In this document: piece after piece, positions 1 to 64,000 of the stretch
Position numbering within the stretch: position 1 is the stretch's first letter
Layout of the letters: each line of letters begins with the position of its first letter
DNA from: Candidatus Omnitrophota bacterium
GTDB lineage: Bacteria > Omnitrophota > Gorgyraeia > JAZDFF01
Assembly: GCA_043808095.1 (NCBI GenBank)
Contig: JAZDFF010000001.1
Coordinates: 1,628-65,627, forward strand
Reading direction: 5' to 3'
DNA: 64,000 nucleotides
Translations under genes and position numbers: made by a program
Notes under the pieces: model-generated
Told to the model about the DNA's origin: nothing
Databases searched by the model: none
Seen by the model: the letters and a program-made list of their open reading frames with translations, nothing else

Positions 1-1
1 A

Positions 2-439
2 GGGGATTTTAAAGAGGCCAGAGGCCGATATGAAAAAATTATTAAAGAATTTCCTAATTGCCGATTTCAAAGCGTAGTTTATCTACGGCTGGGTGAAATA
101 GCCTTAAAAGAAGGAAGGTGGCTTGACGCCAATCGGATTTTCATGAAGATAATTAAAGATTATCGTTTAAGTTTCGAGGCCGAGCAAAGCAGATTGTTTT
201 TGGCCAGTGATAATTTTTTTACGCTGCAGGCAGGCGCATTCTTAGATGAGGCAAAGGCTAAAAACCTTTCCCTGAAATTGATAAATCAAGGGTATAAGGA
301 TGTGTATATCTCTACTCTGGAAAAAGACGGCCGGGTTTTTTATCGGGTAAGGGTCGGTAAACTGAATACCCGTAAAGACGCCCAGGATCTAAAGTACAGA
401 CTCGAGACCGCAGGCTATAAAGCAGCCATCTATCCGTAG
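2..439 (+). CDS. TPR-like / SPOR-domain protein, 5'-partial (continues upstream of window)
   Basis: Open frame with no stop from position 2; ORF 143..439 is in the same frame. The C-terminal ~75 aa (AGAFLDEAKAKNLSLKL...GYKDVYIS...FYRVRVGKL...AQDLKYRL) resemble a SPOR peptidoglycan-binding domain. Confidence 0.55.
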   Translation, partial: GDFKEARGRYEKIIKEFPNCRFQSVVYLRLGEIALKEGRWLDANRIFMKIIKDYRLSFEAEQSRLFLASDNFFTLQAGAFLDEAKAKNLSLKLINQGYKDVYISTLEKDGRVFYRVRVGKLNTRKDAQDLKYRLETAGYKAAIYP

Positions 440-681
440 CTGTATAATTCAAGAGATGTGATTACAATCTGAAAGACATAGTCAGGGTAGCGATACTCGT
501 CTAACGTTGTCGAATCTGGTATCGATACTAGATATTAGATGCCAGATACTAGATAACAAAATACTAACTTCTAAAACGAGCATCGATACGAGCATCCATA
601 CCGCAAAACTAGCCTCGAAACCGAAAGATTGCTAATATTACTTTCAATCAATACGACTAAATTGTTTTTTCAGAAAGGTTA

Positions 682-1602
682 ATGCAAAAAAAGGTCATCT
701 TTATTGTCGGACCCACCGCAGTCGGTAAGACCGAAGTCGCCAGTTTTCTATCCCGCAAAGTTAAGGTTGAGGTTATATCCTGTGACTCCATGCAGGTTTA
801 TAAGGGCATGGGCCTGATTAGCGCCGCACCGTCTAAATCCGTATTAAAGAAGCTAAAACATCATTTAGTAGGAGTACTTTCTCCGGAAAAAGAATACTCG
901 GTAGCAGATTTTATCATTAGGGCAAAAAAGATAATCGGCTCCATCCATAAAAAAGGCAAAATCCCCCTGATTGTAGGCGGTAGCGGCCTTTATATGAAGG
1001 CGCTTTTAGATGGAATATTTGAAGGGCCGCCGGCAAATGAGAAATTGCGTCGATACCTTTATGCACAGGCCAAAAAATATGGCAGTCAATACCTCCACAA
1101 AAAATTAGAACGTGTTGACCCTCAGGCCGCTTCGCGTATCCATCATTCTGATACAAAAAGGATTATCCGGGCCCTTGAGGTATTTAAACTCACCCAAGAG
1201 CCGATTTCAAGACTGCAAAAGAGAAGTCGGGGATTACTAGAAGATTACGACGTCAGGATATTCGGACTTAATCTAGGCCGCCAGAAACTTTATGAGCGCA
1301 TTGACAGCCGGGTTGATGAGATGTTTAGAAGAGGTCTGCTCAAGGAGGTCAAATCACTTTTAAAAAAGAAACTAAGCAAGACCGCCGGAAAAATTATCGG
1401 GATAAGTGAGATTAAGGGGTATCTGGATGCTAGATACGCCCTAGAAGAGGCCCTGCGCCTCGTAAAAAGAAATACCCGCCATTACGCCAAGAGACAGCTA
1501 ACTTGGTTTAGAAAAGATAAGCGGATAAAATGGATTGATGTCGAGGATAAATCCCCAGGGCAAATAGCACACATTATTTTAAACAGATTAAGAAAATATT
1601 AA
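682..1602 (+). CDS. miaA: tRNA dimethylallyltransferase
   Basis: P-loop IFIVGPTAVGKTEVA at the N-terminus; length and overall architecture are typical of MiaA. Confidence 0.9.
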   Translation: MQKKVIFIVGPTAVGKTEVASFLSRKVKVEVISCDSMQVYKGMGLISAAPSKSVLKKLKHHLVGVLSPEKEYSVADFIIRAKKIIGSIHKKGKIPLIVGGSGLYMKALLDGIFEGPPANEKLRRYLYAQAKKYGSQYLHKKLERVDPQAASRIHHSDTKRIIRALEVFKLTQEPISRLQKRSRGLLEDYDVRIFGLNLGRQKLYERIDSRVDEMFRRGLLKEVKSLLKKKLSKTAGKIIGISEIKGYLDARYALEEALRLVKRNTRHYAKRQLTWFRKDKRIKWIDVEDKSPGQIAHIILNRLRKY

Positions 1603-1699
1603 ACAAGATTTCTTAACACAGCTTTACACTGATTGCACACGAATTTACACAAATAAATTCGTGTAGATTTGTGTGAAATTAGTGTCTATTCGTGGATTT

Positions 1700-2947
1700 A
1701 TGGAACGCACCTTACTTGTAACCGTAAAATCAGACCGTGATAAAGACGCCTTTAGTCCGAAGGACCAGGAGCAGGAATTGATGGAACTGGCCAAGACCGC
1801 CGGAGCGCATGTTGAGGATTATATTATCTGCAGCCGGGACAAGTTAACATCCGGTTTATATATCGGAAGAGGCAAGGCCCAGGAGATTGCTTTACTCTGT
1901 CAGGAAAATTCCATTGATACCATAATTTTCAATAACGACCTTTCAGGAACTCAGCAGAGAAACTTAGAGGAGATTATTAATAGAAAGACCATTGACCGTA
2001 CCCAGCTTATCCTGGATATCTTTGTGCGGCATGCCCACTCGCCTGAGGCAAGCCTACAGGTAGAACTGGCGCAACTGGAATATTTATTGCCGCGCCTTAC
2101 CGGTAAAGGAATCTTTCTTTCCCGTCTGGGCGGCGGCATCGGGACCCGCGGCCCGGGTGAAACCAAATTAGAAGTGGACAGGCGCCGCATCCGCCGGCGA
2201 ATCACTAAAATAAGCCATGATTTAGAAACAGTTAGGATGCGCCGGCAGGCATTACGCAAACAGAGGAAGGAATCGTGTATTGCTAGCGTTTCTTTGGTCG
2301 GCTATACCAATGCCGGAAAGACTAGCCTTTTAAATACCCTCACCCAGGAAAACCAGTCAGTCAGAGAAAGCCTGTTTACTACCTTAGACACCTTATCGCG
2401 CAGTTTTAAGCTTCCCAACCACCAAAAGATTGTTACCTCTGATACCGTAGGTTTTCTGCAAAATCTTCCGCATCATCTTATCGAGGCCTTTAAGGCTACA
2501 TTAGACGAGGTAAAGGAGGCAGATCTTCTTATCCATGTCCTGGATGTCAGTCATCCACTGGCATATGAAAGAAGCAAGGCCGTCCTGAAGGTCTTAAAAG
2601 AACTGGGCGCAGACCAAAAACCCACAATCACGGCCTTGAATAAGATTGATAAACTTGCGGATAGAGACTGGCTGGTTCGCTATCATCATGATTTCCCTAA
2701 TGCCGTGACCATATCCGCCAAGACCAGAGAAAATCTGGATGAGCTGCTTGATAAGATTGAGGAGGAATTAAGGGATTCATTCTTAGCGGTCGAGCTAACC
2801 ATCCCTATTGAAAAGATGGCCTTGGTGGATTTAATATATCGAGAAGGTCAGGTTAAGTCCATTGAATATAGCGAAAAAGGAGTCAAGATAGAGGCAGTTC
2901 TGCCTGCTCTAACAATAAGTAAATTAAGCGCTTATATAAAAAGTTAG
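1700..2947 (+). CDS. hflX: GTPase HflX
   Basis: HflX N-domain (LQVELAQLEYLLPRL, GGGIGTRGPGETKLEVDRR) and G-domain (LVGYTNAGKTSLLN, DTVGF, NKID). Start placed at ATG 1700; the track's 1673 start is a GTG inside a repeat element. Confidence 0.85.
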   Translation: MERTLLVTVKSDRDKDAFSPKDQEQELMELAKTAGAHVEDYIICSRDKLTSGLYIGRGKAQEIALLCQENSIDTIIFNNDLSGTQQRNLEEIINRKTIDRTQLILDIFVRHAHSPEASLQVELAQLEYLLPRLTGKGIFLSRLGGGIGTRGPGETKLEVDRRRIRRRITKISHDLETVRMRRQALRKQRKESCIASVSLVGYTNAGKTSLLNTLTQENQSVRESLFTTLDTLSRSFKLPNHQKIVTSDTVGFLQNLPHHLIEAFKATLDEVKEADLLIHVLDVSHPLAYERSKAVLKVLKELGADQKPTITALNKIDKLADRDWLVRYHHDFPNAVTISAKTRENLDELLDKIEEELRDSFLAVELTIPIEKMALVDLIYREGQVKSIEYSEKGVKIEAVLPALTISKLSAYIKS

Positions 2948-2975
2948 AATACCTAATAAAAATCATTAGAATATC

Positions 2976-3004
2976 TTGACAAAATAGTTAAGTTATGTTA
3001 TACT
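2976..3004 (+). promoter_or_regulatory. sigma70-type promoter candidate (TTGACA-17 nt-TATACT) upstream of the hspR-like/heat-shock region
   Basis: Exact consensus hexamers with a 17-nt spacer were read directly from the sequence. Confidence 0.4.
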
Positions 3005-3169
3005 TCAAATGAAACCCAAACTTACGGAACACAGTGACTGTAAGTTTGCTGGCTGAATTTTGCAACACTAATTTTACTGATAGTACGAATTTCTAAAAAG
3101 ACTAGTTTTTTAAAATCAAACTCATATATTTACTCCTGCATTTTTAGTAAAATTAGTGTTGGATTCAAT

Positions 3170-3226
3170 TCGCCCCTGCTGTTTCGCTTTGTGAAGTGAA
3201 GCGAAACAAAGCGACAGGGGCTCATT
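3170..3226. promoter_or_regulatory. Long imperfect inverted repeat immediately upstream of the hspR-like gene (candidate operator or structured leader)
   Basis: gcccctgctgtttcgcttt...aagcgaaacaaagcgacaggggc gives a nested stem-loop of ~20 bp ending 14 nt before the gene start. Confidence 0.4.
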
Positions 3227-3239
3227 ACAGGTGACTAAG

Positions 3240-3503
3240 ATGCCTTTATTTGATATCCATATCAGCCCGGATGAGCCGGTATATGTAATAAGCGTGGTGA
3301 GTAAATTGGTGGATTTGCCGGCGTGGACCTTACGGCAGCTGGACAAGTGTGGAATTGTTTGTCCTAAGAGGATTGGGAAAAAGAGCAGGCTTTATTCTTT
3401 AAAGGATGTCAAAAAATTGGAGTACGTGCATTATCTTATGGAAGAAAGACGCGTAAACATTAGCGGCATCAGAATAATTTTGGAAATGGAAGTTAAGGAA
3501 TAA
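3240..3503 (+). CDS. hspR: MerR-family heat-shock regulator, HspR-like
   Basis: PVYVISVVSKLVDLPAWTLRQLDKCGIVCPKRIGKKSRLYSLKDVKKLEYV...GIRIILEME closely follows the HspR HTH consensus. The gene sits directly upstream of CIRCE-hrcA-grpE-dnaK-dnaJ. Confidence 0.7.
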   Translation: MPLFDIHISPDEPVYVISVVSKLVDLPAWTLRQLDKCGIVCPKRIGKKSRLYSLKDVKKLEYVHYLMEERRVNISGIRIILEMEVKE

Positions 3504-3520
3504 ATTTTTTTGACTTATTG

Positions 3521-3547
3521 TTAGCGCTCTCATGATGTGAGTGCTAA
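3521..3547. promoter_or_regulatory. CIRCE operator (HrcA binding site)
   Basis: TTAGCGCTC-N9-GAGTGCTAA matches the CIRCE consensus TTAGCACTC-N9-GAGTGCTAA with one mismatch. Confidence 0.8.
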
Positions 3548-3881
3548 AAAAGAGCTATTATGATTGCTCAGAAAAAAAAGAAGATTACAAAGATGGATTT
3601 TTGTTTTGCTAATCTGTGTAATCATACTGAAAAATCTGTGTAATCGTTTTAAAATGAGATTAGATAAATTGACACATTCGACTTCGCTCAGTGTCAAACC
3701 TGCCTCCCTCGGGACCGAGCCCCTCTCGGAATGGTTCCTCGGGACGAGGTCGCACCGAGTGTTTGGAAAACAGATATGCTCGGCACGAGGTGAGCATGGC
3801 CGAAAGGTTTGACAAACAAATAATTTGTGCTAAAATTATACTTCTGCGTTTTAAAGTCAAGAGTTCTACCAAGGGACAAAC

Positions 3882-4619
3882 ATGGTAAGAATAGTTGATT
3901 ATGACCAAAGAAGAAGGCTGGTCCTTGCCGCAACTATAAATAGGTATATTAAAGAGGCTAATCCTATTTCTTCTCTAGACATTGCCAAGGATTTTGACCT
4001 GAGCCCGGCTACCATAAGGAATATCTTCGCGGATTTGGAAGAAGCCGGTTACTTAACCCATCCTTATACCTCAGGAGGCAGGATTCCTACCGGTAAAGGC
4101 TACCGTTATTACGTGGATTTTCTTATTTCTCAGATGGAGCTCTTAGAAGGCGAGAAATATAAGATTCTTCGCCAATATCAGGATCAGGCTAATCAATTAG
4201 AGGAGATTCTGGATAAGACCTCGGATTTGATTGCCCAGGTTACGCATTATGCCGGCATCGCCTCATTTTTAGACAGGCAGGACAAATTTTCTTATAGAGG
4301 TATAAGTTTCGTCCTAAATCAGCCGGAGTTTCAAGATTTCCGGCGGGTACGTTTTTTAATCAACCTCATTGAAGATAAGCAACAGTTGCTTAATATCATT
4401 AACCGGGATTTTTCACAGAAGACCAGAGTTTATATCGGTCAGGAATTGGACTATCCTGAGATGGAAAGTTATTCTCTGGTGGTTTCAAGTTTTGGCTCAA
4501 AAAAAAGGCCCTTGGGAAGACTGGCGGTCTTAGGCCCGATGCGCATGGAATATAATCATATCATTCCGGCGCTGGAATATATTTCAAACGCGCTCTCGGA
4601 TGTAATCGAGGATTTTTAA
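3882..4619 (+). CDS. hrcA: Heat-inducible transcription repressor HrcA (short form, 245 aa)
   Basis: N-terminal winged helix (ISSLDIAKDFDLSPATIRNIFADLEEAGYLTHPYTSGGRIPTGKGYRYYVD) and C-terminal LGPMRMEY motif. It is about 100 aa shorter than typical HrcA. Confidence 0.85.
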   Translation: MVRIVDYDQRRRLVLAATINRYIKEANPISSLDIAKDFDLSPATIRNIFADLEEAGYLTHPYTSGGRIPTGKGYRYYVDFLISQMELLEGEKYKILRQYQDQANQLEEILDKTSDLIAQVTHYAGIASFLDRQDKFSYRGISFVLNQPEFQDFRRVRFLINLIEDKQQLLNIINRDFSQKTRVYIGQELDYPEMESYSLVVSSFGSKKRPLGRLAVLGPMRMEYNHIIPALEYISNALSDVIEDF

Positions 4620-4632
4620 CCCCCCTTTAAAT

Positions 4633-5217
4633 ATGCTTAATAATAAACCGGATTCAAAAAAAGAAGAAAAAAACACCGAGCCCCTGGCTAAAAAAGAAGA
4701 GCAGGTGGTTACACTTGGTGAGTCCGAGTACGTGAAATTAAAGGAGGAGGCGGATAAATCCAAAGAATATTGGGATAAAATCTTGAGGCTTCAGGCGGAT
4801 TTTGACAATATGCGTAAGCGCCAGGAAAAAGAAAGACAGGATTTTATCAAATTTGCCAATGAGGATATTATTCTGGAATTACTTAATGTCCTGGATGATC
4901 TTGAGCGCACGGTTTGTCTGGCGCAGTCTAAACACCAGGATTTGTCGGCATTCTTAAAAGGGGTTGAGATGATTCTGGCGCACCTTTATGACCTATTAAA
5001 AAAATACGGAGTAAAACCCATTGAGGCCGAAGGGAAAATCTTCAACCCGCATTTTCATGAGGCGCTGATGCAGGTTGAGGATAAAAATGTGCCCGAGCAT
5101 ACTATAGTCGAAGAATTACAAAAAGGTTATTTATTGAATGAGAAGGTAATCAGGTTTTCTAAGGTAAGGGTTTCGACTTTAAAGAGAACAGAAGAGAGAA
5201 AGGAAGAAAAAACATAA
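4633..5217 (+). CDS. grpE: Nucleotide exchange factor GrpE
   Basis: GrpE-like coiled-coil region plus C-terminal domain (FDNMRKRQEKE...GKIFNPHFHEALMQVE); sits between hrcA and dnaK. Confidence 0.85.
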   Translation: MLNNKPDSKKEEKNTEPLAKKEEQVVTLGESEYVKLKEEADKSKEYWDKILRLQADFDNMRKRQEKERQDFIKFANEDIILELLNVLDDLERTVCLAQSKHQDLSAFLKGVEMILAHLYDLLKKYGVKPIEAEGKIFNPHFHEALMQVEDKNVPEHTIVEELQKGYLLNEKVIRFSKVRVSTLKRTEERKEEKT

Positions 5218-5315
5218 AGGAGTATCTGGGATGTCCCTCGCCCCTTAATTTGAGCGAAGGGGGGGGCTCGGGATCAAATTCATCTAGCTTCGCTCGATAA
5301 ATTCGAGAGGTTAAA

Positions 5316-7250
5316 ATGGCAAAGATAATCGGAATTGACTTAGGAACTTCAAACTCTGCAGCTGCGGTTATGGAAGGCGGACGTCCTGTAATTATTCCGT
5401 CTGCTGAAGGAGCAGGCGTGGCTTCAGGCAAGGCATTCCCTTCATACGTGGCTTTTACCAAAGACGGCCAGCGTCTCGTAGGTGAACCGGCAAGAAGACA
5501 AGCTGCCATAAACCCTGAAGGGACGATTCAGGCAGCCAAACGCAAGATGGGCACTGACTTTAAATTTAAGCCCTTTGGTAAAGAATATACTCCGCAGCAG
5601 ATTTCTGCGTTTATCTTACAGAAGATAAAGCAGGATGCCGAAGGTTATCTTGGCGATAAGGTTGAAGAGGCGGTTATTACCTGTCCTGCTTATTTTGATG
5701 ATAATCAGAGGACGGCTACCAAAGACGCCGGAGAGATTGCCGGTTTAAAAGTTTTACGTATTATCAATGAACCCACTGCTGCCTGTCTTGCCTACGGACT
5801 TGAAAAGGCGGGTAAGGAATTAAAGATCCTGGTTTTTGATTTTGGCGGCGGTACACTCGATGTCACCATTATGGAGATGTGGAAAGAAGGCGGTTTCAAG
5901 GTTATGGCCACGAGCGGCGATACCCAGCTTGGCGGAACCGATATGGATAATACCTTAATCGATTATATTGCCAAGGAGTTTAAACGCGAGACCGGCATTG
6001 ACCTAAAGAATGACAAGATGGCCATACAGCGACTTCGCGAGGCCGCAGAAAAAGCCAAGGTTGAGCTTTCAAGCACGCTTACTACGGATATCAATCTTCC
6101 TTTTATTACCGCGGATGCCACCGGCCCCAAGCATTTGACCATGAGTATCAACCGGGCAAAGCTGGAAGAGTTAATCAGCCCGATAATCGAAAGATGTCGC
6201 GGCCCGCTTGAGCAGGCCTTAAAGGATGCCAAAGAGGCATTCAAAAAAGAAGGCGTGGATTTTTCCGATAAAGGAGTGGATAGGATTATCATGGTCGGCG
6301 GCCCCACCCGGATGCCGGTAGTACAAAAATTCGTCGAGGATTATTTTGGCAAAAAGATCGAGCGCGGAGTCGATCCCATGGAATGCGTGGCCATGGGCGC
6401 TGCAATTCAGGCCGCGATTATTAAGGGCGATGTGAAGGATGTATTATTACTGGATGTTACGCCGCTTTCTTTGGGAATCGAAACCTTAGGGAGAGTCAAT
6501 ACCAGATTAATCGACAGAAATACCACTATCCCCACGAGAAAAAGTCAGATATTTTCGACAGCAGCAGATAACCAGACTGCGGTAACAGTGCGGGTTTTAC
6601 AGGGAGAGCGCCCTATGGCAGATGACAACGTGGAGCTCGGGCGTTTTGATTTAGTCGGCATACCTGCTGCGCCGCGCGGTGTGCCCCAGGTAGAAGTTTC
6701 TTTTGATATCGATGCCAATGGTATCGTGCATGTCGCAGCCAAGGACTTAGGCACGGGCAAAGAGCAATCCATCCGTATCACCGCACCTAAGAAACTTTCA
6801 AAAGAAGAGATTGATAAGATGGTTAGAGACGCGGAAAAATTCGCCTCTGAGGATTCCAAGAAAAAAGAAGAAGTCGAGGCGATTAACCAGGCAGATAACC
6901 TTGTTTATGCCACGGAAAAATCGCTTAAGGACTTCGGAGATAAGGTCAGTCAAGGCGAGCGCGCTGACATCGAGTCAAAGCTCAATGACCTGAAGACTGC
7001 AATAAAAGATAAAAACGTCGACAGGATTAAACGCGCCTCAGAAGAATTAACTAAGGCTTCGCATAAACTGGCGGAAGAGATTTACAAACAGGCAGCAGCC
7101 AAACAAAAAGGCCAATCTCAGGGCCCGGATGCCGGGCCTGGGCAGGAAGGACCCGAAGGTGAAAAGTCCGCAAAAGGCGGATCCGCTTCCGGCGGAAGAA
7201 AAGACGAAGACATCATTGACGCGGAATATAAGGAAGAAGACGGAAAATAG
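5316..7250 (+). CDS. dnaK: Chaperone DnaK (Hsp70)
   Basis: [10 protein letters not shown] and DLGGGTFDV-type motifs; full-length Hsp70. Confidence 0.97.
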
Positions 7251-7370
7251 CAAAATTCGAAATCCGAATATCGAATATCGAAACAATTTTCAAATGACCA
7301 AAATTCAAATGTCCAAAACAAAAAATTTTGAAATTAGAACATTAGAAGATTCGAATTTGTTTCGAATTTC

Positions 7371-7398
7371 GCCTGCCTGCCGTCAGGCAGGGTTTTCG
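7371..7398 (+). terminator. Hairpin GCCTGCCTGCCGTCAGGCAGG followed by a U-rich tract between dnaK and dnaJ (attenuator/terminator candidate)
   Basis: 8-bp GC-rich stem with a 4-nt loop, followed by GTTTTCG. The same palindromic word recurs at 10907 and 17772. Confidence 0.35.
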
Positions 7399-7418
7399 TG
7401 CTTCGGATTTAAACTACG

Positions 7419-8549
7419 ATGTCTACAAAGCGTGATTACTACGAAATATTGGGTGTAAAAAAGAGCGCCTCCTTAGAGGAGATAAAAAAGGCTTACCGGG
7501 AGATGGCCTTGCGTTATCATCCTGACCGGGTTGAGGCCTCCCAGAAAAAAGAGGCCGAGGAGAAATTTAAAGAAATATCCGAGGCCTATGCGGTTTTGTC
7601 CGATGCCCAGAAGCGTGCCCTTTATGATCAATACGGCCATGCCGGCATCGATCAAAAATACACCTACGAAGATATCTTTAAAGGTGCTGATTTTAGCTCT
7701 ATCTTTGAAGGGCTGTCGGATTTTGGTTTTGGCGGAGGGTTATTCGAAGAGATATTCGGCGATGCCGGTTTTAATATATTCGGCACAAGGAGCGGCCGGG
7801 GCGCTAGAAGGGTCACGCGCGGGAGAGATATTGAATATTCTGTGAGTATTTCTCTTGAAGACGCCTATCAGGGCAAAGAGATATCCATACAGGTCCCGCG
7901 TTATGAGATTTGTAAGGTCTGTTCAGGCCAAGGCGCAAAACCCGGAACCAAGAAGACCACCTGTCCTCAGTGTAAGGGCAGAGGCCAGGTTGTGGTCTCA
8001 AGCGGTTTCTTCCAACTTGCCCAGACTTGTCCAGGGTGCCGAGGACAGGGTTCAATAATAAGTACGCCTTGTACAAACTGCCGGGGAGAAGGCAGAATTA
8101 AGGCCGTACATAAACTCCAGGTAAAGATCCCTCCGGGAGTTGACAGCGGCTCAAGCCTGCGTTTAAAAAGAGAAGGCGAAGAGGGCATTGATGCCAAGGG
8201 CGATCTCTATGTTATCATCGATGTAAAGGAGCATCCGGTATTTGCGCGCCATCACGATGATATTTACCTTGAGGTAGACGTAGATATGGTTACTGCCTGT
8301 TTAGGAGGAGAATTAGACGTACGTACCTTAAATGGCAATGTTTTAATGAAGGTGCCGCCGGGCACACAGCCGGGAAAGATATTCCGCCTAAAAGGACGAG
8401 GCATGCCTCAATTGCACGGTTATGGCAGGGGCGATGAGCTGGTTAAAGTAAATGTAACCATACCCACGAGTTTAACGTTAGAGCAGAAAAAAGTCCTGGA
8501 AGAATTCAGCCGTGTAAGCGGAAAGAATTTTGGGAAGTTTAATAGATAA
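7419..8549 (+). CDS. dnaJ: Chaperone DnaJ
   Basis: J-domain (YYEILGV...HPD), G/F region, four CxxCxGxG zinc-finger repeats, C-terminal domain. Confidence 0.95.
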
Positions 8550-8619
8550 AATTAAGTAAGAATTTTTCACTGTTAACTGTAAACTGGTTACTGTAAACTA
8601 CCGAGCGAAACGAGGTCAA

Positions 8620-8892
8620 GTGCCTACCTACGATTTTGAATGCACAAATTGTAATCATCATTTTGAGGCTTTTCAGACGATGAGTGCTAAGCCCCTGGTG
8701 AACTGTCCTAAATGCCATAAGCCAAAACTAAAGAGGCTCATCGGCACTGGTAGCGGGGTTATCTTTAAAGGTTCGGGTTTTTATCAGACTGATTATAAAA
8801 ATAAACCAGTGACAAAAGACAAACAATCGAAATCATCAAAATCTTGCTCAACCTGTTCTTCGGACAGAAGTAGTTGCTCTACTTGTAAATAA
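8620..8892 (+). CDS. FmdB-family zinc-ribbon protein
   Basis: MPTYDFECTNCNHHFE...CPKC pattern (CxxC-N-CxxC) with a Ser/Cys-rich tail. Confidence 0.6.
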   Translation: MPTYDFECTNCNHHFEAFQTMSAKPLVNCPKCHKPKLKRLIGTGSGVIFKGSGFYQTDYKNKPVTKDKQSKSSKSCSTCSSDRSSCSTCK

Positions 8893-9270
8893 ATGAAGAC
8901 CCTTTCCTTAAATTGGTTCCTAAAATATTGGCTTCCGGTAATTATCTATGCGGCTTTGATATTTTATGTCTCTTCAATCCCGCGACCAGAAATTCCCATT
9001 AAGATTATAAATATCGATAAGGTTTTGCATATTTTAGAATATCTACTCTTCGGTTTTTTAATAAAAAGGGCGCTTTCTGCCAATAGACTTTCTTTAGATT
9101 TTAAAAGACTGTCTGCTTTAACTATGCTGCTTTGTCTTTTGTATGGCCTAAGCGACGAATATCATCAATTTTTTATTCCTGGAAGACAGATGTCTGTTTT
9201 GGACGCTTATAGCGATGCCATCGGCGGATTATTGGGATCATTTTTTCATAGTCCATTGTTAACTAAATAA
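8893..9270 (+). CDS. VanZ-like family membrane protein
   Basis: Three to four TM helices; the HILEYLLFGFL and DEYHQFFIPGR motifs are typical of VanZ-like proteins. Confidence 0.55.
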   Translation: MKTLSLNWFLKYWLPVIIYAALIFYVSSIPRPEIPIKIINIDKVLHILEYLLFGFLIKRALSANRLSLDFKRLSALTMLLCLLYGLSDEYHQFFIPGRQMSVLDAYSDAIGGLLGSFFHSPLLTK

Positions 9271-9390
9271 AGGTATGATTAAAACACAGATTAGCACAGA
9301 TGTCTTCGGAAATATCTGTGCTAATCTGTTTCTTTTATCTGTGCCCATCTGTGAATATGCAATCCTTATTTATCTTACATAGCATTATAG

Positions 9391-10656
9391 ATGACCAAGA
9401 TTAGCCCTTTTAAAGCCTTGCTATATAATCAGGAGAAAGTAAACGATTTATCTAAGGTGGTCTGTCCGCCTTATGATATCATCTCCAAAACCGATCAAGA
9501 TAGGTACTATGCTAGGCACCCTTTTAATTTGATCCGTCTGATTTTAGGCAAAGATCTGCCTCAGGATAATAAAGCCGAAAATAAATACACCCGGGCAGAA
9601 AAACTCTTTAACGACTGGATAAAAGAACGCGTCTTTAAACTGGATGATAAGGAGTCCGTATATTTTTACCTCCAGCAATACCAGATAAAGGGCGAGCATA
9701 AAGAAAGGTTGGGATTTATCTCTCTAATGCGCCTTGAGGACAGAGATCATTCTACTGTTTTTGCCCACGAAAATACGCATCTGGGCCCCAAGGAAGACCG
9801 CTTCCAGCTAATAAAGAAGGTCAAGGCAAATTTAAGCCCTATATTTACTTTATTTATTGATGAAAAAAGATTGATTAACCGTATCTTTGGCGAACATTTA
9901 AAAGATACAACGCCTTTAATTTCTTTAACAGATCAAGACAGGGTTATCCATAAATTATGGAGACTTTCCGATAAGGCCTTGGTTGAGAAATTGAAAAAGA
10001 GTATGGAGGATAGACAAATATTCATTGCCGACGGTCACCATCGTTATGAAGTAGCGCTTTTATACCGTGATTATATGGCTAAAAAAAGCCGGAATTTCAA
10101 TAAAGAGGCCCGGTATAATTTTATTATGACTTATTTTGCGGATAACAATGCCAGAGATATTACCATACTTCCAATACACCGTGTAGTCAAAAGGATGCCT
10201 GAGGACATTTTAGGCCTGTCAGATTTATTTTATATCGAAAGGGCGAAAACAAAAGACGAGCTTTTTCTTTTCCTGGCTAAGGCCGGCCTTGCTGAACACG
10301 CCTTTGGATTATATCACAATAAAAAATTCTGGCTTCTTAGGCTTAGGAACGAAAGGATAGTAGATAAAATTGTCAAAGACGGTTCCTCTGATTATCATAG
10401 GCTTGATGTTGTAATCTTGCATAAATTGGTTTTGGAAAAAATTTTCGGTCTCAGAGACGAAGACGTAATTTTTGTCAAAGATGAGTATGAGGCTATTAAT
10501 ATGGTGGATGAAGGAAATGCCGAGGCGGTATTTTTGCTGAATTCTACCAAGATAAATCAAATCCGTAGTATCGCTCTTAATAACGAACGTATGCCTCCTA
10601 AGTCCACATATTTTTATCCAAAACTGTTATCGGGATCAGTAATCCACAAGTTTTGA
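9391..10656 (+). CDS. DUF1015-family protein
   Basis: N-terminus MTKISPFKALLYNQEKV...VCPPYDII matches the DUF1015 signature; ~420 aa. Confidence 0.6.
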   Translation: MTKISPFKALLYNQEKVNDLSKVVCPPYDIISKTDQDRYYARHPFNLIRLILGKDLPQDNKAENKYTRAEKLFNDWIKERVFKLDDKESVYFYLQQYQIKGEHKERLGFISLMRLEDRDHSTVFAHENTHLGPKEDRFQLIKKVKANLSPIFTLFIDEKRLINRIFGEHLKDTTPLISLTDQDRVIHKLWRLSDKALVEKLKKSMEDRQIFIADGHHRYEVALLYRDYMAKKSRNFNKEARYNFIMTYFADNNARDITILPIHRVVKRMPEDILGLSDLFYIERAKTKDELFLFLAKAGLAEHAFGLYHNKKFWLLRLRNERIVDKIVKDGSSDYHRLDVVILHKLVLEKIFGLRDEDVIFVKDEYEAINMVDEGNAEAVFLLNSTKINQIRSIALNNERMPPKSTYFYPKLLSGSVIHKF

Positions 10657-10797
10657 AGCACAGATTAACTAGTTTGAAATAAAGTAGCGAGTAATCCTTC
10701 GACATTGCTCAGGACACTTCGAAAGACACTGAGCTAAGTTGAAGTGCTAGTAGAGAGTAGAGAGAATTAAATTACAATATACAAAGCACAAATTATC

Positions 10798-10822
10798 CCC
10801 TGCAATCTGAAAGATTGCGGGG
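10798..10822 (+). terminator. Strong hairpin (CCCCGCAATC-loop-GATTGCGGGG) downstream of the DUF1015 gene
   Basis: Perfect 10-bp stem; the tract that follows is only weakly T-rich. Confidence 0.3.
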
Positions 10823-10962
10823 ATTTAATCCTGGAAATTCTACGAATTTCTCAGGACAAACAATATACAATGCCGAATACTGAAATTATGAACAAAATGT
10901 TTTGGTTATTGCCTGCCTGCCGGCAGACAGGGAAACCAGAAAAAATAAAAATCTGGTTACTG

Positions 10963-11036
10963 TCCCGAATGTTGTTACTATATTAGTTATTCTTCGGGAT
11001 CCCGAAGCGATACCATAGTAGTTACTACATTCGGGA
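10963..11036. repeat. MITE-like palindromic element: TIR TCCCGAATG...CATTCGGGA with central CTTCGGGATCCCGAAG
   Basis: One of five copies (10963, 29818 composite, 30846, 37328, 45256); the whole unit can fold as a hairpin. Confidence 0.6.
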
Positions 11037-11077
11037 TAAACTGTTTTCTGGTTACTCCCGAGCGAAGCGAGGGGAAC

Positions 11078-11917
11078 ATGCCTTTATTTGGAAAGCCGAA
11101 ATATACCATAGTGCGGGTAAAGAAAAAGGATATACCAGACGGTCTTTGGATGAAGTGCCTGGGTTGTTCTGAATTATTATATAATAAAACCCTGGATGAA
11201 AATCTTAAGGTTTGTCCAAAGTGCAATTACCACTTTACTCTAGGCGCAAAAGAAAGAATAGATTTCTTGATTGATAAAGACACCTTTGTTGAATTTGATA
11301 AAGATATGCTTACGGGGGATCCTCTTGAATTTAGGGGCCCGAAGAGTTACAAGGAAAAATTAAAAAAAGACCAAGAGGAGACCGGAATAAACGAGGCGGT
11401 TATTACTGGCGAAGGGCTACTTAACGGCAAAAAGATTATTGTCAATGTTACCGACTCCAGGTTTATTATGGGCTCGATGGGAACAGTGGTGGGCGAAAAG
11501 ATTACCCGTGCGATTGAACGCGCAACTGAGGAGGATCTTCCATTAGTGATTATCTCCGGTTCTGGCGGCGGGGCAAGGATGTATGAGGGGATGCTTTCTC
11601 TTATGCAGATGGCCAAGACCTCAGCGGCGTTGAACCATCATCACAATAAAAGTTTAGTCTTTATATCAGTATTGACCAATCCTACAATGGCTGGAGTATT
11701 GGCTTCTTTTGCAGGCCTAGGGGATGTCATTATCGCCGAGCCAAAGGCATTAATCGGTTTTACCGGCCCACGGGTTATTGAACAGACTATTCATCAGAAA
11801 TTACCACCCAATTTCCAGACTTCCGAATTTATGTTGGCGCATGGGCTAATTGATATGATTGTTAACCGCAAAAGCTTGAAAGAAACCCTTATCCAATTAG
11901 TGGATTATCTGGGTTGA
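11078..11917 (+). CDS. accD: Acetyl-CoA carboxylase carboxyltransferase subunit beta
   Basis: N-terminal C4 zinc ribbon (CLGCSE...CPKCNYHF) followed by the carboxyltransferase domain (GSMGTVVGEKI). Confidence 0.9.
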   Translation: MPLFGKPKYTIVRVKKKDIPDGLWMKCLGCSELLYNKTLDENLKVCPKCNYHFTLGAKERIDFLIDKDTFVEFDKDMLTGDPLEFRGPKSYKEKLKKDQEETGINEAVITGEGLLNGKKIIVNVTDSRFIMGSMGTVVGEKITRAIERATEEDLPLVIISGSGGGARMYEGMLSLMQMAKTSAALNHHHNKSLVFISVLTNPTMAGVLASFAGLGDVIIAEPKALIGFTGPRVIEQTIHQKLPPNFQTSEFMLAHGLIDMIVNRKSLKETLIQLVDYLG

Positions 11918-12194
11918 TACATTCGACTTCGTGGTTCGACAGGCTCACCACTTCTGGAACCATCCCGAACGAAGTTGAGGGGCTCAGTATCAATCCTGAG
12001 CGAGCGAAACGAATCTAAGGATTGATTTTCTTAAAATAGTTGGTATAATATGAACTTACGTTTAAGGGATAGAAAGGTGTAGTAAGAGGTAGCAGGGGTA
12101 AGGAGGGGCAAAATTTAAATCCCTTACTAACCCATTCTAACCCATGCTGACCCTTCCTAATCCTTAAATCTTTTGTATCAACAAGTGAGGGGAT

Positions 12195-13298
12195 ATGGCA
12201 CAAGTTAGTTTAAAAGATGTATCTAAAATCTACTATGGTAATATCAAAGCGGTTAATAAGGTAAATCTGGGAGTAGAAAACAAAGAATTTATGGTTTTGG
12301 TTGGGCCTTCCGGCTGCGGCAAATCCACGACTCTGCGTATGATTGCCGGTCTTGAAGAGGTTACCGAAGGCAAGGTCTTTATTGGCGATAAATTAGTCAA
12401 TGATGTACCTGCTAAGGACCGTGATATTGCTATGGTATTTCAGAATTACGCGCTTTATCCGCATATGACGGTTTTTGAAAATATGGCCTTTGGGTTAAAA
12501 TTGAGGCGCTATCCCAAGAATGAGATTGTGCGCCGGGTAAATGAGGCTGCAGAGATCTTGGGCCTAAAAGAACTTTTCAAACGGTTTCCCAGAGAACTTT
12601 CCGGCGGAGAGAGGCAAAGAGTGGCGGTGGGAAGGGCCATTGTGCGTAAGCCCATGGTCTTTCTTTTTGATGAACCTCTAAGTAACCTTGATGCCAAACT
12701 GCGCGTGCAGATGCGCACTGAGATTCATAAACTTCATCTTCGGCTTCAGACGACGATGATCTATGTTACCCATGATCAGGTGGAGGCAATGACCCTTGGC
12801 TCAAGGATTGCCGTAATGAAGAATGGCGAGATTTTACAATTTAATGACCCCATCAATGTATATGATAAGCCTAAGAATCGTTTTGTGGCTAGTTTTATCG
12901 GGACGCCTCCTATGAATTTTATGGACGGACAACTGATTAAAAAAGACGGCAAATTATACTTTAATGAGGGTAAATTTCAGGCCAAAGTAGTCGAAGGGAT
13001 GTATAAACCATTGCAGCCTTATCTAGGAAAGAATGTTACTTTTGGGATTCGTTCAGAAGATATCTATGATAAATTATTTGTTTCTGAGGCACCGCCGGAT
13101 AACATCGTCAGGGCAACTTGTGAAGTAGTAGAACCAATGGGCTCAGAGGTCTATTTGTATTTGAGAACAGATAAGCATACATTTATTGCCCGCGTAGGGG
13201 CTCATGACCGACCAGAAATAAACCAGGATATGGATTTGGTATTTGACATGAGCAAGGTGCACTTTTTTGATAAAGATACCGAAGTTACAATCGTATAA
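12195..13298 (+). CDS. ABC transporter ATP-binding protein, MalK/UgpC-type (orphan; no permease or binding protein nearby)
   Basis: Walker A GPSGCGKST, signature LSGGERQRVAVGRA, Walker B FLFDEPLSNLD, and a C-terminal MalK-like regulatory domain. Confidence 0.85.
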   Translation: MAQVSLKDVSKIYYGNIKAVNKVNLGVENKEFMVLVGPSGCGKSTTLRMIAGLEEVTEGKVFIGDKLVNDVPAKDRDIAMVFQNYALYPHMTVFENMAFGLKLRRYPKNEIVRRVNEAAEILGLKELFKRFPRELSGGERQRVAVGRAIVRKPMVFLFDEPLSNLDAKLRVQMRTEIHKLHLRLQTTMIYVTHDQVEAMTLGSRIAVMKNGEILQFNDPINVYDKPKNRFVASFIGTPPMNFMDGQLIKKDGKLYFNEGKFQAKVVEGMYKPLQPYLGKNVTFGIRSEDIYDKLFVSEAPPDNIVRATCEVVEPMGSEVYLYLRTDKHTFIARVGAHDRPEINQDMDLVFDMSKVHFFDKDTEVTIV

Positions 13299-14574
13299 CC
13301 TATCTAATAGAGCCTCCTGTAGACGTTCAACCATCCTCTTAATTATCACCTACAGCGTAATAGTAGGTCTCGTTTTATTCAAATTCCGCTATCTATTTAA
13401 AATGGTGGTTCCTATTTTTATTTTGCCTCTCTTGGTTTTTCTTTATCTGTTTAAGAAGACCCAAAAAAAATTAGTTCTCCTGTTCGTAGAAAGAAGTGGT
13501 ATCGAAGAAGGTGTTAATACGCTTAATGATACATTAATTCACCAAGAGAGATTAAGAGGGGCCTTAAACAAAAAGATAAACAGGTACTCTTATCTTAAGG
13601 AACTGACTCAGAATTTAAGCCTGGAGCTGTCCTTGGATGGGGTCTGGCAGATATTAAGGAAAGCCATAACAGAAGTATTTGGGGATTACCAGCTAAATTG
13701 TCTTTTATATCTTGTGGACCGCAAGAAGCATGAGTTGTCTTTGGTTTATTCCATGAGTACCCAAAATGAAATTATCAAGACTAAAAAGGGCAATATCTTT
13801 GATTACTGGGTAATCAAAAAAACGCAGCCTTTACTCGTTGAAAATGTAAAAACAGATTTTCGTTTCGATTTGGATATTATTGAAAAGGAGGAAGCGAGGG
13901 CCATTGGTTCTTTAGCGGCCGCACCACTTATTGCACATTCAAGGCCTATAGGAGTGTTGCATTTAGATTCTGCAGATATTGCTAAATTCAATTCTGACGA
14001 TGTAAGATTACTTTCCACTATCGCCGATTTGTTGACGGTGGCAGTTGAAAATGCGCTTTTTTATGAACACACTAAAGAGTTATCCATAAAAGACGGCTTA
14101 ACCGGGCTGTATCTTAGGCGTTTCTTTATGGAGCGACTTCATGAAGAGTTAGACAGGGCAAGGCTTAATAGATCTTCCGTTTCTCTTTTCATGTTAGATA
14201 TAGATAATTTTAAAAAATATAATGACAAATTTGGCCACATTGCCGGAGATATAGTGCTTAAGGTTATATCCGCAATATTATTAAAGACCTGCACAGGAAG
14301 CGGCACTGTCATCTCAAGATACGGCGGCGAAGAGTTTATTATCCTCATTCCTAATTTTCCTAAAAAAGAAGCCTTTACGTTTGCCAACACCATCAGCCAT
14401 AATATAAAGAGCACTGACATAGTTCTTCGCCGCAATAAAACCAATGTCACTGTTTCAATTGGAATAGCAACTTTTCCCTCCGACACCAAAATCGAAGAAG
14501 ACCTTATTCGTAAAGCAGATTTTGCGATGTATCAGGCAAAACAAATGGGGAGAAATCGGGTATGCTCTTGTTAG
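13267..14574 (+). CDS. Membrane-anchored GAF-GGDEF diguanylate cyclase
   Basis: Two N-terminal TM helices, GAF-like middle region, GGDEF domain with RYGGEEF. The 13267 start is TTG and overlaps the upstream gene by 32 nt; an alternative ATG lies at 13402. Confidence 0.7.
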   Translation: MIKIPKLQSYNLSNRASCRRSTILLIITYSVIVGLVLFKFRYLFKMVVPIFILPLLVFLYLFKKTQKKLVLLFVERSGIEEGVNTLNDTLIHQERLRGALNKKINRYSYLKELTQNLSLELSLDGVWQILRKAITEVFGDYQLNCLLYLVDRKKHELSLVYSMSTQNEIIKTKKGNIFDYWVIKKTQPLLVENVKTDFRFDLDIIEKEEARAIGSLAAAPLIAHSRPIGVLHLDSADIAKFNSDDVRLLSTIADLLTVAVENALFYEHTKELSIKDGLTGLYLRRFFMERLHEELDRARLNRSSVSLFMLDIDNFKKYNDKFGHIAGDIVLKVISAILLKTCTGSGTVISRYGGEEFIILIPNFPKKEAFTFANTISHNIKSTDIVLRRNKTNVTVSIGIATFPSDTKIEEDLIRKADFAMYQAKQMGRNRVCSC

Positions 14575-15578
14575 AGCCATCTGTATTTGTTGCTTCATTA
14601 TTTTTGGCAAGCTGGGCAATTTTTAATATTGATAGGTATTTTACTTTGCGCTGCGCTAATGCCAGAAATGAGCTTATAAATTTCAAAAATACCGCAGGAG
14701 AGTTAAGAGAACGTGTTTCTAAAATTGATGAAAAAAATCTAAAACTTCACCAAGAGGTAGAACGGATATTTTCTCTTTACGAATTTACCAAAGAAGTTAC
14801 CAAACATTTGGCTGAGGATGAATTAACGGGTGTCTTTAGAGAAATAGGGCACAAATACATAAGTTTTAAAGATATTAGATTAATTGAACAGTCGCAATTA
14901 AACGAAGAAGAATTATCCAGCTATCAAAAATTTAGCCTAAAGATAAAAAATGAGGCACTGGGGTATCTAGCGGTCTCAGGCCTTGGGGATACCGAGAAAG
15001 AAAGTTTTGGTATACTCTCTAGCCAGTTTGCCCTTGCCTTAAAAAGGGCCAGGCTCTATAAAGAGATTCAGAAGCTCGCCATAACAGATAGCTTGACTGC
15101 TGTCTACACACGCTGGTATTTTTTAGAGAGGGCAGAAGAGGAATTGCATCGCTCGTTAAAATTTGAGCTTAGTTTTTCGTTTTTGATGCTCGATATTGAC
15201 CACTTTAAAGACTGCAATGATAAATTCGGGCATTTGGTAGGAGACGCGGTTTTAGAGGAATTGTCCGAGGTCCTTAAGGGATGTATTCGCCAGATAGATT
15301 TATTGGGAAGGTTCGGCGGTGAGGAATTTTGCATATTATTACCTGAGACAAATAAAAAGAGTGCTTATCAGGCGGCTGAACGTATCCGCCAGACTGTCAT
15401 AGATTCCGAGATACGCGCCTATGATGAAAAGATAAAATTAACAGTAAGTATTGGCATTGCTACTTTTTCTGAAGATGCGGATAAACTTAAGGAATTAATT
15501 GACAGGTCTGATTGGGCATTATATCGCGCAAAACAAACGGGAAGAAACCGGATTTGTCTCTATGGGGTCTATAAATAA
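14562..15578 (+). CDS. Membrane-anchored GGDEF diguanylate cyclase (second of a tandem pair)
   Basis: N-terminal TM helix, coiled coil, GGDEF domain with RFGGEEF. The start overlaps the previous GGDEF gene by 13 nt. Confidence 0.8.
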   Translation: MLLLEPSVFVASLFLASWAIFNIDRYFTLRCANARNELINFKNTAGELRERVSKIDEKNLKLHQEVERIFSLYEFTKEVTKHLAEDELTGVFREIGHKYISFKDIRLIEQSQLNEEELSSYQKFSLKIKNEALGYLAVSGLGDTEKESFGILSSQFALALKRARLYKEIQKLAITDSLTAVYTRWYFLERAEEELHRSLKFELSFSFLMLDIDHFKDCNDKFGHLVGDAVLEELSEVLKGCIRQIDLLGRFGGEEFCILLPETNKKSAYQAAERIRQTVIDSEIRAYDEKIKLTVSIGIATFSEDADKLKELIDRSDWALYRAKQTGRNRICLYGVYK

Positions 15579-16110
15579 GGACTCCACCTGCCTTAATTTT
15601 AGTCAATTCAATAGGTTAAAATCTGACTCCAAATCCCAATATGTTATATAATTAAAGAAATGTATGAACAATTATCTTGGTTTCGAAGCTGGTTTAACGG
15701 TGTGGAAACTCTTATAGATACCTGTCTTAGAAGCTAGTATTTTGTTATCTGGTATCAAGCATCTAATATCTTGCATCTAGCATCGATGTCAGCATCCATA
15801 ACCAGAAACGCACATCGATGCCTAATTTGTCAAAATTGCCTTGCCAAAAGACTATATTTAGGATAAAATTATTAAGATTTCTTTAAATACTATTTTTAAC
15901 GCTAATTTTCGCGAATCTAACGCAGATTCTCACGAATGACTTTTTTATCATATTAGCGTAAATTAGCGTTTGATTAGCGTAGATTCGCGTTCAGAAAGTT
16001 TTTTTGATACTTCTTATAACCATGATATCTCAATTTACCCCGATAGAGATTAGTTTAATTAAAAAATAAATAAGCATAAATAGAGAACACCTTAGAAAAT
16101 TGCTCGCGCT

Positions 16111-17085
16111 ATGAATAAAGCCAAATCATTACAAGCCCCGTCTTCAAAGAAGATATCTCTAACAGGGTTTGTCATCGGCATTGATATTGGTGGCACCAAC
16201 ATAAAAGTTGGTTTAATAAATAAAGATAAGATTATCCATAAATTTGTCTTAAAGACGAGTTTATATCCTAAAAAATCAGACTTAATTAAGGCTGTTTTTA
16301 GTTCAATAGATAAGGTTTTAAGGAATAATTGCTTAGAGAAAAAAGATATACTGGGAATAGGCATAGGCCTACCCGGAGCCATAGATTATAAAAGAGGTAT
16401 TGTCCATTACCTTCCTAATATCCCCGGCTGGAAAGATGTGCCTTTAGCAAGATTAATCCGGAATCATTTAGGAATTTCTACCTACATCGATAATGATGTA
16501 AATCTTATGGCCTTGGCAGAATTGTATTATGGCCAGGGCAGGGGTAAAAAAAATTTGGTTTGCATTACGCTAGGTACAGGGGTAGGCGGTGGCCTTATTA
16601 TTGAAGGCAATATTTATCGAGGAACGAGTTTTTCTGCCGGTGAAATCGGGCATATGCCTATTGAATTAAAAGGTGCATTCTGTAACTGCGGGAGTCATGG
16701 ATGCTTAGAAAGCCTGATTGGAAATAGTCGTATTTTAGGCAGGGCAAAAAAAGTTTTTGGGAAATACATAACTCTTGAGGAATTAAGCAATTTAGCCATA
16801 AAAGGAAATCAAAGGGCAGTCAAGATCTGGCAAGATACTGGTTTTATTCTAGGGACAGTTCTGGCTGGAGTAGTTAATTTACTTAACCCTGAGCTTATCA
16901 TTATTGGCGGGGGGGTCTCAGAAAGCGGCAAGATTTTATTTAACCAGGTCAGAGAGACCATAAAAGAACGGGCAATGCCTTTACCTGGCAGTATAATCCA
17001 GGTTAGAAAAGCCGTAGTGAGAGAACCCGGCATTATGGGGGCAGCGGTTTTAGTCAGGAACAGTCTTAAATTAAAATATTCTTAA
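16111..17085 (+). CDS. ROK-family sugar kinase (glucokinase-like)
   Basis: [15 protein letters not shown]-binding motif and the ROK zinc motif [10 protein letters not shown]. Confidence 0.8.
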
Positions 17086-17096
17086 GTGGGGGGATT

Positions 17097-17744
17097 ATGA
17101 AGATTTTTATCGATACGGCAAACATCGAGCAGATTAAAGAGGCAAAGGCCTGGGGCCTTTTGGACGGCGTTACTACAAACCCCACCTTAATGGCAAAGGA
17201 AAACATTCCTGCGGAAAAACTTTTAAAGGAAATCTGCTCTTTAGTTGATGGCCCTATAAGTGCCGAGGTCATTAGCCAGGACCAATGCCCTATGGTAGAG
17301 GAGGCCAAAAAATTAGCTGCAATTCATAGGAACATTGTCATTAAGATTCCTTTGACTAAAGATGGCCTAAAAGCGACTAAGATTTTGAGAGGTCAGGATA
17401 TCAGAGTAAATGTTACTTTATGTTTTTCTGCTACTCAGGCACTTCTTGCTGCCAAGGCCGGCGCTAGTTTCATAAGCCCTTTTATCGGTAGGCTCGATGA
17501 TATAAGCCATTGTGGCATGGATTTAATAAGAGATATAAAAAAGATTTATGATAATTACCAATTTAAGACCCAGATTATTGTTGCCAGTATCCGTAATCCT
17601 CTTCATGTTTTAGAGGCAGCCCTAATCGGAGCTGATATTGCCACAGTTCCATTCGTTATCCTGGAGCAATTATTTAAACACCCTCTAACCGATATAGGGA
17701 TAAAGAGGTTTTTAGACGATTATAAGAAGGCCCCCCAAAAATAA
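17097..17744 (+). CDS. tal: Transaldolase / fructose-6-phosphate aldolase family (short type)
   Basis: [16 protein letters not shown]...GVTTNPTL signature; 215 aa. Confidence 0.85.
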
Positions 17745-17754
17745 TCAAGAAAAA

Positions 17755-20034
17755 ATGCATCAAGCAAAAATCCCTGCCTGCCGGCAGGCAGAAAAATTTA
17801 AAATCCAGAGATATCTTAAAGTTTTTAATTTTGGATTGTCATTTTGGTTTTTTATATTCTCCGCCACATTACTTGGCGGACCCGCCAAGATTTTTGGCGG
17901 GGGAATTCTGGCTTGTGCGTTTGCTCAAGAAGGCACTAAGGAGCCGGTTATTGTAGATGGCGATAAGGTAGAATTCTTTTCCGAAGAGAAAAAAGTAACA
18001 GCAGAAGGCAATGTCATCGTCTCTCAAAAAAAAGCGAAATTAGTTTGCGACAAGGTTACAGTATACACCGAGACCCAGGATGCAATAGCCGAAGGCCATG
18101 TCCGGTTTTATTACGAAAAAGGCGTTCTTTTCGCGGAAAAATTCATTTACAATTTCCAGAGCAAGAAGGGAAAGTTGATAGATGCTGATATCGAATCACC
18201 ACCGTATTACGGAAAGGGCCAATTTGCAGAAAAGGTCAGTGAATACGAACTAAAGATTAAACACGGATATTTTACAACCTGCGACGAGAAAAATCCTCAT
18301 TATAAGCTCCGGTCCAAGAAACTAAATATATTCCCCGGTGATAAAGTGGTAGCCAAGGAAGTCCTATTTCAAGTTGGTAAATTTCCTCTGATGTATTTGC
18401 CTAGTTACACCCACCCTATTGACGATAGGCGTCCACGGGTTACAGTTCTCCCGGGCCGAACTAAAGATTGGGGTTATTTTTTGTTAAGCGCCTGGAGGTA
18501 TTATTTTACCGAGAATGCTATGGGGAGATTCCATGTTGACTATCGCGAGAAGAAAGACGTCGCCTGGGGGTTTGATCATAAGTATAAGATAGAAAACATG
18601 GGAGAGGGGTTGTTTAAGACCTATTATATGAATGAAAGAAGTATCTCGGCTAAGCATGTCTATGAGATCTATGATGAGGAAAGAAATACTGTTGAGAAGG
18701 AAAGGTTCAGGATTCAATTAAGGCATAAATGGGAGATTAATCCCCAAGAAACTGCTATTTTAGAATATAATAAAATCAAGGATGCAACTTTTCTAAAAGA
18801 TTATTTTCTTCGGGAGTATGAAGAGGATGGTCAGCCAAGTTCATATTTTTTATACACCCGTTCATTGCCGGAATATACCTTTAGTTTTTATACTAAAAAG
18901 AGGACGAACCGCATCTTTGCGGAAGTAGAAAGACTGCCGGAGATGAAGATAGAAACCCCTGATTTAAATATAACCAGGCTTTTTTTGGAAGATAATAGTC
19001 CTACTTCAGACAAAGGATTACAATTTGAATTGCAAAAAACAAACGCCTATTTCAAAAACTCAACGAGTTTTTCTAATCTAGTTAGCAAGGGAGTTGTCCC
19101 TGATTCTGAAGTAAGCGACCAGGCCAAGAGGTTTGATACCTATAATCAGTTATCTCTGCAGAGGAAATTTGTTTTTATTGAGACACGGCCTCATGCCGGA
19201 TTCAGGGAGACTTTTTATAGCAAAGACAGGTATAACGACGAGAATTTATTTCGGGGGATATTCGATAGCGGTATTGACTTGAGTACCAAGTTTTACAGGA
19301 TCTTTGATGTAACAAGTGATTTTATGGATATCGAGATTAATAAACTGCGCCATATCATTACTCCCACTGCCTCATATTCATATGTCCATCCACCTACAAT
19401 CCCATCATCAAAATTAAATTACTTTGATAGCTTAGATTCAATAGGTCAAACCAACAAGATGTCACTGGCACTAAGCAATAAATTTCAGACAAAAAGGGAA
19501 AATAATACTATTGATTTTGTAAATTTTACAGTATCTAGCGATTATTCCTTTAAACCTAAAGGAGACAGAGGCAGCAGTTTTTCTGATTTTTTATTTGATC
19601 TGGAAACTATTCCTTATGAATGGCTAAGGATTGAAGCAGATGCTACTTACGACCACTTTGAAGATTATTTTAAAACTGTAAACTCGGATTTGACGGCAAA
19701 TATCACTGATAAGACTTCGGCTAGTTTTGGGTATCGTTATCAGAGAAAGTCGACTAGGGATTATATTACCAATTTTAATTACAGGATAAATCCAAAATGG
19801 TGGTTTTCTGTTTATGAAAGATTTGAACAGTTAGGCAGAGGTTTAACAGAGCAGGAATACACAATAGAAAGGGATTTACATTGCTGGACTATGGCATTCA
19901 CTTATAGTGTAAAAAGGGGCCGCGGCGAAGAGATATGGTTGGTTTTTTCGATAAAGGCATTCCCCGAGATGGGTTTTGAATTTAATAAGAGTTATCGCGC
20001 TCCTAAAAGAGGTACGCAGTTTGGTGGTCCTTAA
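17755..20034 (+). CDS. lptD: LPS-assembly outer-membrane protein LptD (OstA family)
   Basis: OstA-like N-terminal domain and a large C-terminal beta-barrel rich in aromatic residues. The start is uncertain: the first codons overlap a palindromic repeat, and an in-frame TTG at 17836 gives a cleaner signal peptide. Confidence 0.75.
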   Translation: MHQAKIPACRQAEKFKIQRYLKVFNFGLSFWFFIFSATLLGGPAKIFGGGILACAFAQEGTKEPVIVDGDKVEFFSEEKKVTAEGNVIVSQKKAKLVCDKVTVYTETQDAIAEGHVRFYYEKGVLFAEKFIYNFQSKKGKLIDADIESPPYYGKGQFAEKVSEYELKIKHGYFTTCDEKNPHYKLRSKKLNIFPGDKVVAKEVLFQVGKFPLMYLPSYTHPIDDRRPRVTVLPGRTKDWGYFLLSAWRYYFTENAMGRFHVDYREKKDVAWGFDHKYKIENMGEGLFKTYYMNERSISAKHVYEIYDEERNTVEKERFRIQLRHKWEINPQETAILEYNKIKDATFLKDYFLREYEEDGQPSSYFLYTRSLPEYTFSFYTKKRTNRIFAEVERLPEMKIETPDLNITRLFLEDNSPTSDKGLQFELQKTNAYFKNSTSFSNLVSKGVVPDSEVSDQAKRFDTYNQLSLQRKFVFIETRPHAGFRETFYSKDRYNDENLFRGIFDSGIDLSTKFYRIFDVTSDFMDIEINKLRHIITPTASYSYVHPPTIPSSKLNYFDSLDSIGQTNKMSLALSNKFQTKRENNTIDFVNFTVSSDYSFKPKGDRGSSFSDFLFDLETIPYEWLRIEADATYDHFEDYFKTVNSDLTANITDKTSASFGYRYQRKSTRDYITNFNYRINPKWWFSVYERFEQLGRGLTEQEYTIERDLHCWTMAFTYSVKRGRGEEIWLVFSIKAFPEMGFEFNKSYRAPKRGTQFGGP

Positions 20035-20212
20035 CAAATACGGATAGAGAATAAATTTTCTAGAAAACTACCAAGGGATATGAGCTAAGGCAGGGTTTAG
20101 GTTAAGTAATATAGGCTGTCACGAAATTCATTCCAACCTATGATTACAGTGATTTTAAATAAGATTCCAGTGATTATCTCGATGACATGCTTAATCGCCG
20201 TAATCTATTTTC

Positions 20213-20302
20213 TTCCCGCTTTACGGGATCCCGCTGGATATTTTCTATTGCGCGGGATAATCACCGTAATCAAGGGCGGCACTTTTGTGACGCCCTATTA
20301 AG
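20213..20302 (+). promoter_or_regulatory. Conserved ~90-nt leader element (copy 1), upstream of ugd
   Basis: ~90% identical to 52594-52687; contains the palindrome GCGGGATCCCGC and an AGGGCG...CGCCCT hairpin. Confidence 0.45.
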
Positions 20303-20326
20303 TAATAAGTTAGGAGGGTAATCAGC

Positions 20327-21634
20327 GTGAAAATTTCGGTTATAGGCACAGGTTATGTAGGCTTGGTTACAGGAACTTGTCTTGCGGAGTTAGGCAACCA
20401 GGTCATCTGCGTTGATAATGATAGAAATAAAATCGATAATTTAAAGAAGAAAATCGTACCCATTTATGAGCCCGGACTGGAGGACTTAATAAAAAGGAAT
20501 ACGGCAGAGCATAGGCTCTCATTTTCCACCAGCATCAAAGAGGCGGTAGAAAAAAGCGAAGTTATATTTATTGCCGTGGGCACGCCTTCAAAAGAAACTG
20601 GAGAAGCGGATTTAACTGGTATAGAAAGTGTTGCTTTGCAGATTGCAAAGGCAATGAAGTCTTATCGGCTAATTGTAGAAAAGTCTACTGTTCCGGTTGA
20701 AACCGGCTCCTGGGTAGAGCATACCATTAACGTAGGTATAAATAAAAAAATTAAATTTGATGTTGCTTCAAATCCGGAGTTTTTAAGAGAAGGCCAGGCC
20801 ATAAATGATTTTATGCATCCGGACAGGATTGTGATAGGAGTCAATACCCAGAAGGCAAGAGATACCCTCTTTAACCTGTACAAACCACTCGGTGTGCCCA
20901 TAGTAGTAACTGATATAAAATCGGCTGAGTTGATTAAACATGCCTCAAATTCTTTTCTTGCCACAAAGATATCTTTTATTAATGCTGTTTCGCAAATCTG
21001 TGAGTTGACGGGTGCTGATGTAAAGAAGGTAGCTGAAGGCATGGGCTTGGATAGCCGCATTGGTCGAGAATTTTTAAATGCCGGCATTGGTTACGGCGGT
21101 TCATGTTTTCCTAAAGACCTTGATGCCTTTATAAAGATATCAGAGAAATATGGTTATGATTTTCAGCTTTTGAAGGCAGTAAAAGAAATAAACGAAAAAC
21201 AAAGAGAGTTTTTTGTAAAAAAGATAAAAGATGCCATCTGGATATTAAAAGGCAAGGTTATTGGAGTATTAGGTATTTCTTTTAAACCCAATACCGACGA
21301 CATCAGGCAGTCACCGGCAATTGATATCATAAATAGACTGATAGAAGAAGGCGCCTCTGTCCAGGCCTTTGATCCGCAGGCTATGAAGAAATCCAGGGAT
21401 ATTTTAAAAAAGGTAAAATTTTGTAAAGACCCTTACGAGGCATCCCGTAATAGCGACTGTTTGCTTATTCTTACCGAATGGAGTGAGTTTAAGGAATTGG
21501 ATTTCAGGAAAATAAGAAAAATAATGAAACATCCCCTTATCATTGACGGCAGAAACATCTATGACCAAGATTTGTTAAAAAAATTTGGTTTTAGATATAT
21601 TTCTATAGGCAGGTCAAATAAAGCCACGACTTAG
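20327..21634 (+). CDS. ugd: UDP-glucose 6-dehydrogenase
   Basis: MKISVIGTGYVGLVTG Rossmann motif and catalytic GGSCFPKD; GTG start. Confidence 0.85.
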   Translation: MKISVIGTGYVGLVTGTCLAELGNQVICVDNDRNKIDNLKKKIVPIYEPGLEDLIKRNTAEHRLSFSTSIKEAVEKSEVIFIAVGTPSKETGEADLTGIESVALQIAKAMKSYRLIVEKSTVPVETGSWVEHTINVGINKKIKFDVASNPEFLREGQAINDFMHPDRIVIGVNTQKARDTLFNLYKPLGVPIVVTDIKSAELIKHASNSFLATKISFINAVSQICELTGADVKKVAEGMGLDSRIGREFLNAGIGYGGSCFPKDLDAFIKISEKYGYDFQLLKAVKEINEKQREFFVKKIKDAIWILKGKVIGVLGISFKPNTDDIRQSPAIDIINRLIEEGASVQAFDPQAMKKSRDILKKVKFCKDPYEASRNSDCLLILTEWSEFKELDFRKIRKIMKHPLIIDGRNIYDQDLLKKFGFRYISIGRSNKATT

Positions 21635-21770
21635 CGAACGAAGTGAAGCTAAGTCGTTTGGCTGAATTTGACCCTTGACATCTACTTTGAATTAAATATT
21701 TTTAGGTAAATGTCAAAGGTTTAATTCGCGCACACACTTGACAATTTTGTCAAGTGTGCGCTCATTAAAT

Positions 21771-22217
21771 ATGATTGATGGAGTCAAGATAAAAGAATTA
21801 AAGATAATACCTGATGAGCGCGGCAGGCTTATGGAGATACTTAGGGTAGACGACCCTATCTTTAAAAAATTTGGCCAGGTCTATATGACTACTGCCAAAC
21901 CCGGCGTCGTTAAGGCCTGGCATTACCACAAATTACAGATCGATAATTTCACTTGCGTTAATGGACGTATTCGCCTTGTCCTCTACGATGCCAGAGCAGA
22001 TTCTCCTACTTACGGCGAAATCAACGAATTTACCTTAAGCCTTAATGAGCCTAAGCTTATCCAGATACCGCCTAATGTGTATCACGGTTTTAAAGGTATA
22101 AGCGACATCGAGGCCGTAGTTATTAATACGGTAACTCATCCTTATAACAGGCAGTCTCCTGATGAGTACAGGGTTGACGCATTTGATAATACAATAGATT
22201 ATGACTGGAGGAAATAA
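21771..22217 (+). CDS. RmlC-like cupin, dTDP-4-dehydrorhamnose 3,5-epimerase / sugar isomerase family
   Basis: MIDGVKIKELKIIPDERGRLMEI...GQVYMTTAKPGVVKAWHYH fits the RmlC-like fold. Start moved to ATG 21771; the track's 21738 start lies inside an upstream palindrome. Confidence 0.6.
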   Translation: MIDGVKIKELKIIPDERGRLMEILRVDDPIFKKFGQVYMTTAKPGVVKAWHYHKLQIDNFTCVNGRIRLVLYDARADSPTYGEINEFTLSLNEPKLIQIPPNVYHGFKGISDIEAVVINTVTHPYNRQSPDEYRVDAFDNTIDYDWRK

Positions 22218-22467
22218 ATGAAGCCCAAACTTACGGAGCAATAGCGAACGTAAGTTTGCTGGCTGAATTTACCCCCACACCAATTGGCTTATAATTTTAG
22301 GCAGTATTAACAATTGGTGTGGGGGTCCAATTCGCTCGCCACTAATTCTTTGGCGAGCGTCCGCCAAAGTTTTAGTGGAGGACGCATTAACAAAGATGCT
22401 GTTCATAAGAGATTGACTTATGTCGTCATTCTGACTCCATAAGTCAAGTGTTCATTGGAGGAAATAA

Positions 22468-23202
22468 ATGGCTGATTTAAAAGGCATTATTTTAGCAGGC
22501 GGCCTGGGAAGGCGCCTTGAGCCGTTAACGAGAGTGACTAATAAACATCTCTTGCCTGTTTTCTCAAAACCGATGATTTATTATCCGTTACATACGCTGG
22601 TCGAGGCCGCAATAAAGGATATAATGATTGTCACCGGTGGCAATAACGCCGGAGATTTCCTAAAACTTTTAGGAGATGGACATGAATTCGGCTTGAAGCA
22701 TATCCATTATACCTATCAAAGAAACGAAGGCGGGATAGCCGATGCGCTAAAACTTGCCGAGGATTTTGCCGAGGGCGGCCGGATTGTGGTTGTCCTTGGT
22801 GATAATGTGATTGAAAAATCTATTAAAAAATATGTTGATAAATTCAGAAGACAGAAAAAAGGTTCAAGGGTCTTAATCCATAGGGATCCTGATCCAGGGA
22901 GGTTTGGTGTCGTAGAATTTAAGAATGACAAAATCATTGGAATTGAAGAAAAACCCAAGAACCCCAAATCTAATTATATTGTTACCGGCATCTACATGTA
23001 TGATAATAAAGTTTTTAAGATCATTAAAAAGCTTAAACCTTCTGCTAGAGGAGAGCTTGAAATTACCGATGTTAATAATGCCTATTTAAAATCAGGTGAA
23101 TTATATTATGATATTTTAGACGGGTTCTGGACCGACTGCGGTACATTTGATTCGTTGCTTCGTGCTAATAATTTGGTAGCGAAGATCGGAGGTATAATTT
23201 GA
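22468..23202 (+). CDS. Sugar-phosphate nucleotidyltransferase (short glucose-1-phosphate thymidylyltransferase-like)
   Basis: GIILAGGLGRRLEPLT...KHLLPV motif; 244 aa. Confidence 0.7.
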   Translation: MADLKGIILAGGLGRRLEPLTRVTNKHLLPVFSKPMIYYPLHTLVEAAIKDIMIVTGGNNAGDFLKLLGDGHEFGLKHIHYTYQRNEGGIADALKLAEDFAEGGRIVVVLGDNVIEKSIKKYVDKFRRQKKGSRVLIHRDPDPGRFGVVEFKNDKIIGIEEKPKNPKSNYIVTGIYMYDNKVFKIIKKLKPSARGELEITDVNNAYLKSGELYYDILDGFWTDCGTFDSLLRANNLVAKIGGII

Positions 23203-24158
23203 AACTGCTCGTTACAGGTGGGGCGGGATTCATCGGCTCCAATTTTATACGCTATATTCTAGATAAATATCCTGATTACAAGGTAGTGAACCTCGATAAT
23301 TTGAGTTATTGTGGGAATTTAGAGAATTTAAGGTCTATAGAGAAAAATCCCAATTACAAATTTATAAAAGGGGACATCTGCATAGCCAAGATAGTTGAGA
23401 TGTCTTTGAATGATGTCGATGTCGTAATCAATATGGCAGCCGAGACACACGTGGATAGGTCTATAGTTGACGCATTTAGTTTCATTCAGACTAATGTTGT
23501 AGGTACTTATACACTCCTCGAAGCAGCCAAGAGAAAAAAAGTCAAATTATTTTTACAGGTGAGTACTGATGAGGTCTATGGTAGTATCGAAAACGGAAGT
23601 TTCAAAGAGGTAGATCCATTAAACCCCAGCAGCCCCTATGCTGCCAGTAAGGCCTCGGCTGATCTTTTGGCGAGGTCATATTTTACCACTTATAATTTCC
23701 CGGTTGTGATTTCAAGAAGCAGCAATAATTTTGGCCCTTATCAGTATCCGGAGAAAGTCATCCCTTTATTTATTACTAATATTTTGGAGGCTAAAAAAGT
23801 TCCCTTATACGGAGACGGATTAAACAGGAGGGATTGGATTTTTGTCCTGGATAATTGTGCGGCAATTGATTTAGTGATTCATAAGGGCCTTATAGGCGAG
23901 ATTTATAATATCTGTTCAGGCAACGAATTCACTAATAGAGAGCTCACTGATACTATCTTAGCGAAAATGGGTAAAGGCGAAGATACAATTGAGTATGTTT
24001 TGGATCGCCCGGGACATGACAGAAGATATTCGGTGGATCCTTCCAAAATCAGGTCTTTGGGATGGCAACCTTCGTATGATTTTAATAGTCAGTTGGCTCT
24101 TACCATTAGTTGGTATAAGGATAATCAAAAGTGGTGGCAAAGACTAAAAAGGTCTTGA
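23199..24158 (+). CDS. rmlB: dTDP-glucose 4,6-dehydratase
   Basis: [11 protein letters not shown] and YAASKASAD (YxxxK) motifs; 4-nt overlap with the upstream gene. Confidence 0.88.
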   Translation: MKLLVTGGAGFIGSNFIRYILDKYPDYKVVNLDNLSYCGNLENLRSIEKNPNYKFIKGDICIAKIVEMSLNDVDVVINMAAETHVDRSIVDAFSFIQTNVVGTYTLLEAAKRKKVKLFLQVSTDEVYGSIENGSFKEVDPLNPSSPYAASKASADLLARSYFTTYNFPVVISRSSNNFGPYQYPEKVIPLFITNILEAKKVPLYGDGLNRRDWIFVLDNCAAIDLVIHKGLIGEIYNICSGNEFTNRELTDTILAKMGKGEDTIEYVLDRPGHDRRYSVDPSKIRSLGWQPSYDFNSQLALTISWYKDNQKWWQRLKRS

Positions 24159-25012
24159 TTACCGGCTCAACCGGAATGCTGGGCAGCGACCTCTGCCAGG
24201 AATCTTCTTTAGATTACCAGGTTTTTTGTTTAGCAAAACCAATTCAAGAAACAGAGAATTGTTTCTGCGCTGACATCGCTGATAGGGATGCAATAAGAGA
24301 TATATTCCGCAGAATTCATCCGGATATAATAATTCATACCGCAGCCTTCAGCAATGTGGATGGCTGCGAGTTGAATCCGGACCTGGCCCTTAAGATAAAC
24401 GCTGAGGGGACAGGAAATTTGGCACATTACTCAAAGGAAATAGACGCGGTATTTGTTTATATCGGCACGGACTATGTATTTTCCGGCAATAATAATAAGC
24501 CTTATAAGGAGGATGATGATGCTTCGCCGGTAAACGTATATGGAAAGACAAAACTTCTGGGAGAAGAAATAGTAAAAGGCCAGTTAAAAAGATATTTTAT
24601 TGTCCGTACCTCGTGGTTGTTCGGTAGGGGCAGGAAAAATTTCGTAGATATGGTGCTTGAAAAAGCAAAGACCGGCAGTGTTATTAAAATCGTAAGCGAC
24701 AAAGTTAGTTCACCAACGTATACGAAGGATCTAAGTTTAGCCATTTTAAACCTTATCAATAAAGACCATTATGGCATTTTTCATATCGCAAATCAGGGAA
24801 GTTGTTCCTGGTTTGACTGGGCGGCTAAAATTTTGGAATACGCAAAGTTAGACGCTACAAAGTTGTCTCCTATTAGTTTAAAAGAACTGAACCTGGCGGC
24901 AAAACGTCCCCTTATGACGTCGCTTGATATATCCAAATTTGTCAAAGTAACCGGATATCCTATGCGTTCTTGGCAGGACGCCCTGGGAGAATTTATATGT
25001 TCGAAAAACTAA
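24131..25012 (+). CDS. rmlD: dTDP-4-dehydrorhamnose reductase
   Basis: VLITGSTGMLGSDL and YGKTK motifs; ~290 aa RmlD architecture. Confidence 0.85.
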   Translation: MVAKTKKVLITGSTGMLGSDLCQESSLDYQVFCLAKPIQETENCFCADIADRDAIRDIFRRIHPDIIIHTAAFSNVDGCELNPDLALKINAEGTGNLAHYSKEIDAVFVYIGTDYVFSGNNNKPYKEDDDASPVNVYGKTKLLGEEIVKGQLKRYFIVRTSWLFGRGRKNFVDMVLEKAKTGSVIKIVSDKVSSPTYTKDLSLAILNLINKDHYGIFHIANQGSCSWFDWAAKILEYAKLDATKLSPISLKELNLAAKRPLMTSLDISKFVKVTGYPMRSWQDALGEFICSKN

Positions 25013-26295
25013 AACTAAAAATAAATAAAAAAGAGGCAAAGATTGCGGTAATCGGCCTAGGTTATGTCGGCCTGCCCTTAGCGGTTGAATATGCAAAAAG
25101 AGGATTTACCGTCTTCGGGATAGATAATGACAAGGATAGGATTAATAAAGCCAAGAATCTAGTGCCTTATATTCTGGATGTCCCGACAGAAGATATTAAA
25201 AATGTGCTGGATAAAAATAAATTATTTCCGACAACACAATTTAATAAATTAGGAATCTCGGACGTAGCTATTATCTGTGTCCCTACGCCATTAAAGAGGA
25301 AATACCAGCCGGACATTTCTTATATTATAAGCGCAGCTAAAGAAATTAAAAAATATATTCATAAAAATCAATTGGTAGTTTTAGAAAGTACCACCTATCC
25401 GGGCACTACCGAAGAAGTGATCTTGCCCTTACTTGAATCAAGCGGACTGAAATGCGGCAGAGATTTTCTCCTCGCTTTTTCGCCCGAAAGAATTGACCCC
25501 GGAAACGAAAAATTCCCGGTTTATAAGATTCCCAAGGTAGTCGGCGGCCTCACCCCAGAGGCTACAATATTGACTAAGTTGCTTTATGAGAACATCATAG
25601 AGAAAGTAGTCCCTGTTTCATCGACAAAGGTGGCTGAGACCGTAAAATTATTGGAAAATACCTTCCGCATCGTTAATATCGCCCTTATTAATGAGATAGC
25701 CATGATGGCCCATAAAATGAATATGGATATCTGGGAGATAATTGAAGCGGCCAGCACCAAGCCCTTTGGTTTCATGAGTTTTTATCCGGGTCCGGGCGTA
25801 GGGGGCCACTGCATACCAAAAGATCCACTGTACTTATACTGGAAGGCAAAACTGCACGGTTTTAAATCCCGTTTTATTAAATTGGCTTCGGATATAAACA
25901 ATGCCATGCCTGATTATGTTGTGTCAAGGGTATCCGCAGGCTTAAAAAAACGAGGCAAGAACCTGTCTTCGTCTAAGGTTTTAATTGTCGGCGTAACCTA
26001 TAAAAGAGATGTCAAGGATTTACGCAAGTCTCCAGGTATAGAAATTATCGATATCTTTAAGTCTATGCATGCGCATGTAGCTTATTACGACCCCCTGATC
26101 CCGTTTTTAAAGATCAATAATATTAATCTTAAGTCGGTAACACTAGATAAAAAGACACTCAAAAGCTTTGACTGCGTGGTTATTGTAACCGACCACAGTG
26201 ATATTAATTATCAGCTGATATCGGATAATTCCAAACTTATCTTTGATACCCGCAACGTATTTAAAAGACAAAACCCAAAGATTGAGAGGCTATAA
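24997..26295 (+). CDS. Nucleotide-sugar dehydrogenase (UDP-ManNAcA/UDP-GlcNAc dehydrogenase family)
   Basis: IAVIGLGYVGLPLA Rossmann motif and GGHCIPKDP catalytic Cys. Start placed at ATG 24997. Confidence 0.8.
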   Translation: MFEKLKLKINKKEAKIAVIGLGYVGLPLAVEYAKRGFTVFGIDNDKDRINKAKNLVPYILDVPTEDIKNVLDKNKLFPTTQFNKLGISDVAIICVPTPLKRKYQPDISYIISAAKEIKKYIHKNQLVVLESTTYPGTTEEVILPLLESSGLKCGRDFLLAFSPERIDPGNEKFPVYKIPKVVGGLTPEATILTKLLYENIIEKVVPVSSTKVAETVKLLENTFRIVNIALINEIAMMAHKMNMDIWEIIEAASTKPFGFMSFYPGPGVGGHCIPKDPLYLYWKAKLHGFKSRFIKLASDINNAMPDYVVSRVSAGLKKRGKNLSSSKVLIVGVTYKRDVKDLRKSPGIEIIDIFKSMHAHVAYYDPLIPFLKINNINLKSVTLDKKTLKSFDCVVIVTDHSDINYQLISDNSKLIFDTRNVFKRQNPKIERL

Positions 26296-26357
26296 TACAC
26301 AGATTAGCACAGATATCTGTGCTAATCTGTGTAGTAATTATTTAACTGGAGAAAAAT

Positions 26358-27293
26358 ATGGCAAGATACTTAGTTACCGGCGGGGCAGGCTTTATCGGCT
26401 CGCATATTGCAAGGAAATTAGTAGAAGAGAGTCAGGAAGTCTTGGTCCTGGATAATTTTTCAACGGGAAAACGCGAGAATTTAGACGGTATTTTAGACAA
26501 GATTACCCTGATTGAAGGCGATATCCGGGATAAAGAGCTCGTAAGAAATTCCTTAAGGGGCATAGACTTTATTTTGCATCAGGCAGCTCTGCGTTCGGTG
26601 CCGAAGTCAGTAAATGACCCGATTACCTATAACGATGTCAATGTGACCGGAACATTGAATCTTTTGCTCGTTGCAAGAGAGGCGGGGGTAAAACGCCTTG
26701 TCCTTGCCTCTTCAAGTTCGGTCTACGGAGACGCAAAAAAAATGCCCGAGAGAGAAGACCAGTTGCCTGCTCCCATCTCTCCGTATGCCGCGACAAAATT
26801 GGCCGGTGAGTACTATTGCGGCTTTTGTTCTGCCGTATACGGCCTTGAGACCGTATCTTTGCGTTATTTTAATGTCTTTGGCCCAAGACAGTCGCTCGAA
26901 TCAGAATACGCAGTTGTTATACCAAAGTTTATCAGTTGTATGCTTAAAGATGCCGCTATGCCAATTTACGGCGACGGTAAACAATCCCGGGATTTTACCT
27001 ATATCGATAATGTCGTTCAGGCTAATATCCTGGCATCCCGGGCAAAGTTACAATGTCCGCAGGTTTTTAACGTAGCCTCAGGCCATGCCTATAGCGTCCT
27101 GGATTTAGTCGCAAATTTAAATAAAATAATGAAAAAAAATATAAAACCTGATTTCTTGCCTCTCCGCTCAGGCGATGTAAGACATACCCTGGCCGACATT
27201 TCAAAGGCAAGGAGGCTTTTAGGATTTAACCCCGAGATTGATTTTGTTGAGGGCTTGGAAAGGACGGTCAAATGGTTCGAAAGTCAAAGGTAG
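26358..27293 (+). CDS. NAD-dependent nucleotide-sugar epimerase (UDP-GlcNAc/UDP-glucose 4-epimerase-like)
   Basis: [10 protein letters not shown] and YAATKLAGE motifs. Confidence 0.8.
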
Positions 27294-28294
27294 TAGTAAT
27301 TACCGGAGGGGCAGGTTTTATCGGTTCGCATCTGGGAGAGCACCTCTTAAAAGAAGGTAATAGGATTATTTGCATTGATAACTTGATTACCGGAAAAATT
27401 GACAATATCCAGGGCCTTTTAATAAACAGCAATTTTAAATTCATCCAGCACGATGTTACTAAATTCATTGATATCGAAGGGCCGGTGGATTACGTCTTAC
27501 ATTTTGCCTCGCCAGCGAGCCCCGTTGATTATTTGACCTATCCCATCCAGACCTTAAAAGTCGGTTCTCTCGGCACGCATAATTCCCTGGGCCTGGCTAA
27601 GGCCAAAAAGGCAAAATTCCTCTTAGCCTCTACTTCTGAGGTATACGGCGACCCGTTAGTGCATCCTCAAAGAGAAGATTACTGGGGCAATGTTAATTGT
27701 GTTGGGCCGCGCGGGGTATATGATGAAGCCAAGCGTTTTGCGGAAAGTATTACCCTGGCTTATCATCGCACTCATAAATTAGATACCAAGATAATCCGTA
27801 TATTTAATACCTATGGTGAAAAGATGCGCAGTCACGACGGTAGGGTTATCCCGAATTTTATCACTCAGGCACTTTCCCATAAGCCCATCACCGTCTATGG
27901 TAAAGGAAATCAAACCAGGTCTTTTTGTTACATCTTAGATTTAGTTGAAGGAATTACGCGGATTATGAAATCCGGATCATCTGAGCCAATAAACCTCGGC
28001 AATCCTAGAGAATACAAAGTTCTAGAACTGGCTAAAATTATAATCAAGATGACTGGTTCTAAAAGTAAGATTATCTACGAGTCCCTTCCTCAAGATGACC
28101 CAAAACAACGTTGTCCGGATATCTCCAAAGCAAAAAAACTGCTAAGTTGGCAGCCAAAAGTAAAATTAGAAGAGGGTTTAATGAAGACTATTTTATGGTT
28201 TAAGGCCCACTTACATGATTTTCATCAAACAACCGCGGCAGATAGAAGTTGCAGAAAACATTATAATGAAAAAATCTGCCGTCGTCCAACCTGA
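27272..28294 (+). CDS. UDP-glucuronate decarboxylase (UDP-xylose synthase)
   Basis: [31 protein letters not shown] and [20 protein letters not shown] are hallmarks of UXS/ArnA-type decarboxylases. Confidence 0.8.
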
Positions 28295-28326
28295 GCGTCA
28301 GTTTTTTAGCTCTTAACTACAAAAAT

Positions 28327-29052
28327 ATGCAGGCAATAATTTTAGCAGGCGGAAAAGGCGAAAGGCTCAAGTCCATTACCAGGGATATTCCAAAACCTAT
28401 TATCCCGCTTGGCGGGAAACCTTTTTGTCTTTATCAGATAGAATTGCTTAAAAAACACGGTGTCAGGGATATCATTTTTAGCATCGGGTATTTGCGGGAA
28501 AAAGTCCAGAGGTTATTGGGTAATGGTAGTGATTTAGGCATAGATATCCACTATGCGATAGAAGATGAGCCATTAGGGACTGCCGGAGCGATAAAGAATT
28601 CAGCACAGTACCTGCACTCAGATGCTCTTTTTTTGGTTCTAAACGGCGATGTCTTGACTGATATGGATTTGTCTAAATTAATTGAGTTCCACAGATCTAA
28701 AAAATCTTTTGTGACGATTTCCTTAATTGAGGCAAAAGAAAAGAAATCTTATGGCTCAGTCCTGGTTAATAAAAATGGGCGCATAAAATCATTTGCGGAA
28801 AAAGTTGAGTCTTTGCAAAATTCACAGTTTGTGAATGCCGGTATCTACGTATTTGAAAGAAGGGCCCTGGATAAGATTCCTCCTGCCCTAAATTACTCTT
28901 TTGAAAAGGAATTCATCCCACGCCTTGTAAGAAAGAATTTACCTGTTTTTGGTTTTAAGACCTCTTGTTACTGGATAGATATCGGAGAACCATCGCGTTT
29001 TAAACAGGCAGAGAAAGAGATTTCCAGGTTGCACCCTGAGCTTAGAAAATAA
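28327..29052 (+). CDS. Sugar-phosphate nucleotidyltransferase (mannose-1-P guanylyltransferase-like)
   Basis: MQAIILAGGKGERLKSIT...PKPIIPLGGKP motif. Confidence 0.7.
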   Translation: MQAIILAGGKGERLKSITRDIPKPIIPLGGKPFCLYQIELLKKHGVRDIIFSIGYLREKVQRLLGNGSDLGIDIHYAIEDEPLGTAGAIKNSAQYLHSDALFLVLNGDVLTDMDLSKLIEFHRSKKSFVTISLIEAKEKKSYGSVLVNKNGRIKSFAEKVESLQNSQFVNAGIYVFERRALDKIPPALNYSFEKEFIPRLVRKNLPVFGFKTSCYWIDIGEPSRFKQAEKEISRLHPELRK

Positions 29053-29135
29053 GTAATTAATGATTACGGTGATTATTAGAATACGATTACAGCGATAAAA
29101 ACATAAAACTTGAGTTAAACCTTAGTTTAAATTAA

Positions 29136-29741
29136 ATGAGACGACTAAATAAGAAGGCAATAAGTTTAGCCGAATTGGTAATTACTATAGCGATTATGGT
29201 CATCTTGGCAGTTATGGCCCTGATCCGGACCGGCTATAATGACACCTTAAAATTAAATGCCTGCGCCAGAAAGATTGCGGGAGATATTAGGTATGTCCAG
29301 CAGTTGGCAATGACCGAGTCTAAATCCAGTGTAAGTGCGAATCCCTATATTATGGATTTTAATCCTCCTTCTGCGTCTTGGGTTCCTGGCCATCCGAATT
29401 TACCTTTAGGCCAAAGCTATATGGTAGTAAGAAGTGGTCTCGCCGGTTATTTACAAGACCCCTACGCCAAAGAGGATTTAGTAATGGACTTTACAAAACA
29501 AGATACCTGCAAGGGTGTAAATTTTACAAACGTAACTCTTGGAACTTGTGGAACTTGTAAGTCTCTGCGGTTTAGTGACAATCTAGGTACGCCACTTTCG
29601 GCTAATTTAGTGGGATATTTTGGTTCCTGGGCATATGGGACTTATCCTCTAAGCGCAGCACCCCAGATTGCTATTTCTTACAAGGGTAAATTAGTTACAA
29701 TTTACATTACCCCAGAGACAGGCTTGGTGAGGATAGAGTGA
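29136..29741 (+). CDS. Prepilin-like protein with an atypical class-III signal
   Basis: The N-terminus is KKAISLAELVITIAIMVILAV, with A-I-S-L-A-E in place of the usual G-F-T-L-I-E. It has a hydrophobic helix and a Cys pair near the C-terminus. Confidence 0.5.
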   Translation: MRRLNKKAISLAELVITIAIMVILAVMALIRTGYNDTLKLNACARKIAGDIRYVQQLAMTESKSSVSANPYIMDFNPPSASWVPGHPNLPLGQSYMVVRSGLAGYLQDPYAKEDLVMDFTKQDTCKGVNFTNVTLGTCGTCKSLRFSDNLGTPLSANLVGYFGSWAYGTYPLSAAPQIAISYKGKLVTIYITPETGLVRIE

Positions 29742-29810
29742 TGCAATTTTTAAAAAGAAAAATTGCATTGATTACAGCGATTTTTAAAAAAGATTACAGT
29801 GATTAAAGAA

Positions 29811-30150
29811 ATGATTATCCCGAATGATGTTATTCTTTGTAGTGTCTCTTCGGGATCCCGTTCCGAATATAGCAAATGCTTTTGTATAGTTTCGGGATCC
29901 CGACGATTCGCTTCTATGAATACCTTCATTCGGGAAAGAATAACCTAAAAAGTTACTACATTCGGGACAGTGATAGAACCATATTTAATGTCCAATATCC
30001 AATAAATACCAATAATACCAATGAATGTCCAATTGCCAATTGGATAGTTGGGATTTGGGATTTTATTGGCACTTCGACTTTGCTCAGTGCCAATGGTGAG
30101 CATAGTCGAACCATTGGAGTTTGGTAGTTATTGGTAAATATTGGGATTTA
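29811..30150. repeat. Left direct repeat flanking the pilin/PilX-like locus: a composite of two MITE-like units plus a CCAAT/ATTGG-word palindrome
   Basis: 29811-29860 is identical to 37321-37380, and 29977-30062 is identical to 37430-37524. The left copy carries an extra 46-bp insert (30062-30108) from the 'acttcgactttgctcag' repeat family. Confidence 0.7.
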
Positions 30151-30287
30151 AAGAGTCATTGGGACATTGTCCCGCGTAGCGGGATTCCGCTTTCGTTTTA
30201 ATTAGATAGGCGGGAAAGAATTAGGAATTTATTCGGCATTAGTCATTAGGAATTCAACATTAACTTTTATTTTAAGAGGTGTGATAA

Positions 30288-30791
30288 ATGAAGATAGATA
30301 AAAGGACAAAAGGTGTAACCCTTATCGAATTAGTCATAGTAATCTTGGTTTTGAGTATTGCCAGTCTTGGCCTGCTTTCCTTATTCAACCAGGTCATCCG
30401 CTCAACAGTTAAACAGGAGTCTATGACCGTGGCAACCCAGTTGGCCAGAGGCCTGATGGAGAAATTAATGTTGGTGGATTTCTATGAATTAAGGAAACCT
30501 TTTTCCGATGGAGGTTACGATGACAGATTTTGTGATTTAACTACGTGTAGTGATAGTGATTGGACGACGGATTGGAAGAGTCGCGGTTATTGCTACAATA
30601 TAGAGGTCAAATCCATTAATCCTGATTATATCAATGCCCCTACTAACAATGATTTGGCTGATAGCGCTGCGGTAGTAGATTTCTCTAATTTCTTAAGAGT
30701 CAGGGTAAGGGTCTGGAGACAAGGGGCTACTGGCGCAAGACTCTGCCCGGATATAGATTTATATACGATTGTGACACCTTATAAGTATTGA
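30288..30791 (+). CDS. Type IV pilin/pseudopilin-like protein
   Basis: Canonical prepilin motif KGVTLIELVIVILVLSI (G|VTLIE). Confidence 0.7.
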   Translation: MKIDKRTKGVTLIELVIVILVLSIASLGLLSLFNQVIRSTVKQESMTVATQLARGLMEKLMLVDFYELRKPFSDGGYDDRFCDLTTCSDSDWTTDWKSRGYCYNIEVKSINPDYINAPTNNDLADSAAVVDFSNFLRVRVRVWRQGATGARLCPDIDLYTIVTPYKY

Positions 30792-30845
30792 TAATATAAA
30801 TGATAAATTTCCAATATCCAATAATACCAATGAATGTCCAATTTC

Positions 30846-30921
30846 TCCCGAATACAGTTACCCAAAGAAGTTATGCTTCGGGATCCCGAAGTTATACTTC
30901 GCAGAGATACTACATTCGGGA
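30846..30921. repeat. MITE-like palindromic element (copy)
   Basis: TCCCGAATA...GCTTCGGGATCCCGAAGT...CATTCGGGA. Confidence 0.6.
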
Positions 30922-31014
30922 CAATGACCAATTAGATAATTGAGATTTGGGATTTCATTGGGATTTGGTAGTTATTGGTAATTATTGGGATTTAAGTGTA
31001 AAGGGGTTGTCCAA

Positions 31015-31623
31015 ATGAGAAAAGGGTTTACCTTAATTGAGGCGGTCATTGTGATATTTATCTTAGGGATTGTAGTTGCGGGTCTTATTCCTATCCTTTT
31101 CAAGGGCATTGAAATATCTACTTCTGGGATGTCTAGCCAAGAAGACTTAGCCAAAGCCAGGATTGCGCTGGAGAGGATGGTTAGTGAGATAAGGGATTCA
31201 GAATGTATTTGTTCCTGTCTTTGCTCGGGCGGTTCTTGTAATAGCAGTCTTATGTATATTCCAACTTCTAAAGATAAAAGAATTTATTTCGCGACACCAA
31301 GCGCTGACCCTAAAAATAAGATATTAAGAAACGTCTATACTATTACCAGCCCTGATCCCACAACTTGCGTAACACTTTGTAATTCCTCTTGGAATTCAAC
31401 TGCTACATCTTCGCAGGCACTCATTGATTCTCTTGCCTCAATGAGTCCTGGTAATACCTGTATTAGTTGTAGGGCATTTAACGAGAATGGAGTTGAACAA
31501 ACCTCTTATTTGGGCGTTATTAATAACAGCCGTTTATTAAAAATTAAATTTATCTTACATAAGAAATCCGGCGGAGAACTTCCCTTTGAGACACAGGTGG
31601 TGTTGAGGAAGAGGGTACCATAA
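31015..31623 (+). CDS. Type IV pilin/pseudopilin-like protein
   Basis: MRKGFTLIEAVIVIFILGIV prepilin motif; Cys-rich C-terminus. Start at ATG 31015 with an upstream AAAGGGG. Confidence 0.7.
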   Translation: MRKGFTLIEAVIVIFILGIVVAGLIPILFKGIEISTSGMSSQEDLAKARIALERMVSEIRDSECICSCLCSGGSCNSSLMYIPTSKDKRIYFATPSADPKNKILRNVYTITSPDPTTCVTLCNSSWNSTATSSQALIDSLASMSPGNTCISCRAFNENGVEQTSYLGVINNSRLLKIKFILHKKSGGELPFETQVVLRKRVP

Positions 31624-31698
31624 GGAATGAACGTCCAATATCCAATAAATACCAATAATACCAATGAATTTCCAATGACCAATAACCAATAAATACCA

Positions 31699-32052
31699 AT
31701 GGCCAAGGAATATGATATCAAAGACAGGACTTTTAGTTTTGCACAAAGGGTTTTAGAAATAGTAGGTATGTTGCCCAAGATAGTAGAATGCGATGTAATT
31801 CGTAAACAACTTACTGAGGCAGGGACTTCCGTAGGCGCAAACGTTGAAGAAGCAGACGGTGCCTTAAGCAAAAAGGATTTTATAAATAAGATGGGTATAG
31901 CCAGAAGAGAGGCTAAAGAGAGCAGATATTGGTTGAGGCTTATTTCAGGAAAGTATATTAATGAGGAGAAGATTGCCAAAGATATAATTGAAGCAAATGA
32001 ACTCAAAAATATCTTAAGTTCAATTATTGAGAATACTAATAAATCCAAATAA
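31699..32052 (+). CDS. Four-helix-bundle protein of the 23S rRNA-intervening-sequence / Avd family
   Basis: 117 aa. The pattern LxxxGxxxxxxE...SxxDFxxKxxIARREAKESRYWLRL matches this family, to which the DGR accessory protein Avd belongs. Confidence 0.6.
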   Translation: MAKEYDIKDRTFSFAQRVLEIVGMLPKIVECDVIRKQLTEAGTSVGANVEEADGALSKKDFINKMGIARREAKESRYWLRLISGKYINEEKIAKDIIEANELKNILSSIIENTNKSK

Positions 32053-32131
32053 TGGCTTATAAATTGGAAATTGGTATTTGGGATTTTATTGGAGGTTGGT
32101 ATTTATTGGTAATTATTGGGATTTAAAGAGT

Positions 32132-33766
32132 ATGAATCTTTTCACCAACAAGACTGGTTTTGCCTTATTTATCTCTATCTTCATCATCCTGGCTTTCTCA
32201 ACCATAGCGCTTCTTTGCTTTAATCTTCTGACTGTCCAGGACGATGCCGCCATCCGCAATCTCTATTCCATAAGGGCCTATTACCTGGCAGAGGCAGCCA
32301 GACAGCTTTGGTTAGAATACTATGTGCCTTGGGGGAGTGATTTTTGCAATGACGGCTCTGATGAAAAGCCAAACGAATTCCCTGATAATATTACCCGTAC
32401 CATAAACGGCGGAACACTTAATATTCATTATGTAGCTAGACAAGCACCTGAGCAGGCTACCACTGTGCAATTTTCCGGTTCGGTCCCTTTAAGTGGTCAG
32501 CAAATCAGCCGCAGCTTTACCCAGGATTTTTCTTTTCCCTTGGGTTCAGCTGCCTTTAATCTCAGGAGGGATTTGCAGAATTTTGTGTTGGCTACCTTTA
32601 ATGCTGGTTCAAGTAGTTGTTTTTATCTGGGAGGTGATACCGGACTTAGCGGGCAGAGCCTTCCACTATATTTCTTTGCTAAGGCGTGTAGTGATTGTGC
32701 TGGGTCACAATGCAACGAAGAATCCGACCCTCAGTATATTTTTCGTAGTTTTGGGAATGTCTATATGGGAAATTTTGATGTAGTACTTAGAATTGCACAG
32801 ATTGGAGATTCATCTAATCAGCGAAACCTTTATATGAATATACCCAGCGGTTCTAAAAAATTACATATATTTGAATGTTCAAGAATAAATGGCAATCTTT
32901 ATCGTCGCAATACTGACTTAAATTGTTTCCCAATTATTAATTCCGGTTGGCAGGGTATGTGCTATGTTTACCAGCTCGCAGGGGGGCCTTGTCCTAGCTG
33001 TAACAGTTGTTGTAAAGATTCCAATTGCGATTCTTCTTGTTTCGTTTCTGACGCTGGCTGGCCAGCTTCACCACCACAACCTATCCCCAGCAAACCCGTT
33101 ATTGATAATAGTTATTTCAATCAGGAGCTTAAAATTGCATTTCAGAGCGGAAGCACTTCTGGTTCTCCCCTTTCTGGTGACTTAGGAAAGAGGAATCGCT
33201 ATTTTAATCTGGCTAATTTGAATATTGATGGTGATATCAGCGGCGGGCCTGCTAATATTGTAACTACGGGCAGGATACTTATTGCTGATAATGTGAAGAT
33301 AGGCGAGAAAATAACTCTTATATGCGGGGATGATGTTTCCAATACTGACCCAAATGAAGAATATATTTATTTAGGCTCAGATAACGTAATAGGCGGCACC
33401 TATTCTGGCGGCCAGATTTCAGGCGGAGGAAGCCTTATATATAGTCGTAATGACAGTACTAGCCTTACATACGCTCCGCTTTATATTCCTGACGGTGCAA
33501 GGATAAAGGCAAGCATATTATCGCCAGGATTAGTGTGGATAAATAGCCAGGATAGTTGGAATATCTGGGGCACAGTTTATTCTGGAAGCGTTATATCAAT
33601 CACAGGAGGTCAGGGAGAACTTCGTGGTAGGATTTTTAGCGACGCCCCTGCACCGGATCCTTCAAAAGATGGGCCCTTTAATATGACCCTTTATGAAGAA
33701 TCAAATCTTCCTTTAAGGCTTAAAGGCCTTTATAATATCTCCACCAGCAACTGGCGGGAGCAGTAG
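32132..33766 (+). CDS. PilX-like large secreted protein, paralog 1 (pilin-type N-terminal anchor, Cys-rich variable body)
   Basis: N-terminus KTGFALFISIFIILAFSTIALLCFNLL is a PilX_N-like helix. C-terminus ...RLKGLYNISTSNWREQ is shared with the paralogs at 33951 and 35679. Confidence 0.65.
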   Translation: MNLFTNKTGFALFISIFIILAFSTIALLCFNLLTVQDDAAIRNLYSIRAYYLAEAARQLWLEYYVPWGSDFCNDGSDEKPNEFPDNITRTINGGTLNIHYVARQAPEQATTVQFSGSVPLSGQQISRSFTQDFSFPLGSAAFNLRRDLQNFVLATFNAGSSSCFYLGGDTGLSGQSLPLYFFAKACSDCAGSQCNEESDPQYIFRSFGNVYMGNFDVVLRIAQIGDSSNQRNLYMNIPSGSKKLHIFECSRINGNLYRRNTDLNCFPIINSGWQGMCYVYQLAGGPCPSCNSCCKDSNCDSSCFVSDAGWPASPPQPIPSKPVIDNSYFNQELKIAFQSGSTSGSPLSGDLGKRNRYFNLANLNIDGDISGGPANIVTTGRILIADNVKIGEKITLICGDDVSNTDPNEEYIYLGSDNVIGGTYSGGQISGGGSLIYSRNDSTSLTYAPLYIPDGARIKASILSPGLVWINSQDSWNIWGTVYSGSVISITGGQGELRGRIFSDAPAPDPSKDGPFNMTLYEESNLPLRLKGLYNISTSNWREQ

Positions 33767-33950
33767 AAAAGGATTGGGACAATTAAGTAGTAGTTTCGTC
33801 TTAAAAGGTTATAGGGTTGCGGTTACGTATCGTATGAAAAGTTATCGTTGGTCGTTTATCGTATAAATACGACAGACAAAACTGATACACGATGGACGAT
33901 ACGTGTCCGAGGCCGAAACCGATAAAACGTCAGACAAGGTTTTATTAATC

Positions 33951-35501
33951 ATGCATCTACCTATCAATAAAAGTGGCTTTGCTCTTTTTATCTCTATCTT
34001 CATCATCCTGGCATTTTCCACCATCGCCCTGCTTTGCTTTAATCTTTTAACTGTCCAGGACGATGCCGCTATCCGCAATCTCTACTCCATCCGTGCCTAT
34101 TACCTGGCAGAGGCAGCCAGGCAGCTGTGGTTAGAATACTATCCAAGCTGGGGAAATGATTTTACCAACACGACCCAGTTTCCCGATGGCACCACCCGCA
34201 CTTTAAATGGCGGACAATTTAGTTTCAGCTATATCAGTCGCAACAGCCGTTTGGCCAGCTTGAACTTTACCGGAAGCATCCCCCTGGGCACAACTACGGT
34301 TACCAAAGGTTTTAGGCAGGATTTTAGCGATTCATCCTCAGCGCTCTTTAGAGACTTAAATAATTTTGTCTTAGGGGTGTTTAATGATGATGAGGTCTAT
34401 GCCTTGGGTGGGGATAATCCTGCAGAAGGACGTTATTATTATACATACGGTTGCGCATGCGCACAAGGCTGTAGCACGACACTTAATCAAAGATACATCT
34501 TTCGTGCATTTGGTAATGTTTATCTCGATGGCCCTTCGTCTTCTCCTAATGGGAGACATCTATTTAAGTTAGGCGAGATTGGTTATCCTAATGATCCTAG
34601 TAAACCCAGAGAGCTCTATATAACAGGTAAAGGAATAGGTTCGGGGGTGCTTATTAGTGAATGTACAAGGATATACGGTAATCTTAGGATAACTAATGCC
34701 TACCTTCATCATCATCAACTTGAATCAGGTGGTTTTAGTAAGTGTAGATTAAATGTAGTTAGCAGTTCACCTTATTATTGTGTAAATCCTCTAGATCCCC
34801 CTAATGTTTGTGATGGTAGTTGCTATAGTGGTGCTGCTGGCACTTTACCTCAACCCGCAAAACCCGATATAAACACCTATTTTACGCAAGAACTGCAATT
34901 GGCCCAAAATTGTTCCAGCGGTGGTTATTGCTGGAATGGCAATGGTATTGCTGGTCCAACAACTTTAACTAAAAATGTTTATTATAGCGGCTCTGATGAT
35001 TTTTATTTAACGGGAGATATTAACGTCATTTTTCCGATAAATATCGTTATTAACTTAACCAATGCAACTAAATCAGTAAGGATCCAATCTGGAGCCAAGG
35101 TTTCAGGAAAGATAACCATTATCTCTTCTGGTAAGATTGTTACATATGGTGATGAAATAAGGGTCGGCGATATAAATTTAACCTGCCCTAGCTCTCTTAT
35201 TTATTCACATTCAGATGCTAATCCTGCCATAGAAATCAATGCCTCTCCTGAAATCAAGGCAAATATCTTATCTCGGGGTTCGGTTGATTTAGCAGAACAA
35301 CAGACTCCCAAGATTTGGGGCACAATCTATGCCTGGGAGATTGATGCCTATCAAGCTGGTCAGGCCAATATCTATGGCCCAGTATTCGTTGACCAGACAG
35401 AAATAGATAAACCCCTTAATCTTACCTTAAACGAGGCCCCGCTTTCCTTTAGAATCAGGGGCCTGTATAATATAGCCTCCAGCAACTGGCAGGAGCAGTA
35501 G
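33951..35501 (+). CDS. PilX-like large secreted protein, paralog 2
   Basis: Same N-terminal ~65 aa and C-terminal GLYNIASSNWQEQ as paralog 1; the middle is unrelated. Confidence 0.65.
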   Translation: MHLPINKSGFALFISIFIILAFSTIALLCFNLLTVQDDAAIRNLYSIRAYYLAEAARQLWLEYYPSWGNDFTNTTQFPDGTTRTLNGGQFSFSYISRNSRLASLNFTGSIPLGTTTVTKGFRQDFSDSSSALFRDLNNFVLGVFNDDEVYALGGDNPAEGRYYYTYGCACAQGCSTTLNQRYIFRAFGNVYLDGPSSSPNGRHLFKLGEIGYPNDPSKPRELYITGKGIGSGVLISECTRIYGNLRITNAYLHHHQLESGGFSKCRLNVVSSSPYYCVNPLDPPNVCDGSCYSGAAGTLPQPAKPDINTYFTQELQLAQNCSSGGYCWNGNGIAGPTTLTKNVYYSGSDDFYLTGDINVIFPINIVINLTNATKSVRIQSGAKVSGKITIISSGKIVTYGDEIRVGDINLTCPSSLIYSHSDANPAIEINASPEIKANILSRGSVDLAEQQTPKIWGTIYAWEIDAYQAGQANIYGPVFVDQTEIDKPLNLTLNEAPLSFRIRGLYNIASSNWQEQ

Positions 35502-35678
35502 AAAATGATTGTAGAGATTATAAATCAAAATGCAAAATTCAGGTTTAGGGGTTAGTAGGATTAAGTAGGGAGTAGTAAGGGTAAGAAAGGGATAAATTAT
35601 AAAAACCCATCCTAACCCCTTCTAACCCTTTCTATCCCTTCCTAACCCTTAAATCTTTGATTTTTATCTTACAAAAGT

Positions 35679-37295
35679 ATGAATCTATCCACTCACAAAG
35701 GTTTTGCCTTATTTATCTCTATCTTCATCATCCTGGCATTTTCAACCATTGCCTTACTTTGTTTTAATCTCTTGACGGTCCAGGATGATGCAGCCATCCG
35801 TAATCTCTACTCCATCCGTGCATATTACCTGGCAGAGGCAGCCAGGCAACTCTGGTTGGAATACTATGCACCCTGGGGCGCAGATTTTACTATTAGTAGT
35901 CAATTCCCTTCAGTAACCAAGACCTTAGCAGTAAATCAATTCAGTATCAATTATTCTCCTTATGGCCAGGATGCCGGCCCACTTACTCAGCAGAGAAAAG
36001 CTCGAGTCCATTTTCAAGGAATAATTCTATCTATCCCTATCACTAGAACATTTTTTCTGGACATAGATGCTGAACCCAAGACTGCCTTAACCAGGACCTG
36101 CGCCTCTGACAAAAGAGACTGTCTGAGCGGTGATTTAAAGAATTTTGTTTTGAATTATAATGGCAGTTCTGATCTCAACTTGGCAGGAACATTAGATTAT
36201 TGTTGTTGTACTGGTTTTAATGGTAGTAGTTGTTGTGGTACTTATGGTTGTCCTTTTGGAGATTGTGTTGGTTATCCGCCTTTTAGAGGCCCTGTCGTCA
36301 CTGGGGATGTCTATTCGAATAGAAATGTTTATTTCAAATCCGGAGAGATTAACGGAAATCTTTATAGCAGTTCCAATATTCAGGTCCGTGAATGTGCAAG
36401 GATAATAAATGGTTCGGTATATCACGGCGGAGCGCTTAATTGTTGTCGTGTTTCTGGGTTAGTCCCGCCTCTTGTTTCTTGTAAATGTGATAATAGTTAT
36501 ACCTGTAACAATTATTGCTGCGGCGGTGGCCCTTGTCTAACTGATGGTGGCGCTTCCGGCCCTAAGCCGGCTCCTTCAAAGCCAGCGATTGATACTACAT
36601 ATTTTGATAAACAGATTGAGTGTGCCCAAACTTATGGCGAAGTGCCATCTGGTGGGACTAAAACTATCTCTAGTGATGTGAATTTAGGAACTACAGGAGA
36701 TATCTATGTTAATGGAAAGATAGTCATTAACTGCACCGGTGACTGCACCGGTGGGAGTACAAATATCTCTACTACTGGTAGGTCGTGTAATATAGTGGCT
36801 ACTGGTGATATTGAGGTCACGAGGTCACATATTTCTGAGCGGATAAACCTAATCAGTGGAGGCAGGATTTTGACGAATGGCGATCCAACCTATGGTCCAA
36901 CAGTAATCGGCGGTGATTATTCTGCCGGCCCTCCTGAGCAGGTCACGGGCGTGGGTTGTCTTCTCTATGCACGGGCACAAACCAATCCTATAGCAATTAT
37001 TAGAGATTCTATGGTTAAGGCAAGAATATTGACACCAGCATCGGGTTCAGTAAGCATAATAAGCGGAAGTAATGACTGCGCAGGAAAGATCTGGGGTATA
37101 GTCTATACAAAGACCACTGATCTATCGGATACACGTAAATGTCCGAGTATTGTTGGCAGTATATTTACAGACAGTCTCTCTTCAACAATGCAATTTGGAC
37201 CTACCGAAGATGGTACTGGCAATTCCAATCTTTTTCTTCCTCTGAGGCTTAGAGGCCTTTATAATATCTCTACCAACAACTGGCAGGAGCAGTGA
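35679..37295 (+). CDS. PilX-like large secreted protein, paralog 3
   Basis: Same N- and C-terminal modules as paralogs 1 and 2; very Cys-rich variable middle (CCCTGFNGSSCCGTYGCPFGDC...). Confidence 0.65.
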   Translation: MNLSTHKGFALFISIFIILAFSTIALLCFNLLTVQDDAAIRNLYSIRAYYLAEAARQLWLEYYAPWGADFTISSQFPSVTKTLAVNQFSINYSPYGQDAGPLTQQRKARVHFQGIILSIPITRTFFLDIDAEPKTALTRTCASDKRDCLSGDLKNFVLNYNGSSDLNLAGTLDYCCCTGFNGSSCCGTYGCPFGDCVGYPPFRGPVVTGDVYSNRNVYFKSGEINGNLYSSSNIQVRECARIINGSVYHGGALNCCRVSGLVPPLVSCKCDNSYTCNNYCCGGGPCLTDGGASGPKPAPSKPAIDTTYFDKQIECAQTYGEVPSGGTKTISSDVNLGTTGDIYVNGKIVINCTGDCTGGSTNISTTGRSCNIVATGDIEVTRSHISERINLISGGRILTNGDPTYGPTVIGGDYSAGPPEQVTGVGCLLYARAQTNPIAIIRDSMVKARILTPASGSVSIISGSNDCAGKIWGIVYTKTTDLSDTRKCPSIVGSIFTDSLSSTMQFGPTEDGTGNSNLFLPLRLRGLYNISTNNWQEQ

Positions 37296-37320
37296 AAAAA
37301 TGATTCCAGCGATTAAGAAG

Positions 37321-37570
37321 ATGATTATCCCGAATGATGTTATTCTTTGTAGTGTCTCTTCGGGATCCCGATGTAATTCTTAAGAAGTTACTACATTCGG
37401 GACAGCGATAAAAGATACGATTACAGCAAGAGAACCATATTTAATATCCAATGTCCAATATCCAATAAATACCAATAATACCAATGAATGTCCAATTGCC
37501 AATTGGATAGTTGGGATTTGGAGAATTTATTGGAGTTTGGTATTTATTGGTAATTATTGGGATTTAAAGA
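37321..37570. repeat. Right direct repeat flanking the pilin/PilX-like locus
   Basis: See the 29811-30150 entry; ends in the ...GGGATTTAAAGAGT-ATG junction that also precedes paralog 1. Confidence 0.7.
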
Positions 37571-37572
37571 GT

Positions 37573-37650
37573 ATGAATCTTTTCACCAACAAGACTGGTT
37601 TTGCCCTTTTTATCTCTATCTTCATCATCCCGGTCTTTTTGGTTATCGCT
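37573..37650 (+). pseudogene. Truncated fourth copy of the PilX-like N-terminal module (promoter-proximal fragment or silent cassette)
   Basis: ATGAATCTTTTCACCAACAAGACTGGTTTTGCC... is nearly identical to the 5' end of paralog 1 (32132). Homology is lost after ~25 codons; the frame runs into the trpB start. Confidence 0.5.
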
Positions 37651-37712
37651 TTGTTCTCTCCGAGAATGAATAAATTGACAGTTCGTCAGATTATCTTTAT
37701 AATAAACCCATT

Positions 37713-38900
37713 ATGACAAAAAAATTACCCGATCATCACGGATATTTCGGTCAGTTCGGGGGGAAGTTTGTGCCTGAGACCCTGATGTATGCGCTCTCTG
37801 AATTAGGGGAGGCTTATAAGGCAGTTAGAAAAGACCCCGCCTTTAGGAGAGAACTAAGATATTATCTTCAGATTTACGCCGGAAGGCCAACACCTTTGTA
37901 TCCTGCCAGGAATTTAAGCAGATATTTAGGAAATCTAAAGGTCTGTCTAAAACGCGAAGACCTTCTGCATACCGGGGCCCATAAAATAAATAATGCCTTA
38001 GGTCAGGTGCTTTTAGCCCGGCGGATGAAAAAGACGCGCATTATTGCCGAGACCGGCGCCGGCCAGCACGGCGTTGCCACTGCCACAGTAGCGGCCTTGT
38101 TTGGCCTGGAGTGCGACATCTATATGGGGCTTGAAGATATCAAAAGACAGCACCAAAATGTCTTCAGGATGAAACTTCTGGGTGCGAGAGTTATCCCCGT
38201 TGATAGCGGCTCTAAGACTTTAAAAGATGCCTGTTCAGAGGCAATCCGGGATTGGGTGACTAATGTCAAGGATACCTATTATCTTATCGGTTCGGTTATC
38301 GGGCCGCATCCTTATCCGGTAATGGTGCGCGATTTTCAGACGGTGATCGGCGAGGAATCCAGAAGACAGATACTGGAGTTAGAGGCCAGGCTTCCTGATT
38401 ATCTAGTAGCCTGTGTCGGAGGCGGAAGTAATGCCATGGGTTTATTTTACCCTTTCTTTAAGGATAAAAAGGTGAAATTTATCGGGGTGGAGGCGGCAGG
38501 AAAAGGCCTCACTAGCGGTCTTCATTCGGCGAGTTTGGTTAAGGGAAGGATCGGGGTCTTACACGGCAGCAAGAGTTCGCTTCTACAGGATAAATACGGC
38601 CAGGTAAATATTGCCCATTCTATTGCCGCTGGCCTTGATTATCCTGGGGTGGGGCCGGAACATACCTATTATAAAAAGATAAAGCGAGCCGAATATGTAG
38701 CCGTAGGCGATCGGCAGGCCTTAGAGGGCCTGAGGCTCTTATCAGAAACTGAGGGAATCATCCCGGCCTTGGAGCCAAGCCATGCCATTTATTATTTAAA
38801 AATCTTAGCCAAGAAAATTAAGACCAGGGCCCTGGTTATTCTTTGTTTGTCAGGCAGAGGGGACAAAGACCTGGATATCGTTATGAAACATGGTTGCTAA
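37713..38900 (+). CDS. trpB: Tryptophan synthase beta chain
   Basis: [18 protein letters not shown] (PLP lysine), GSNAMG. Confidence 0.95.
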
Positions 38901-39001
38901 AATTACTAAGGTTACTAAAAGTTACTATAAGTTACAATATTCTAGCAACCTCATTTAACATCAGATAACCTCATAGAACCTCATTTAACCTTTTTGAAGT
39001 G

Positions 39002-39784
39002 ATGACACGAATCGATAAAAAGTTTAGAGATTTAAGAAGGCAGCATAAAAAGGCCTTTATTGCCTTTATCACTGCAGGAGACCCTGACCTTAATACCACT
39101 TTTAAATTAGCCCTGGAACTTGAAAAATCCGGGGTGGATATCATAGAGTTGGGGGTGCCATTTTCCGATCCTCTGGCTGACGGACCGGTTATACAGGCCG
39201 CTTCAGAGCGCAGCCTTAAAAAAGGAACTACCTTAGTTGGTGTAATTAATCTTATAAAGAGGATAAGAAGAGAGAGTAACATTCCTCTTGTGATAATGAG
39301 CTATTACAATCCTATTCTCAGTATGGGTGAGGAAAGGTTTACAATAGAAGCGCATCTGGCCGGTTTAGACGGACTGATTATCCCGGATTTACCTCCTGAA
39401 GAGTCGTCTTCCTTAATCTCTTTCTGCCGAAGCCATAATTTAAATAATATTTTATTTTTGTCCCCCACAAGTCCGATTTCACGGATTAAATCAATCACCA
39501 GGCTTACTAGCGGCTTTATCTATTATGTTTCTTTAACCGGAGTTACCGGCACCAGGGATAGATTGGCAGGACAGCTAGAGAACAGAATCAGGCTGATAAA
39601 GCGTTTTAGCAAAAAACCCGTGTGCGTCGGCTTCGGGATATCTAATAGGAATCAAGTGCAGAAAATTTCTAGATTTTCTGACGGCGTAATTATAGGAAGC
39701 GCGATTGTCAAAAAGATCCAGGATAACGTCGGTAATAAATATTTGGTAACCAAGGTCGGTAAGTTTGTAAGAAGCTTGATGTGA
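39002..39784 (+). CDS. trpA: Tryptophan synthase alpha chain
   Basis: ELGVPFSDPLADGPVIQ and GFGIS motifs. ATG at 39002; the track's 38999 is a GTG. Confidence 0.9.
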   Translation: MTRIDKKFRDLRRQHKKAFIAFITAGDPDLNTTFKLALELEKSGVDIIELGVPFSDPLADGPVIQAASERSLKKGTTLVGVINLIKRIRRESNIPLVIMSYYNPILSMGEERFTIEAHLAGLDGLIIPDLPPEESSSLISFCRSHNLNNILFLSPTSPISRIKSITRLTSGFIYYVSLTGVTGTRDRLAGQLENRIRLIKRFSKKPVCVGFGISNRNQVQKISRFSDGVIIGSAIVKKIQDNVGNKYLVTKVGKFVRSLM

Positions 39785-39929
39785 ATTAATTTAATTTTCA
39801 CTGAAAGAATCTAATGATGCGCAGATAATTACAGATAATCTGTGCCCATCTGTGAAAAACTAAATTTAAACTGCAATCTGTGCTTAAGCCGCAGGCTGAT
39901 CCGCCTGCGGCGGAAATCTGTGATATAAA

Positions 39930-41189
39930 ATGTATAATAAGATTAATTTGGAAAATAAATTACGGATTGTTACTTATCCTATGGAGGGATTAAGGTCAGT
40001 TTCCGTAGGTATCTGGATCGGAGTCGGCGGTCGGTTTGAAAATGCCTCTAACAAAGGCATATCGCATTTCCTAGAACACCTGGTTTTTAAAGGCTCTAGA
40101 AAATACTCCTGCGAAGAAATAAAACAGGGAATCGAGGGCTCGGGAGGAGCTTTAAACGGATTCACCTCAGAGGAATTTACCTGTTATCTGGTGAAGGTCT
40201 TAGACAAAAATATCCTTAAGGCGATTGATATCTTAGCGGATATGGTGGTAAATCCGCTGATTCCCTCCGTTGAAGTTGAAAAAGAACGCGGGGTAATTAT
40301 TGAAGAGATAAAGATGTATAAAGATCTACCCCAGCATTATGTCCATGAACTTTTAGACGGCTTGCTTTGGCCGAATCACCCCTTGGGAATGAACCTCGCC
40401 GGGACGGTTGATAGCGTATCCGGTATTTCCCGGGAAGACCTTTTTAAATTTCAATCCTTTTGGTATCCTGTTTCTAATATAGTGGTTGTGATATGTGGTG
40501 CCTTTCATGAAGCCAAGACAATAGAAAAAATCAAGGCCACTTTTAGAAAATTAGCCTCTGGTAAAAAAACGCAGTTTCTTAAATTTAGCGCAAAACAAAA
40601 TAGCCCTCGTTTTACAACCCTCAATAAAAAAACCGAACAAACTCACCTTGCCATGGGTTATCCCAGCCTAAAGAGAGATCATCCCAAAAAGTATGTCTTA
40701 AGTTTATTAAATACAATACTAGGCGCTAATATGTCCAGTCGCTTGTTTAAAGAGATACGCGAAAAAAGAGGCCTGGCTTATGAAATCGGCACAAGCTTAA
40801 AACGGCACGCTGATAGCGGCGCATTTGTCGTCCATGCTGGAATCGACAACAGAAATGTAATCCAGACCATCGATTTAATCCTAAAGGAATTTGATAAGAT
40901 AAAAAAGTTTTTGCCGACTAAGAGTGAATTTATGCGGGCCAAGGAGTTTTATTGCGGCCAGCTGATCATCGCCCTTGAAGACCCTCTTAATCAGATGCTT
41001 ATGTTGGGAGAAGACGTCCTGTCAAAGGACGAGATTCATTCTCCCCAAGAAACATTAAAAGAGATTGAAAAAATTAAGATTGAAGAAATATCGGAATTGG
41101 CCAAAGATATTTTTGACCCCAGGCATATTAATGTTGCCTTAATCGGGCCGGACAGCGGTATCGAGTCAAAGTTTAAAAAAATAATCTAA
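39930..41189 (+). CDS. M16-family zinc peptidase (insulinase/PqqL-like)
   Basis: Inverted zinc motif HFLEHLVFKGS (HxxEH) plus a downstream E. Confidence 0.85.
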   Translation: MYNKINLENKLRIVTYPMEGLRSVSVGIWIGVGGRFENASNKGISHFLEHLVFKGSRKYSCEEIKQGIEGSGGALNGFTSEEFTCYLVKVLDKNILKAIDILADMVVNPLIPSVEVEKERGVIIEEIKMYKDLPQHYVHELLDGLLWPNHPLGMNLAGTVDSVSGISREDLFKFQSFWYPVSNIVVVICGAFHEAKTIEKIKATFRKLASGKKTQFLKFSAKQNSPRFTTLNKKTEQTHLAMGYPSLKRDHPKKYVLSLLNTILGANMSSRLFKEIREKRGLAYEIGTSLKRHADSGAFVVHAGIDNRNVIQTIDLILKEFDKIKKFLPTKSEFMRAKEFYCGQLIIALEDPLNQMLMLGEDVLSKDEIHSPQETLKEIEKIKIEEISELAKDIFDPRHINVALIGPDSGIESKFKKII

Positions 41190-41207
41190 AACATCTTAAT
41201 TGAAAAA

Positions 41208-42233
41208 ATGAACGCCTTCGGTATTCCTCAAATAATTATAGTGGTCTTACTGTTGTTACTTTCGGCATTACTCTCTGCCTCAGAGACCTCGCTTATCGGC
41301 CTGAGTAAAATGCGGCTGCGCCATCTGGTTTCTAAAGGCGCCAAAGGTGCATTAGGCGTCCAGCGGCTTATCTCAAAATTAGATAAGGTCATCGCTGCAA
41401 TATTAATCGGCAACAACCTGATTAATACCGCAATATCTGTTATTGTTACTACCGGATTTGTCCTGATCTTCGGGCCGAAACTGGCAATGATTATCTCGAT
41501 ATTTTTTTTAACCTTTATCATTTTAGTATTCTGTGAGATAACGCCGAAAATCCTGGCCATTAAATTTACCGAGAAGGTTGCGTTTATCGTATCCCCGATA
41601 ATGGAGGTGATCTTAAAGATATTTTCTCCACTGATTCCTCTTTTTACCGTTGTCAGCGATTCGATATTGAAGGTATTAAGGGTTGAGCCGGTAAAACGTT
41701 CGCCGCTTATTACCGAAGAAGAACTGCGCCTGATGATTGAGGTCGGCAGAGACGAAGGCGTCTTAAGCGACGATGAAAGAAAGATGCTTTACCGTATCTT
41801 TGAGTTTGGCAATATCAAGGTTTCTGATGTAATGGTACCAAAGGAAAAAATCGTTGCCATAGATATCAAATCCGACCCCGAGGCCTTATTAAATATCCTT
41901 ACCGAGGAAGGTTATTCCAGGATTCCCGTTTACAGAGATTCCGTAGACACTATTATAGGAATTATCTATGCCAAGGATTTATTGCATATCTGGAGAAACA
42001 ATAAACTTTTTACCGTTGATGACCTGGTCCATGCGCCTTTTTATGCCAGACCCGAAGCAAAGGTAAATGATTTATTAAGGGAGTTTCAGAAGAACAAGGT
42101 TCAGATTGCCATTGTGGTAGGTGGCGAAAACAAGACTAAGGGCCTGGTGACCTTGGAGGATTTGTTTGAGGAGATTGTGGGAGAAATAGAAGAGGACAAA
42201 AAACCGCTTAAGAATCTTAAGAAGAAGACATAA
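41208..42233 (+). CDS. CNNM/HlyC/CorC-family transporter (DUF21 + tandem CBS)
   Basis: Four N-terminal TM helices (DUF21) followed by two CBS domains. Confidence 0.8.
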   Translation: MNAFGIPQIIIVVLLLLLSALLSASETSLIGLSKMRLRHLVSKGAKGALGVQRLISKLDKVIAAILIGNNLINTAISVIVTTGFVLIFGPKLAMIISIFFLTFIILVFCEITPKILAIKFTEKVAFIVSPIMEVILKIFSPLIPLFTVVSDSILKVLRVEPVKRSPLITEEELRLMIEVGRDEGVLSDDERKMLYRIFEFGNIKVSDVMVPKEKIVAIDIKSDPEALLNILTEEGYSRIPVYRDSVDTIIGIIYAKDLLHIWRNNKLFTVDDLVHAPFYARPEAKVNDLLREFQKNKVQIAIVVGGENKTKGLVTLEDLFEEIVGEIEEDKKPLKNLKKKT

Positions 42234-42490
42234 CTGAATGTATTGGCACATTCGCTTCGCTTTAGTGTCAACACCGAGAATATAGGCAAAGCAGTTTTCA
42301 TCGATGAATACGAAGGTGTTGACAAAAATTTATTTATGTGATACATTTATGAAGTCTTTAGATTAAAATTTTTTGAGAAACATAAAAAGGAGGATCGCAA
42401 AAACGCAAAAGAAAAATTTTTGGCGCTTTGGCGGCGTGAGTGTCTTAATACTAATTTGGCGTTTTGGCGATTAAAAAGGAGGAGGAAACA

Positions 42491-42631
42491 ATGGAAGCTT
42501 ATTGCGTAAAATGTAAGTCAAAGAAAGAGATGAAGGATACCCAAAACGTTACTTTAAAGAACGGCCGCAAGGCAATTAAAGGCAAATGCCCTGATTGTTC
42601 AACTGGCATGTTTAGGATAACAGGTAAGTAG
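42491..42631 (+). CDS. Small zinc-ribbon protein (46 aa), absent from the ORF track
   Basis: Strong RBS AAAGGAGGAGG 7 nt upstream of the ATG. CxxC...CxxC pattern (CVKC...CPDC). Read directly from the sequence. Confidence 0.45.
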   Translation: MEAYCVKCKSKKEMKDTQNVTLKNGRKAIKGKCPDCSTGMFRITGK

Positions 42632-43007
42632 GCTTCATAACTAAAATAAAAAATAAATTATAGGGCGTCATAAAAATTCCGCCCTTGATTGCAGAGGTTA
42701 CAAAATCTGATTATGCGGATTTCCGCCTTTGGCGAAAAATATTCCGAAGAAACAATCTTTGTAATCATTAGGCTAAAACGATACTTCGACTTTGTCCTGC
42801 TTCGACAGGCTCAGTATTCGCCCTGAGCGAGCGAAATCCCTCGACTGCGCTCGGGATGGTTCGAGGGGTGGTGAGCCCTTCGATTACGCTCAGGGCAAAT
42901 GGTGAGCAAAGTCGAACCAGAGCAAGTCGAACCACGAGTCGAAAGGCTCAGTATTCGTCCTGAGTGAAATCGAAGGACGAATTTTATGACAGCCTAAATA
43001 AATTATT

Positions 43008-43364
43008 TTGAAGAGGCAGGAGAAAATAGACTCCAAAGAGAAATCAATATTAGCTACTAGATTTGCCAAGGACAAGAAGGCAGAAGAAATTACAGTCTTA
43101 GATATGCGTAAGACCTCTAACTTCTGCGATTTCTTTGTTATTATGTCCAGCGCCTCAACGCGGCAGTCAAAGGCAATAGCCGATGCCATCGAAAAAGGCC
43201 TCGGTTCTAAGAAGGTCAGATTGCTTCATTGCGAAGGCAAAAGCGAGGGCCTTTGGATTTTGCAGGATTACGGCGATGTAATCGTGCATATTTTTAATCA
43301 GGATATCAGGTCTTTTTATTGTCTTGAGCGGCTGTGGAGCGATGCCCAAAGACTGGATTTTTAA
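43008..43364 (+). CDS. rsfS: Ribosomal silencing factor RsfS (Iojap-like)
   Basis: DFFVIMSSASTRQSKAIADAI...WILQDYGDVIVHIF...RSFYCLERLW matches the RsfS consensus. Confidence 0.8.
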   Translation: MKRQEKIDSKEKSILATRFAKDKKAEEITVLDMRKTSNFCDFFVIMSSASTRQSKAIADAIEKGLGSKKVRLLHCEGKSEGLWILQDYGDVIVHIFNQDIRSFYCLERLWSDAQRLDF

Positions 43365-43504
43365 TAAGCACATCCCGATGTAACGTCGGGATAAGTGCGA
43401 ATTTAACCCCCGTCGCTTTGCTTCGCAAAGCGAAGCAGCGGGGGTAAGTTCGGACAAATAACTTATGTCGCTCTACAGGCTCCATAAGTTATGTCCTCAC
43501 TTAT

Positions 43505-45175
43505 GTGACAAAAGAAGTATTGGTAGAACAAAACCTAATAAAACTTGTAAATAAAGCCGTCCAAGATAATTTCCCTTCCGTAACTTTAGACGAACTGCCC
43601 ACCTATCTAGAAATACCCAAGGAATACAAATTCGGTGATTTCTCTTCAACCGTTGCCTTAAAGCTTAGTAAGATTTTAAAACAACCCCCTCTTGAAATCG
43701 CCAATATTCTTAAGAGCACCATTATCGCCACAATCGATTCCTCAAGGTTAAAAGATGTAATTTTTAAGACAGAGATACAACCTCCCGGTTTTATTAACTT
43801 CTTTATTAAGACGCAATATCTTTATGTGTTGTTAAATCAGATTATTCAAAAAGGAAAAGATTTTGCAAGGTCGGATTTGGGTAAAGGCGCTAATGTTTTA
43901 ATCGAGTTTATTAGCGCTAACCCTACTGGGCCGCTATCACTTGCCCATGGCCGTCAGGCAGCAGTGGGCGATGCCCTGGCCAATATTTTAGATTTTGCCG
44001 GCTTTAATGTAAGCAGGGAATATTATGTTAATGACGAAGGCCGCCAGATTGATTTATTGGGGGCCTCAATTGAGGCCCGTCTTAAGGAACTATTGGGCAA
44101 GACAAGTGCATTTCCCGAAGAAGGATATCACGGTAAATATATTTATGATATTTCCCGTGTAATTATTGATAAAAAAATTGATACGAAGGATAAAGGCATT
44201 GAATTTTTCTCAAAATTCGGCGTAGATTACATCCTGGAAATAATCAAGAATGACTTAGAGGATTTTGGGGTAAAGTTTGATTTCTGGTCCAGCCAAAAGG
44301 CATTAAGAGAAGATGGCAATATTGACGAGGCCTTGGATTTTTTGGCCAAGAAAAAATTGACCTATAAAGAAGATGATGCCCTCTGGTTTAAGTCCACTGC
44401 CTTTGGCGATGACAAGGATAGGGTGGTTATAAAAAAAGACAAGACGTTTACGTACCTGGCGCCTGACATCGCCTATCATCGGGATAAATTCAGACGCGGC
44501 TTTAACTGGCTGATTAATCTCTGGGGTCCGGATCATCACGGCTACATCCAGAGATTAAAGGCGGCGATAAAGGCCTTGGGCCATGATAAGGAAAGTCTTT
44601 CTGTTATTATTGTACAGCTAGTGACCTTATTAAGAGGCAAAGAGGCTGTCTCGATGTCTAAACGAAGCGGTGAATTTGTGAGTCTGCGAGATGTGATGAC
44701 TGATGTAGGAAAAGACGTAACCAGATTTTTCTTTTTAACACGCAGGACCGACAGCCACCTGGATTTCGACCTTGAACTGGCCAAGAAGCAATCGCAGGAA
44801 AACCCCGTATTTTATATCCAGTATGCCTATGCCAGAATCTGGGGGATTTTAGAGGGCGCCAAGGAAAAAGGCATCTCTCTTGGGGGTAAGACCAAGGCAG
44901 GGATTTTAGATAAAGAAGAAGAGATTATTATTATGCGGCTCTTAAATCGGTTTCCTCATATAATTTTAGCCAGTTATAAACTGCTTGATCCATATCCCCT
45001 GACAAGTTATCTCTTGGAACTAGTGGGCGCATTCCATAGATTCTATGACCGCCATAAGGTCCTAAGCGAAGATACTGACCTTACCAGTGCCAGGCTCATG
45101 CTTATCGAGGCAGTAAAGATAGTCCTTGAGAACGGCCTTACATTATTAGGTGTTTCCCGTCCCAAGAGGATGTAA
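43505..45175 (+). CDS. argS: Arginine--tRNA ligase
   Basis: Class I motifs SANPTGPLSLAHGRQA and MSKRSG; DALR-type C-terminal domain. Confidence 0.95.
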   Translation: MTKEVLVEQNLIKLVNKAVQDNFPSVTLDELPTYLEIPKEYKFGDFSSTVALKLSKILKQPPLEIANILKSTIIATIDSSRLKDVIFKTEIQPPGFINFFIKTQYLYVLLNQIIQKGKDFARSDLGKGANVLIEFISANPTGPLSLAHGRQAAVGDALANILDFAGFNVSREYYVNDEGRQIDLLGASIEARLKELLGKTSAFPEEGYHGKYIYDISRVIIDKKIDTKDKGIEFFSKFGVDYILEIIKNDLEDFGVKFDFWSSQKALREDGNIDEALDFLAKKKLTYKEDDALWFKSTAFGDDKDRVVIKKDKTFTYLAPDIAYHRDKFRRGFNWLINLWGPDHHGYIQRLKAAIKALGHDKESLSVIIVQLVTLLRGKEAVSMSKRSGEFVSLRDVMTDVGKDVTRFFFLTRRTDSHLDFDLELAKKQSQENPVFYIQYAYARIWGILEGAKEKGISLGGKTKAGILDKEEEIIIMRLLNRFPHIILASYKLLDPYPLTSYLLELVGAFHRFYDRHKVLSEDTDLTSARLMLIEAVKIVLENGLTLLGVSRPKRM

Positions 45176-45255
45176 TATATGAATCACGAATAAACACAAA
45201 TTTCACACTAATTAACACGAATATTAAAATTTACAAATTCGTGTCTATTCGTGTG

Positions 45256-45329
45256 TCCCGAATGAAGCAATTGATTGTGTTTAGCTTCGGGATCCCGAAG
45301 TGATTCTTAAGAAGTCACTACATTCGGGA
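45256..45329. repeat. MITE-like palindromic element (copy), upstream of recJ
   Basis: TCCCGAATG...CTTCGGGATCCCGAAG...CATTCGGGA. Confidence 0.6.
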
Positions 45330-45345
45330 TAATTCGTGAGAATTA

Positions 45346-47046
45346 GTGTACAATAAAATGTATAAAAACTGGCAGGTTGCTCGGGTTGATGCCCATAAAC
45401 AAACCGAATTAAGCAAAGAATTAGGCATATCCAGGATTCTGGCCTCTCTTTTAATTAATCGGGGCCTTATTTCTAAAACTACGGCCTCAAGTTTTTTGAA
45501 CCCGCATCTGGCGGATTTGGTCGACCCTTTTAAATTGAAGGATATGGCCAATGCCGTCAAAAGAATAAAAAAAGCCCAGAAAAATAAAGAGAAGGTCTTG
45601 GTTATCGCCGATTATGATGTGGACGGACTGACCAGTTGTGCGGTATTAAAATCCGCCCTAAAGAGATTGAACCTTGAGGTTTTTACTTATTTGCCCCACA
45701 GAATTTCCGAGGGCTATGGAATAAGTAAGAAGGCCCTCGAGTACTGCCTAAAGATAAAGGCGAGCCTAGTATTTACTGTTGACTGCGGCATTACTGGCCA
45801 CAAAGAGATTGGATTTTTAAATAAACACAATATTGACACCATTATTATCGACCATCATCAGCCCAAGGGCAGGTATTTACCCGAGGCCTATGCCATCATT
45901 GACCCGAAACGTCCTGATTGCGCTTATCCTTACAAAGAGCTTGCCGGAGTGGGCCTTGTCTATAAAGTGGTTTGGGCATTTTTAGGACATCATGCAAAAG
46001 ATTTCTTCGATCTGGTTGCATTAGGCACTGTGGCTGATATTGTGCCTTTAGACGGAGAAAACCGCATCTTCGTAAAAGAGGGGCTAAGGCATATTAATTT
46101 TCCAAAGCGTCCGGGGATAAAGGCGCTTCTTGAGGTCTGCGGCCTAAAGGGCAAAATCATCCGAACGGAGTATATAAATTTTATCCTAGGGCCAAGGATT
46201 AATGCCTCGGGCAGGATGCGTACTGCCGAGGATTCTTTAGAATTGCTTTTAACCGAATCTGAAGAAGAGGCCTTCTGCCTAGCTAAGAACTTAGAAAGTG
46301 ATAACCGCACGCGCCAGACGGTTGAAAGCCGGGTGCTTCAGGAAGCCCTAACCAAGATTGATAAAGAAATCAATTTTAAAGACCACTATGTGATAGTACT
46401 TAGTTCCGAGGGTTGGCATCAGGGCGTCCTGGGGATTGTGGCCTCAAAGGTTGTGGACAGGTTTTATCGGCCGGCAATAATCATTTCTTTGGAAGATAAT
46501 ATGGGTAAGGGTTCTGCCCGTTCTATCCATTCTTTTCACCTATTTGAAGCGCTCCATAAGTGTTCAAAATATCTGGAGGGTTTTGGCGGGCATAAATATG
46601 CCGCAGGCCTTACCATAACGCGGGATAATATCGATACATTTAAGAACGAAATGAACCGTATTGCCAAAGACCTCTTAAGACCCGAAGACCTTATGCCGGC
46701 AATAGATATTGATGCAGAAATTCGCTTAAGCGACTTGAATAAGGATTTAATTCTGGAACTGGAGAAATTAGAGCCTTTTGGAAAAGGCAATCCTGAACCA
46801 ATATTTTCTGTAATAAACCTTTATCTTAGAGGAAGACCGCTTATACTGGGCAGGGAAACGCTAAAATTCTGGGTCAGTGACGGACAGTTATTTTATCCGG
46901 CAATAGGTTTCGGGATGGCAGGATGCCTAGATTTGATTTGCCAGGCACAAAGCCTTGATCTCTGCTTTAGCCTACGGCTTGATTCTTGGGAAGGGGAGGA
47001 ATCTCTTATTTTAGAGGTAAAGGATATCCGGTTCAACAACGCCTAA
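45346..47046 (+). CDS. recJ: Single-stranded-DNA-specific exonuclease RecJ
   Basis: DHH motifs (IADYDVDGLTS, DHH), DHHA1 domain and a C-terminal OB-like region. Confidence 0.9.
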   Translation: MYNKMYKNWQVARVDAHKQTELSKELGISRILASLLINRGLISKTTASSFLNPHLADLVDPFKLKDMANAVKRIKKAQKNKEKVLVIADYDVDGLTSCAVLKSALKRLNLEVFTYLPHRISEGYGISKKALEYCLKIKASLVFTVDCGITGHKEIGFLNKHNIDTIIIDHHQPKGRYLPEAYAIIDPKRPDCAYPYKELAGVGLVYKVVWAFLGHHAKDFFDLVALGTVADIVPLDGENRIFVKEGLRHINFPKRPGIKALLEVCGLKGKIIRTEYINFILGPRINASGRMRTAEDSLELLLTESEEEAFCLAKNLESDNRTRQTVESRVLQEALTKIDKEINFKDHYVIVLSSEGWHQGVLGIVASKVVDRFYRPAIIISLEDNMGKGSARSIHSFHLFEALHKCSKYLEGFGGHKYAAGLTITRDNIDTFKNEMNRIAKDLLRPEDLMPAIDIDAEIRLSDLNKDLILELEKLEPFGKGNPEPIFSVINLYLRGRPLILGRETLKFWVSDGQLFYPAIGFGMAGCLDLICQAQSLDLCFSLRLDSWEGEESLILEVKDIRFNNA

Positions 47047-47052
47047 TTCCTA

Positions 47053-47280
47053 TCACGCTTTTGTAATTTTACCTGCCTTAATACACTTAGAACAGACCAG
47101 TACCCTCTTAATGGTTTTACCGAGGCGAATTCTTATCTTCTGTAGGTTAGGCAAAAATTTCCTTTTAGAGACGCCGGTGATTTTTCTTCCTGCGCCGCCT
47201 TTACGCTTGGCCATACCGCGGCGGATGATACTTCTTCCGGCCATGACATGTTTACCGCAAACAAAACATTCCCGTGCCAT
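47053..47280 (-). CDS. rpmB: 50S ribosomal protein L28
   Basis: MARECFVCGKHVMAGRSI...RKFLPNLQKIRI matches the L28 consensus. Start trimmed to the internal Met. Confidence 0.9.
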   Translation of the reverse strand: MARECFVCGKHVMAGRSIIRRGMAKRKGGAGRKITGVSKRKFLPNLQKIRIRLGKTIKRVLVCSKCIKAGKITKA

Positions 47281-47622
47281 ATTGACTCCTTTAATGAATA
47301 ATATCACAGATGATTACAGATCTACCTTTAAATTTCAGATTTTCGCAGATGGGTACAGATAAGTTAATCAGTGTCCATCTTGTAGTTTTTCCCGCTAAGC
47401 GGGATCCCGCTGGAATCTTTTATTTTGGTACGGGATAATCTGTGCTAATCTGTGGATAAATATAACTAAGTTCGGATTTTATTTGAGTATACTTGAAAAC
47501 AGATTTTTGTCAAGGTAAAATGAGTGAGGGCATAAGTTATGTCGCCAAAGTCAATAAACAGTTCCATAACTTATGTGCTTTATTGGAAAAGGGCGGTATA
47601 ATCGAATTATAGGAGAGCTCAA

Positions 47623-48423
47623 ATGAAAAAGATATTATTACTTGGTTTATCAGTGTTATTTATTTGTCAAATTTGTTTTGCCCAAGAAGCAGCACCTCAA
47701 ACCAGCCCCAAATATAAAGAACAACCACTTACTCTTATCATCAAATCAGACAAAAAAGTGTATGAAGTTGGGGAGGATATAAAAGTTAATTTTAAGTTTA
47801 TAAATCAATCGGAAGATACCATAAAGATAAAAGTTGGTAGGCAAGATTTGTATAATTTCTTTGATTTTTTTATATCACGAAATTGGGGTAAGCCAAGAAT
47901 AATCGGGGGAGCGAATGTTGAAGATATAAAGGAGGAAAAAATTGCCCCCGGCGAATCTTATAGTTTTGATGGATTAATTAATGAACTAGATATGAGGGCG
48001 ATGAGGCCAATATTTTATGAACCTGGTAGAGATAATACAGGTAGATATAAGATAACCATTACATATCGTGGTGATATAACCATCACTTCTAACACCATCA
48101 CCATAGAGGTCAAAGAGAGGCAGTTTAAAAATTTGTTTGAAAAGCAGTTTTATCAGATAAAGAACGGAATGAGCAGAGAGCAGGTTATTAGTCAGTTAGG
48201 TCAGCCATTTGAAAAACGGATTCATACATTGCCAGCAGGGCCATTCTGGGGTCCTCAAGAGGGTTTGGCTTCAATTTTAAAACCAGGGGCTAAATTTGAA
48301 GAGTGGGGATATCAAAAAGACGGTACTACCTACTTGATTTGGTTCGGTTCTCTTGAGGTAAAACCTGAAGCTGAATGGAAAGTTATAGGCAAGACCTTAT
48401 TTCCCACTGGAGCGGTATTTTAA
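47623..48423 (+). CDS. Secreted protein: N-terminal beta-sandwich-like domain plus C-terminal BamE/SmpA_OmlA-like domain
   Basis: Signal peptide MKKILLLGLSVLFICQICFAQEA. The C-terminus KNGMSREQVISQLGQP...W.Y resembles BamE. The N-domain is paralogous to the next gene (DKKVYEVGEDI vs DKKIYYVGDQI). Confidence 0.5.
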   Translation: MKKILLLGLSVLFICQICFAQEAAPQTSPKYKEQPLTLIIKSDKKVYEVGEDIKVNFKFINQSEDTIKIKVGRQDLYNFFDFFISRNWGKPRIIGGANVEDIKEEKIAPGESYSFDGLINELDMRAMRPIFYEPGRDNTGRYKITITYRGDITITSNTITIEVKERQFKNLFEKQFYQIKNGMSREQVISQLGQPFEKRIHTLPAGPFWGPQEGLASILKPGAKFEEWGYQKDGTTYLIWFGSLEVKPEAEWKVIGKTLFPTGAVF

Positions 48424-48455
48424 TTCACCTCTAATAGACAAAGGAGCAACCCAAG

Positions 48456-49130
48456 ATGAAAAAAACGCTAGTATTTTGTTTAGTATTATTCTTTACTTCT
48501 TTAGGCTGCCAGATTAAGGAAAATAATGCGCAGGTAAATTCCTTAAAAACCGAAACTTTATCCGAGGCCAATATCGGAGCCTGGTCAGAGACAGTCGATG
48601 GCCTGCGTAGTAGGATTGCAACTGATAAAAAAATTTACTATGTCGGAGACCAGATAATTTTTTCACTCACCTGGGAAAACCTTAATAACAAAGAGGTGTT
48701 AATAAATTTTAGGGAAGATAGGCTGCTTCAAGGGATGATGTCCTTTAAAAACCAAGGTGGCAGAGGGCTTTTATCCAGGCTAATAACGTTAGAATTTGCG
48801 CCCGTATATCAAAAAAAGATTCCTAGCCATGGTTTATACTCGTATGAGTTGGTAGGTAAATTTACCAGAAAGACTCCGGATGATGTAAACCGGTTATTTG
48901 TATTAGGTAGTATTCCAGAAGACATTGAGAACTTTTATGGAAACATTGTTTTGGAGTTTTCTACTAAGACATTGTCAGAAATACCTGTTTTAATCGGTAA
49001 ATCCGGCAAGTTTTTTGTATCGCTCAATTATGAGATGTCGCCTGACTCTTATTTTGCCAAGAAAGAATCCCTGGCCTGGACAGGAAGGATTGAATCCAGG
49101 GAAGTGATGTTTGAGGTAAGAGGCAAATAA
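48456..49130 (+). CDS. Lipoprotein (signal LGC) paralogous to the N-domain of the preceding gene
   Basis: Lipobox FTSLGC with a shared N-domain motif; 1-nt junction to the helicase gene. Confidence 0.45.
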   Translation: MKKTLVFCLVLFFTSLGCQIKENNAQVNSLKTETLSEANIGAWSETVDGLRSRIATDKKIYYVGDQIIFSLTWENLNNKEVLINFREDRLLQGMMSFKNQGGRGLLSRLITLEFAPVYQKKIPSHGLYSYELVGKFTRKTPDDVNRLFVLGSIPEDIENFYGNIVLEFSTKTLSEIPVLIGKSGKFFVSLNYEMSPDSYFAKKESLAWTGRIESREVMFEVRGK

Positions 49131-52082
49131 ATGAAAACCACTATCCTAACCGGCTTGAACAAAGAACAGATCGAAGCGGTTACTCATAAAGAAGGTCCGC
49201 TTTTAATTATTGCCGGAGCCGGGACAGGAAAGACCGCAGTAATCACCCGCAGGATCGCCTGGCTTCTCGCCGAAAAATTAGCCCGGCCAGAAGAGATCCT
49301 TGCCCTTACCTTTACCGATAAGGCAGCCCAGGAGATGGAAGAACGGGTAGATATCCTGGTGCCTTATGGCCTCACAGATATCTGGATTTCAACATTCCAT
49401 GCCTTTGGCGATAGAATCTTACGGGAAAACGCATTAGATATCGGGCTTCCCCCGGATTTTCGCGTGCTCACCCGGCCGCAGGCCTCAGTATTTTTGCGCG
49501 AACACCTCTTTGAATTGCCCTTAAAGCATTATCGGCCTTTAAGCGATCCCACCAGGTTTATCGATGCCATGATTAATTTATTCAGCCGCGCCAAAGACGA
49601 AGACGTCTCAAGTGATGAATACATTGAATATACCAGTAAGTTAGAGAGAGAAATAAACCCGGATGATCCCGAACAAAAAGAGGAACTCACCCGCCAGGTT
49701 GAGCTTGCCTCCTGCTATGCCAAATTCCAGGAACTCCTTAATAAATACGGCATGGTTGATTTCGGCAACCAGTTTTATCTTGCCTTAAGGTTATTCAGAG
49801 AACATCCTTCAATCTTAGCCCGTTACCAAAGACAATTCAAATTCGTACTGGTGGATGAATTCCAGGATACAAATTACGCCCAGTTTGAACTCTTAAAATT
49901 ACTCGCTAAAAATAATAATATCACCGTAGTAAGCGATGACGACCAGTCCATTTACCGCTTCCGGGGTGCAGCTTACAGCAATATCCTGCAGTTTATGAAC
50001 AATTATCCTTCGACCAAAAAGATTACCCTGATTAAAAACTACCGGTCGACTCAGGTAATCCTGGATACTGCCTACAGGCTGATTCAGCATAATAACCCTG
50101 AGCGTTTTGAAGTAAAGGCCGGGATTAATAAACATCTTGTAGGGACGAGCAAAAAAGGCAAGGCAGTCAAGCATCTTTATTTTGACCATGTCTCTAATGA
50201 GGCAGATAGTATTGCCAAGATAATCCAGGAAAAAGTTCACCCCGTTAGAGGCTCTCGTTTAAAACATGCTGTCTCTAATGGGGTCAAGACCAAGAAGTTT
50301 AATTATCAGGACTTTGCCATCTTAGTCCGTTCCAATTCAGATGCTGAAGCCTTCCTGCAGGCCCTAAACATGTATGAGATCCCCTGGCGTTTTAGCGGCA
50401 ACCAGGGTTTATATTCCAGGGGCGAAATTAGATTATGCATAGGTTTTTTAAGGTTGATGGCTAATGTCCATGATTCGACCAGCCTCTACTATCTGGCAAG
50501 TTCCGATATTTATAAAGTCCCTCTAAAAGACTTAAGCCTGTGCACTAATTATAGCCGCAGATTTAATCAGAGTTTGTTTAGCGTTTTAGAGAACCTTGAT
50601 AAGGTCGAGAATCTGGAAAAGATGCCCAAAGATTCGAAGGCCGCGATCGGGAAGCTGGTCGTAGATATCAATAAATTCCTGGAGATTTCCCGCGAGCATA
50701 CCACAGGAAGGTTACTTTATTTATTCCTGACCGAGACCGGATGTATTAAGCGCCTGATTAAGGAGCTGTCACTGGTAAACGAAGAGAAAGTGCAGAATAT
50801 TGCCCGTTTTTTTCAGATTGTCCGGGATTTTGAGAATATTGCCAAGGAAGACCGGGTAGTCTATTTTGTCGATTATATTGATATGCTTATCGAGGCAGGA
50901 GATGACCCGGCAACGGCGCAGGCGGATCTGGATGCCCCGGCAGTAAATGTGATGACCGTGCATAAGGCAAAGGGACTGGAGTTTGAGGTGGTCTTTATTG
51001 TGAGTTTAGTCGGCGGCCGTTTTCCCTGGCCGCATCGCCGCCAGGGCCTGGAACTGTCCGATGCCCTTATAAAGGATATCCTCCCCAGCGGGGATTTTCA
51101 CCTGCAGGAAGAAAGAAGGCTCTTTTATGTAGCCATGACCAGGGCCAAGAAGGAGCTCTATCTGACTTCATCAAGAGACTACGGCGGCAGCCAACCCCGC
51201 AGGGTCAGTCAATTTGTGATGGAGGCCCTGGGTTTAAAAAAGTCGCCGGATATATCTTTCAGGAGTTCTGCCCAGGAATATATCCAGAAGTTTAAGCCCC
51301 CTGCAAAAAGAAAGTCCGGAAAAGTTACGATAGAAAAAGATGAGATAATCAGCCTTAGTTATTATCAGGTCGATGATTATTTGACCTGTCCTTTAAAATA
51401 TAAGTACGTGCATATCCTGCGCGTTCCGATTATAGCGCATCATACAGTTATCTACGGCAAGGCTATACACGATGCTATCTCACGATATTTCGAGTTAAGG
51501 CTCGCCGGAAAGGAAATCGATAAAGATAGGCTTTTTGGGATTTTTGAGGCCTCTTTTAAACCCGAAGGATTTTTATCGCGCCAGCATTACGAGGAAAGGC
51601 TCGCCAAGGCCAGGCAATTCCTGGATAGGTTCCTTAGAGAACAGGAGGCAAGCGGAAAATTACCCCTTTTTGTGGAAAAAGAATTTTCTTTTCTGTATGG
51701 TAAAGACCGCATAGTCGGTCGTTGGGATGCTATTTATGCCGAGAGAGATTTTATCACCATACTTGATTTTAAATCCTCAGATGTGAGTGTTCAGAAGGAT
51801 GCCGACAAAAGGACCAGGGAAAGCATCCAGCTGGATATCTATGCCTTAGCCTATAAACAGGTCTTTGGCCGGCTTCCGGATGAAGTGGCCTTGTATTTTC
51901 TGGAATCCGGCATAATCGGAAGGGCTGAAAAGAAAGTCAAGAATTTAGAGAAGATTGAAGAGAAGATAAAGATAGCATCCCAGGGCATACGCCAGGCTGA
52001 ATTTCCCGCCAGGCCCGTGTATCTGGCCTGTAATTGGTGCGCCTATAACCAGATCTGCCCTTATGCAAAGCATAAGGGCTAA
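49131..52082 (+). CDS. UvrD/PcrA-type helicase fused to a C-terminal PD-(D/E)XK, Cas4-like Fe-S nuclease domain
   Basis: Walker A IIAGAGTGKT, UvrD motifs (VDEFQDTN, NYRST...), four Cys in the C-terminus (C-x...CNWC...C) and D/E-K nuclease residues. Confidence 0.8.
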   Translation: MKTTILTGLNKEQIEAVTHKEGPLLIIAGAGTGKTAVITRRIAWLLAEKLARPEEILALTFTDKAAQEMEERVDILVPYGLTDIWISTFHAFGDRILRENALDIGLPPDFRVLTRPQASVFLREHLFELPLKHYRPLSDPTRFIDAMINLFSRAKDEDVSSDEYIEYTSKLEREINPDDPEQKEELTRQVELASCYAKFQELLNKYGMVDFGNQFYLALRLFREHPSILARYQRQFKFVLVDEFQDTNYAQFELLKLLAKNNNITVVSDDDQSIYRFRGAAYSNILQFMNNYPSTKKITLIKNYRSTQVILDTAYRLIQHNNPERFEVKAGINKHLVGTSKKGKAVKHLYFDHVSNEADSIAKIIQEKVHPVRGSRLKHAVSNGVKTKKFNYQDFAILVRSNSDAEAFLQALNMYEIPWRFSGNQGLYSRGEIRLCIGFLRLMANVHDSTSLYYLASSDIYKVPLKDLSLCTNYSRRFNQSLFSVLENLDKVENLEKMPKDSKAAIGKLVVDINKFLEISREHTTGRLLYLFLTETGCIKRLIKELSLVNEEKVQNIARFFQIVRDFENIAKEDRVVYFVDYIDMLIEAGDDPATAQADLDAPAVNVMTVHKAKGLEFEVVFIVSLVGGRFPWPHRRQGLELSDALIKDILPSGDFHLQEERRLFYVAMTRAKKELYLTSSRDYGGSQPRRVSQFVMEALGLKKSPDISFRSSAQEYIQKFKPPAKRKSGKVTIEKDEIISLSYYQVDDYLTCPLKYKYVHILRVPIIAHHTVIYGKAIHDAISRYFELRLAGKEIDKDRLFGIFEASFKPEGFLSRQHYEERLAKARQFLDRFLREQEASGKLPLFVEKEFSFLYGKDRIVGRWDAIYAERDFITILDFKSSDVSVQKDADKRTRESIQLDIYALAYKQVFGRLPDEVALYFLESGIIGRAEKKVKNLEKIEEKIKIASQGIRQAEFPARPVYLACNWCAYNQICPYAKHKG

Positions 52083-52320
52083 TTTATACTCCGCGGCCTG
52101 AAAACCGCGCCCTTTAGGGCGCGGATAAGATGTGGCCGCTTGAGTATTCCGCCCAAGGAACCCCGGGCTTTAGCCCGGGTGGGCTCCATTTTTTGAGAGT
52201 TAAAACATTCTGGCTTTCAAGAGGTTAGTGAAATTTTTTCAAATGAAGCCCAGACTTATGGAGCCTGCTTGACACCAAACAGGCGATTGCGAACATAAGT
52301 TGTGTGCTCATTAAAATACC

Positions 52321-52349
52321 TTGACAAATGTCGAAAAAAATAATATACT
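52321..52349 (+). promoter_or_regulatory. Perfect sigma70 promoter (TTGACA-17 nt-TATACT) driving a short structured transcript
   Basis: Exact consensus hexamers with a 17-nt spacer, read directly from the sequence. Confidence 0.45.
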
Positions 52350-52355
52350 TAAATA

Positions 52356-52465
52356 AATACTTTTTAAAAGTTTTTTGTGGCTTAGGCGACCAAACTTGGC
52401 CACGGATTCCGAGTTTCGGAATAAGGGAGGTTGCTTCTAAAAGATAGAAGCAACCTTTTTTATTT
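52356..52465 (+). ncRNA. Candidate ~110-nt small RNA ending in an intrinsic terminator
   Basis: Predicted +1 ~7 nt after the -10. Hairpins GUGGC...GCCAC and UUCCG-AGUUU-CGGAA, an exposed AAGGGAGG, then GGUUGCUUCU-loop-AGAAGCAACC followed by UUUUUUAUU. Confidence 0.35.
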
Positions 52466-52593
52466 AGGTAAGCGAGGAAGCGCTTTCTTTTTAAAACAGC
52501 CCTTCACAAAACTAGTTCAGGGCTGTTGATTGCAGTGATTTCAAAAAAGATTACAGCGATTTATCGTCGAGCATTAATCTTTGTAATCTGATT

Positions 52594-52687
52594 TTCCCGC
52601 TTTGCGGGATCCCGCTGGAAATTTTCTATTGTGCGGGATAATCTCTGTAATCAAGGGCGAAACGATTTTTGTGAAGCCCTATTTAAG
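52594..52687 (+). promoter_or_regulatory. Conserved ~90-nt leader element (copy 2) upstream of the 1956-aa surface protein
   Basis: ~90% identical to 20213-20302, with the same GCGGGATCCCGC palindrome and AGGGC...GCCCT hairpin just before the RBS. Confidence 0.45.
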
Positions 52688-52700
52688 GGAGGATAAAAAG

Positions 52701-55700
52701 ATGATGGGAATAAAAAAATTAATAAGTGTATTAATTTTAGGTTGCGTATTAATATTATTGAATAATCCTTCCCTTTTAGCAGAAGAGGGTCAATGGAAGT
52801 CCTTGGATGAAGGAATTCCTTCGCTAACTGCTCCCCAGGCTTCAGTACTTAAGTCTACTGATTCAACTGTCCATTTAAGGATACAGGTCCCTGGTTTTGA
52901 AGTTAAGCAAAATGAAGAACAGGGCGTAGTCTATCAACAAATCCGTCTTCCTCAGGCAAGCTTGCTTCCTGAAATAGGCAAACCGATGCTTCCCCGGCTT
53001 ATCAGGATTATCGCCGTGCCTAAAGAATGTAATCTTTCCGATATCAAGTTAGAATTTTCTCCTACCAAAATCCAGACCTTGGAAAACTACTTAGTTTATC
53101 CTCTGCCTGATTTAGACGATAAAAAAGATATCTTTGTTAAAGACGAACTTTTCTATGAAAAAGACGTTTTTTATCCCGAACAGGTGGTAAAGGTTGAATC
53201 TATAGGCCTGATGCGCGACCAGAAAATTCTTAAGATTCAAATCTGTCCTATACAATATAATCCTAAGACAAAACAACTCAAGGTATATAAAGACCTGATA
53301 ATCAAGGTAAACTTTCCTTCTGGTATAGTGAGTTCATCTACGGGAGTAGGACCTCTTGAACATGTGGCTAACCTGGCTCTATTAAATTATGAATCCAGGC
53401 CTCAAGAAGAGCCAGAAGAAGGCGGTAAATCAGGGAATGTTATCTATCCCACAAATTTGAAAACCGGTACAAACAATGCTGATTATATTATCATTGCTGC
53501 TCCTCTGCTTTGGCAGGACAGGGATACCAACGGATTGGTTACTTTTGCTAACCATCGCGCTACCTATAATAACTGGAATGTGGCAGTGGTAAATAGAGAT
53601 GATATCTATAATCAATTTAGCGGCACCACTGATGATGACAAGATTAAGGCCTTTATTACCTATGCCTATAATAATGTCGCTAACCATTGGCATGCGCCTC
53701 GTATGGGCGATGACCATACTGGATTTGTGCTTTTAATGGGAGACGCGCGTTCAGCTGCCGGTACAGGCCATCTACCCACACATATCTCTATTCTTGTTGA
53801 CCCTATTAAATATGAACGTATTGCTACTGACCACTGGTATGCCTGTATAAATGATGATGACGGCAGCGGTATGGTTGATGATAATGACCGCATGGCTGAT
53901 CTTTTTATTGGCCGGTTTTGCACAGGAGGCGATGACTGGGCCCAGAGAGTTCTGGATAAGACCCGCTTCTTTGATATTGCCGGAATTCCTAGCCCCAATT
54001 GGAAAGGAAAGATTGGCCTTTGGTGCGGCTATGGAAGCCAAGATGCCAACAGGATCAGCGAGCTTAGAGATACAATCTATCCTCATATTGAACAGCTGGC
54101 CGGCACTAATTCTTTTTTTGAGGTAAGCGATAAGGAATTTAGTACAGATCATACTAATTTAAATGATTTTAAGGATGACTTTAAGAACTATTTTAATTTA
54201 GGCAGAGGGATTGTTATTGACAATAGTCATGGTGACTACAATCTGTGGCAGTGGTCCAAAAATTTGTCTACGTTTGTAAACTTCGCTACTGATGATGTAG
54301 ACACTCTGAATAATGGTAGCAAAACTCCTCTGGTTCTGAGTTTTTCTTGTAGCACAGCGAGGTTTGACTATATCGGCAAAGGAGGTCAAGGCGTTGATCC
54401 CAATTTTGAGTCTTTAGCTGAAAGGTTTACCGAGATAGCTAACAATAAAGGTGCGGTAGCCTTTTGGGGGGCAACACGCGATACTAATTACCATGGAGAT
54501 TTTGAGTATACTGATACTATGATTCCGGCAGTCTTAGAATACGGCCTAAGCAATCTGGGTCAGGCTATTCTTTATACCAAACTCACCTGCTCTACAGTTT
54601 ATAATGGGGATATCATATTTAATCTGGTGGGTGATCCGGGTCTAGGGCTCTATGGCACTGTCCCAGGTTTTATCACTGACCTGCAGATTACCAGTGATAA
54701 TATCCAGACCGCTTCGGTTGGTTCTGATATTAGAATAACCGCTAAAGTAGAGAATATGACTGTTGTAGCAGCAACAAACGTCTGGGTGCGCTTCTATGAC
54801 GGCGACCCTACCAATGGTGGCATTCAGATAGGCTCTGACCAATTAATTAGCTCAATTCCCAGGTTTGGCAGTCAGACCGCAGAGGTCCTCTGGATTAATC
54901 CCTCCCAGACAGCGCATACCATATATGTGGTGGTTGATCCTGATAATACCATCACTGAATTTAATGAGGAAAATAATAAGGCCTCTACGGTAGTTCTCCT
55001 GGGATTTTCAGTCACTCCGGGTTATTATATTGACTCTTCGGCAATAGTAGCGGATGTAAATAATGACGGTGATAAGGAGATAATCGTAGGCTGTAATGAC
55101 TACAAAATTTATGTTTGGCAATCAAACGCTCAAGCATTACCCGGCTGGCCTATTTCAACAGGTGGTTCTGTGGAATCTTCTCCTGCTGTAGCTGATCTAG
55201 ACGGAGATGGAGATTTGGAGATAATTTTCAGTAGTAATAATGGTTATGTCTATGCCTGGCACCATAATGATGGACCTGATGCTGGCGATGAAGCAGATCC
55301 GGTTGCGGGTTGGCCAATTTCTATAGGCGGTCAAGTCCGTGCCACTCCAGTTGTTTTTGACTTAGACAATGATGGTGATTTAGAGATTATTGCTGCCTCA
55401 ACCAATGGCAAGGTCTATGCCTGGCATCACAATGGCCAGCCTTTTGCTTCTTGGCCAGGAGGTTATTTACAGGCAGCAGGAGCAATTTATTCTTCACCCG
55501 CAGTGGGTGATATTGATGGACAAGGCAGTGTAGAGATAGTAGTAGGCAGCGACGATGGCAAGGTCTATGCCTGGCATGCTCATAATGGCCAGGCCTTGAC
55601 TAATTGGCCAGTTGTAACCAACCCAACCTTACCCATACGTTCTTCACCCAGTTTAGCGGATTTAGACCGCGACGGTTTTCTCGATGTGGTAGTTGGTTCC

Positions 55701-58571
55701 ACCAATGGTAGGATGTACGCCTTTAAGTATGACGGCAGCCCTGTTACCGGTTGGTCAGGCGGAGTAGCAACCGCTGGTGCAATATATTCTTCACCCTCCA
55801 TCGCGGATATTAATAAAGACGGTGAATTAGAGGTAGTGGTGGGTTCTTATGATAACAAGGTCTATGCCTTTAAGTATGATGGAAGTCTTCTTTCTGGTAA
55901 TTGGCCAGTAACTACTGGCAATGATATCTATTCCTCGCCCTCATTATCTGACGTAAATGGTGATGGTAATATTGATGTGGTAGTGGGTTCTTATGACCAG
56001 CATCTTTATGTCTTGGATAAAAATGGCGGAGTTGTTGGTTCTCCTTTTACAACCTCAGGCAGAATTAGGTCGTCACCTGCAATCGTAGATATGGATGGTG
56101 ATGAACGGCCTGAGATATTAGTGGGTTCTTATGAGCAGTTGCATGTGTTTAGGGCAGGCGGCAGTGCAGTTGAACCCGAAGATATGCCTTGGTCGCAATT
56201 CCGCAAAGAGCCAAACAGGAAGGCAGTCTATAGTCGGCTCGCCCAAAGCCAGATTACCAACAGCCCAATGGATTATGCCACAATTCAAAAGGCCATATAC
56301 GCAGCTCAACCCGAAGAAACCATCTTAGTGCCAGAAGGTACATATTATGAAAATATCTCTTTCAAAAGCAAATCTATTACTTTAAAGGGTACAGAGGGTC
56401 CAGGAGGAGTGAAGAAGAGCATCTTAGATGGAGGTGGTGTTGGTTCGGTAGTTTATATGAGTTATAGCGAAGATTATCAGACAGGACCCTTTAATCCCGT
56501 CCTAGAAGGATTTAAGATTACCCATGGCTCAGGATATATGGGAGATTTGGGAGGGGGGGTTCTTATAAGTGGTAACTATCCACCTAATTCAAGACCGCAG
56601 GTCCTCCACAATTATATAACAGAAAACGAAGCTGATTATGGTGGTGGTATTGACCTTGGGGGGAGTTCGGCAATTATTAAACAAAATATTATCAGCAACA
56701 ACACAGCTCATATCGCTGGAGCAGCAATTTGTGCTATTGGGTATAGTATTAGCAACGAATCGCCGCTCATTACCAATAATGTAATCTATGCCAATACCGC
56801 GCCTGATTATAATCCTGATGAATGGGTTAGTGGTGGCATTATTTTTATCACCCAATCTGGAATCGACCCCGTAGATACACCGACATATTATCCTATAATT
56901 GCTAATAATACCATTACCTTAAATGTGGAGTGGTATGTTGGTAGAGGTCCAGCCGTGGTTATTAATAATCCTTTCCCCAACTGGGTGGATGCCAAGTTAG
57001 TCAATAATATCATTGTGAACAATTCCAAGGGGATTTGTTATTATTCCTCAAATCAGCCTTCAGGAGAACCTTCTCCTGAATCAATTGCCTATAATGATGT
57101 GTATAACAACACCGGCGGAAATTATGTGGGGCTTTCTGACAGAACTGGCATACAAGGCAATATCTCTGTTGAACCTAAGTTTAGAAACGGACTCTACTTA
57201 AGAGATCATATCTCTCCTTGTATTGATGCTGGTATTCCTGATCCCGATGGTAACCTAAATAATAATGAGGGCCAGCTTTGGGATTGGTCCCTTGAGCCTG
57301 ATTTTTCTGCTGGCCATATCAATATGGGCGCCTTTGGCAATACTTCCATAGCAGAACTTAGCTGCCATGTTCCTTATTTTCAGGACGATTCTTCCTGGGG
57401 TTATCCTATTAATAGTTATTATTGGGAGTGGCCGGTAGATCAGCCCGTTAATCTCACTGTTCATGCCGTTGATTGTGATGGCGATACGCTTAATATTAAT
57501 TTCGGGTTTTTGCCTCCAGGCCTATCGGCAACAGTTACACCGGGTAATCCTGCTTACCTTGTTATTACAGGCACACCCAATGTTACGGGAACTTATTCCA
57601 CCACATTTATTGTCCAGGATAACAGCCAGTATTTATTCTCTAAGACAGTGCCAGTCACCTTTAACATATTTAAATATGAGCCTGCGTCGCCATCATGTCC
57701 TTATTTATATCTGTGGAATGGCTCTGATTATGTCTTTGAGAATGACCTCTTCCCATCTGGAAATCCCAAGGAATACACTGATTATTATCTCTTGATGAAG
57801 GAATTAATACCAAAGGATGAGGTCTATTCTTTAAAGATAAAGGAGGAATTAGAGGAGACTTCTCATATAGACAAGGTATCGCTTTTACAGATAGACCATC
57901 CTGAAGGAGTAAAGATTGCTCCTACCCTGGAAGGTAAATTATATACCTATAAAGAACCTCTTACAGCTGCCGCAAATGTCGTCAATAGCCAGGGCGAGGA
58001 TATTACCGAGTTAATTTCTACCGGCGCTGATAATAAAGAGTATTTTGGCAGGCAGGGAGAGGAGATTATGCTTAGGTTTGCGAAAAACGGCCTAAGAGAT
58101 GAAACCAGACTTATCCTGAGTTCTGACCTGCCTAGGCCAAAACCCAATTATGCCAAATCTATCCATCTTCAGTTCAAGGACAAAAAAGGCCAGTGGCAGA
58201 ATCTCGTAGTCCTGCATCCCCATGAATACTGGGATATCTGGGCAGTGGATTTATCACCTTACCTTGAGGATTTAGGCAAAGATGAGGATTTGGAGATTAA
58301 GATCTTCTTTACTCAAGACCACAAGTTAGACTTCGTGGCCTTAGATACATCGCAACAAGCCCCCATTGTCGTAACCGAGCTTCCGCTTTTAAAGGCTACG
58401 CACTCTAAAGATAACGATATACGCTTAAAGTTGGAAACCTCTGATAATGACTACACCCGGACAATCAAAGGAGACTACATTGATTTAGAATTCCCATATC
58501 TAAGTAAGCCTACTCAAAAAAGAAGCTTTATCTTTGTCAGTGAGGGTTGGTATAGGCAAAACAAGAAATAG
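52701..58571 (+). CDS. Giant secreted multidomain protein: C25 (gingipain)-like cysteine peptidase + FG-GAP/VCBS beta-propeller + right-handed parallel beta-helix + C-terminal domain
   Basis: Signal peptide MMGIKKLISVLILGCVLILL; RBS AAGGGAGG. The candidate catalytic dyad (NSHGD...SFSCSTARFDY) resembles the Kgp/Rgp C-x-TAQFDY region. There are at least six FG-GAP-like repeats (DLDGDGDLEII...YVYAWHHN). Beta-helix repeats run from about 56280 to 57300. Confidence 0.75.
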   Translation: MMGIKKLISVLILGCVLILLNNPSLLAEEGQWKSLDEGIPSLTAPQASVLKSTDSTVHLRIQVPGFEVKQNEEQGVVYQQIRLPQASLLPEIGKPMLPRLIRIIAVPKECNLSDIKLEFSPTKIQTLENYLVYPLPDLDDKKDIFVKDELFYEKDVFYPEQVVKVESIGLMRDQKILKIQICPIQYNPKTKQLKVYKDLIIKVNFPSGIVSSSTGVGPLEHVANLALLNYESRPQEEPEEGGKSGNVIYPTNLKTGTNNADYIIIAAPLLWQDRDTNGLVTFANHRATYNNWNVAVVNRDDIYNQFSGTTDDDKIKAFITYAYNNVANHWHAPRMGDDHTGFVLLMGDARSAAGTGHLPTHISILVDPIKYERIATDHWYACINDDDGSGMVDDNDRMADLFIGRFCTGGDDWAQRVLDKTRFFDIAGIPSPNWKGKIGLWCGYGSQDANRISELRDTIYPHIEQLAGTNSFFEVSDKEFSTDHTNLNDFKDDFKNYFNLGRGIVIDNSHGDYNLWQWSKNLSTFVNFATDDVDTLNNGSKTPLVLSFSCSTARFDYIGKGGQGVDPNFESLAERFTEIANNKGAVAFWGATRDTNYHGDFEYTDTMIPAVLEYGLSNLGQAILYTKLTCSTVYNGDIIFNLVGDPGLGLYGTVPGFITDLQITSDNIQTASVGSDIRITAKVENMTVVAATNVWVRFYDGDPTNGGIQIGSDQLISSIPRFGSQTAEVLWINPSQTAHTIYVVVDPDNTITEFNEENNKASTVVLLGFSVTPGYYIDSSAIVADVNNDGDKEIIVGCNDYKIYVWQSNAQALPGWPISTGGSVESSPAVADLDGDGDLEIIFSSNNGYVYAWHHNDGPDAGDEADPVAGWPISIGGQVRATPVVFDLDNDGDLEIIAASTNGKVYAWHHNGQPFASWPGGYLQAAGAIYSSPAVGDIDGQGSVEIVVGSDDGKVYAWHAHNGQALTNWPVVTNPTLPIRSSPSLADLDRDGFLDVVVGSTNGRMYAFKYDGSPVTGWSGGVATAGAIYSSPSIADINKDGELEVVVGSYDNKVYAFKYDGSLLSGNWPVTTGNDIYSSPSLSDVNGDGNIDVVVGSYDQHLYVLDKNGGVVGSPFTTSGRIRSSPAIVDMDGDERPEILVGSYEQLHVFRAGGSAVEPEDMPWSQFRKEPNRKAVYSRLAQSQITNSPMDYATIQKAIYAAQPEETILVPEGTYYENISFKSKSITLKGTEGPGGVKKSILDGGGVGSVVYMSYSEDYQTGPFNPVLEGFKITHGSGYMGDLGGGVLISGNYPPNSRPQVLHNYITENEADYGGGIDLGGSSAIIKQNIISNNTAHIAGAAICAIGYSISNESPLITNNVIYANTAPDYNPDEWVSGGIIFITQSGIDPVDTPTYYPIIANNTITLNVEWYVGRGPAVVINNPFPNWVDAKLVNNIIVNNSKGICYYSSNQPSGEPSPESIAYNDVYNNTGGNYVGLSDRTGIQGNISVEPKFRNGLYLRDHISPCIDAGIPDPDGNLNNNEGQLWDWSLEPDFSAGHINMGAFGNTSIAELSCHVPYFQDDSSWGYPINSYYWEWPVDQPVNLTVHAVDCDGDTLNINFGFLPPGLSATVTPGNPAYLVITGTPNVTGTYSTTFIVQDNSQYLFSKTVPVTFNIFKYEPASPSCPYLYLWNGSDYVFENDLFPSGNPKEYTDYYLLMKELIPKDEVYSLKIKEELEETSHIDKVSLLQIDHPEGVKIAPTLEGKLYTYKEPLTAAANVVNSQGEDITELISTGADNKEYFGRQGEEIMLRFAKNGLRDETRLILSSDLPRPKPNYAKSIHLQFKDKKGQWQNLVVLHPHEYWDIWAVDLSPYLEDLGKDEDLEIKIFFTQDHKLDFVALDTSQQAPIVVTELPLLKATHSKDNDIRLKLETSDNDYTRTIKGDYIDLEFPYLSKPTQKRSFIFVSEGWYRQNKK

Positions 58572-58902
58572 ATTCCGATACTTTTAACAGTGGATTTAAA
58601 TTAAATAATATACTAGGATATTATTCCTTAAGCGTAATTTACCTTCTGTTATCTGCAAGACGCCTGCTTTCTTATGTCCTCCGAGTGTCTTAATCCTTGA
58701 CTTTGCTTAGGATTAGGAGTATACTAATCAAATTGAAATCTAGACTTACGGAATGATAATGAACGTAAGTTTGTGATTGAATTTGACCCTTGACATCTTT
58801 GATGTCAAGGGTTTAATTCGCAGACGCCCCGAAATTTCGGGGCTACAATTTATGTCATTTACTTTCCATAAATTGTCTGCTCATTTAAAGGGGGTGATTT
58901 TT

Positions 58903-59169
58903 TTGGCTTTGTCTAAACCCGATAAAACTAAGATCATCAGCAAGTTTAAATTGCATACCCAAGACACGGGTTCTGCCCCGGTCCAGATTGCGATCTTAAC
59001 CGAGAGAATAAGTTTGCTCTCCGAGCATTTTAAAACCAATAAGAAAGACCATCATTCCCGCAGAGGACTATTATGTATGGTCGGTAAACGTAAACGCCTT
59101 CTAAGCTATTTAAAAAAAGAAGCACCCAAGGTTTATGAGGATATAGCAGGAAAATTAAATTTAAAATAA
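58903..59169 (+). CDS. rpsO: 30S ribosomal protein S15
   Basis: ...[54 protein letters not shown] matches the S15 consensus. TTG start at 58903 with an upstream AAAGGGGG; the track's longer ORF reads through upstream palindromes. Confidence 0.85.
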
Positions 59170-59181
59170 AGGTATAACTAT

Positions 59182-61272
59182 ATGGCAATCGAACGTGTTG
59201 AATTAAAATTCGGACAAGAGACCCTAATTTTGGAGACGGGAAAACTCGCCCGTCAGGCAAATGGTGCGGTTTGCGTTACTTTTGGCGGGACCGTGGTTTT
59301 GGTCTCAGCCTGTGTCTCAAAGACAGTAAGGCTGGAGACTAATTTCCTGCCTTTGACCGTCGAATATCAGGAAAAGACCTATGCCGCAGGAAAGATTCCC
59401 GGCGGATTCTTTAAGAGAGAGGGTCGTCCTTCGGAAAATGAGATTTTAACTGCAAGACTTATTGACCGTCCCATAAGACCTCTTTTTCCTAAAGGCTTTG
59501 TCAATGAGGTTCAGATAATGGGTCTAGTTTTGTCCAGTGACGGGGAAAACGATCCCGACATCCTAGCGGTAATCGGCGCCTCCGCAGCCTTATCCATATC
59601 AGATATCCCCTTTGAGGGGCCTTTGGGAATCTGCCGCGTCGGCCACCTAAACGGCGAATTTATCCTAAATCCTACATATAAACAGGTAGAGGAAGGCAAA
59701 TTTGATGTTGTGGTAGCAGGTACCAAAGACGGGGTGATAATGCTTGAGGCAAGGGCTAATGAGGCCAAAGAGGACCTGGTCTTTGAGGCGATAAACTTCG
59801 GCTATAATAATCTCAAGTCAGTGATTTCTTGTCAGGAAGAGCTCCTTTGCACTTCGGCTGAGACTAAGATGCAGGTTAAGCTTAAGACATTTGACCCTGA
59901 GCTTATTAGTATTATTGAATCGAAATATAATGATCGGCTTGATTCTATTTTTCAGATTAAAGATAATATCTCAAGGCAAGAGGCCAACAGCCTACTGGCT
60001 GAGGAATTATTTGATTCCTTAAATACTGAATCCGCCAAGTATGCCAAAAAGGATATCATAGAAACGATTGAAGAAATCGAAGGCCATAAATTACGATCGT
60101 TTATTTTATCGCATTCTAAAAGAGTAGACGGCCGCGCCCTGGATGAGATCCGGCCGATTAATTGCTCCATCGGAGTGCTGCCGCGTACACACGGCTCAGG
60201 TATTTTTACCCGGGGTTCTACTCAGAGCCTCTGTGTAACTACTTTAGGAAGCGCCTCCGATGAACAGATGATTGAGGCCTTGGAAGGTGAGACCTCCAAA
60301 TCTTTTATGCTCCATTACAGTTTTCCGCCTTTTAGCGTTGGCGAAATTAAGCCGGTAAGAGGCCCGGGAAGGCGCGAGATCGGCCACGGCGCACTCGCAG
60401 AGAAGTCTTTGCGCGCGGTGATGCCTTCTAAGGAAGAATTCCCTTATACGGTAAGAGTAGTTTCCGAAATTTTAGAATCAAACGGTTCCTCAAGCATGGC
60501 CACGGTCTGCGCAGGGACGCTGGCGCTTTTGGATGCAGGCGTGCCTATAAAGGCACCGGTTGCCGGAGTGGCCTTAGGCCTGATTAAGGAACAAAATAAA
60601 GAGATCATATTGACCGACATCGCCGGGCTTGAAGATCATTTCGGGGATATGGATTTTAAGGCTGCCGGCACAAAAGACGGCATTACTGCTGTGCAACTCG
60701 ACCTTAAGATAAGAGGCATTAGCCTCAACCTGATAAAAGAGGCCCTTATTAGGTCACGGCAAGGCAGACTTTTTATTCTCGATAAAATGGCGCAGGTGAT
60801 TAATAAACCCAGAGAGTCGCTATCGAAATATGCCCCGCGCATCCATATCCTGAAGATTAATCCCGAGCGCATCGGAGAGCTCATAGGGCCGGGCGGTAAG
60901 ACCATAAAAAAGATTATTAATACTACCGGAGTAAGCGTAGATATCGAGGACGACGGCAGCGTAATGGTTGCTTCAACCGATGCCAAGGCCTCGGAAGAAG
61001 CGATTTCGATGATTAAGGCCCTTACCGAAGATGCCGAGGTAGGAAAGATTTATAAAGGACGCATCAAGAAGATTACCAATTTCGGAGCGTTCTGTGAGAT
61101 TATGCCGGGAAAAGAAGGTCTTATTCATGTCTCGGAATTATCCGATAAGTTTGTGAAAAATGTCGAAGACGTGGTTAAGCTTGGCGATGAGGTGAAGGTA
61201 AAGCTAGTCAATATCGATGAGATGGGCAGGCTTAATTTAAGCATTAAACAAGCTCCGCCAGAGAGTCAATAA
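59182..61272 (+). CDS. pnp: Polynucleotide phosphorylase
   Basis: Two RNase PH domains, KH domain and C-terminal S1 domain; rpsO-pnp synteny. Confidence 0.97.
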   Translation: MAIERVELKFGQETLILETGKLARQANGAVCVTFGGTVVLVSACVSKTVRLETNFLPLTVEYQEKTYAAGKIPGGFFKREGRPSENEILTARLIDRPIRPLFPKGFVNEVQIMGLVLSSDGENDPDILAVIGASAALSISDIPFEGPLGICRVGHLNGEFILNPTYKQVEEGKFDVVVAGTKDGVIMLEARANEAKEDLVFEAINFGYNNLKSVISCQEELLCTSAETKMQVKLKTFDPELISIIESKYNDRLDSIFQIKDNISRQEANSLLAEELFDSLNTESAKYAKKDIIETIEEIEGHKLRSFILSHSKRVDGRALDEIRPINCSIGVLPRTHGSGIFTRGSTQSLCVTTLGSASDEQMIEALEGETSKSFMLHYSFPPFSVGEIKPVRGPGRREIGHGALAEKSLRAVMPSKEEFPYTVRVVSEILESNGSSSMATVCAGTLALLDAGVPIKAPVAGVALGLIKEQNKEIILTDIAGLEDHFGDMDFKAAGTKDGITAVQLDLKIRGISLNLIKEALIRSRQGRLFILDKMAQVINKPRESLSKYAPRIHILKINPERIGELIGPGGKTIKKIINTTGVSVDIEDDGSVMVASTDAKASEEAISMIKALTEDAEVGKIYKGRIKKITNFGAFCEIMPGKEGLIHVSELSDKFVKNVEDVVKLGDEVKVKLVNIDEMGRLNLSIKQAPPESQ

Positions 61273-61507
61273 GTCTTGATATATGCTGGCGGCAAGAACC
61301 CAGCCAGTACAGGCCATTCTTATATTGCCTTGTCAAATAAAGATCACTTTGATTCCAGTGATTAAAATGTAGATTCCAGAGATTATTTTCCATCGGAAAC
61401 ACTGGAATCTTTTTGCTATAGGCTGGATCCCGCTTTGGTTAAAGGTGAAAGCGGGAAAAATCGCTGTAATCAATTTAGCAATCACTGTAATCATTCTTTA
61501 AAAATAA

Positions 61508-63724
61508 ATGAAGAAAAAACGATTAGACGAGATAAAAGGCATAATCCTTTTTTCCCTAGGCGTTTTAGTTTTAGCAAGCCTTATTTCCTATACCCCCAAT
61601 GACCTTTCGTTTTATACCTCAAGTCCCAATGTTCCCGCTAAAAATCTTGTCAGGATTTTCGGCGCTTATTTATCCGGGCTATTGTTTTTCCTTATCGGAT
61701 GGTCGTCTTACTTTCTTGTTGTGCTTATTTTTCTCTGGGCTAAGGAACAGTTCAGCGGTAAATTAGAAAAATTTAGTATATTTAAAATATTCGGCCTGGT
61801 GGTTTTCTTTCTATCGCTGAGTTCATTACTAGCCCTTTTTGGAGGGTTAGATGCCGGTTTAATCTTTAAAAGGGCGGGGTTTGTCGGTTGGAGATTTTGT
61901 GATTATCTTTTGAGATTTTTCGGCCGAGTCGGCTCTTCGGTTGTCTTAATTACACTGATTTTACTTTCTCTAAGTCTTGCCATTGAGGAATTCCTTCCCT
62001 CGTCTTTATTTTTGAGATTAAGGCAAATATATGATAGGTTCTATAATCTGGCAATCTCCAAGCTCTTTAGATTTAGAAAGAAAAAAGCAGAAAAAGAAGA
62101 GCTAGAAGAGCCAAGGTTAGTTATTAAGCCTAGACCGATAATTCCCAAAGAAGAATTTAAGGAACCTCCTAAGATAATCGTATCTACCCCAAGTGTAAAA
62201 ATTAAGACAGAAAAACCCCTTTCGCCTGCCAAGCCCAGACCTCAAGAAGTAAAAATCGGAGATTACCAACTCCCCAGTTTAGATTTGTTGGAATCCCCAC
62301 CGCCCTTGGCTGCGCGCCAGATCAAGGACGATTTAACCACAAACGCACGGATCCTGAAAGAAACTTTATCAGATTTTGGCATATCGGTTAAGGTAAGTAA
62401 TATTGAGAGAGGTCCGGTAATTACCCGTTATGAAGTAGAGCCTGCACCCGGAGTAAAAATTCATAAGATTGTCAGTCTAAGCGATGATATTTCCCTGGCT
62501 ATGAAGGCGCAGTCAGTAAGGATTGTTGCGCCTATCCCAGGCAAAGGCCTGGTGGGAGTCGAGGTACCCAATACCCAGTCGAGCCTGGTCTATCTTAAAG
62601 AGGTGCTTTCTACGGATGAATTTGTAAAATCAAACTCTAAATTGGCTCTGGCCTTAGGAAAGGATATCACGGGAAAACCAGTAGTCACTGATCTCTGCGA
62701 TATGCCGCATCTTTTGATTGCCGGAACTACCGGTTCGGGAAAGACTGTTTGCGTAAACTCTTTGGTGATGTCCATACTCTATAAGGCCACGCCCTCGGAA
62801 GTAAAATTCATTATGGTTGATCCCAAGATGGTGGAACTTGCGCCTTTTAATGGCCTGCCGCATCTTATTTGTCCGGTAGTGACTGATGCCAAAAAAGTAT
62901 CTGCAGCCCTAAATTGGGTGGTCAATGAGATGGAAGAGCGCTACACCTTACTTGCTAAAGAGAGCGTGAGAAACATTGATGCCTATAATGAGAGGCATGA
63001 GAAGCTTCCTTATATTATGGTCATCGTAGATGAATTAGCAGATTTAATGGTCGTGGCAGCAAATCAGATTGAGAATGCGATTACAAGGCTTGCCCAGCTT
63101 TCCCGGGCTGTGGGAATTCACCTTGTCTTAGCGACACAGCGGCCGTCGGTAGATGTAATTACCGGGGTAATCAAGGCCAATTTTCCCGCACGTATTTCTT
63201 TTAAGGTGGCATCCAAAGTTGATTCGCGCACTGTCTTGGATATGAACGGAGCGGATAAACTTTTAGGAAAAGGCGATATGCTCTTTCTAAAGCCCGGCCA
63301 GTCAAAACCCATCCGGGCGCAAGGAAGCTTGCTGAAGGATAAAGAGATTGAGAATGTGGTTAATTTTATTAAGGCGCAGGGCGAACCCGTTTTTAACGAG
63401 GATATCCTCAAAGAACAGACCAAATCCCTTAGTTTCGGTGATTTCGAAAAGGATGAATTATTTGATGAGGCGGTAAGGCTGATTTTAGAAAGTAACCAGG
63501 CCTCGGTATCCATACTGCAGAGAAGGATGCGCCTGGGTTATACTCGCGCCGCGCGTCTTATTGATATGATGGAACAGGAAAGTATTGTCGGGCCTTATCA
63601 GGGCAGTAAGCCCCGCAAGATTCTAGTCGACAGAAAAGCTTGGCTTATAGAGCACGGCTTTAAGATTCTGGGCGAACAGGTTGACGAAGAAGTCGAGGAA
63701 GAAGAAGAGGCGGCAGAGGGATAA
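61508..63724 (+). CDS. ftsK: DNA translocase FtsK
   Basis: N-terminal TM segments, Pro/Lys-rich linker, motor domain (HLLIAGTTGSGKTV, VIVDELADLM) and C-terminal gamma winged helix. Confidence 0.95.
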   Translation: MKKKRLDEIKGIILFSLGVLVLASLISYTPNDLSFYTSSPNVPAKNLVRIFGAYLSGLLFFLIGWSSYFLVVLIFLWAKEQFSGKLEKFSIFKIFGLVVFFLSLSSLLALFGGLDAGLIFKRAGFVGWRFCDYLLRFFGRVGSSVVLITLILLSLSLAIEEFLPSSLFLRLRQIYDRFYNLAISKLFRFRKKKAEKEELEEPRLVIKPRPIIPKEEFKEPPKIIVSTPSVKIKTEKPLSPAKPRPQEVKIGDYQLPSLDLLESPPPLAARQIKDDLTTNARILKETLSDFGISVKVSNIERGPVITRYEVEPAPGVKIHKIVSLSDDISLAMKAQSVRIVAPIPGKGLVGVEVPNTQSSLVYLKEVLSTDEFVKSNSKLALALGKDITGKPVVTDLCDMPHLLIAGTTGSGKTVCVNSLVMSILYKATPSEVKFIMVDPKMVELAPFNGLPHLICPVVTDAKKVSAALNWVVNEMEERYTLLAKESVRNIDAYNERHEKLPYIMVIVDELADLMVVAANQIENAITRLAQLSRAVGIHLVLATQRPSVDVITGVIKANFPARISFKVASKVDSRTVLDMNGADKLLGKGDMLFLKPGQSKPIRAQGSLLKDKEIENVVNFIKAQGEPVFNEDILKEQTKSLSFGDFEKDELFDEAVRLILESNQASVSILQRRMRLGYTRAARLIDMMEQESIVGPYQGSKPRKILVDRKAWLIEHGFKILGEQVDEEVEEEEEAAEG

Positions 63725-63840
63725 TATAGTACGATGTAAATTTAAAAGAGATTCTATATGCACAGATTAGCACAGATATCGACGGAGAAATATGTACTCA
63801 TCTGTATAATCATAACTTTATTTAGTTGACAGGTGAATAT

Positions 63841-64000
63841 ATGGAGTCCATTGGAGAAAGATTAAAAAAAACAAGAGAATCAAAGAAACTTTCTTTAGCA
63901 GAGGTCTCTAAAAAGACCACGATAAATCTTGATATCCTGACTGCCTTAGAAGAAGACAGGTTTAATATTCTTAATAAAGTCTATATCAAGGGATTCTTAA
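63841..64000 (+). CDS. HTH (XRE-like) domain protein, 3'-partial; RodZ-like N-terminus
   Basis: MESIGERLKKTRESKKLSLAEVSKKTTINLDILTALEED is XRE/RodZ-type; runs off the window end. Confidence 0.45.
   Translation, partial: MESIGERLKKTRESKKLSLAEVSKKTTINLDILTALEEDRFNILNKVYIKGFL

Follow-up and report, generated by a model that had tools for sequence, protein, structure and literature searches.

A candidate promoter-proximal leader with an intrinsic terminator upstream of a secreted C25 protease gene in an Omnitrophota genome

In a Candidatus Omnitrophota MAG, a 64-kb stretch of DNA (hereafter the window, the whole stretch that was analyzed) with a G+C content of about 41% carries all of its large ORFs on the forward strand. 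The 618-nt spacer between the stop codon of a helicase gene (52082) and the ATG of a large protease gene (52701) contains a promoter close to the consensus that is followed shortly by a terminator. This arrangement raises the question of what a unit that appears to stop transcription soon after starting it does in front of a protease gene, and the earlier note on this DNA had proposed either a regulatory small RNA or an attenuated leader.

Promoter, terminator and predicted transcript

A scan for sigma-70-type promoters recovered the TTGACA-17-TATACT sequence that the earlier note had reported at 52321-52349. It matches the consensus at 11 of 12 positions, is the top match between 50.5 and 54 kb, and has both hexamers at a distance within the 16-18 nt that characterizes this promoter class. 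Matches of at least 11/12 were found at four sites on the forward strand of the 64 kb (2976, 3809, 37675 and 52321), compared to 0.8 ± 0.8 expected from dinucleotide shuffles, which is a 5-fold enrichment, and all four are intergenic and co-oriented with a gene 10-880 nt downstream. The A/T-rich flank upstream of the promoter (52308-52320) resembles the flank of the promoter at 2976, with 90% identity over 21 nt between its -35 flank and positions 2963-2983. Additionally, the rpsO promoter of the window (TTGACT-17-TATACT at 58697) aligns, along with the early leader, with TTGACT-17-TAGACT in the related locus L045, and the retention of this promoter indicates that the lineage uses a TTGACA/TATACT-type consensus. 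Between 52350 and 52700 no forward-strand promoter of at least 9/12 was found, the best site (8/12) lying inside repeat hairpins, and P52321 is therefore the sole recognizable promoter of the protease gene.

Other promoters of the window showed features of their own. The perfect 12/12 promoter TTGACA-17-TATAAT at 37675 ends only 10 nt before ATG 37713, which makes the transcript a candidate leaderless mRNA. The promoter regions at 2976-3240 and 58697-58900 (TTGACA/TTGACT-17-TATACT), which precede a gene for a MerR/HspR-like protein of 87 aa and rpsO, share a leader start of the form TCAAAT(T)GAAA..C.A.ACTTACGGAA-N-GTAAGTTTG...GAATTT. The rpsO version of this leader start is kept in L045 (3187-3311), and no spacer of the window is more highly structured than the rpsO leader (z about -12). 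An inverted repeat resembling CIRCE, TTAGCGCTC-N9-GAGTGCTAA, was observed at 3521-3547 upstream of hrcA (3882-4619) in a heat-shock cluster.

The earlier note had also placed a terminator with a GC-containing stem and a T-run about 100 nt behind the promoter, and this element, T1, was recovered as well. It was absent from a first automated terminator scan and was found by a stricter scan that demanded a perfect stem and at least six T in eight positions. The stricter scan returned two canonical terminators on the forward strand of the 64 kb, the second being at 9286-9329, 16 nt past a gene stop codon; intrinsic terminators at gene ends in this lineage are represented by that site and by positions 2810-2866 of locus L048. 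T1 has the G+C-containing stem, the loop of 3-8 nt and the immediate U-tract of an intrinsic terminator. Its stem pairs GGTTGCTTCT(A) at 52429-52439 with (T)AGAAGCAACC at 52445-52455, the full arms reading GGTTGCTTCTA and TAGAAGCAACC, and the T-run TTTTTTATTT occupies 52456-52465. The predicted dG is -15 to -19 kcal/mol, and further G-T and A-T pairs lengthen the stem into the T-run (arms 52420-52439 and 52445-52464). The stem begins 80 bases after the end of the -10 hexamer. A promoter and a terminator lying 40-250 nt apart were seen in none of 60 shuffles (expectation about 0.001), and the pairing is far beyond chance.

A strong promoter followed by a strong terminator, with no ORF in between, predicts a discrete transcript about 105 nt long on the same strand as the protease gene. 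Its start was set about 7 nt past the -10 hexamer and its 3' end was placed in the T-run. The predicted fold has an MFE of -42 kcal/mol and a z of -6.4, a value that comes almost wholly from the terminator because 52420-52465 alone gives -6.5; the 5' 64 nt give -1.4. The two internal hairpins claimed in the earlier note, P2 and P3, are indeed predicted, although their stability is barely beyond that of shuffled sequences (z -2.45 for 52374-52420). Structured spacers are common in this genome, and among 236 intergenic windows of 110 nt the candidate takes about sixth place, with the rpsO leader and several palindromes of repeats ranking higher. We agree that the RNA contains no plausible ORF. 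It has no AUG, its UUG and GUG frames have no Shine-Dalgarno (SD) sequence, and a 39-aa forward-strand ORF (52328-52447) starts within the promoter spacer, again with no SD. No small-protein family was found for this ORF with HMMER among 1.8 billion representatives, and its sole database match was to 16 residues of a repeat protein of 1544 aa (E 7e-5).

The RNA was further said to expose a sequence identical to the SD of the protease gene. The identity is exact (TAAGGGAGG at 52422-52430 and at 52684-52692), and the 8-mer AAGGGAGG occurs only twice in the 64 kb, in the leader copy and in the protease SD. The exposure did not hold up, the copy being paired with the U-tract CCUUUUUU (52454-52461) in both the MFE and the centroid structures. 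In the predicted fold of the full 365-nt leader, corresponding to the read-through transcript, the partner of the real SD is a pyrimidine tract, CUUUCUUU (52483-52490), in the weak second terminator-like hairpin. Across the window, GGAGG lies within 15 nt of the start in four of 44 genes, which makes the protease SD unusually strong.

Table 1. Coordinates of the features in and around the spacer (window positions).
Feature	Position	Strand	Description
UvrD/PD-(D/E)XK helicase-nuclease gene (upstream gene)	49131-52082	+	Product 100% identical to NCBI protein MFH1201308.1
Three G+C-rich hairpins	52057-52195	+	At and after the helicase stop codon; T-run behind the third only
Sigma-70-type promoter P52321	52321-52349	+	TTGACA 52321-52326, 17-nt spacer, TATACT 52344-52349
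Predicted primary transcript, ~105-110 nt	52356-52465	+	Inferred from promoter and terminator geometry
Predicted hairpin P2	52374-52406	+	UUUGUGGCU.../...GGCCACGGA; in MFE and centroid structures
Predicted hairpin P3	52408-52420	+	UUCCG AGU UCGGAA palindrome; 7 bp in nascent RNA
SD copy AAGGGAGG	52423-52430	+	Overlaps the foot of the T1 stem
Intrinsic terminator T1	52429-52465	+	11-bp perfect stem, 5 G-C pairs, loop AAAGA, TTTTTTATTT
Weak second terminator-like hairpin	52470-52495	+	AAGCG...CGCTT 5-bp stem, then TCTTTTTAAA
188-nt composite palindromic repeat (MITE/REP-like)	52496-52683	+	nhmmer E 4e-62
Protease SD AAGGGAGG, 8-nt spacer, ATG	52685-52703	+	
1956-aa secreted C25 (gingipain-family) peptidase gene	52701-58571	+	Pfam domains (see text)

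Genomic context and the repeat element

The giant protease that the earlier note had placed downstream was identified as a C25 peptidase on the basis of its Pfam domains (Peptidase_C25, 4e-48; Propeptide_C25, 4e-25; FG-GAP_3, 1e-45; CARDB also present), the FG-GAP repeats being of the beta-propeller type. Its gene is followed by rpsO, pnp and ftsK. On the upstream side, the hairpins at 52057-52195 probably mark the end of the helicase transcription unit. The nearest relatives of the helicase are found in L045 (73% identical, on a 3.3-kb contig) and in L046 and L047 (63% each). L046 and L047 carry helicase, rpsO, pnp and ftsK in that order, with a helicase-rpsO gap of 96-232 nt, and in L045 the rpsO promoter starts 22 nt past the helicase stop codon. 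Comparison of window positions 52083-58696 with L045 3165-3311, L046 5034-5128 and L047 12917-13147 shows about 6.6 kb of extra sequence in the window, bounded by a point just past the helicase stop and a point just before the rpsO promoter. Because the relatives run from the helicase straight into rpsO, this segment is a lineage-specific insertion that contains the protease gene along with the candidate RNA and the repeats.

A scan of GTDB genomes with the helicase returned 44 loci (best identity 58%), none with protease synteny or similarity to the spacer. The N-terminus of the protease, searched against 5.8 billion proteins, matched three distant homologs (25-33% identity); the protease was not recovered as its own match in this search, which returned no close homolog.

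Most of the distance between T1 and the protease gene is taken up by a 188-nt repeat element with terminal inverted 13-mers (GATTACAGYGATT), a centre (TTCCCGCTTTGCGGGATCCCGCTGGAAATTTTCTATTGTGCGGGATAATC) and two flanking outer hairpins. The window carries a second full copy at 20110-20298 and cores at 47307-47444 and 61347-61473, and partial copies were noted at 29767-29862 and 37300-37376. A metagenome scan for the element centre identified eight loci. Copies elsewhere include L048 2290-2478, L051 1330-1509, L049 5649-5759, L053 7367-7487, L054 5951-6079 and L046 7517-7643. The L048 copy is 87% identical to 52496-52683 and the L051 copy is 90% identical to the second window copy, whereas coding DNA of L053, a syntenic relative, reaches only 71-75% identity to the window. 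Overall, the family comprises copies of 130-190 nt with nested palindromes, and its copies share 80-90% identity across genomes in which gene identity is about 72%. One intergenic site occupied by a copy in L053 is empty in the window. The high identity of the copies and these differences in presence indicate that the element behaves like a mobile repeat of the MITE/REP type. The copies in L048 and L053 follow a TTGACA-17-TATCAT/CAAAAT promoter at a distance of 30-50 nt and are immediately succeeded by an SD and ATG, a position inside a 5' UTR. Promoter-like sites within the wA/L048 subfamily are no better than 8/12.

The family has no Rfam match and therefore looks like an undescribed MITE/REP-like element of Omnitrophota. 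It resembles the Correia, REP, BIME and MITE repeats in its size of 130-190 nt, terminal inverted repeats and nested palindromes, in its many copies confined to spacers and often to 5' UTRs, in its variable presence, and in being better conserved than coding DNA. The element at 52496-52683 differs from these repeats, which are co-transcribed with neighboring genes, in that its sequence is unrelated to the described families (no Rfam match) and that no transposase partner was identified.

Further repeats were observed across the window. The outer hairpins (AGGGCG..CGCCCT and TAGGCTG..CAGCCTA, with loops containing TCACAAAA or TTTTGTGA) occur at L048 1805-1870 and at window positions 52496-52527, 52655-52681 and 42660-42700, their stems showing compensatory differences between two subfamilies. 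They also occur as an adjacent pair with no core, so the core may have inserted into a smaller REP-like doublet. A second family consists of double hairpins (TCCCGAATG...TTCGGGATCCCGA...CATTCGGGA; 10990-11060, 29820-29900, 30840-30900, 37330-37400 and 45260-45330). A third hairpin family (ACATAACTTATG...CATAAGTTATGT) is found at 22216, 43440-43500 and 47540-47590, and in the spacer itself at 52241-52300 (ACTTATGG...CATAAGT). CCAAT-rich repeats lie at 29990-30110, 30800-30980 and 37440-37560. The spacers 22218-22467 and 10782-11040 have very strong predicted structure (z -10; MFE -53 and -40 kcal/mol) and are probably repeat palindromes.

Leader, independent RNA gene or remnant

We tentatively place first the reading in which the unit supplies the C25 protease gene with its promoter and with a promoter-proximal leader whose terminator is on by default. 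RNA polymerase would initiate at about 52356 and would stop by default at T1, releasing the RNA of about 105 nt, and only a read-through fraction would cross the inserted repeat to reach the SD and the ATG at 52701. In this way T1 would throttle or conditionally gate the output of a near-consensus promoter for a large secreted protease. We infer that both signals are functional in the organism, that the protease gene is fed by transcripts reading through T1, and that such read-through is under regulation. The unit lies on the protease strand, the helicase upstream has its own terminal hairpins, and promoter, leader and protease occur together in the one 6.6-kb segment. The gap between T1 and the ATG is 236 nt, and its length is accounted for by the insertion of the mobile repeat into the 5' UTR; with the repeat discounted, about 48 nt separate the end of T1 from the ATG, a geometry usual for attenuators. 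It is this geometry, together with the absence of any other recognizable promoter, that ranks the leader first. A non-sigma-70 promoter that escaped recognition may be present within the repeat element, and this counts against the leader reading. The two proposals of the earlier note are thus both compatible with the anatomy of the unit, and the context favors the leader, although positive evidence of regulation was not obtained for either.

Compared to the terminator-containing 5' leaders known from Term-seq in Firmicutes, the unit is alike in having a strong promoter, a short untranslated RNA and an intrinsic terminator, and in being co-oriented and upstream of the only gene it could serve. 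It is unlike them in showing no antiterminator helix, aptamer, protein-binding motif or conservation, and in that T1 is now split from the ATG by a 188-nt mobile element. No antiterminator fold was found among the nascent-RNA, 3'-arm-blocked and suboptimal folds, which counts against the leader. When the 3' arm of T1 was blocked, its 5' arm formed only a 5-bp hairpin (-23.3 vs -42 kcal/mol). An 8-bp candidate antiterminator with two G-U pairs, between the P2 loop (AGGCGACC) and GGUUGCUU, was noticed by eye and is unsupported statistically. The upstream hairpins are independent of T1 and not significantly stable, a further point against the leader reading, and a comparable leader was likewise not found upstream of the three distant C25 homologs. 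Of the features by which riboswitches and attenuators are recognized, neither a mutually exclusive antiterminator nor a conserved sensor, in the form of an aptamer family or covariation, was detected. Because no antiterminator helix was found and the 5' hairpins are weak, any control of read-through would more probably depend on a protein or on processive antitermination than on a metabolite riboswitch.

Rfam was searched, as the earlier note had suggested. The whole 64-kb window gave no match at the gathering score, and the spacer searched at E up to 10 gave only chance-level matches (PyrR, 26/54 bits; mir-1255; ctRNA_pT181). The PyrR binding site RF00515 was rejected (26 bits against a gathering score of 54; E 0.25 in 701 nt). 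Its positions 1-115 align to 52356-52464 and it shares a terminator hairpin, a poly-U stretch and an AGGGAGG-like purine tract with the unit; however, the score is carried by the terminator, and the gene downstream encodes a C25 protease rather than a pyr function. The preQ1-I, guanidine-II and fluoride riboswitches do not fit by eye and were not flagged by the permissive Rfam search. Homologs were also sought by sequence. A blastn-short search found no paralog of 52321-52465 in the window, other parts of the spacer matching repeats only, and a degenerate pattern of the RNA gave no matches in JGI metagenome contigs and none in viral contigs. A single-sequence covariance model (R1), run over the window and 21 related loci, found no homolog; its matches were the candidate itself, the candidate's palindromic terminator read on the reverse strand, and a terminator of L048 that is unrelated. 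These searches yielded no homologs that could be aligned for covariation. The earlier note had held that a lack of conservation in relatives would speak against the candidate. Such an absence was formally seen; however, the relatives do not have the locus at all, protease included, and the conservation test is therefore uninformative: empty, and not negative.

A very strong terminator that shows no evident means of bypass is equally compatible with a stand-alone RNA gene. The unit could then encode a trans-acting small RNA that acts by base-pairing or protein binding elsewhere, with the protease transcribed independently, which we consider possible but somewhat unlikely. The near-consensus promoter, the length of about 105 nt without an ORF, the strong U-tailed terminator with a weak second terminator behind it, and the failure to find an antiterminator in the candidate RNA all agree with an independent non-coding transcription unit, and the restriction of AAGGGAGG to this RNA and the protease SD hints at a link to the protease gene. 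Hfq-type intergenic small RNA genes are similar in length, in having no ORF, in the U-tailed terminal hairpin and in the independent promoter. They differ from the unit in that it shows no conserved seed, paralogs or predicted target and has a weak body: neither conservation nor target complementarity was found, the searches of the window, the 21 related loci and the JGI metagenome and viral contigs gave no paralog or homolog, and the part upstream of T1 is weakly structured and of low complexity. The protease start region ranked 37th of 45 genes in a crude duplex ranking, which is uninformative. Finally, this interpretation leaves the protease gene with no recognizable promoter.

The mosaic nature of the spacer suggests another origin, in which both signals work and have no regulatory role, the unit being debris in a patchwork spacer and the short RNA a by-product; the unit could have arisen, for instance, if a segment carrying a terminator inserted between a pre-existing promoter and the 5' UTR. 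We regard this as unlikely. The region as a whole is lineage-specific, and the spacer is a mosaic of repeats that includes the ACTTATGG hairpin (52241-52300), the element at 52496-52683 and the flank shared with 2963-2983. Moreover, the segment with the hairpins and the terminator is flanked by two direct copies of the 10-mer CTTTTTAAAA (52360-52369 and 52487-52496) in the manner of a target-site duplication, and removal of the flanked segment gives a promoter-to-element spacing like that of L048. However, by our own estimate about 0.3-0.5 A/T-rich repeats of ten nucleotides are expected by chance in 700 nt, and the flanked segment lacks terminal inverted repeats and any second copy. Selection should also act against a strong terminator that blocks the sole promoter of an intact 5.9-kb ORF, except where it is tolerated or of use.

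The SD copy allows a more specific proposal, that the unit is a lineage-specific regulatory RNA gained or evolved with the protease and working as an SD-mimic switch, which we consider improbable. If it were true, the SD copy and the real SD would vie for the tracts at 52453-52461 and 52483-52490, and this competition would couple termination or read-through to protease translation, a new type of switch absent from Rfam. It is speculation that the SD copy in the short RNA could compete for pyrimidine tracts, the sequence being of low complexity.

It is very improbable that the motifs arose by chance and that the region is not transcribed as a unit. Consensus matches alone are no proof, and the organism is uncultured; however, the 60 shuffles yielded no such promoter-terminator pair, every match of at least 11/12 is intergenic and faces a gene, and the rpsO promoter of like consensus is kept in L045. 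A small protein or type I toxin-antitoxin system is hardly credible, since the 39-aa forward ORF begins in the promoter spacer, has no SD and matches only 16 database residues, and the 30-aa reverse-strand ORF (52403-52311), although it is antisense to the RNA and encodes a hydrophobic tail, has neither an SD nor a promoter of at least 9/12 upstream, on which grounds the toxin was rejected.

Implications for Omnitrophota

The unit is a feature of an ordinary, familiar kind. It belongs to no curated RNA family and is, as a prediction from a single genome, unproven. Comparative data support the repeat family better than they support the candidate RNA, and the family may be the more reusable observation. 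In the Omnitrophota literature searched, there was no mention of non-coding RNA, intergenic repeats or C25 proteases.

Omnitrophota are thought to be largely host-dependent or predatory (PMC10066038). If real, the unit would count among the earliest regulatory RNA or attenuator candidates to be described in this uncultured phylum, and the gene under its control would encode a large secreted cysteine protease with a possible role in a host-dependent lifestyle.

What the first reader, a model, noticed from the sequence alone, without database searches (positions are those of the whole stretch)
52701..58571. 1956-aa secreted protease-adhesin: C25/gingipain-like peptidase fused to an FG-GAP beta-propeller and a parallel beta-helix
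The putative catalytic His (~54228) and Cys (~54348, in SFSCSTARFDY) resemble the gingipain Kgp active-site region. Downstream are at least six FG-GAP/VCBS repeats (55020-56160), then a right-handed beta-helix (about 56280-57300), then a ~400-aa C-terminal domain of unknown fold. It is preceded by the conserved leader and the candidate sRNA. Such gingipain-like giant surface proteases are rare outside Bacteroidota. No T9SS-type C-terminal sorting signal is evident, so the export route is unclear.
Basis: partly seen in the sequence, partly recalled or inferred. Interest (0 to 1): 0.6.

Follow-up and report, generated by a model that had tools for sequence, protein, structure and literature searches.

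The report
Omnitrophota C25 protease with adhesin-like tail
This is a real 1956-residue secreted gingipain-family (C25) cysteine protease from an uncultured Omnitrophota bacterium, an ordinary member of a known family except that it ends in a widespread, so far undescribed 295-residue domain that also sits on pilus subunits and other secreted enzymes.

Summary
Pfam finds Propeptide_C25 (4e-25), Peptidase_C25 (3.8e-48), CARDB and FG-GAP repeats. His510 and Cys550 lie exactly at nt 54228 and 54348. They are invariant in 26 relatives and align to RgpB His211/Cys244. A predicted structure of residues 1-780 matches RgpB and Kgp (Foldseek E about 1e-17). The propeller has eight blades. The beta-helix is supported mainly through a homologous cassette. 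No T9SS C-terminal domain is present.

The protein is identical to NCBI MFH1201309.1, [quoted passage not shown], so the family assignment is already public. Large C25 proteins with FG-GAP and beta-helix domains are common in metagenomes, so the claim of rarity outside Bacteroidota is not supported.

The new element is the tail. It splits into a weak Ig-like domain and a 295-residue all-beta domain (pLDDT 91). That domain has no Pfam or NCBIfam model and no close solved fold. About 4,900 cluster representatives carry it, and in 86% of the best full-length hits it ends the protein. It is fused to C25 and S8 proteases, lectin-like domains and type IV pilins, in Omnitrophota and in archaea. I read it as a binding or docking module; this is inferred, not shown.

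The parts
52321..52349 (+). Promoter-like site (TTGACA-17-TATACT, 11 of 12) upstream of the candidate small RNA
52356..52470 (+). Candidate ~110-nt structured RNA: three hairpins, the last a 19-bp stem followed by a U run. No Rfam family matches. Any link to the protease gene is untested.
   Evidence: z-score -5.5; best Rfam E 0.13-0.24, below gathering
52594..52659 (+). Repeated intergenic 'leader' element (core CCCGC-N3-GCGGGATYCCGC ... CGGGATAA). It is 92% identical to 20213-20278, and further copies lie upstream of the genes at 30288 and 47623.
52685..52693 (+). Ribosome-binding site AAGGGAGGA, 8 nt before the ATG
   Evidence: read directly
52701..58571 (+). Complete gene, 1956 aa plus stop. 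It is identical to NCBI MFH1201309.1.
52701..52781 (+). Sec-type signal peptide (MMGIKK / LISVLILGCVLILL / NNPSLLA|EEG). A lipobox-like LILGC at residues 11-15 means lipoprotein processing is not excluded.
   Evidence: read; helix 2-21 in the model; no dedicated predictor was run
52830..53396 (+). Gingipain-type N-terminal prodomain (Propeptide_C25, aa 44-232)
   Evidence: E 4.1e-25; Kgp/RgpB prodomains 5mun, 4ief; TM 0.80-0.84 to 4ief/5mun prodomains
53484..54644 (+). Peptidase_C25 catalytic domain (aa 262-648), caspase-like clan CD fold
54228..54230 (+). Catalytic His510 (NSHGD), aligned to RgpB His211
54348..54350 (+). Catalytic Cys550 (SFSCST), aligned to RgpB Cys244 and to the Cys of PorU's ATCDF motif
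54675..54986 (+). CARDB Ig-like domain (aa 659-762), in the position of the gingipain IgSF domain
   Evidence: E 4.7e-12; 2kut E 1.3e-10
55035..56150 (+). Eight-bladed FG-GAP/VCBS-type beta-propeller (aa 779-1150) with D-x-D/N-x-D-G loops
56274..57305 (+). Right-handed parallel beta-helix (about aa 1192-1535) with at least six PbH1-like turns
   Evidence: weak direct hits; homologous cassette with a significant Beta_helix hit
57432..57659 (+). Ig-like domain (He_PIG/Big_9-like, aa 1578-1653), below the Pfam cut-offs
   Evidence: the same position before the C-terminal domain in P0092 has He_PIG at 4.8e-11
57684..58568 (+). Uncharacterised conserved C-terminal domain (aa 1662-1956). It is all-beta, starts with a near-invariant Cys-Pro, and has no Pfam or NCBIfam model.

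Best explanation
The gene encodes a Sec-exported, multi-domain zymogen of a clan CD, family C25 cysteine endopeptidase from an Omnitrophota bacterium that has an outer membrane. The N-terminal gingipain-type prodomain would keep the His510/Cys550 active site latent until it is removed. The catalytic domain is followed by a rigid extracellular arm: CARDB Ig domain, eight-bladed calcium-loop FG-GAP propeller, parallel beta-helix and an Ig-like domain. The arm ends in a 295-residue beta-sandwich domain that I read as a ligand-binding or docking module. The arm and terminal domain would hold the enzyme on a target surface, such as a host or prey cell envelope, a polymer matrix or the cell's own pilus, while the C25 head cleaves proteins there. 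Shown here: the family, the catalytic residues by homology, the domain order, the phylum, and the modular distribution of the terminal domain. Inferred: latency, secretion across the outer membrane (probably a type II-like system, not T9SS), binding by the terminal domain, and the biological target.
For: Family and active site. Peptidase_C25 hits at 3.8e-48 and Propeptide_C25 at 4.1e-25. H510 and C550 are invariant in 26 relatives. The family profile hits PorU at 4e-86, RgpB at 1.9e-62 and Kgp at 1.5e-36, with the GHG and C columns on RgpB H211/C244. The model of residues 1-780 (pLDDT 74, pTM 0.75) matches RgpB 1cvr at E 3.7e-17 (TM 0.64 per target), Kgp at 4.7e-17 and the prodomains at TM 0.8. 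Arm. CARDB, FG-GAP x8 and the beta-helix are supported. Host. The best PNPase relatives are all Omnitrophota at 53-65% identity, the NCBI name agrees, and LptD in the window implies an outer membrane. Terminal domain. The AF2 model has pLDDT 91 and pTM 0.89 and is all-beta. 4,884 cluster representatives match at E<=1e-3. Of the 168 full-length hits among the sequences in hand, 144 end the protein and 20 are internal or N-terminal. The domain is fused to C25 (P0084), to S8 subtilase with the same propeller/beta-helix/Ig cassette (P0089, 34-37% identity over about 1190 aa), and to LamG, TSP3, LVIVD and HYR/PKD domains. It is also fused to type IV pilin or pseudopilin N-termini. A pilin-CTD gene, a pilin gene and a C25-CTD gene sit in one locus. 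Partial fold matches are jelly-roll, CBM, receptor-binding and phage-tail domains. Context. Omnitrophota are proposed predators or parasites that use type IV pili and large adhesive or lytic surface proteins, with conserved type II-like secretion loci (PMC10066038; bioRxiv 10.1101/2023.11.21.568195).
Against: No activity, processing or localisation data exist. The third catalytic residue (RgpB Glu152) aligns to Gly445 in an uncertain stretch, and the S1 specificity residue cannot be mapped. The catalytic-domain model is only moderately confident, and its CARDB part is below pLDDT 50. His-Cys distance could not be measured. The fold matches of the terminal domain are weak (TM <= 0.32) and cover only half of it, so 'binding module' rests mostly on its fusion partners. 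Its strong preference for the extreme C-terminus, where relatives carry T9SS or FlgD-Ig tails, fits a sorting or anchoring role equally well. No secretion genes flank the gene. Related Omnitrophota have no such gene next to rpsO-pnp.
Confidence: 0.7

Rival explanations
1. The 295-residue C-terminal domain is a sorting or surface-anchoring signal, a functional analogue of the T9SS C-terminal domain or of dockerin, and not a ligand-binding module. It would direct cargo to a secretion or attachment machinery and might be cleaved at the conserved Cys-Pro boundary.
For: 86% of full-length occurrences end within 15 residues of the protein's C-terminus. The domain occupies the position where related C25 proteins carry Por_Secre_tail or FlgD_ig domains. 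Its cargo is very diverse: proteases, lectins, beta-helices. A near-invariant Cys-Pro follows Gly/Ser/Pro-rich linkers.
Against: 20 of 168 copies are internal or N-terminal. The domain is fused to type IV pilins, which already have their own export and assembly signal. It occurs in archaea without an outer membrane as well as in diderm Omnitrophota. At 295 residues with two beta-sandwich halves it is far larger than known sorting domains. No conserved partner gene was seen next to it.
Confidence: 0.25
2. The C25 domain works as a PorU-like signal peptidase or sortase that processes other secreted proteins, not as a degradative protease.
For: By single-sequence search the closest solved catalytic domain is PorU (6za2). 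The family profile scores PorU higher than RgpB. NCBIfam T9SS_sortase gives a partial hit at 2.6e-23.
Against: The NCBIfam PorU score is 81.7 bits against a cut-off of 420. The protein lacks the N-terminal insertion domain that PorU and most relatives have and instead has a gingipain-type prodomain directly before the catalytic domain. It has no T9SS tail. T9SS is not known in Omnitrophota (my own knowledge; not tested). A long propeller and beta-helix arm is not a feature of PorU.
Confidence: 0.05
3. The protein is a non-catalytic adhesin whose C25 domain has become a structural or binding module.
For: The putative third catalytic residue is not conserved in the alignment. NCBIfam lists inactivated protease homologues among T9SS cargo, and the best NCBIfam hit (through the propeller) is such a family. 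Most of the protein's mass is non-enzymatic.
Against: The His and Cys are intact and invariant across the family, along with the G347, R405, G501 and G644 framework positions. A full prodomain is retained, which only makes sense for a latent enzyme.
Confidence: 0.07
4. It is an ordinary nutritional exoprotease of a free-living cell. The propeller, beta-helix and terminal domains bind environmental polymers, as carbohydrate-binding modules do on secreted hydrolases, and it has no role in cell-cell attack.
For: The same C25 and S8 enzymes with targeting modules are described for polymer degradation in Cloacimonadota. The genomic neighbours are housekeeping genes. Jelly-roll/CBM-like partial fold matches were found.
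Against: Nothing here contradicts it directly. Only the pilin fusions, the occurrence in DPANN archaea and the proposed lifestyle of the phylum point to cell-cell contact.
Confidence: 0.3

Closest known systems
Gingipains RgpB and Kgp of Porphyromonas gingivalis (MEROPS family C25, clan CD)
   Same: The order signal peptide, inhibitory N-terminal prodomain, caspase-like catalytic domain with a His...Cys dyad, Ig-like domain is the same. The predicted fold matches 1cvr and 6i9a best. Like RgpA and Kgp, the protease head is followed by non-catalytic, adhesin-type domains.
   Different: Identity in the structural alignment is only 12-18%. There is no T9SS C-terminal domain and no haemagglutinin/'cleaved adhesin' domains; an FG-GAP propeller, a beta-helix and a new C-terminal domain take their place. 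The host is Omnitrophota, not Bacteroidota. The S1 specificity residue is not identifiable.
Metagenomic large C25 proteins (for example P0001, P0002, P0008; Omnitrophica WOR_2 P0019; Poribacteria P0031)
   Same: P0001, P0002 and P0008 share the C25 + FG-GAP_3 architecture, P0001 and P0002 also with CARDB and P0002 with a beta-helix. P0001 and P0002 are 25-28% identical over 58-60% of the query.
   Different: They end in Por_Secre_tail or FlgD_ig domains. Most relatives also carry an extra PorU-like domain between the prodomain and the catalytic domain that is missing here.
P0089, an S8 subtilase with the same propeller, beta-helix, Ig and C-terminal domain cassette
   Same: The whole back half of about 1190 aa is homologous at 34-37% identity, including the terminal domain.
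   Different: The protease head is a serine subtilase (Peptidase_S8, 4.6e-61), not C25. The arm is therefore a transferable cassette.
Modular type IV pilins that carry a grafted C-terminal adhesion module (for example Streptococcus sanguinis PilB/PilC; my own knowledge)
   Same: P0044-46, P0049, P0082, P0083, P0085 and P0215 combine a pilin N-terminus and head with the same terminal domain as this protease. One such gene lies in the same locus as a C25 protease that also carries the domain.
   Different: The grafted module here is a different, undescribed fold. No adhesion has been shown.
PorU, the T9SS sortase (6za2)
   Same: The same peptidase family, and the best single-sequence PDB match to the catalytic domain.
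   Different: It fails the NCBIfam cut-off by a wide margin (81.7 vs 420 bits), and it has neither PorU's N-terminal domain nor a T9SS tail.

Membership tests
Peptidase family C25 (MEROPS C25, clan CD) | Match to the curated family model above its threshold | tested here: met
   PF01364 scores 165 bits (cut-off 23), E 3.8e-48, covering profile positions 1-372 of 374
Peptidase family C25 (MEROPS C25, clan CD) | Catalytic dyad in the order His then Cys, in the G-H-G and x-x-C motifs | tested here: met
   H510 and C550 are invariant in 26 sequences and align to RgpB H211/C244 and Kgp H216/C249 in chain numbering
Peptidase family C25 (MEROPS C25, clan CD) | Caspase-like alpha/beta fold | tested here: met
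   Foldseek hits RgpB at 3.7e-17 and Kgp at 4.7e-17, then PorU, CHAT, separase and caspases. The model has pLDDT 74.
Peptidase family C25 (MEROPS C25, clan CD) | His and Cys side chains juxtaposed in the structure | not testable with these tools
   Model coordinates are not exposed; juxtaposition is inferred from homology only
Peptidase family C25 (MEROPS C25, clan CD) | Third catalytic residue (RgpB Glu152 / Kgp Asp388) | tested here: inconclusive
   hmmalign places Gly445 at this column, in a poorly aligned stretch. Asp448 lies three residues away.
Peptidase family C25 (MEROPS C25, clan CD) | Cysteine-dependent endopeptidase activity | not testable with these tools
   Needs biochemistry
Gingipains in the strict sense (Rgp/Kgp) | N-terminal inhibitory prodomain | tested here: met
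   PF08126 at 4.1e-25; 5mun and 4ief by sequence and by fold, TM 0.8
Gingipains in the strict sense (Rgp/Kgp) | T9SS C-terminal sorting domain | tested here: not met
   No PF18962 or other T9SS tail model hits at E<=1, whereas relatives P0001, P0006, P0011 and P0039 have PF18962
Gingipains in the strict sense (Rgp/Kgp) | Arg- or Lys-specific S1 pocket (RgpB Asp163 / Kgp Asp516) | tested here: inconclusive
   RgpB Asp163 aligns to Tyr460 in an unreliable region
PorU-type T9SS sortase | NCBIfam NF033707 above its cut-off | tested here: not met
   81.7 bits against 420
FG-GAP/VCBS beta-propeller | Tandem repeats of about 50 aa with a calcium-type D-x-D-x-D-G loop, matching the repeat models | tested here: met
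   FG-GAP_3 scores 154.6 bits over 7 stretches and FG-GAP 72.3 bits. Eight motif copies have a 46-55 aa period. Designed 8-blade propeller proteins in the PDB hit at 2e-12.
Right-handed parallel beta-helix (PbH1 / NosD / DUF1565) | Match to a beta-helix model above threshold | tested here: inconclusive
   Direct hits are below cut-off (DUF1565 16.2 vs 20.3 bits; NosD 19.1 vs 300). The region is homologous to the P0089 segment that hits PF13229 at 1.9e-12, and six I..N.I..N turns are present.
Undescribed C-terminal domain family (defined here by profile A2) | About 295 aa, all-beta, starting C-P-x-(V/L)-x-x-W-x-G, with the conserved D-H, W173, H-K-L-D and G-x-Y motifs near the end | tested here: met
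   34-43% identity to members; conserved positions; no Pfam hit in any of 32 members

The most novel reading that the evidence does not exclude
The 295-residue C-terminal domain is a previously undescribed cell-surface recognition or docking module. Ultra-small, host-dependent prokaryotes (Omnitrophota, and DPANN and other archaea) would graft it interchangeably onto pilus subunits and onto secreted proteases and lectin-like proteins. A pilus and its companion hydrolases would then be aimed at the same host or prey envelope, or the hydrolase would be docked on the pilus through CTD-CTD contact. The near-invariant unpaired Cys at its first strand might mediate covalent or metal-dependent attachment.
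Probability: 0.3. Interest if true: 0.6.

Novelty: new member of a known kind. Interest (0 to 1): 0.35.

Why it matters
On its own the protease is a routine, already annotated C25 family member, so the original finding adds little. What could matter is the tail. It is a large, confidently folding domain family of several thousand sequence clusters that no curated library describes. It recurs at the end of secreted proteases, lectin-like proteins and type IV pilins in Omnitrophota and small archaea, lineages thought to live by attaching to other cells. If it proves to be the recognition or docking element, it would give an experimental handle on how these uncultured organisms target hosts or prey, and a marker for finding their attack proteins in metagenomes.

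Tried and rejected
2. The scan of genome contigs with the whole protein found no relative. The exact-product look-up also found no contig. The organism was identified through PNPase and a cluster look-up.
3. Synteny: none of the 80 PNPase loci carries a C25 relative within 10 kb, so the gene's position gives no functional clue.
4. A single-sequence PDB search of the catalytic domain gave only a marginal PorU hit (E 0.023). A family profile was needed.
5. Hint/intein-like or Ntn-type autoprocessing at the conserved Cys-Pro of the terminal domain was considered. It was rejected for lack of any fold match and of the T-x-x-H block.
6. Only one copy of the terminal domain exists in the window. The three pilin-like paralogs at 32-37 kb do not contain it.
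7. Rfam finds nothing at gathering thresholds in the window, or at E<0.01 in the upstream region.
8. My first motif search for the leader used the wrong spacer and found nothing. The corrected search is.
9. Base composition shows no sign of recent transfer of the gene.
Full report
**Observation**

The window has a single long ORF on the + strand. Its first ATG with a good ribosome-binding site (AAGGGAGGA, 8 nt upstream) is at 52701, and the stop ends at 58571, giving 1956 aa. His510 is at 54228-54230 in NSHGD. Cys550 is at 54348-54350 in SFSCSTARFDY. Base composition across the gene matches the rest of the window.

**Domain identification**

Pfam gives these hits:
- Propeptide_C25, aa 44-232, E 4.1e-25
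- Peptidase_C25, aa 262-648, E 3.8e-48, 165 bits against a cut-off of 23, covering almost the whole model
- CARDB, aa 659-762, E 4.7e-12
- FG-GAP_3, E 9.7e-46, seven stretches

It also gives sub-threshold hits to DUF1565, Big_9 and He_PIG. NCBIfam adds only partial hits far below cut-off. T9SS sortase PorU scores 81.7 bits against 420, through the C25 domain. NosD scores 19.1 against 300. No T9SS C-terminal domain model hits at E<=1.

**Catalytic site and fold**

- In an alignment with 25 relatives, H510 and C550 are invariant, together with G347, R405, G501 and G644.
- A profile of that alignment hits PorU (4e-86), RgpB (1.9e-62), Kgp (1.5e-36) and both gingipain prodomains in the PDB.
- Counting along the printed RgpB chain puts the profile's GHG and C columns on His211 and Cys244. 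hmmalign places the window's H510 and C550 on the same columns.
- RgpB Glu152 and the S1 residue Asp163 fall in a poorly aligned stretch, against Gly445 and Tyr460. The third catalytic residue and the specificity therefore stay open.
- AlphaFold2 on residues 1-780 gave pLDDT 74 and pTM 0.75. The prodomain and most of the catalytic core are confident; the CARDB part is not.
- Foldseek against the PDB ranks RgpB (E 3.7e-17, TM 0.64 per target) and Kgp (4.7e-17) first. The RgpB/Kgp prodomains follow (TM 0.80-0.84), then PorU, then CHAT, separase and caspases.

One caveat remains: I could not measure the His-Cys distance, because model coordinates are not exposed.

**The arm**

A motif count shows eight propeller blades at aa 779-1150, with a period of 46-55 aa. 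Each blade has a D-x-D/N-x-D-G loop. Designed eight-blade propeller proteins in the PDB match at 2e-12.

The beta-helix (about aa 1192-1535) shows six I..N.I..N turns. It is 34% identical to the segment of P0089 that hits Pfam Beta_helix at 1.9e-12. I accept it as a parallel beta-helix, although the direct HMM hits are weak.

**The tail**

The first part is a weak Ig-like domain at aa 1578-1653. The second is a 295-aa domain at aa 1662-1956.

- The word-indexed search of the large protein collection found 5 relatives at 34-42% identity, and a profile found 36.
- An exhaustive profile search of 1.84 billion cluster representatives found 4,884 at E<=1e-3 and 638 at E<=1e-30.
- No member hits any Pfam family over this region, and NCBIfam has nothing either.
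- With a 32-sequence alignment AlphaFold2 gives pLDDT 91 and pTM 0.89, all beta.
- Foldseek finds only half-domain jelly-roll matches with TM <= 0.32. These include CBM22, APC10/Doc1, a beta-sandwich domain of iota-toxin Ib, xanthanase modules and phage tail proteins.
- Among the sequences in hand, 168 hits cover the full domain. 144 of these end within 15 residues of the C-terminus and 20 are internal or N-terminal.
- Conserved positions include a near-invariant Cys-Pro at the first strand (160 of 163), W14, G16, D-N-N, D-H, W173, W185, H-x-x-D, D221, H240, D254, R280 and G-x-Y. The Cys has no conserved partner.

**Fusion partners of the tail domain**

- C25 + Ig (P0084, 42% identity in the tail).
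- S8 subtilase with the same propeller, beta-helix and Ig cassette (P0089, 34-37% identity over about 1190 aa). The arm is thus a cassette that is swapped between protease heads.
- LamG, TSP3, LVIVD and HYR/PKD domains, and possibly a C13-like peptidase.
- About eight proteins with a type IV pilin or pseudopilin N-terminus.

In one contig (L081), whose gene order matches two Omnitrophota loci (L083, L084), a pilin-CTD gene, a plain pilin gene and the C25-Ig-CTD gene lie in a row. L083 and L084 keep pilin-CTD, pilin and a C25 peptidase, but there the peptidase lacks the domain.

Named members come from Omnitrophota (the target, P0083, P0114), Micrarchaeota (P0088), Nanoarchaeia (P0054) and Bathyarchaeia (P0067).

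**Organism and context**

- The best relatives of the neighbouring PNPase are all Candidatus Omnitrophota, at 53-65% identity.
- The protein is 100% identical to NCBI MFH1201309.1, 'MAG: C25 family cysteine peptidase [Candidatus Omnitrophota bacterium]'. A 99% identical fragment exists in another assembly.
- The window encodes LptD, so the cell has an outer membrane.
- The neighbours are housekeeping genes: ArgRS, RecJ, an AddA-like helicase-nuclease, rpsO, pnp and ftsK. No secretion genes are adjacent.
- Related Omnitrophota have no such gene beside rpsO-pnp.

**Mechanism**

The N-terminus reads as a Sec signal peptide. A lipobox-like LILGC within it leaves lipoprotein processing possible. 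The prodomain implies a latent zymogen, as in gingipains. After export the arm and tail would position the C25 head on a surface.

I favour a binding or docking role for the tail for three reasons. It is grafted onto pilins, which need no further sorting signal. It occurs in archaea as well as in diderm bacteria. It is sometimes internal.

The alternative is that the tail is a sorting or anchoring domain. Its strong C-terminal preference, and its position where relatives carry T9SS or FlgD-Ig tails, support that view. I keep it at about 0.25.

Passage across the outer membrane is not explained by the window. A type II-like system is the most plausible route, given the conserved T2SS-like loci reported next to large surface proteins in this phylum (bioRxiv 10.1101/2023.11.21.568195).

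The proposed predatory or parasitic lifestyle of Omnitrophota and their reliance on type IV pili (PMC10066038) make host or prey envelopes an attractive target. Plain nutritional proteolysis on polymers is not excluded.

**Comparison and novelty**

The protein is a member of family C25. It is not a gingipain orthologue: identity is 12-18%, and it has no T9SS tail and no haemagglutinin domains. It is not PorU either.

C25 + FG-GAP architectures, with CARDB and a beta-helix in P0002, already exist in metagenomic proteins (P0001, P0002, P0008). Large C25 relatives occur in Omnitrophica and Poribacteria. Dockerin-bearing C25 enzymes are described in Cloacimonadota (PMC8542988). The 'rare outside Bacteroidota' argument therefore fails, and the finding as submitted is a new member of a known kind that NCBI has already labelled correctly.

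The part worth following up is the undescribed C-terminal domain family.

**Upstream elements**

The 'conserved leader' is a repeated element whose core is CCCGC-N3-GCGGGATYCCGC. It has four + strand copies upstream of ugd, a pilin gene, a secreted ORF and this gene. It is not specific to the protease.

A near-consensus promoter at 52321-52349 is followed by a strongly folding 115-nt stretch that ends in a terminator-like hairpin. No Rfam family matches it. I did not pursue it further.

Noticed in passing
window 20215-20234, 30171-30190, 47391-47410, 52596-52615 (extended element about 52594-52659): Four + strand copies of a palindromic intergenic element (CCCGC-N3-GCGGGATYCCGC ... CGGGATAA), against 0.01 expected by chance. 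Each lies 40-220 nt upstream of a gene tied to the cell surface: UDP-glucose dehydrogenase at the head of a sugar-nucleotide cluster, a pilin, a signal-peptide ORF and the C25 gene. It could be a shared regulatory site or RNA leader.
   Followed up: partly
window 52321-52470: A near-consensus sigma-70 promoter (11 of 12) is followed by a 115-nt stretch that folds into three hairpins (z = -5.5). The last is a 19-bp stem plus a U run. No Rfam match was found. This is a candidate small RNA between the helicase gene and the protease gene.
   Followed up: partly
window 3007-3031, 22216-22258, 52241-52283, 58731-58773: A REP-like hairpin repeat (AAATGAAGCCCAAACTTACGG...CGTAAGTTTG) sits just downstream of four genes, including both sides of the protease locus. 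Other intergenic repeat families (GATTACAGTGATT, TTCGGGATCCCGAAG, CACAGATTAGCACAGAT) are also frequent.
   Followed up: no
window 29136-37295: Three genes have type IV pilin-like N-termini (29136, 30288, 30985), two of them with Pfam N_methyl hits. They are followed by three tandem paralogs of 530-560 aa (32078, 33903, 35679). The paralogs share an identical pilin-like hydrophobic N-terminus, are Cys-rich, have no Pfam match, and are separated by conserved repeats. This may be a variable minor-pilin or tip-adhesin set.
   Followed up: partly
window 47623-49130: Two adjacent signal-peptide proteins (266 and 224 aa) have no Pfam match. They lie just upstream of the helicase gene, and the first is preceded by the same leader element as the protease.
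   Followed up: no
whole window: 41 of the 42 ORFs of at least 150 aa are on the + strand, and cumulative GC skew rises steadily. This is an extreme strand bias over 64 kb.
   Followed up: no
L081 7989-13640; L083 10001-15621; L084 10001-21710: Conserved locus in L081, L083 and L084/L085 (L084 is an Omnitrophota genome): CHASE2-GGDEF (opposite strand), minor pilins, pilin fused to the new C-terminal domain, a plain pilin, then a C25 peptidase. In L081 the peptidase also carries the domain. The linkers of the pilin fusion contain repeated CTGIPCSICNGAGC Cys-rich motifs.
   Followed up: partly
P0081 (Logan assembly), aligned to target aa 1286-1940: A 99% identical fragment of this gene in another public assembly diverges at both ends. 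This is consistent with assembly breaks or frameshifts and shows that the same population was sequenced elsewhere.
   Followed up: partly
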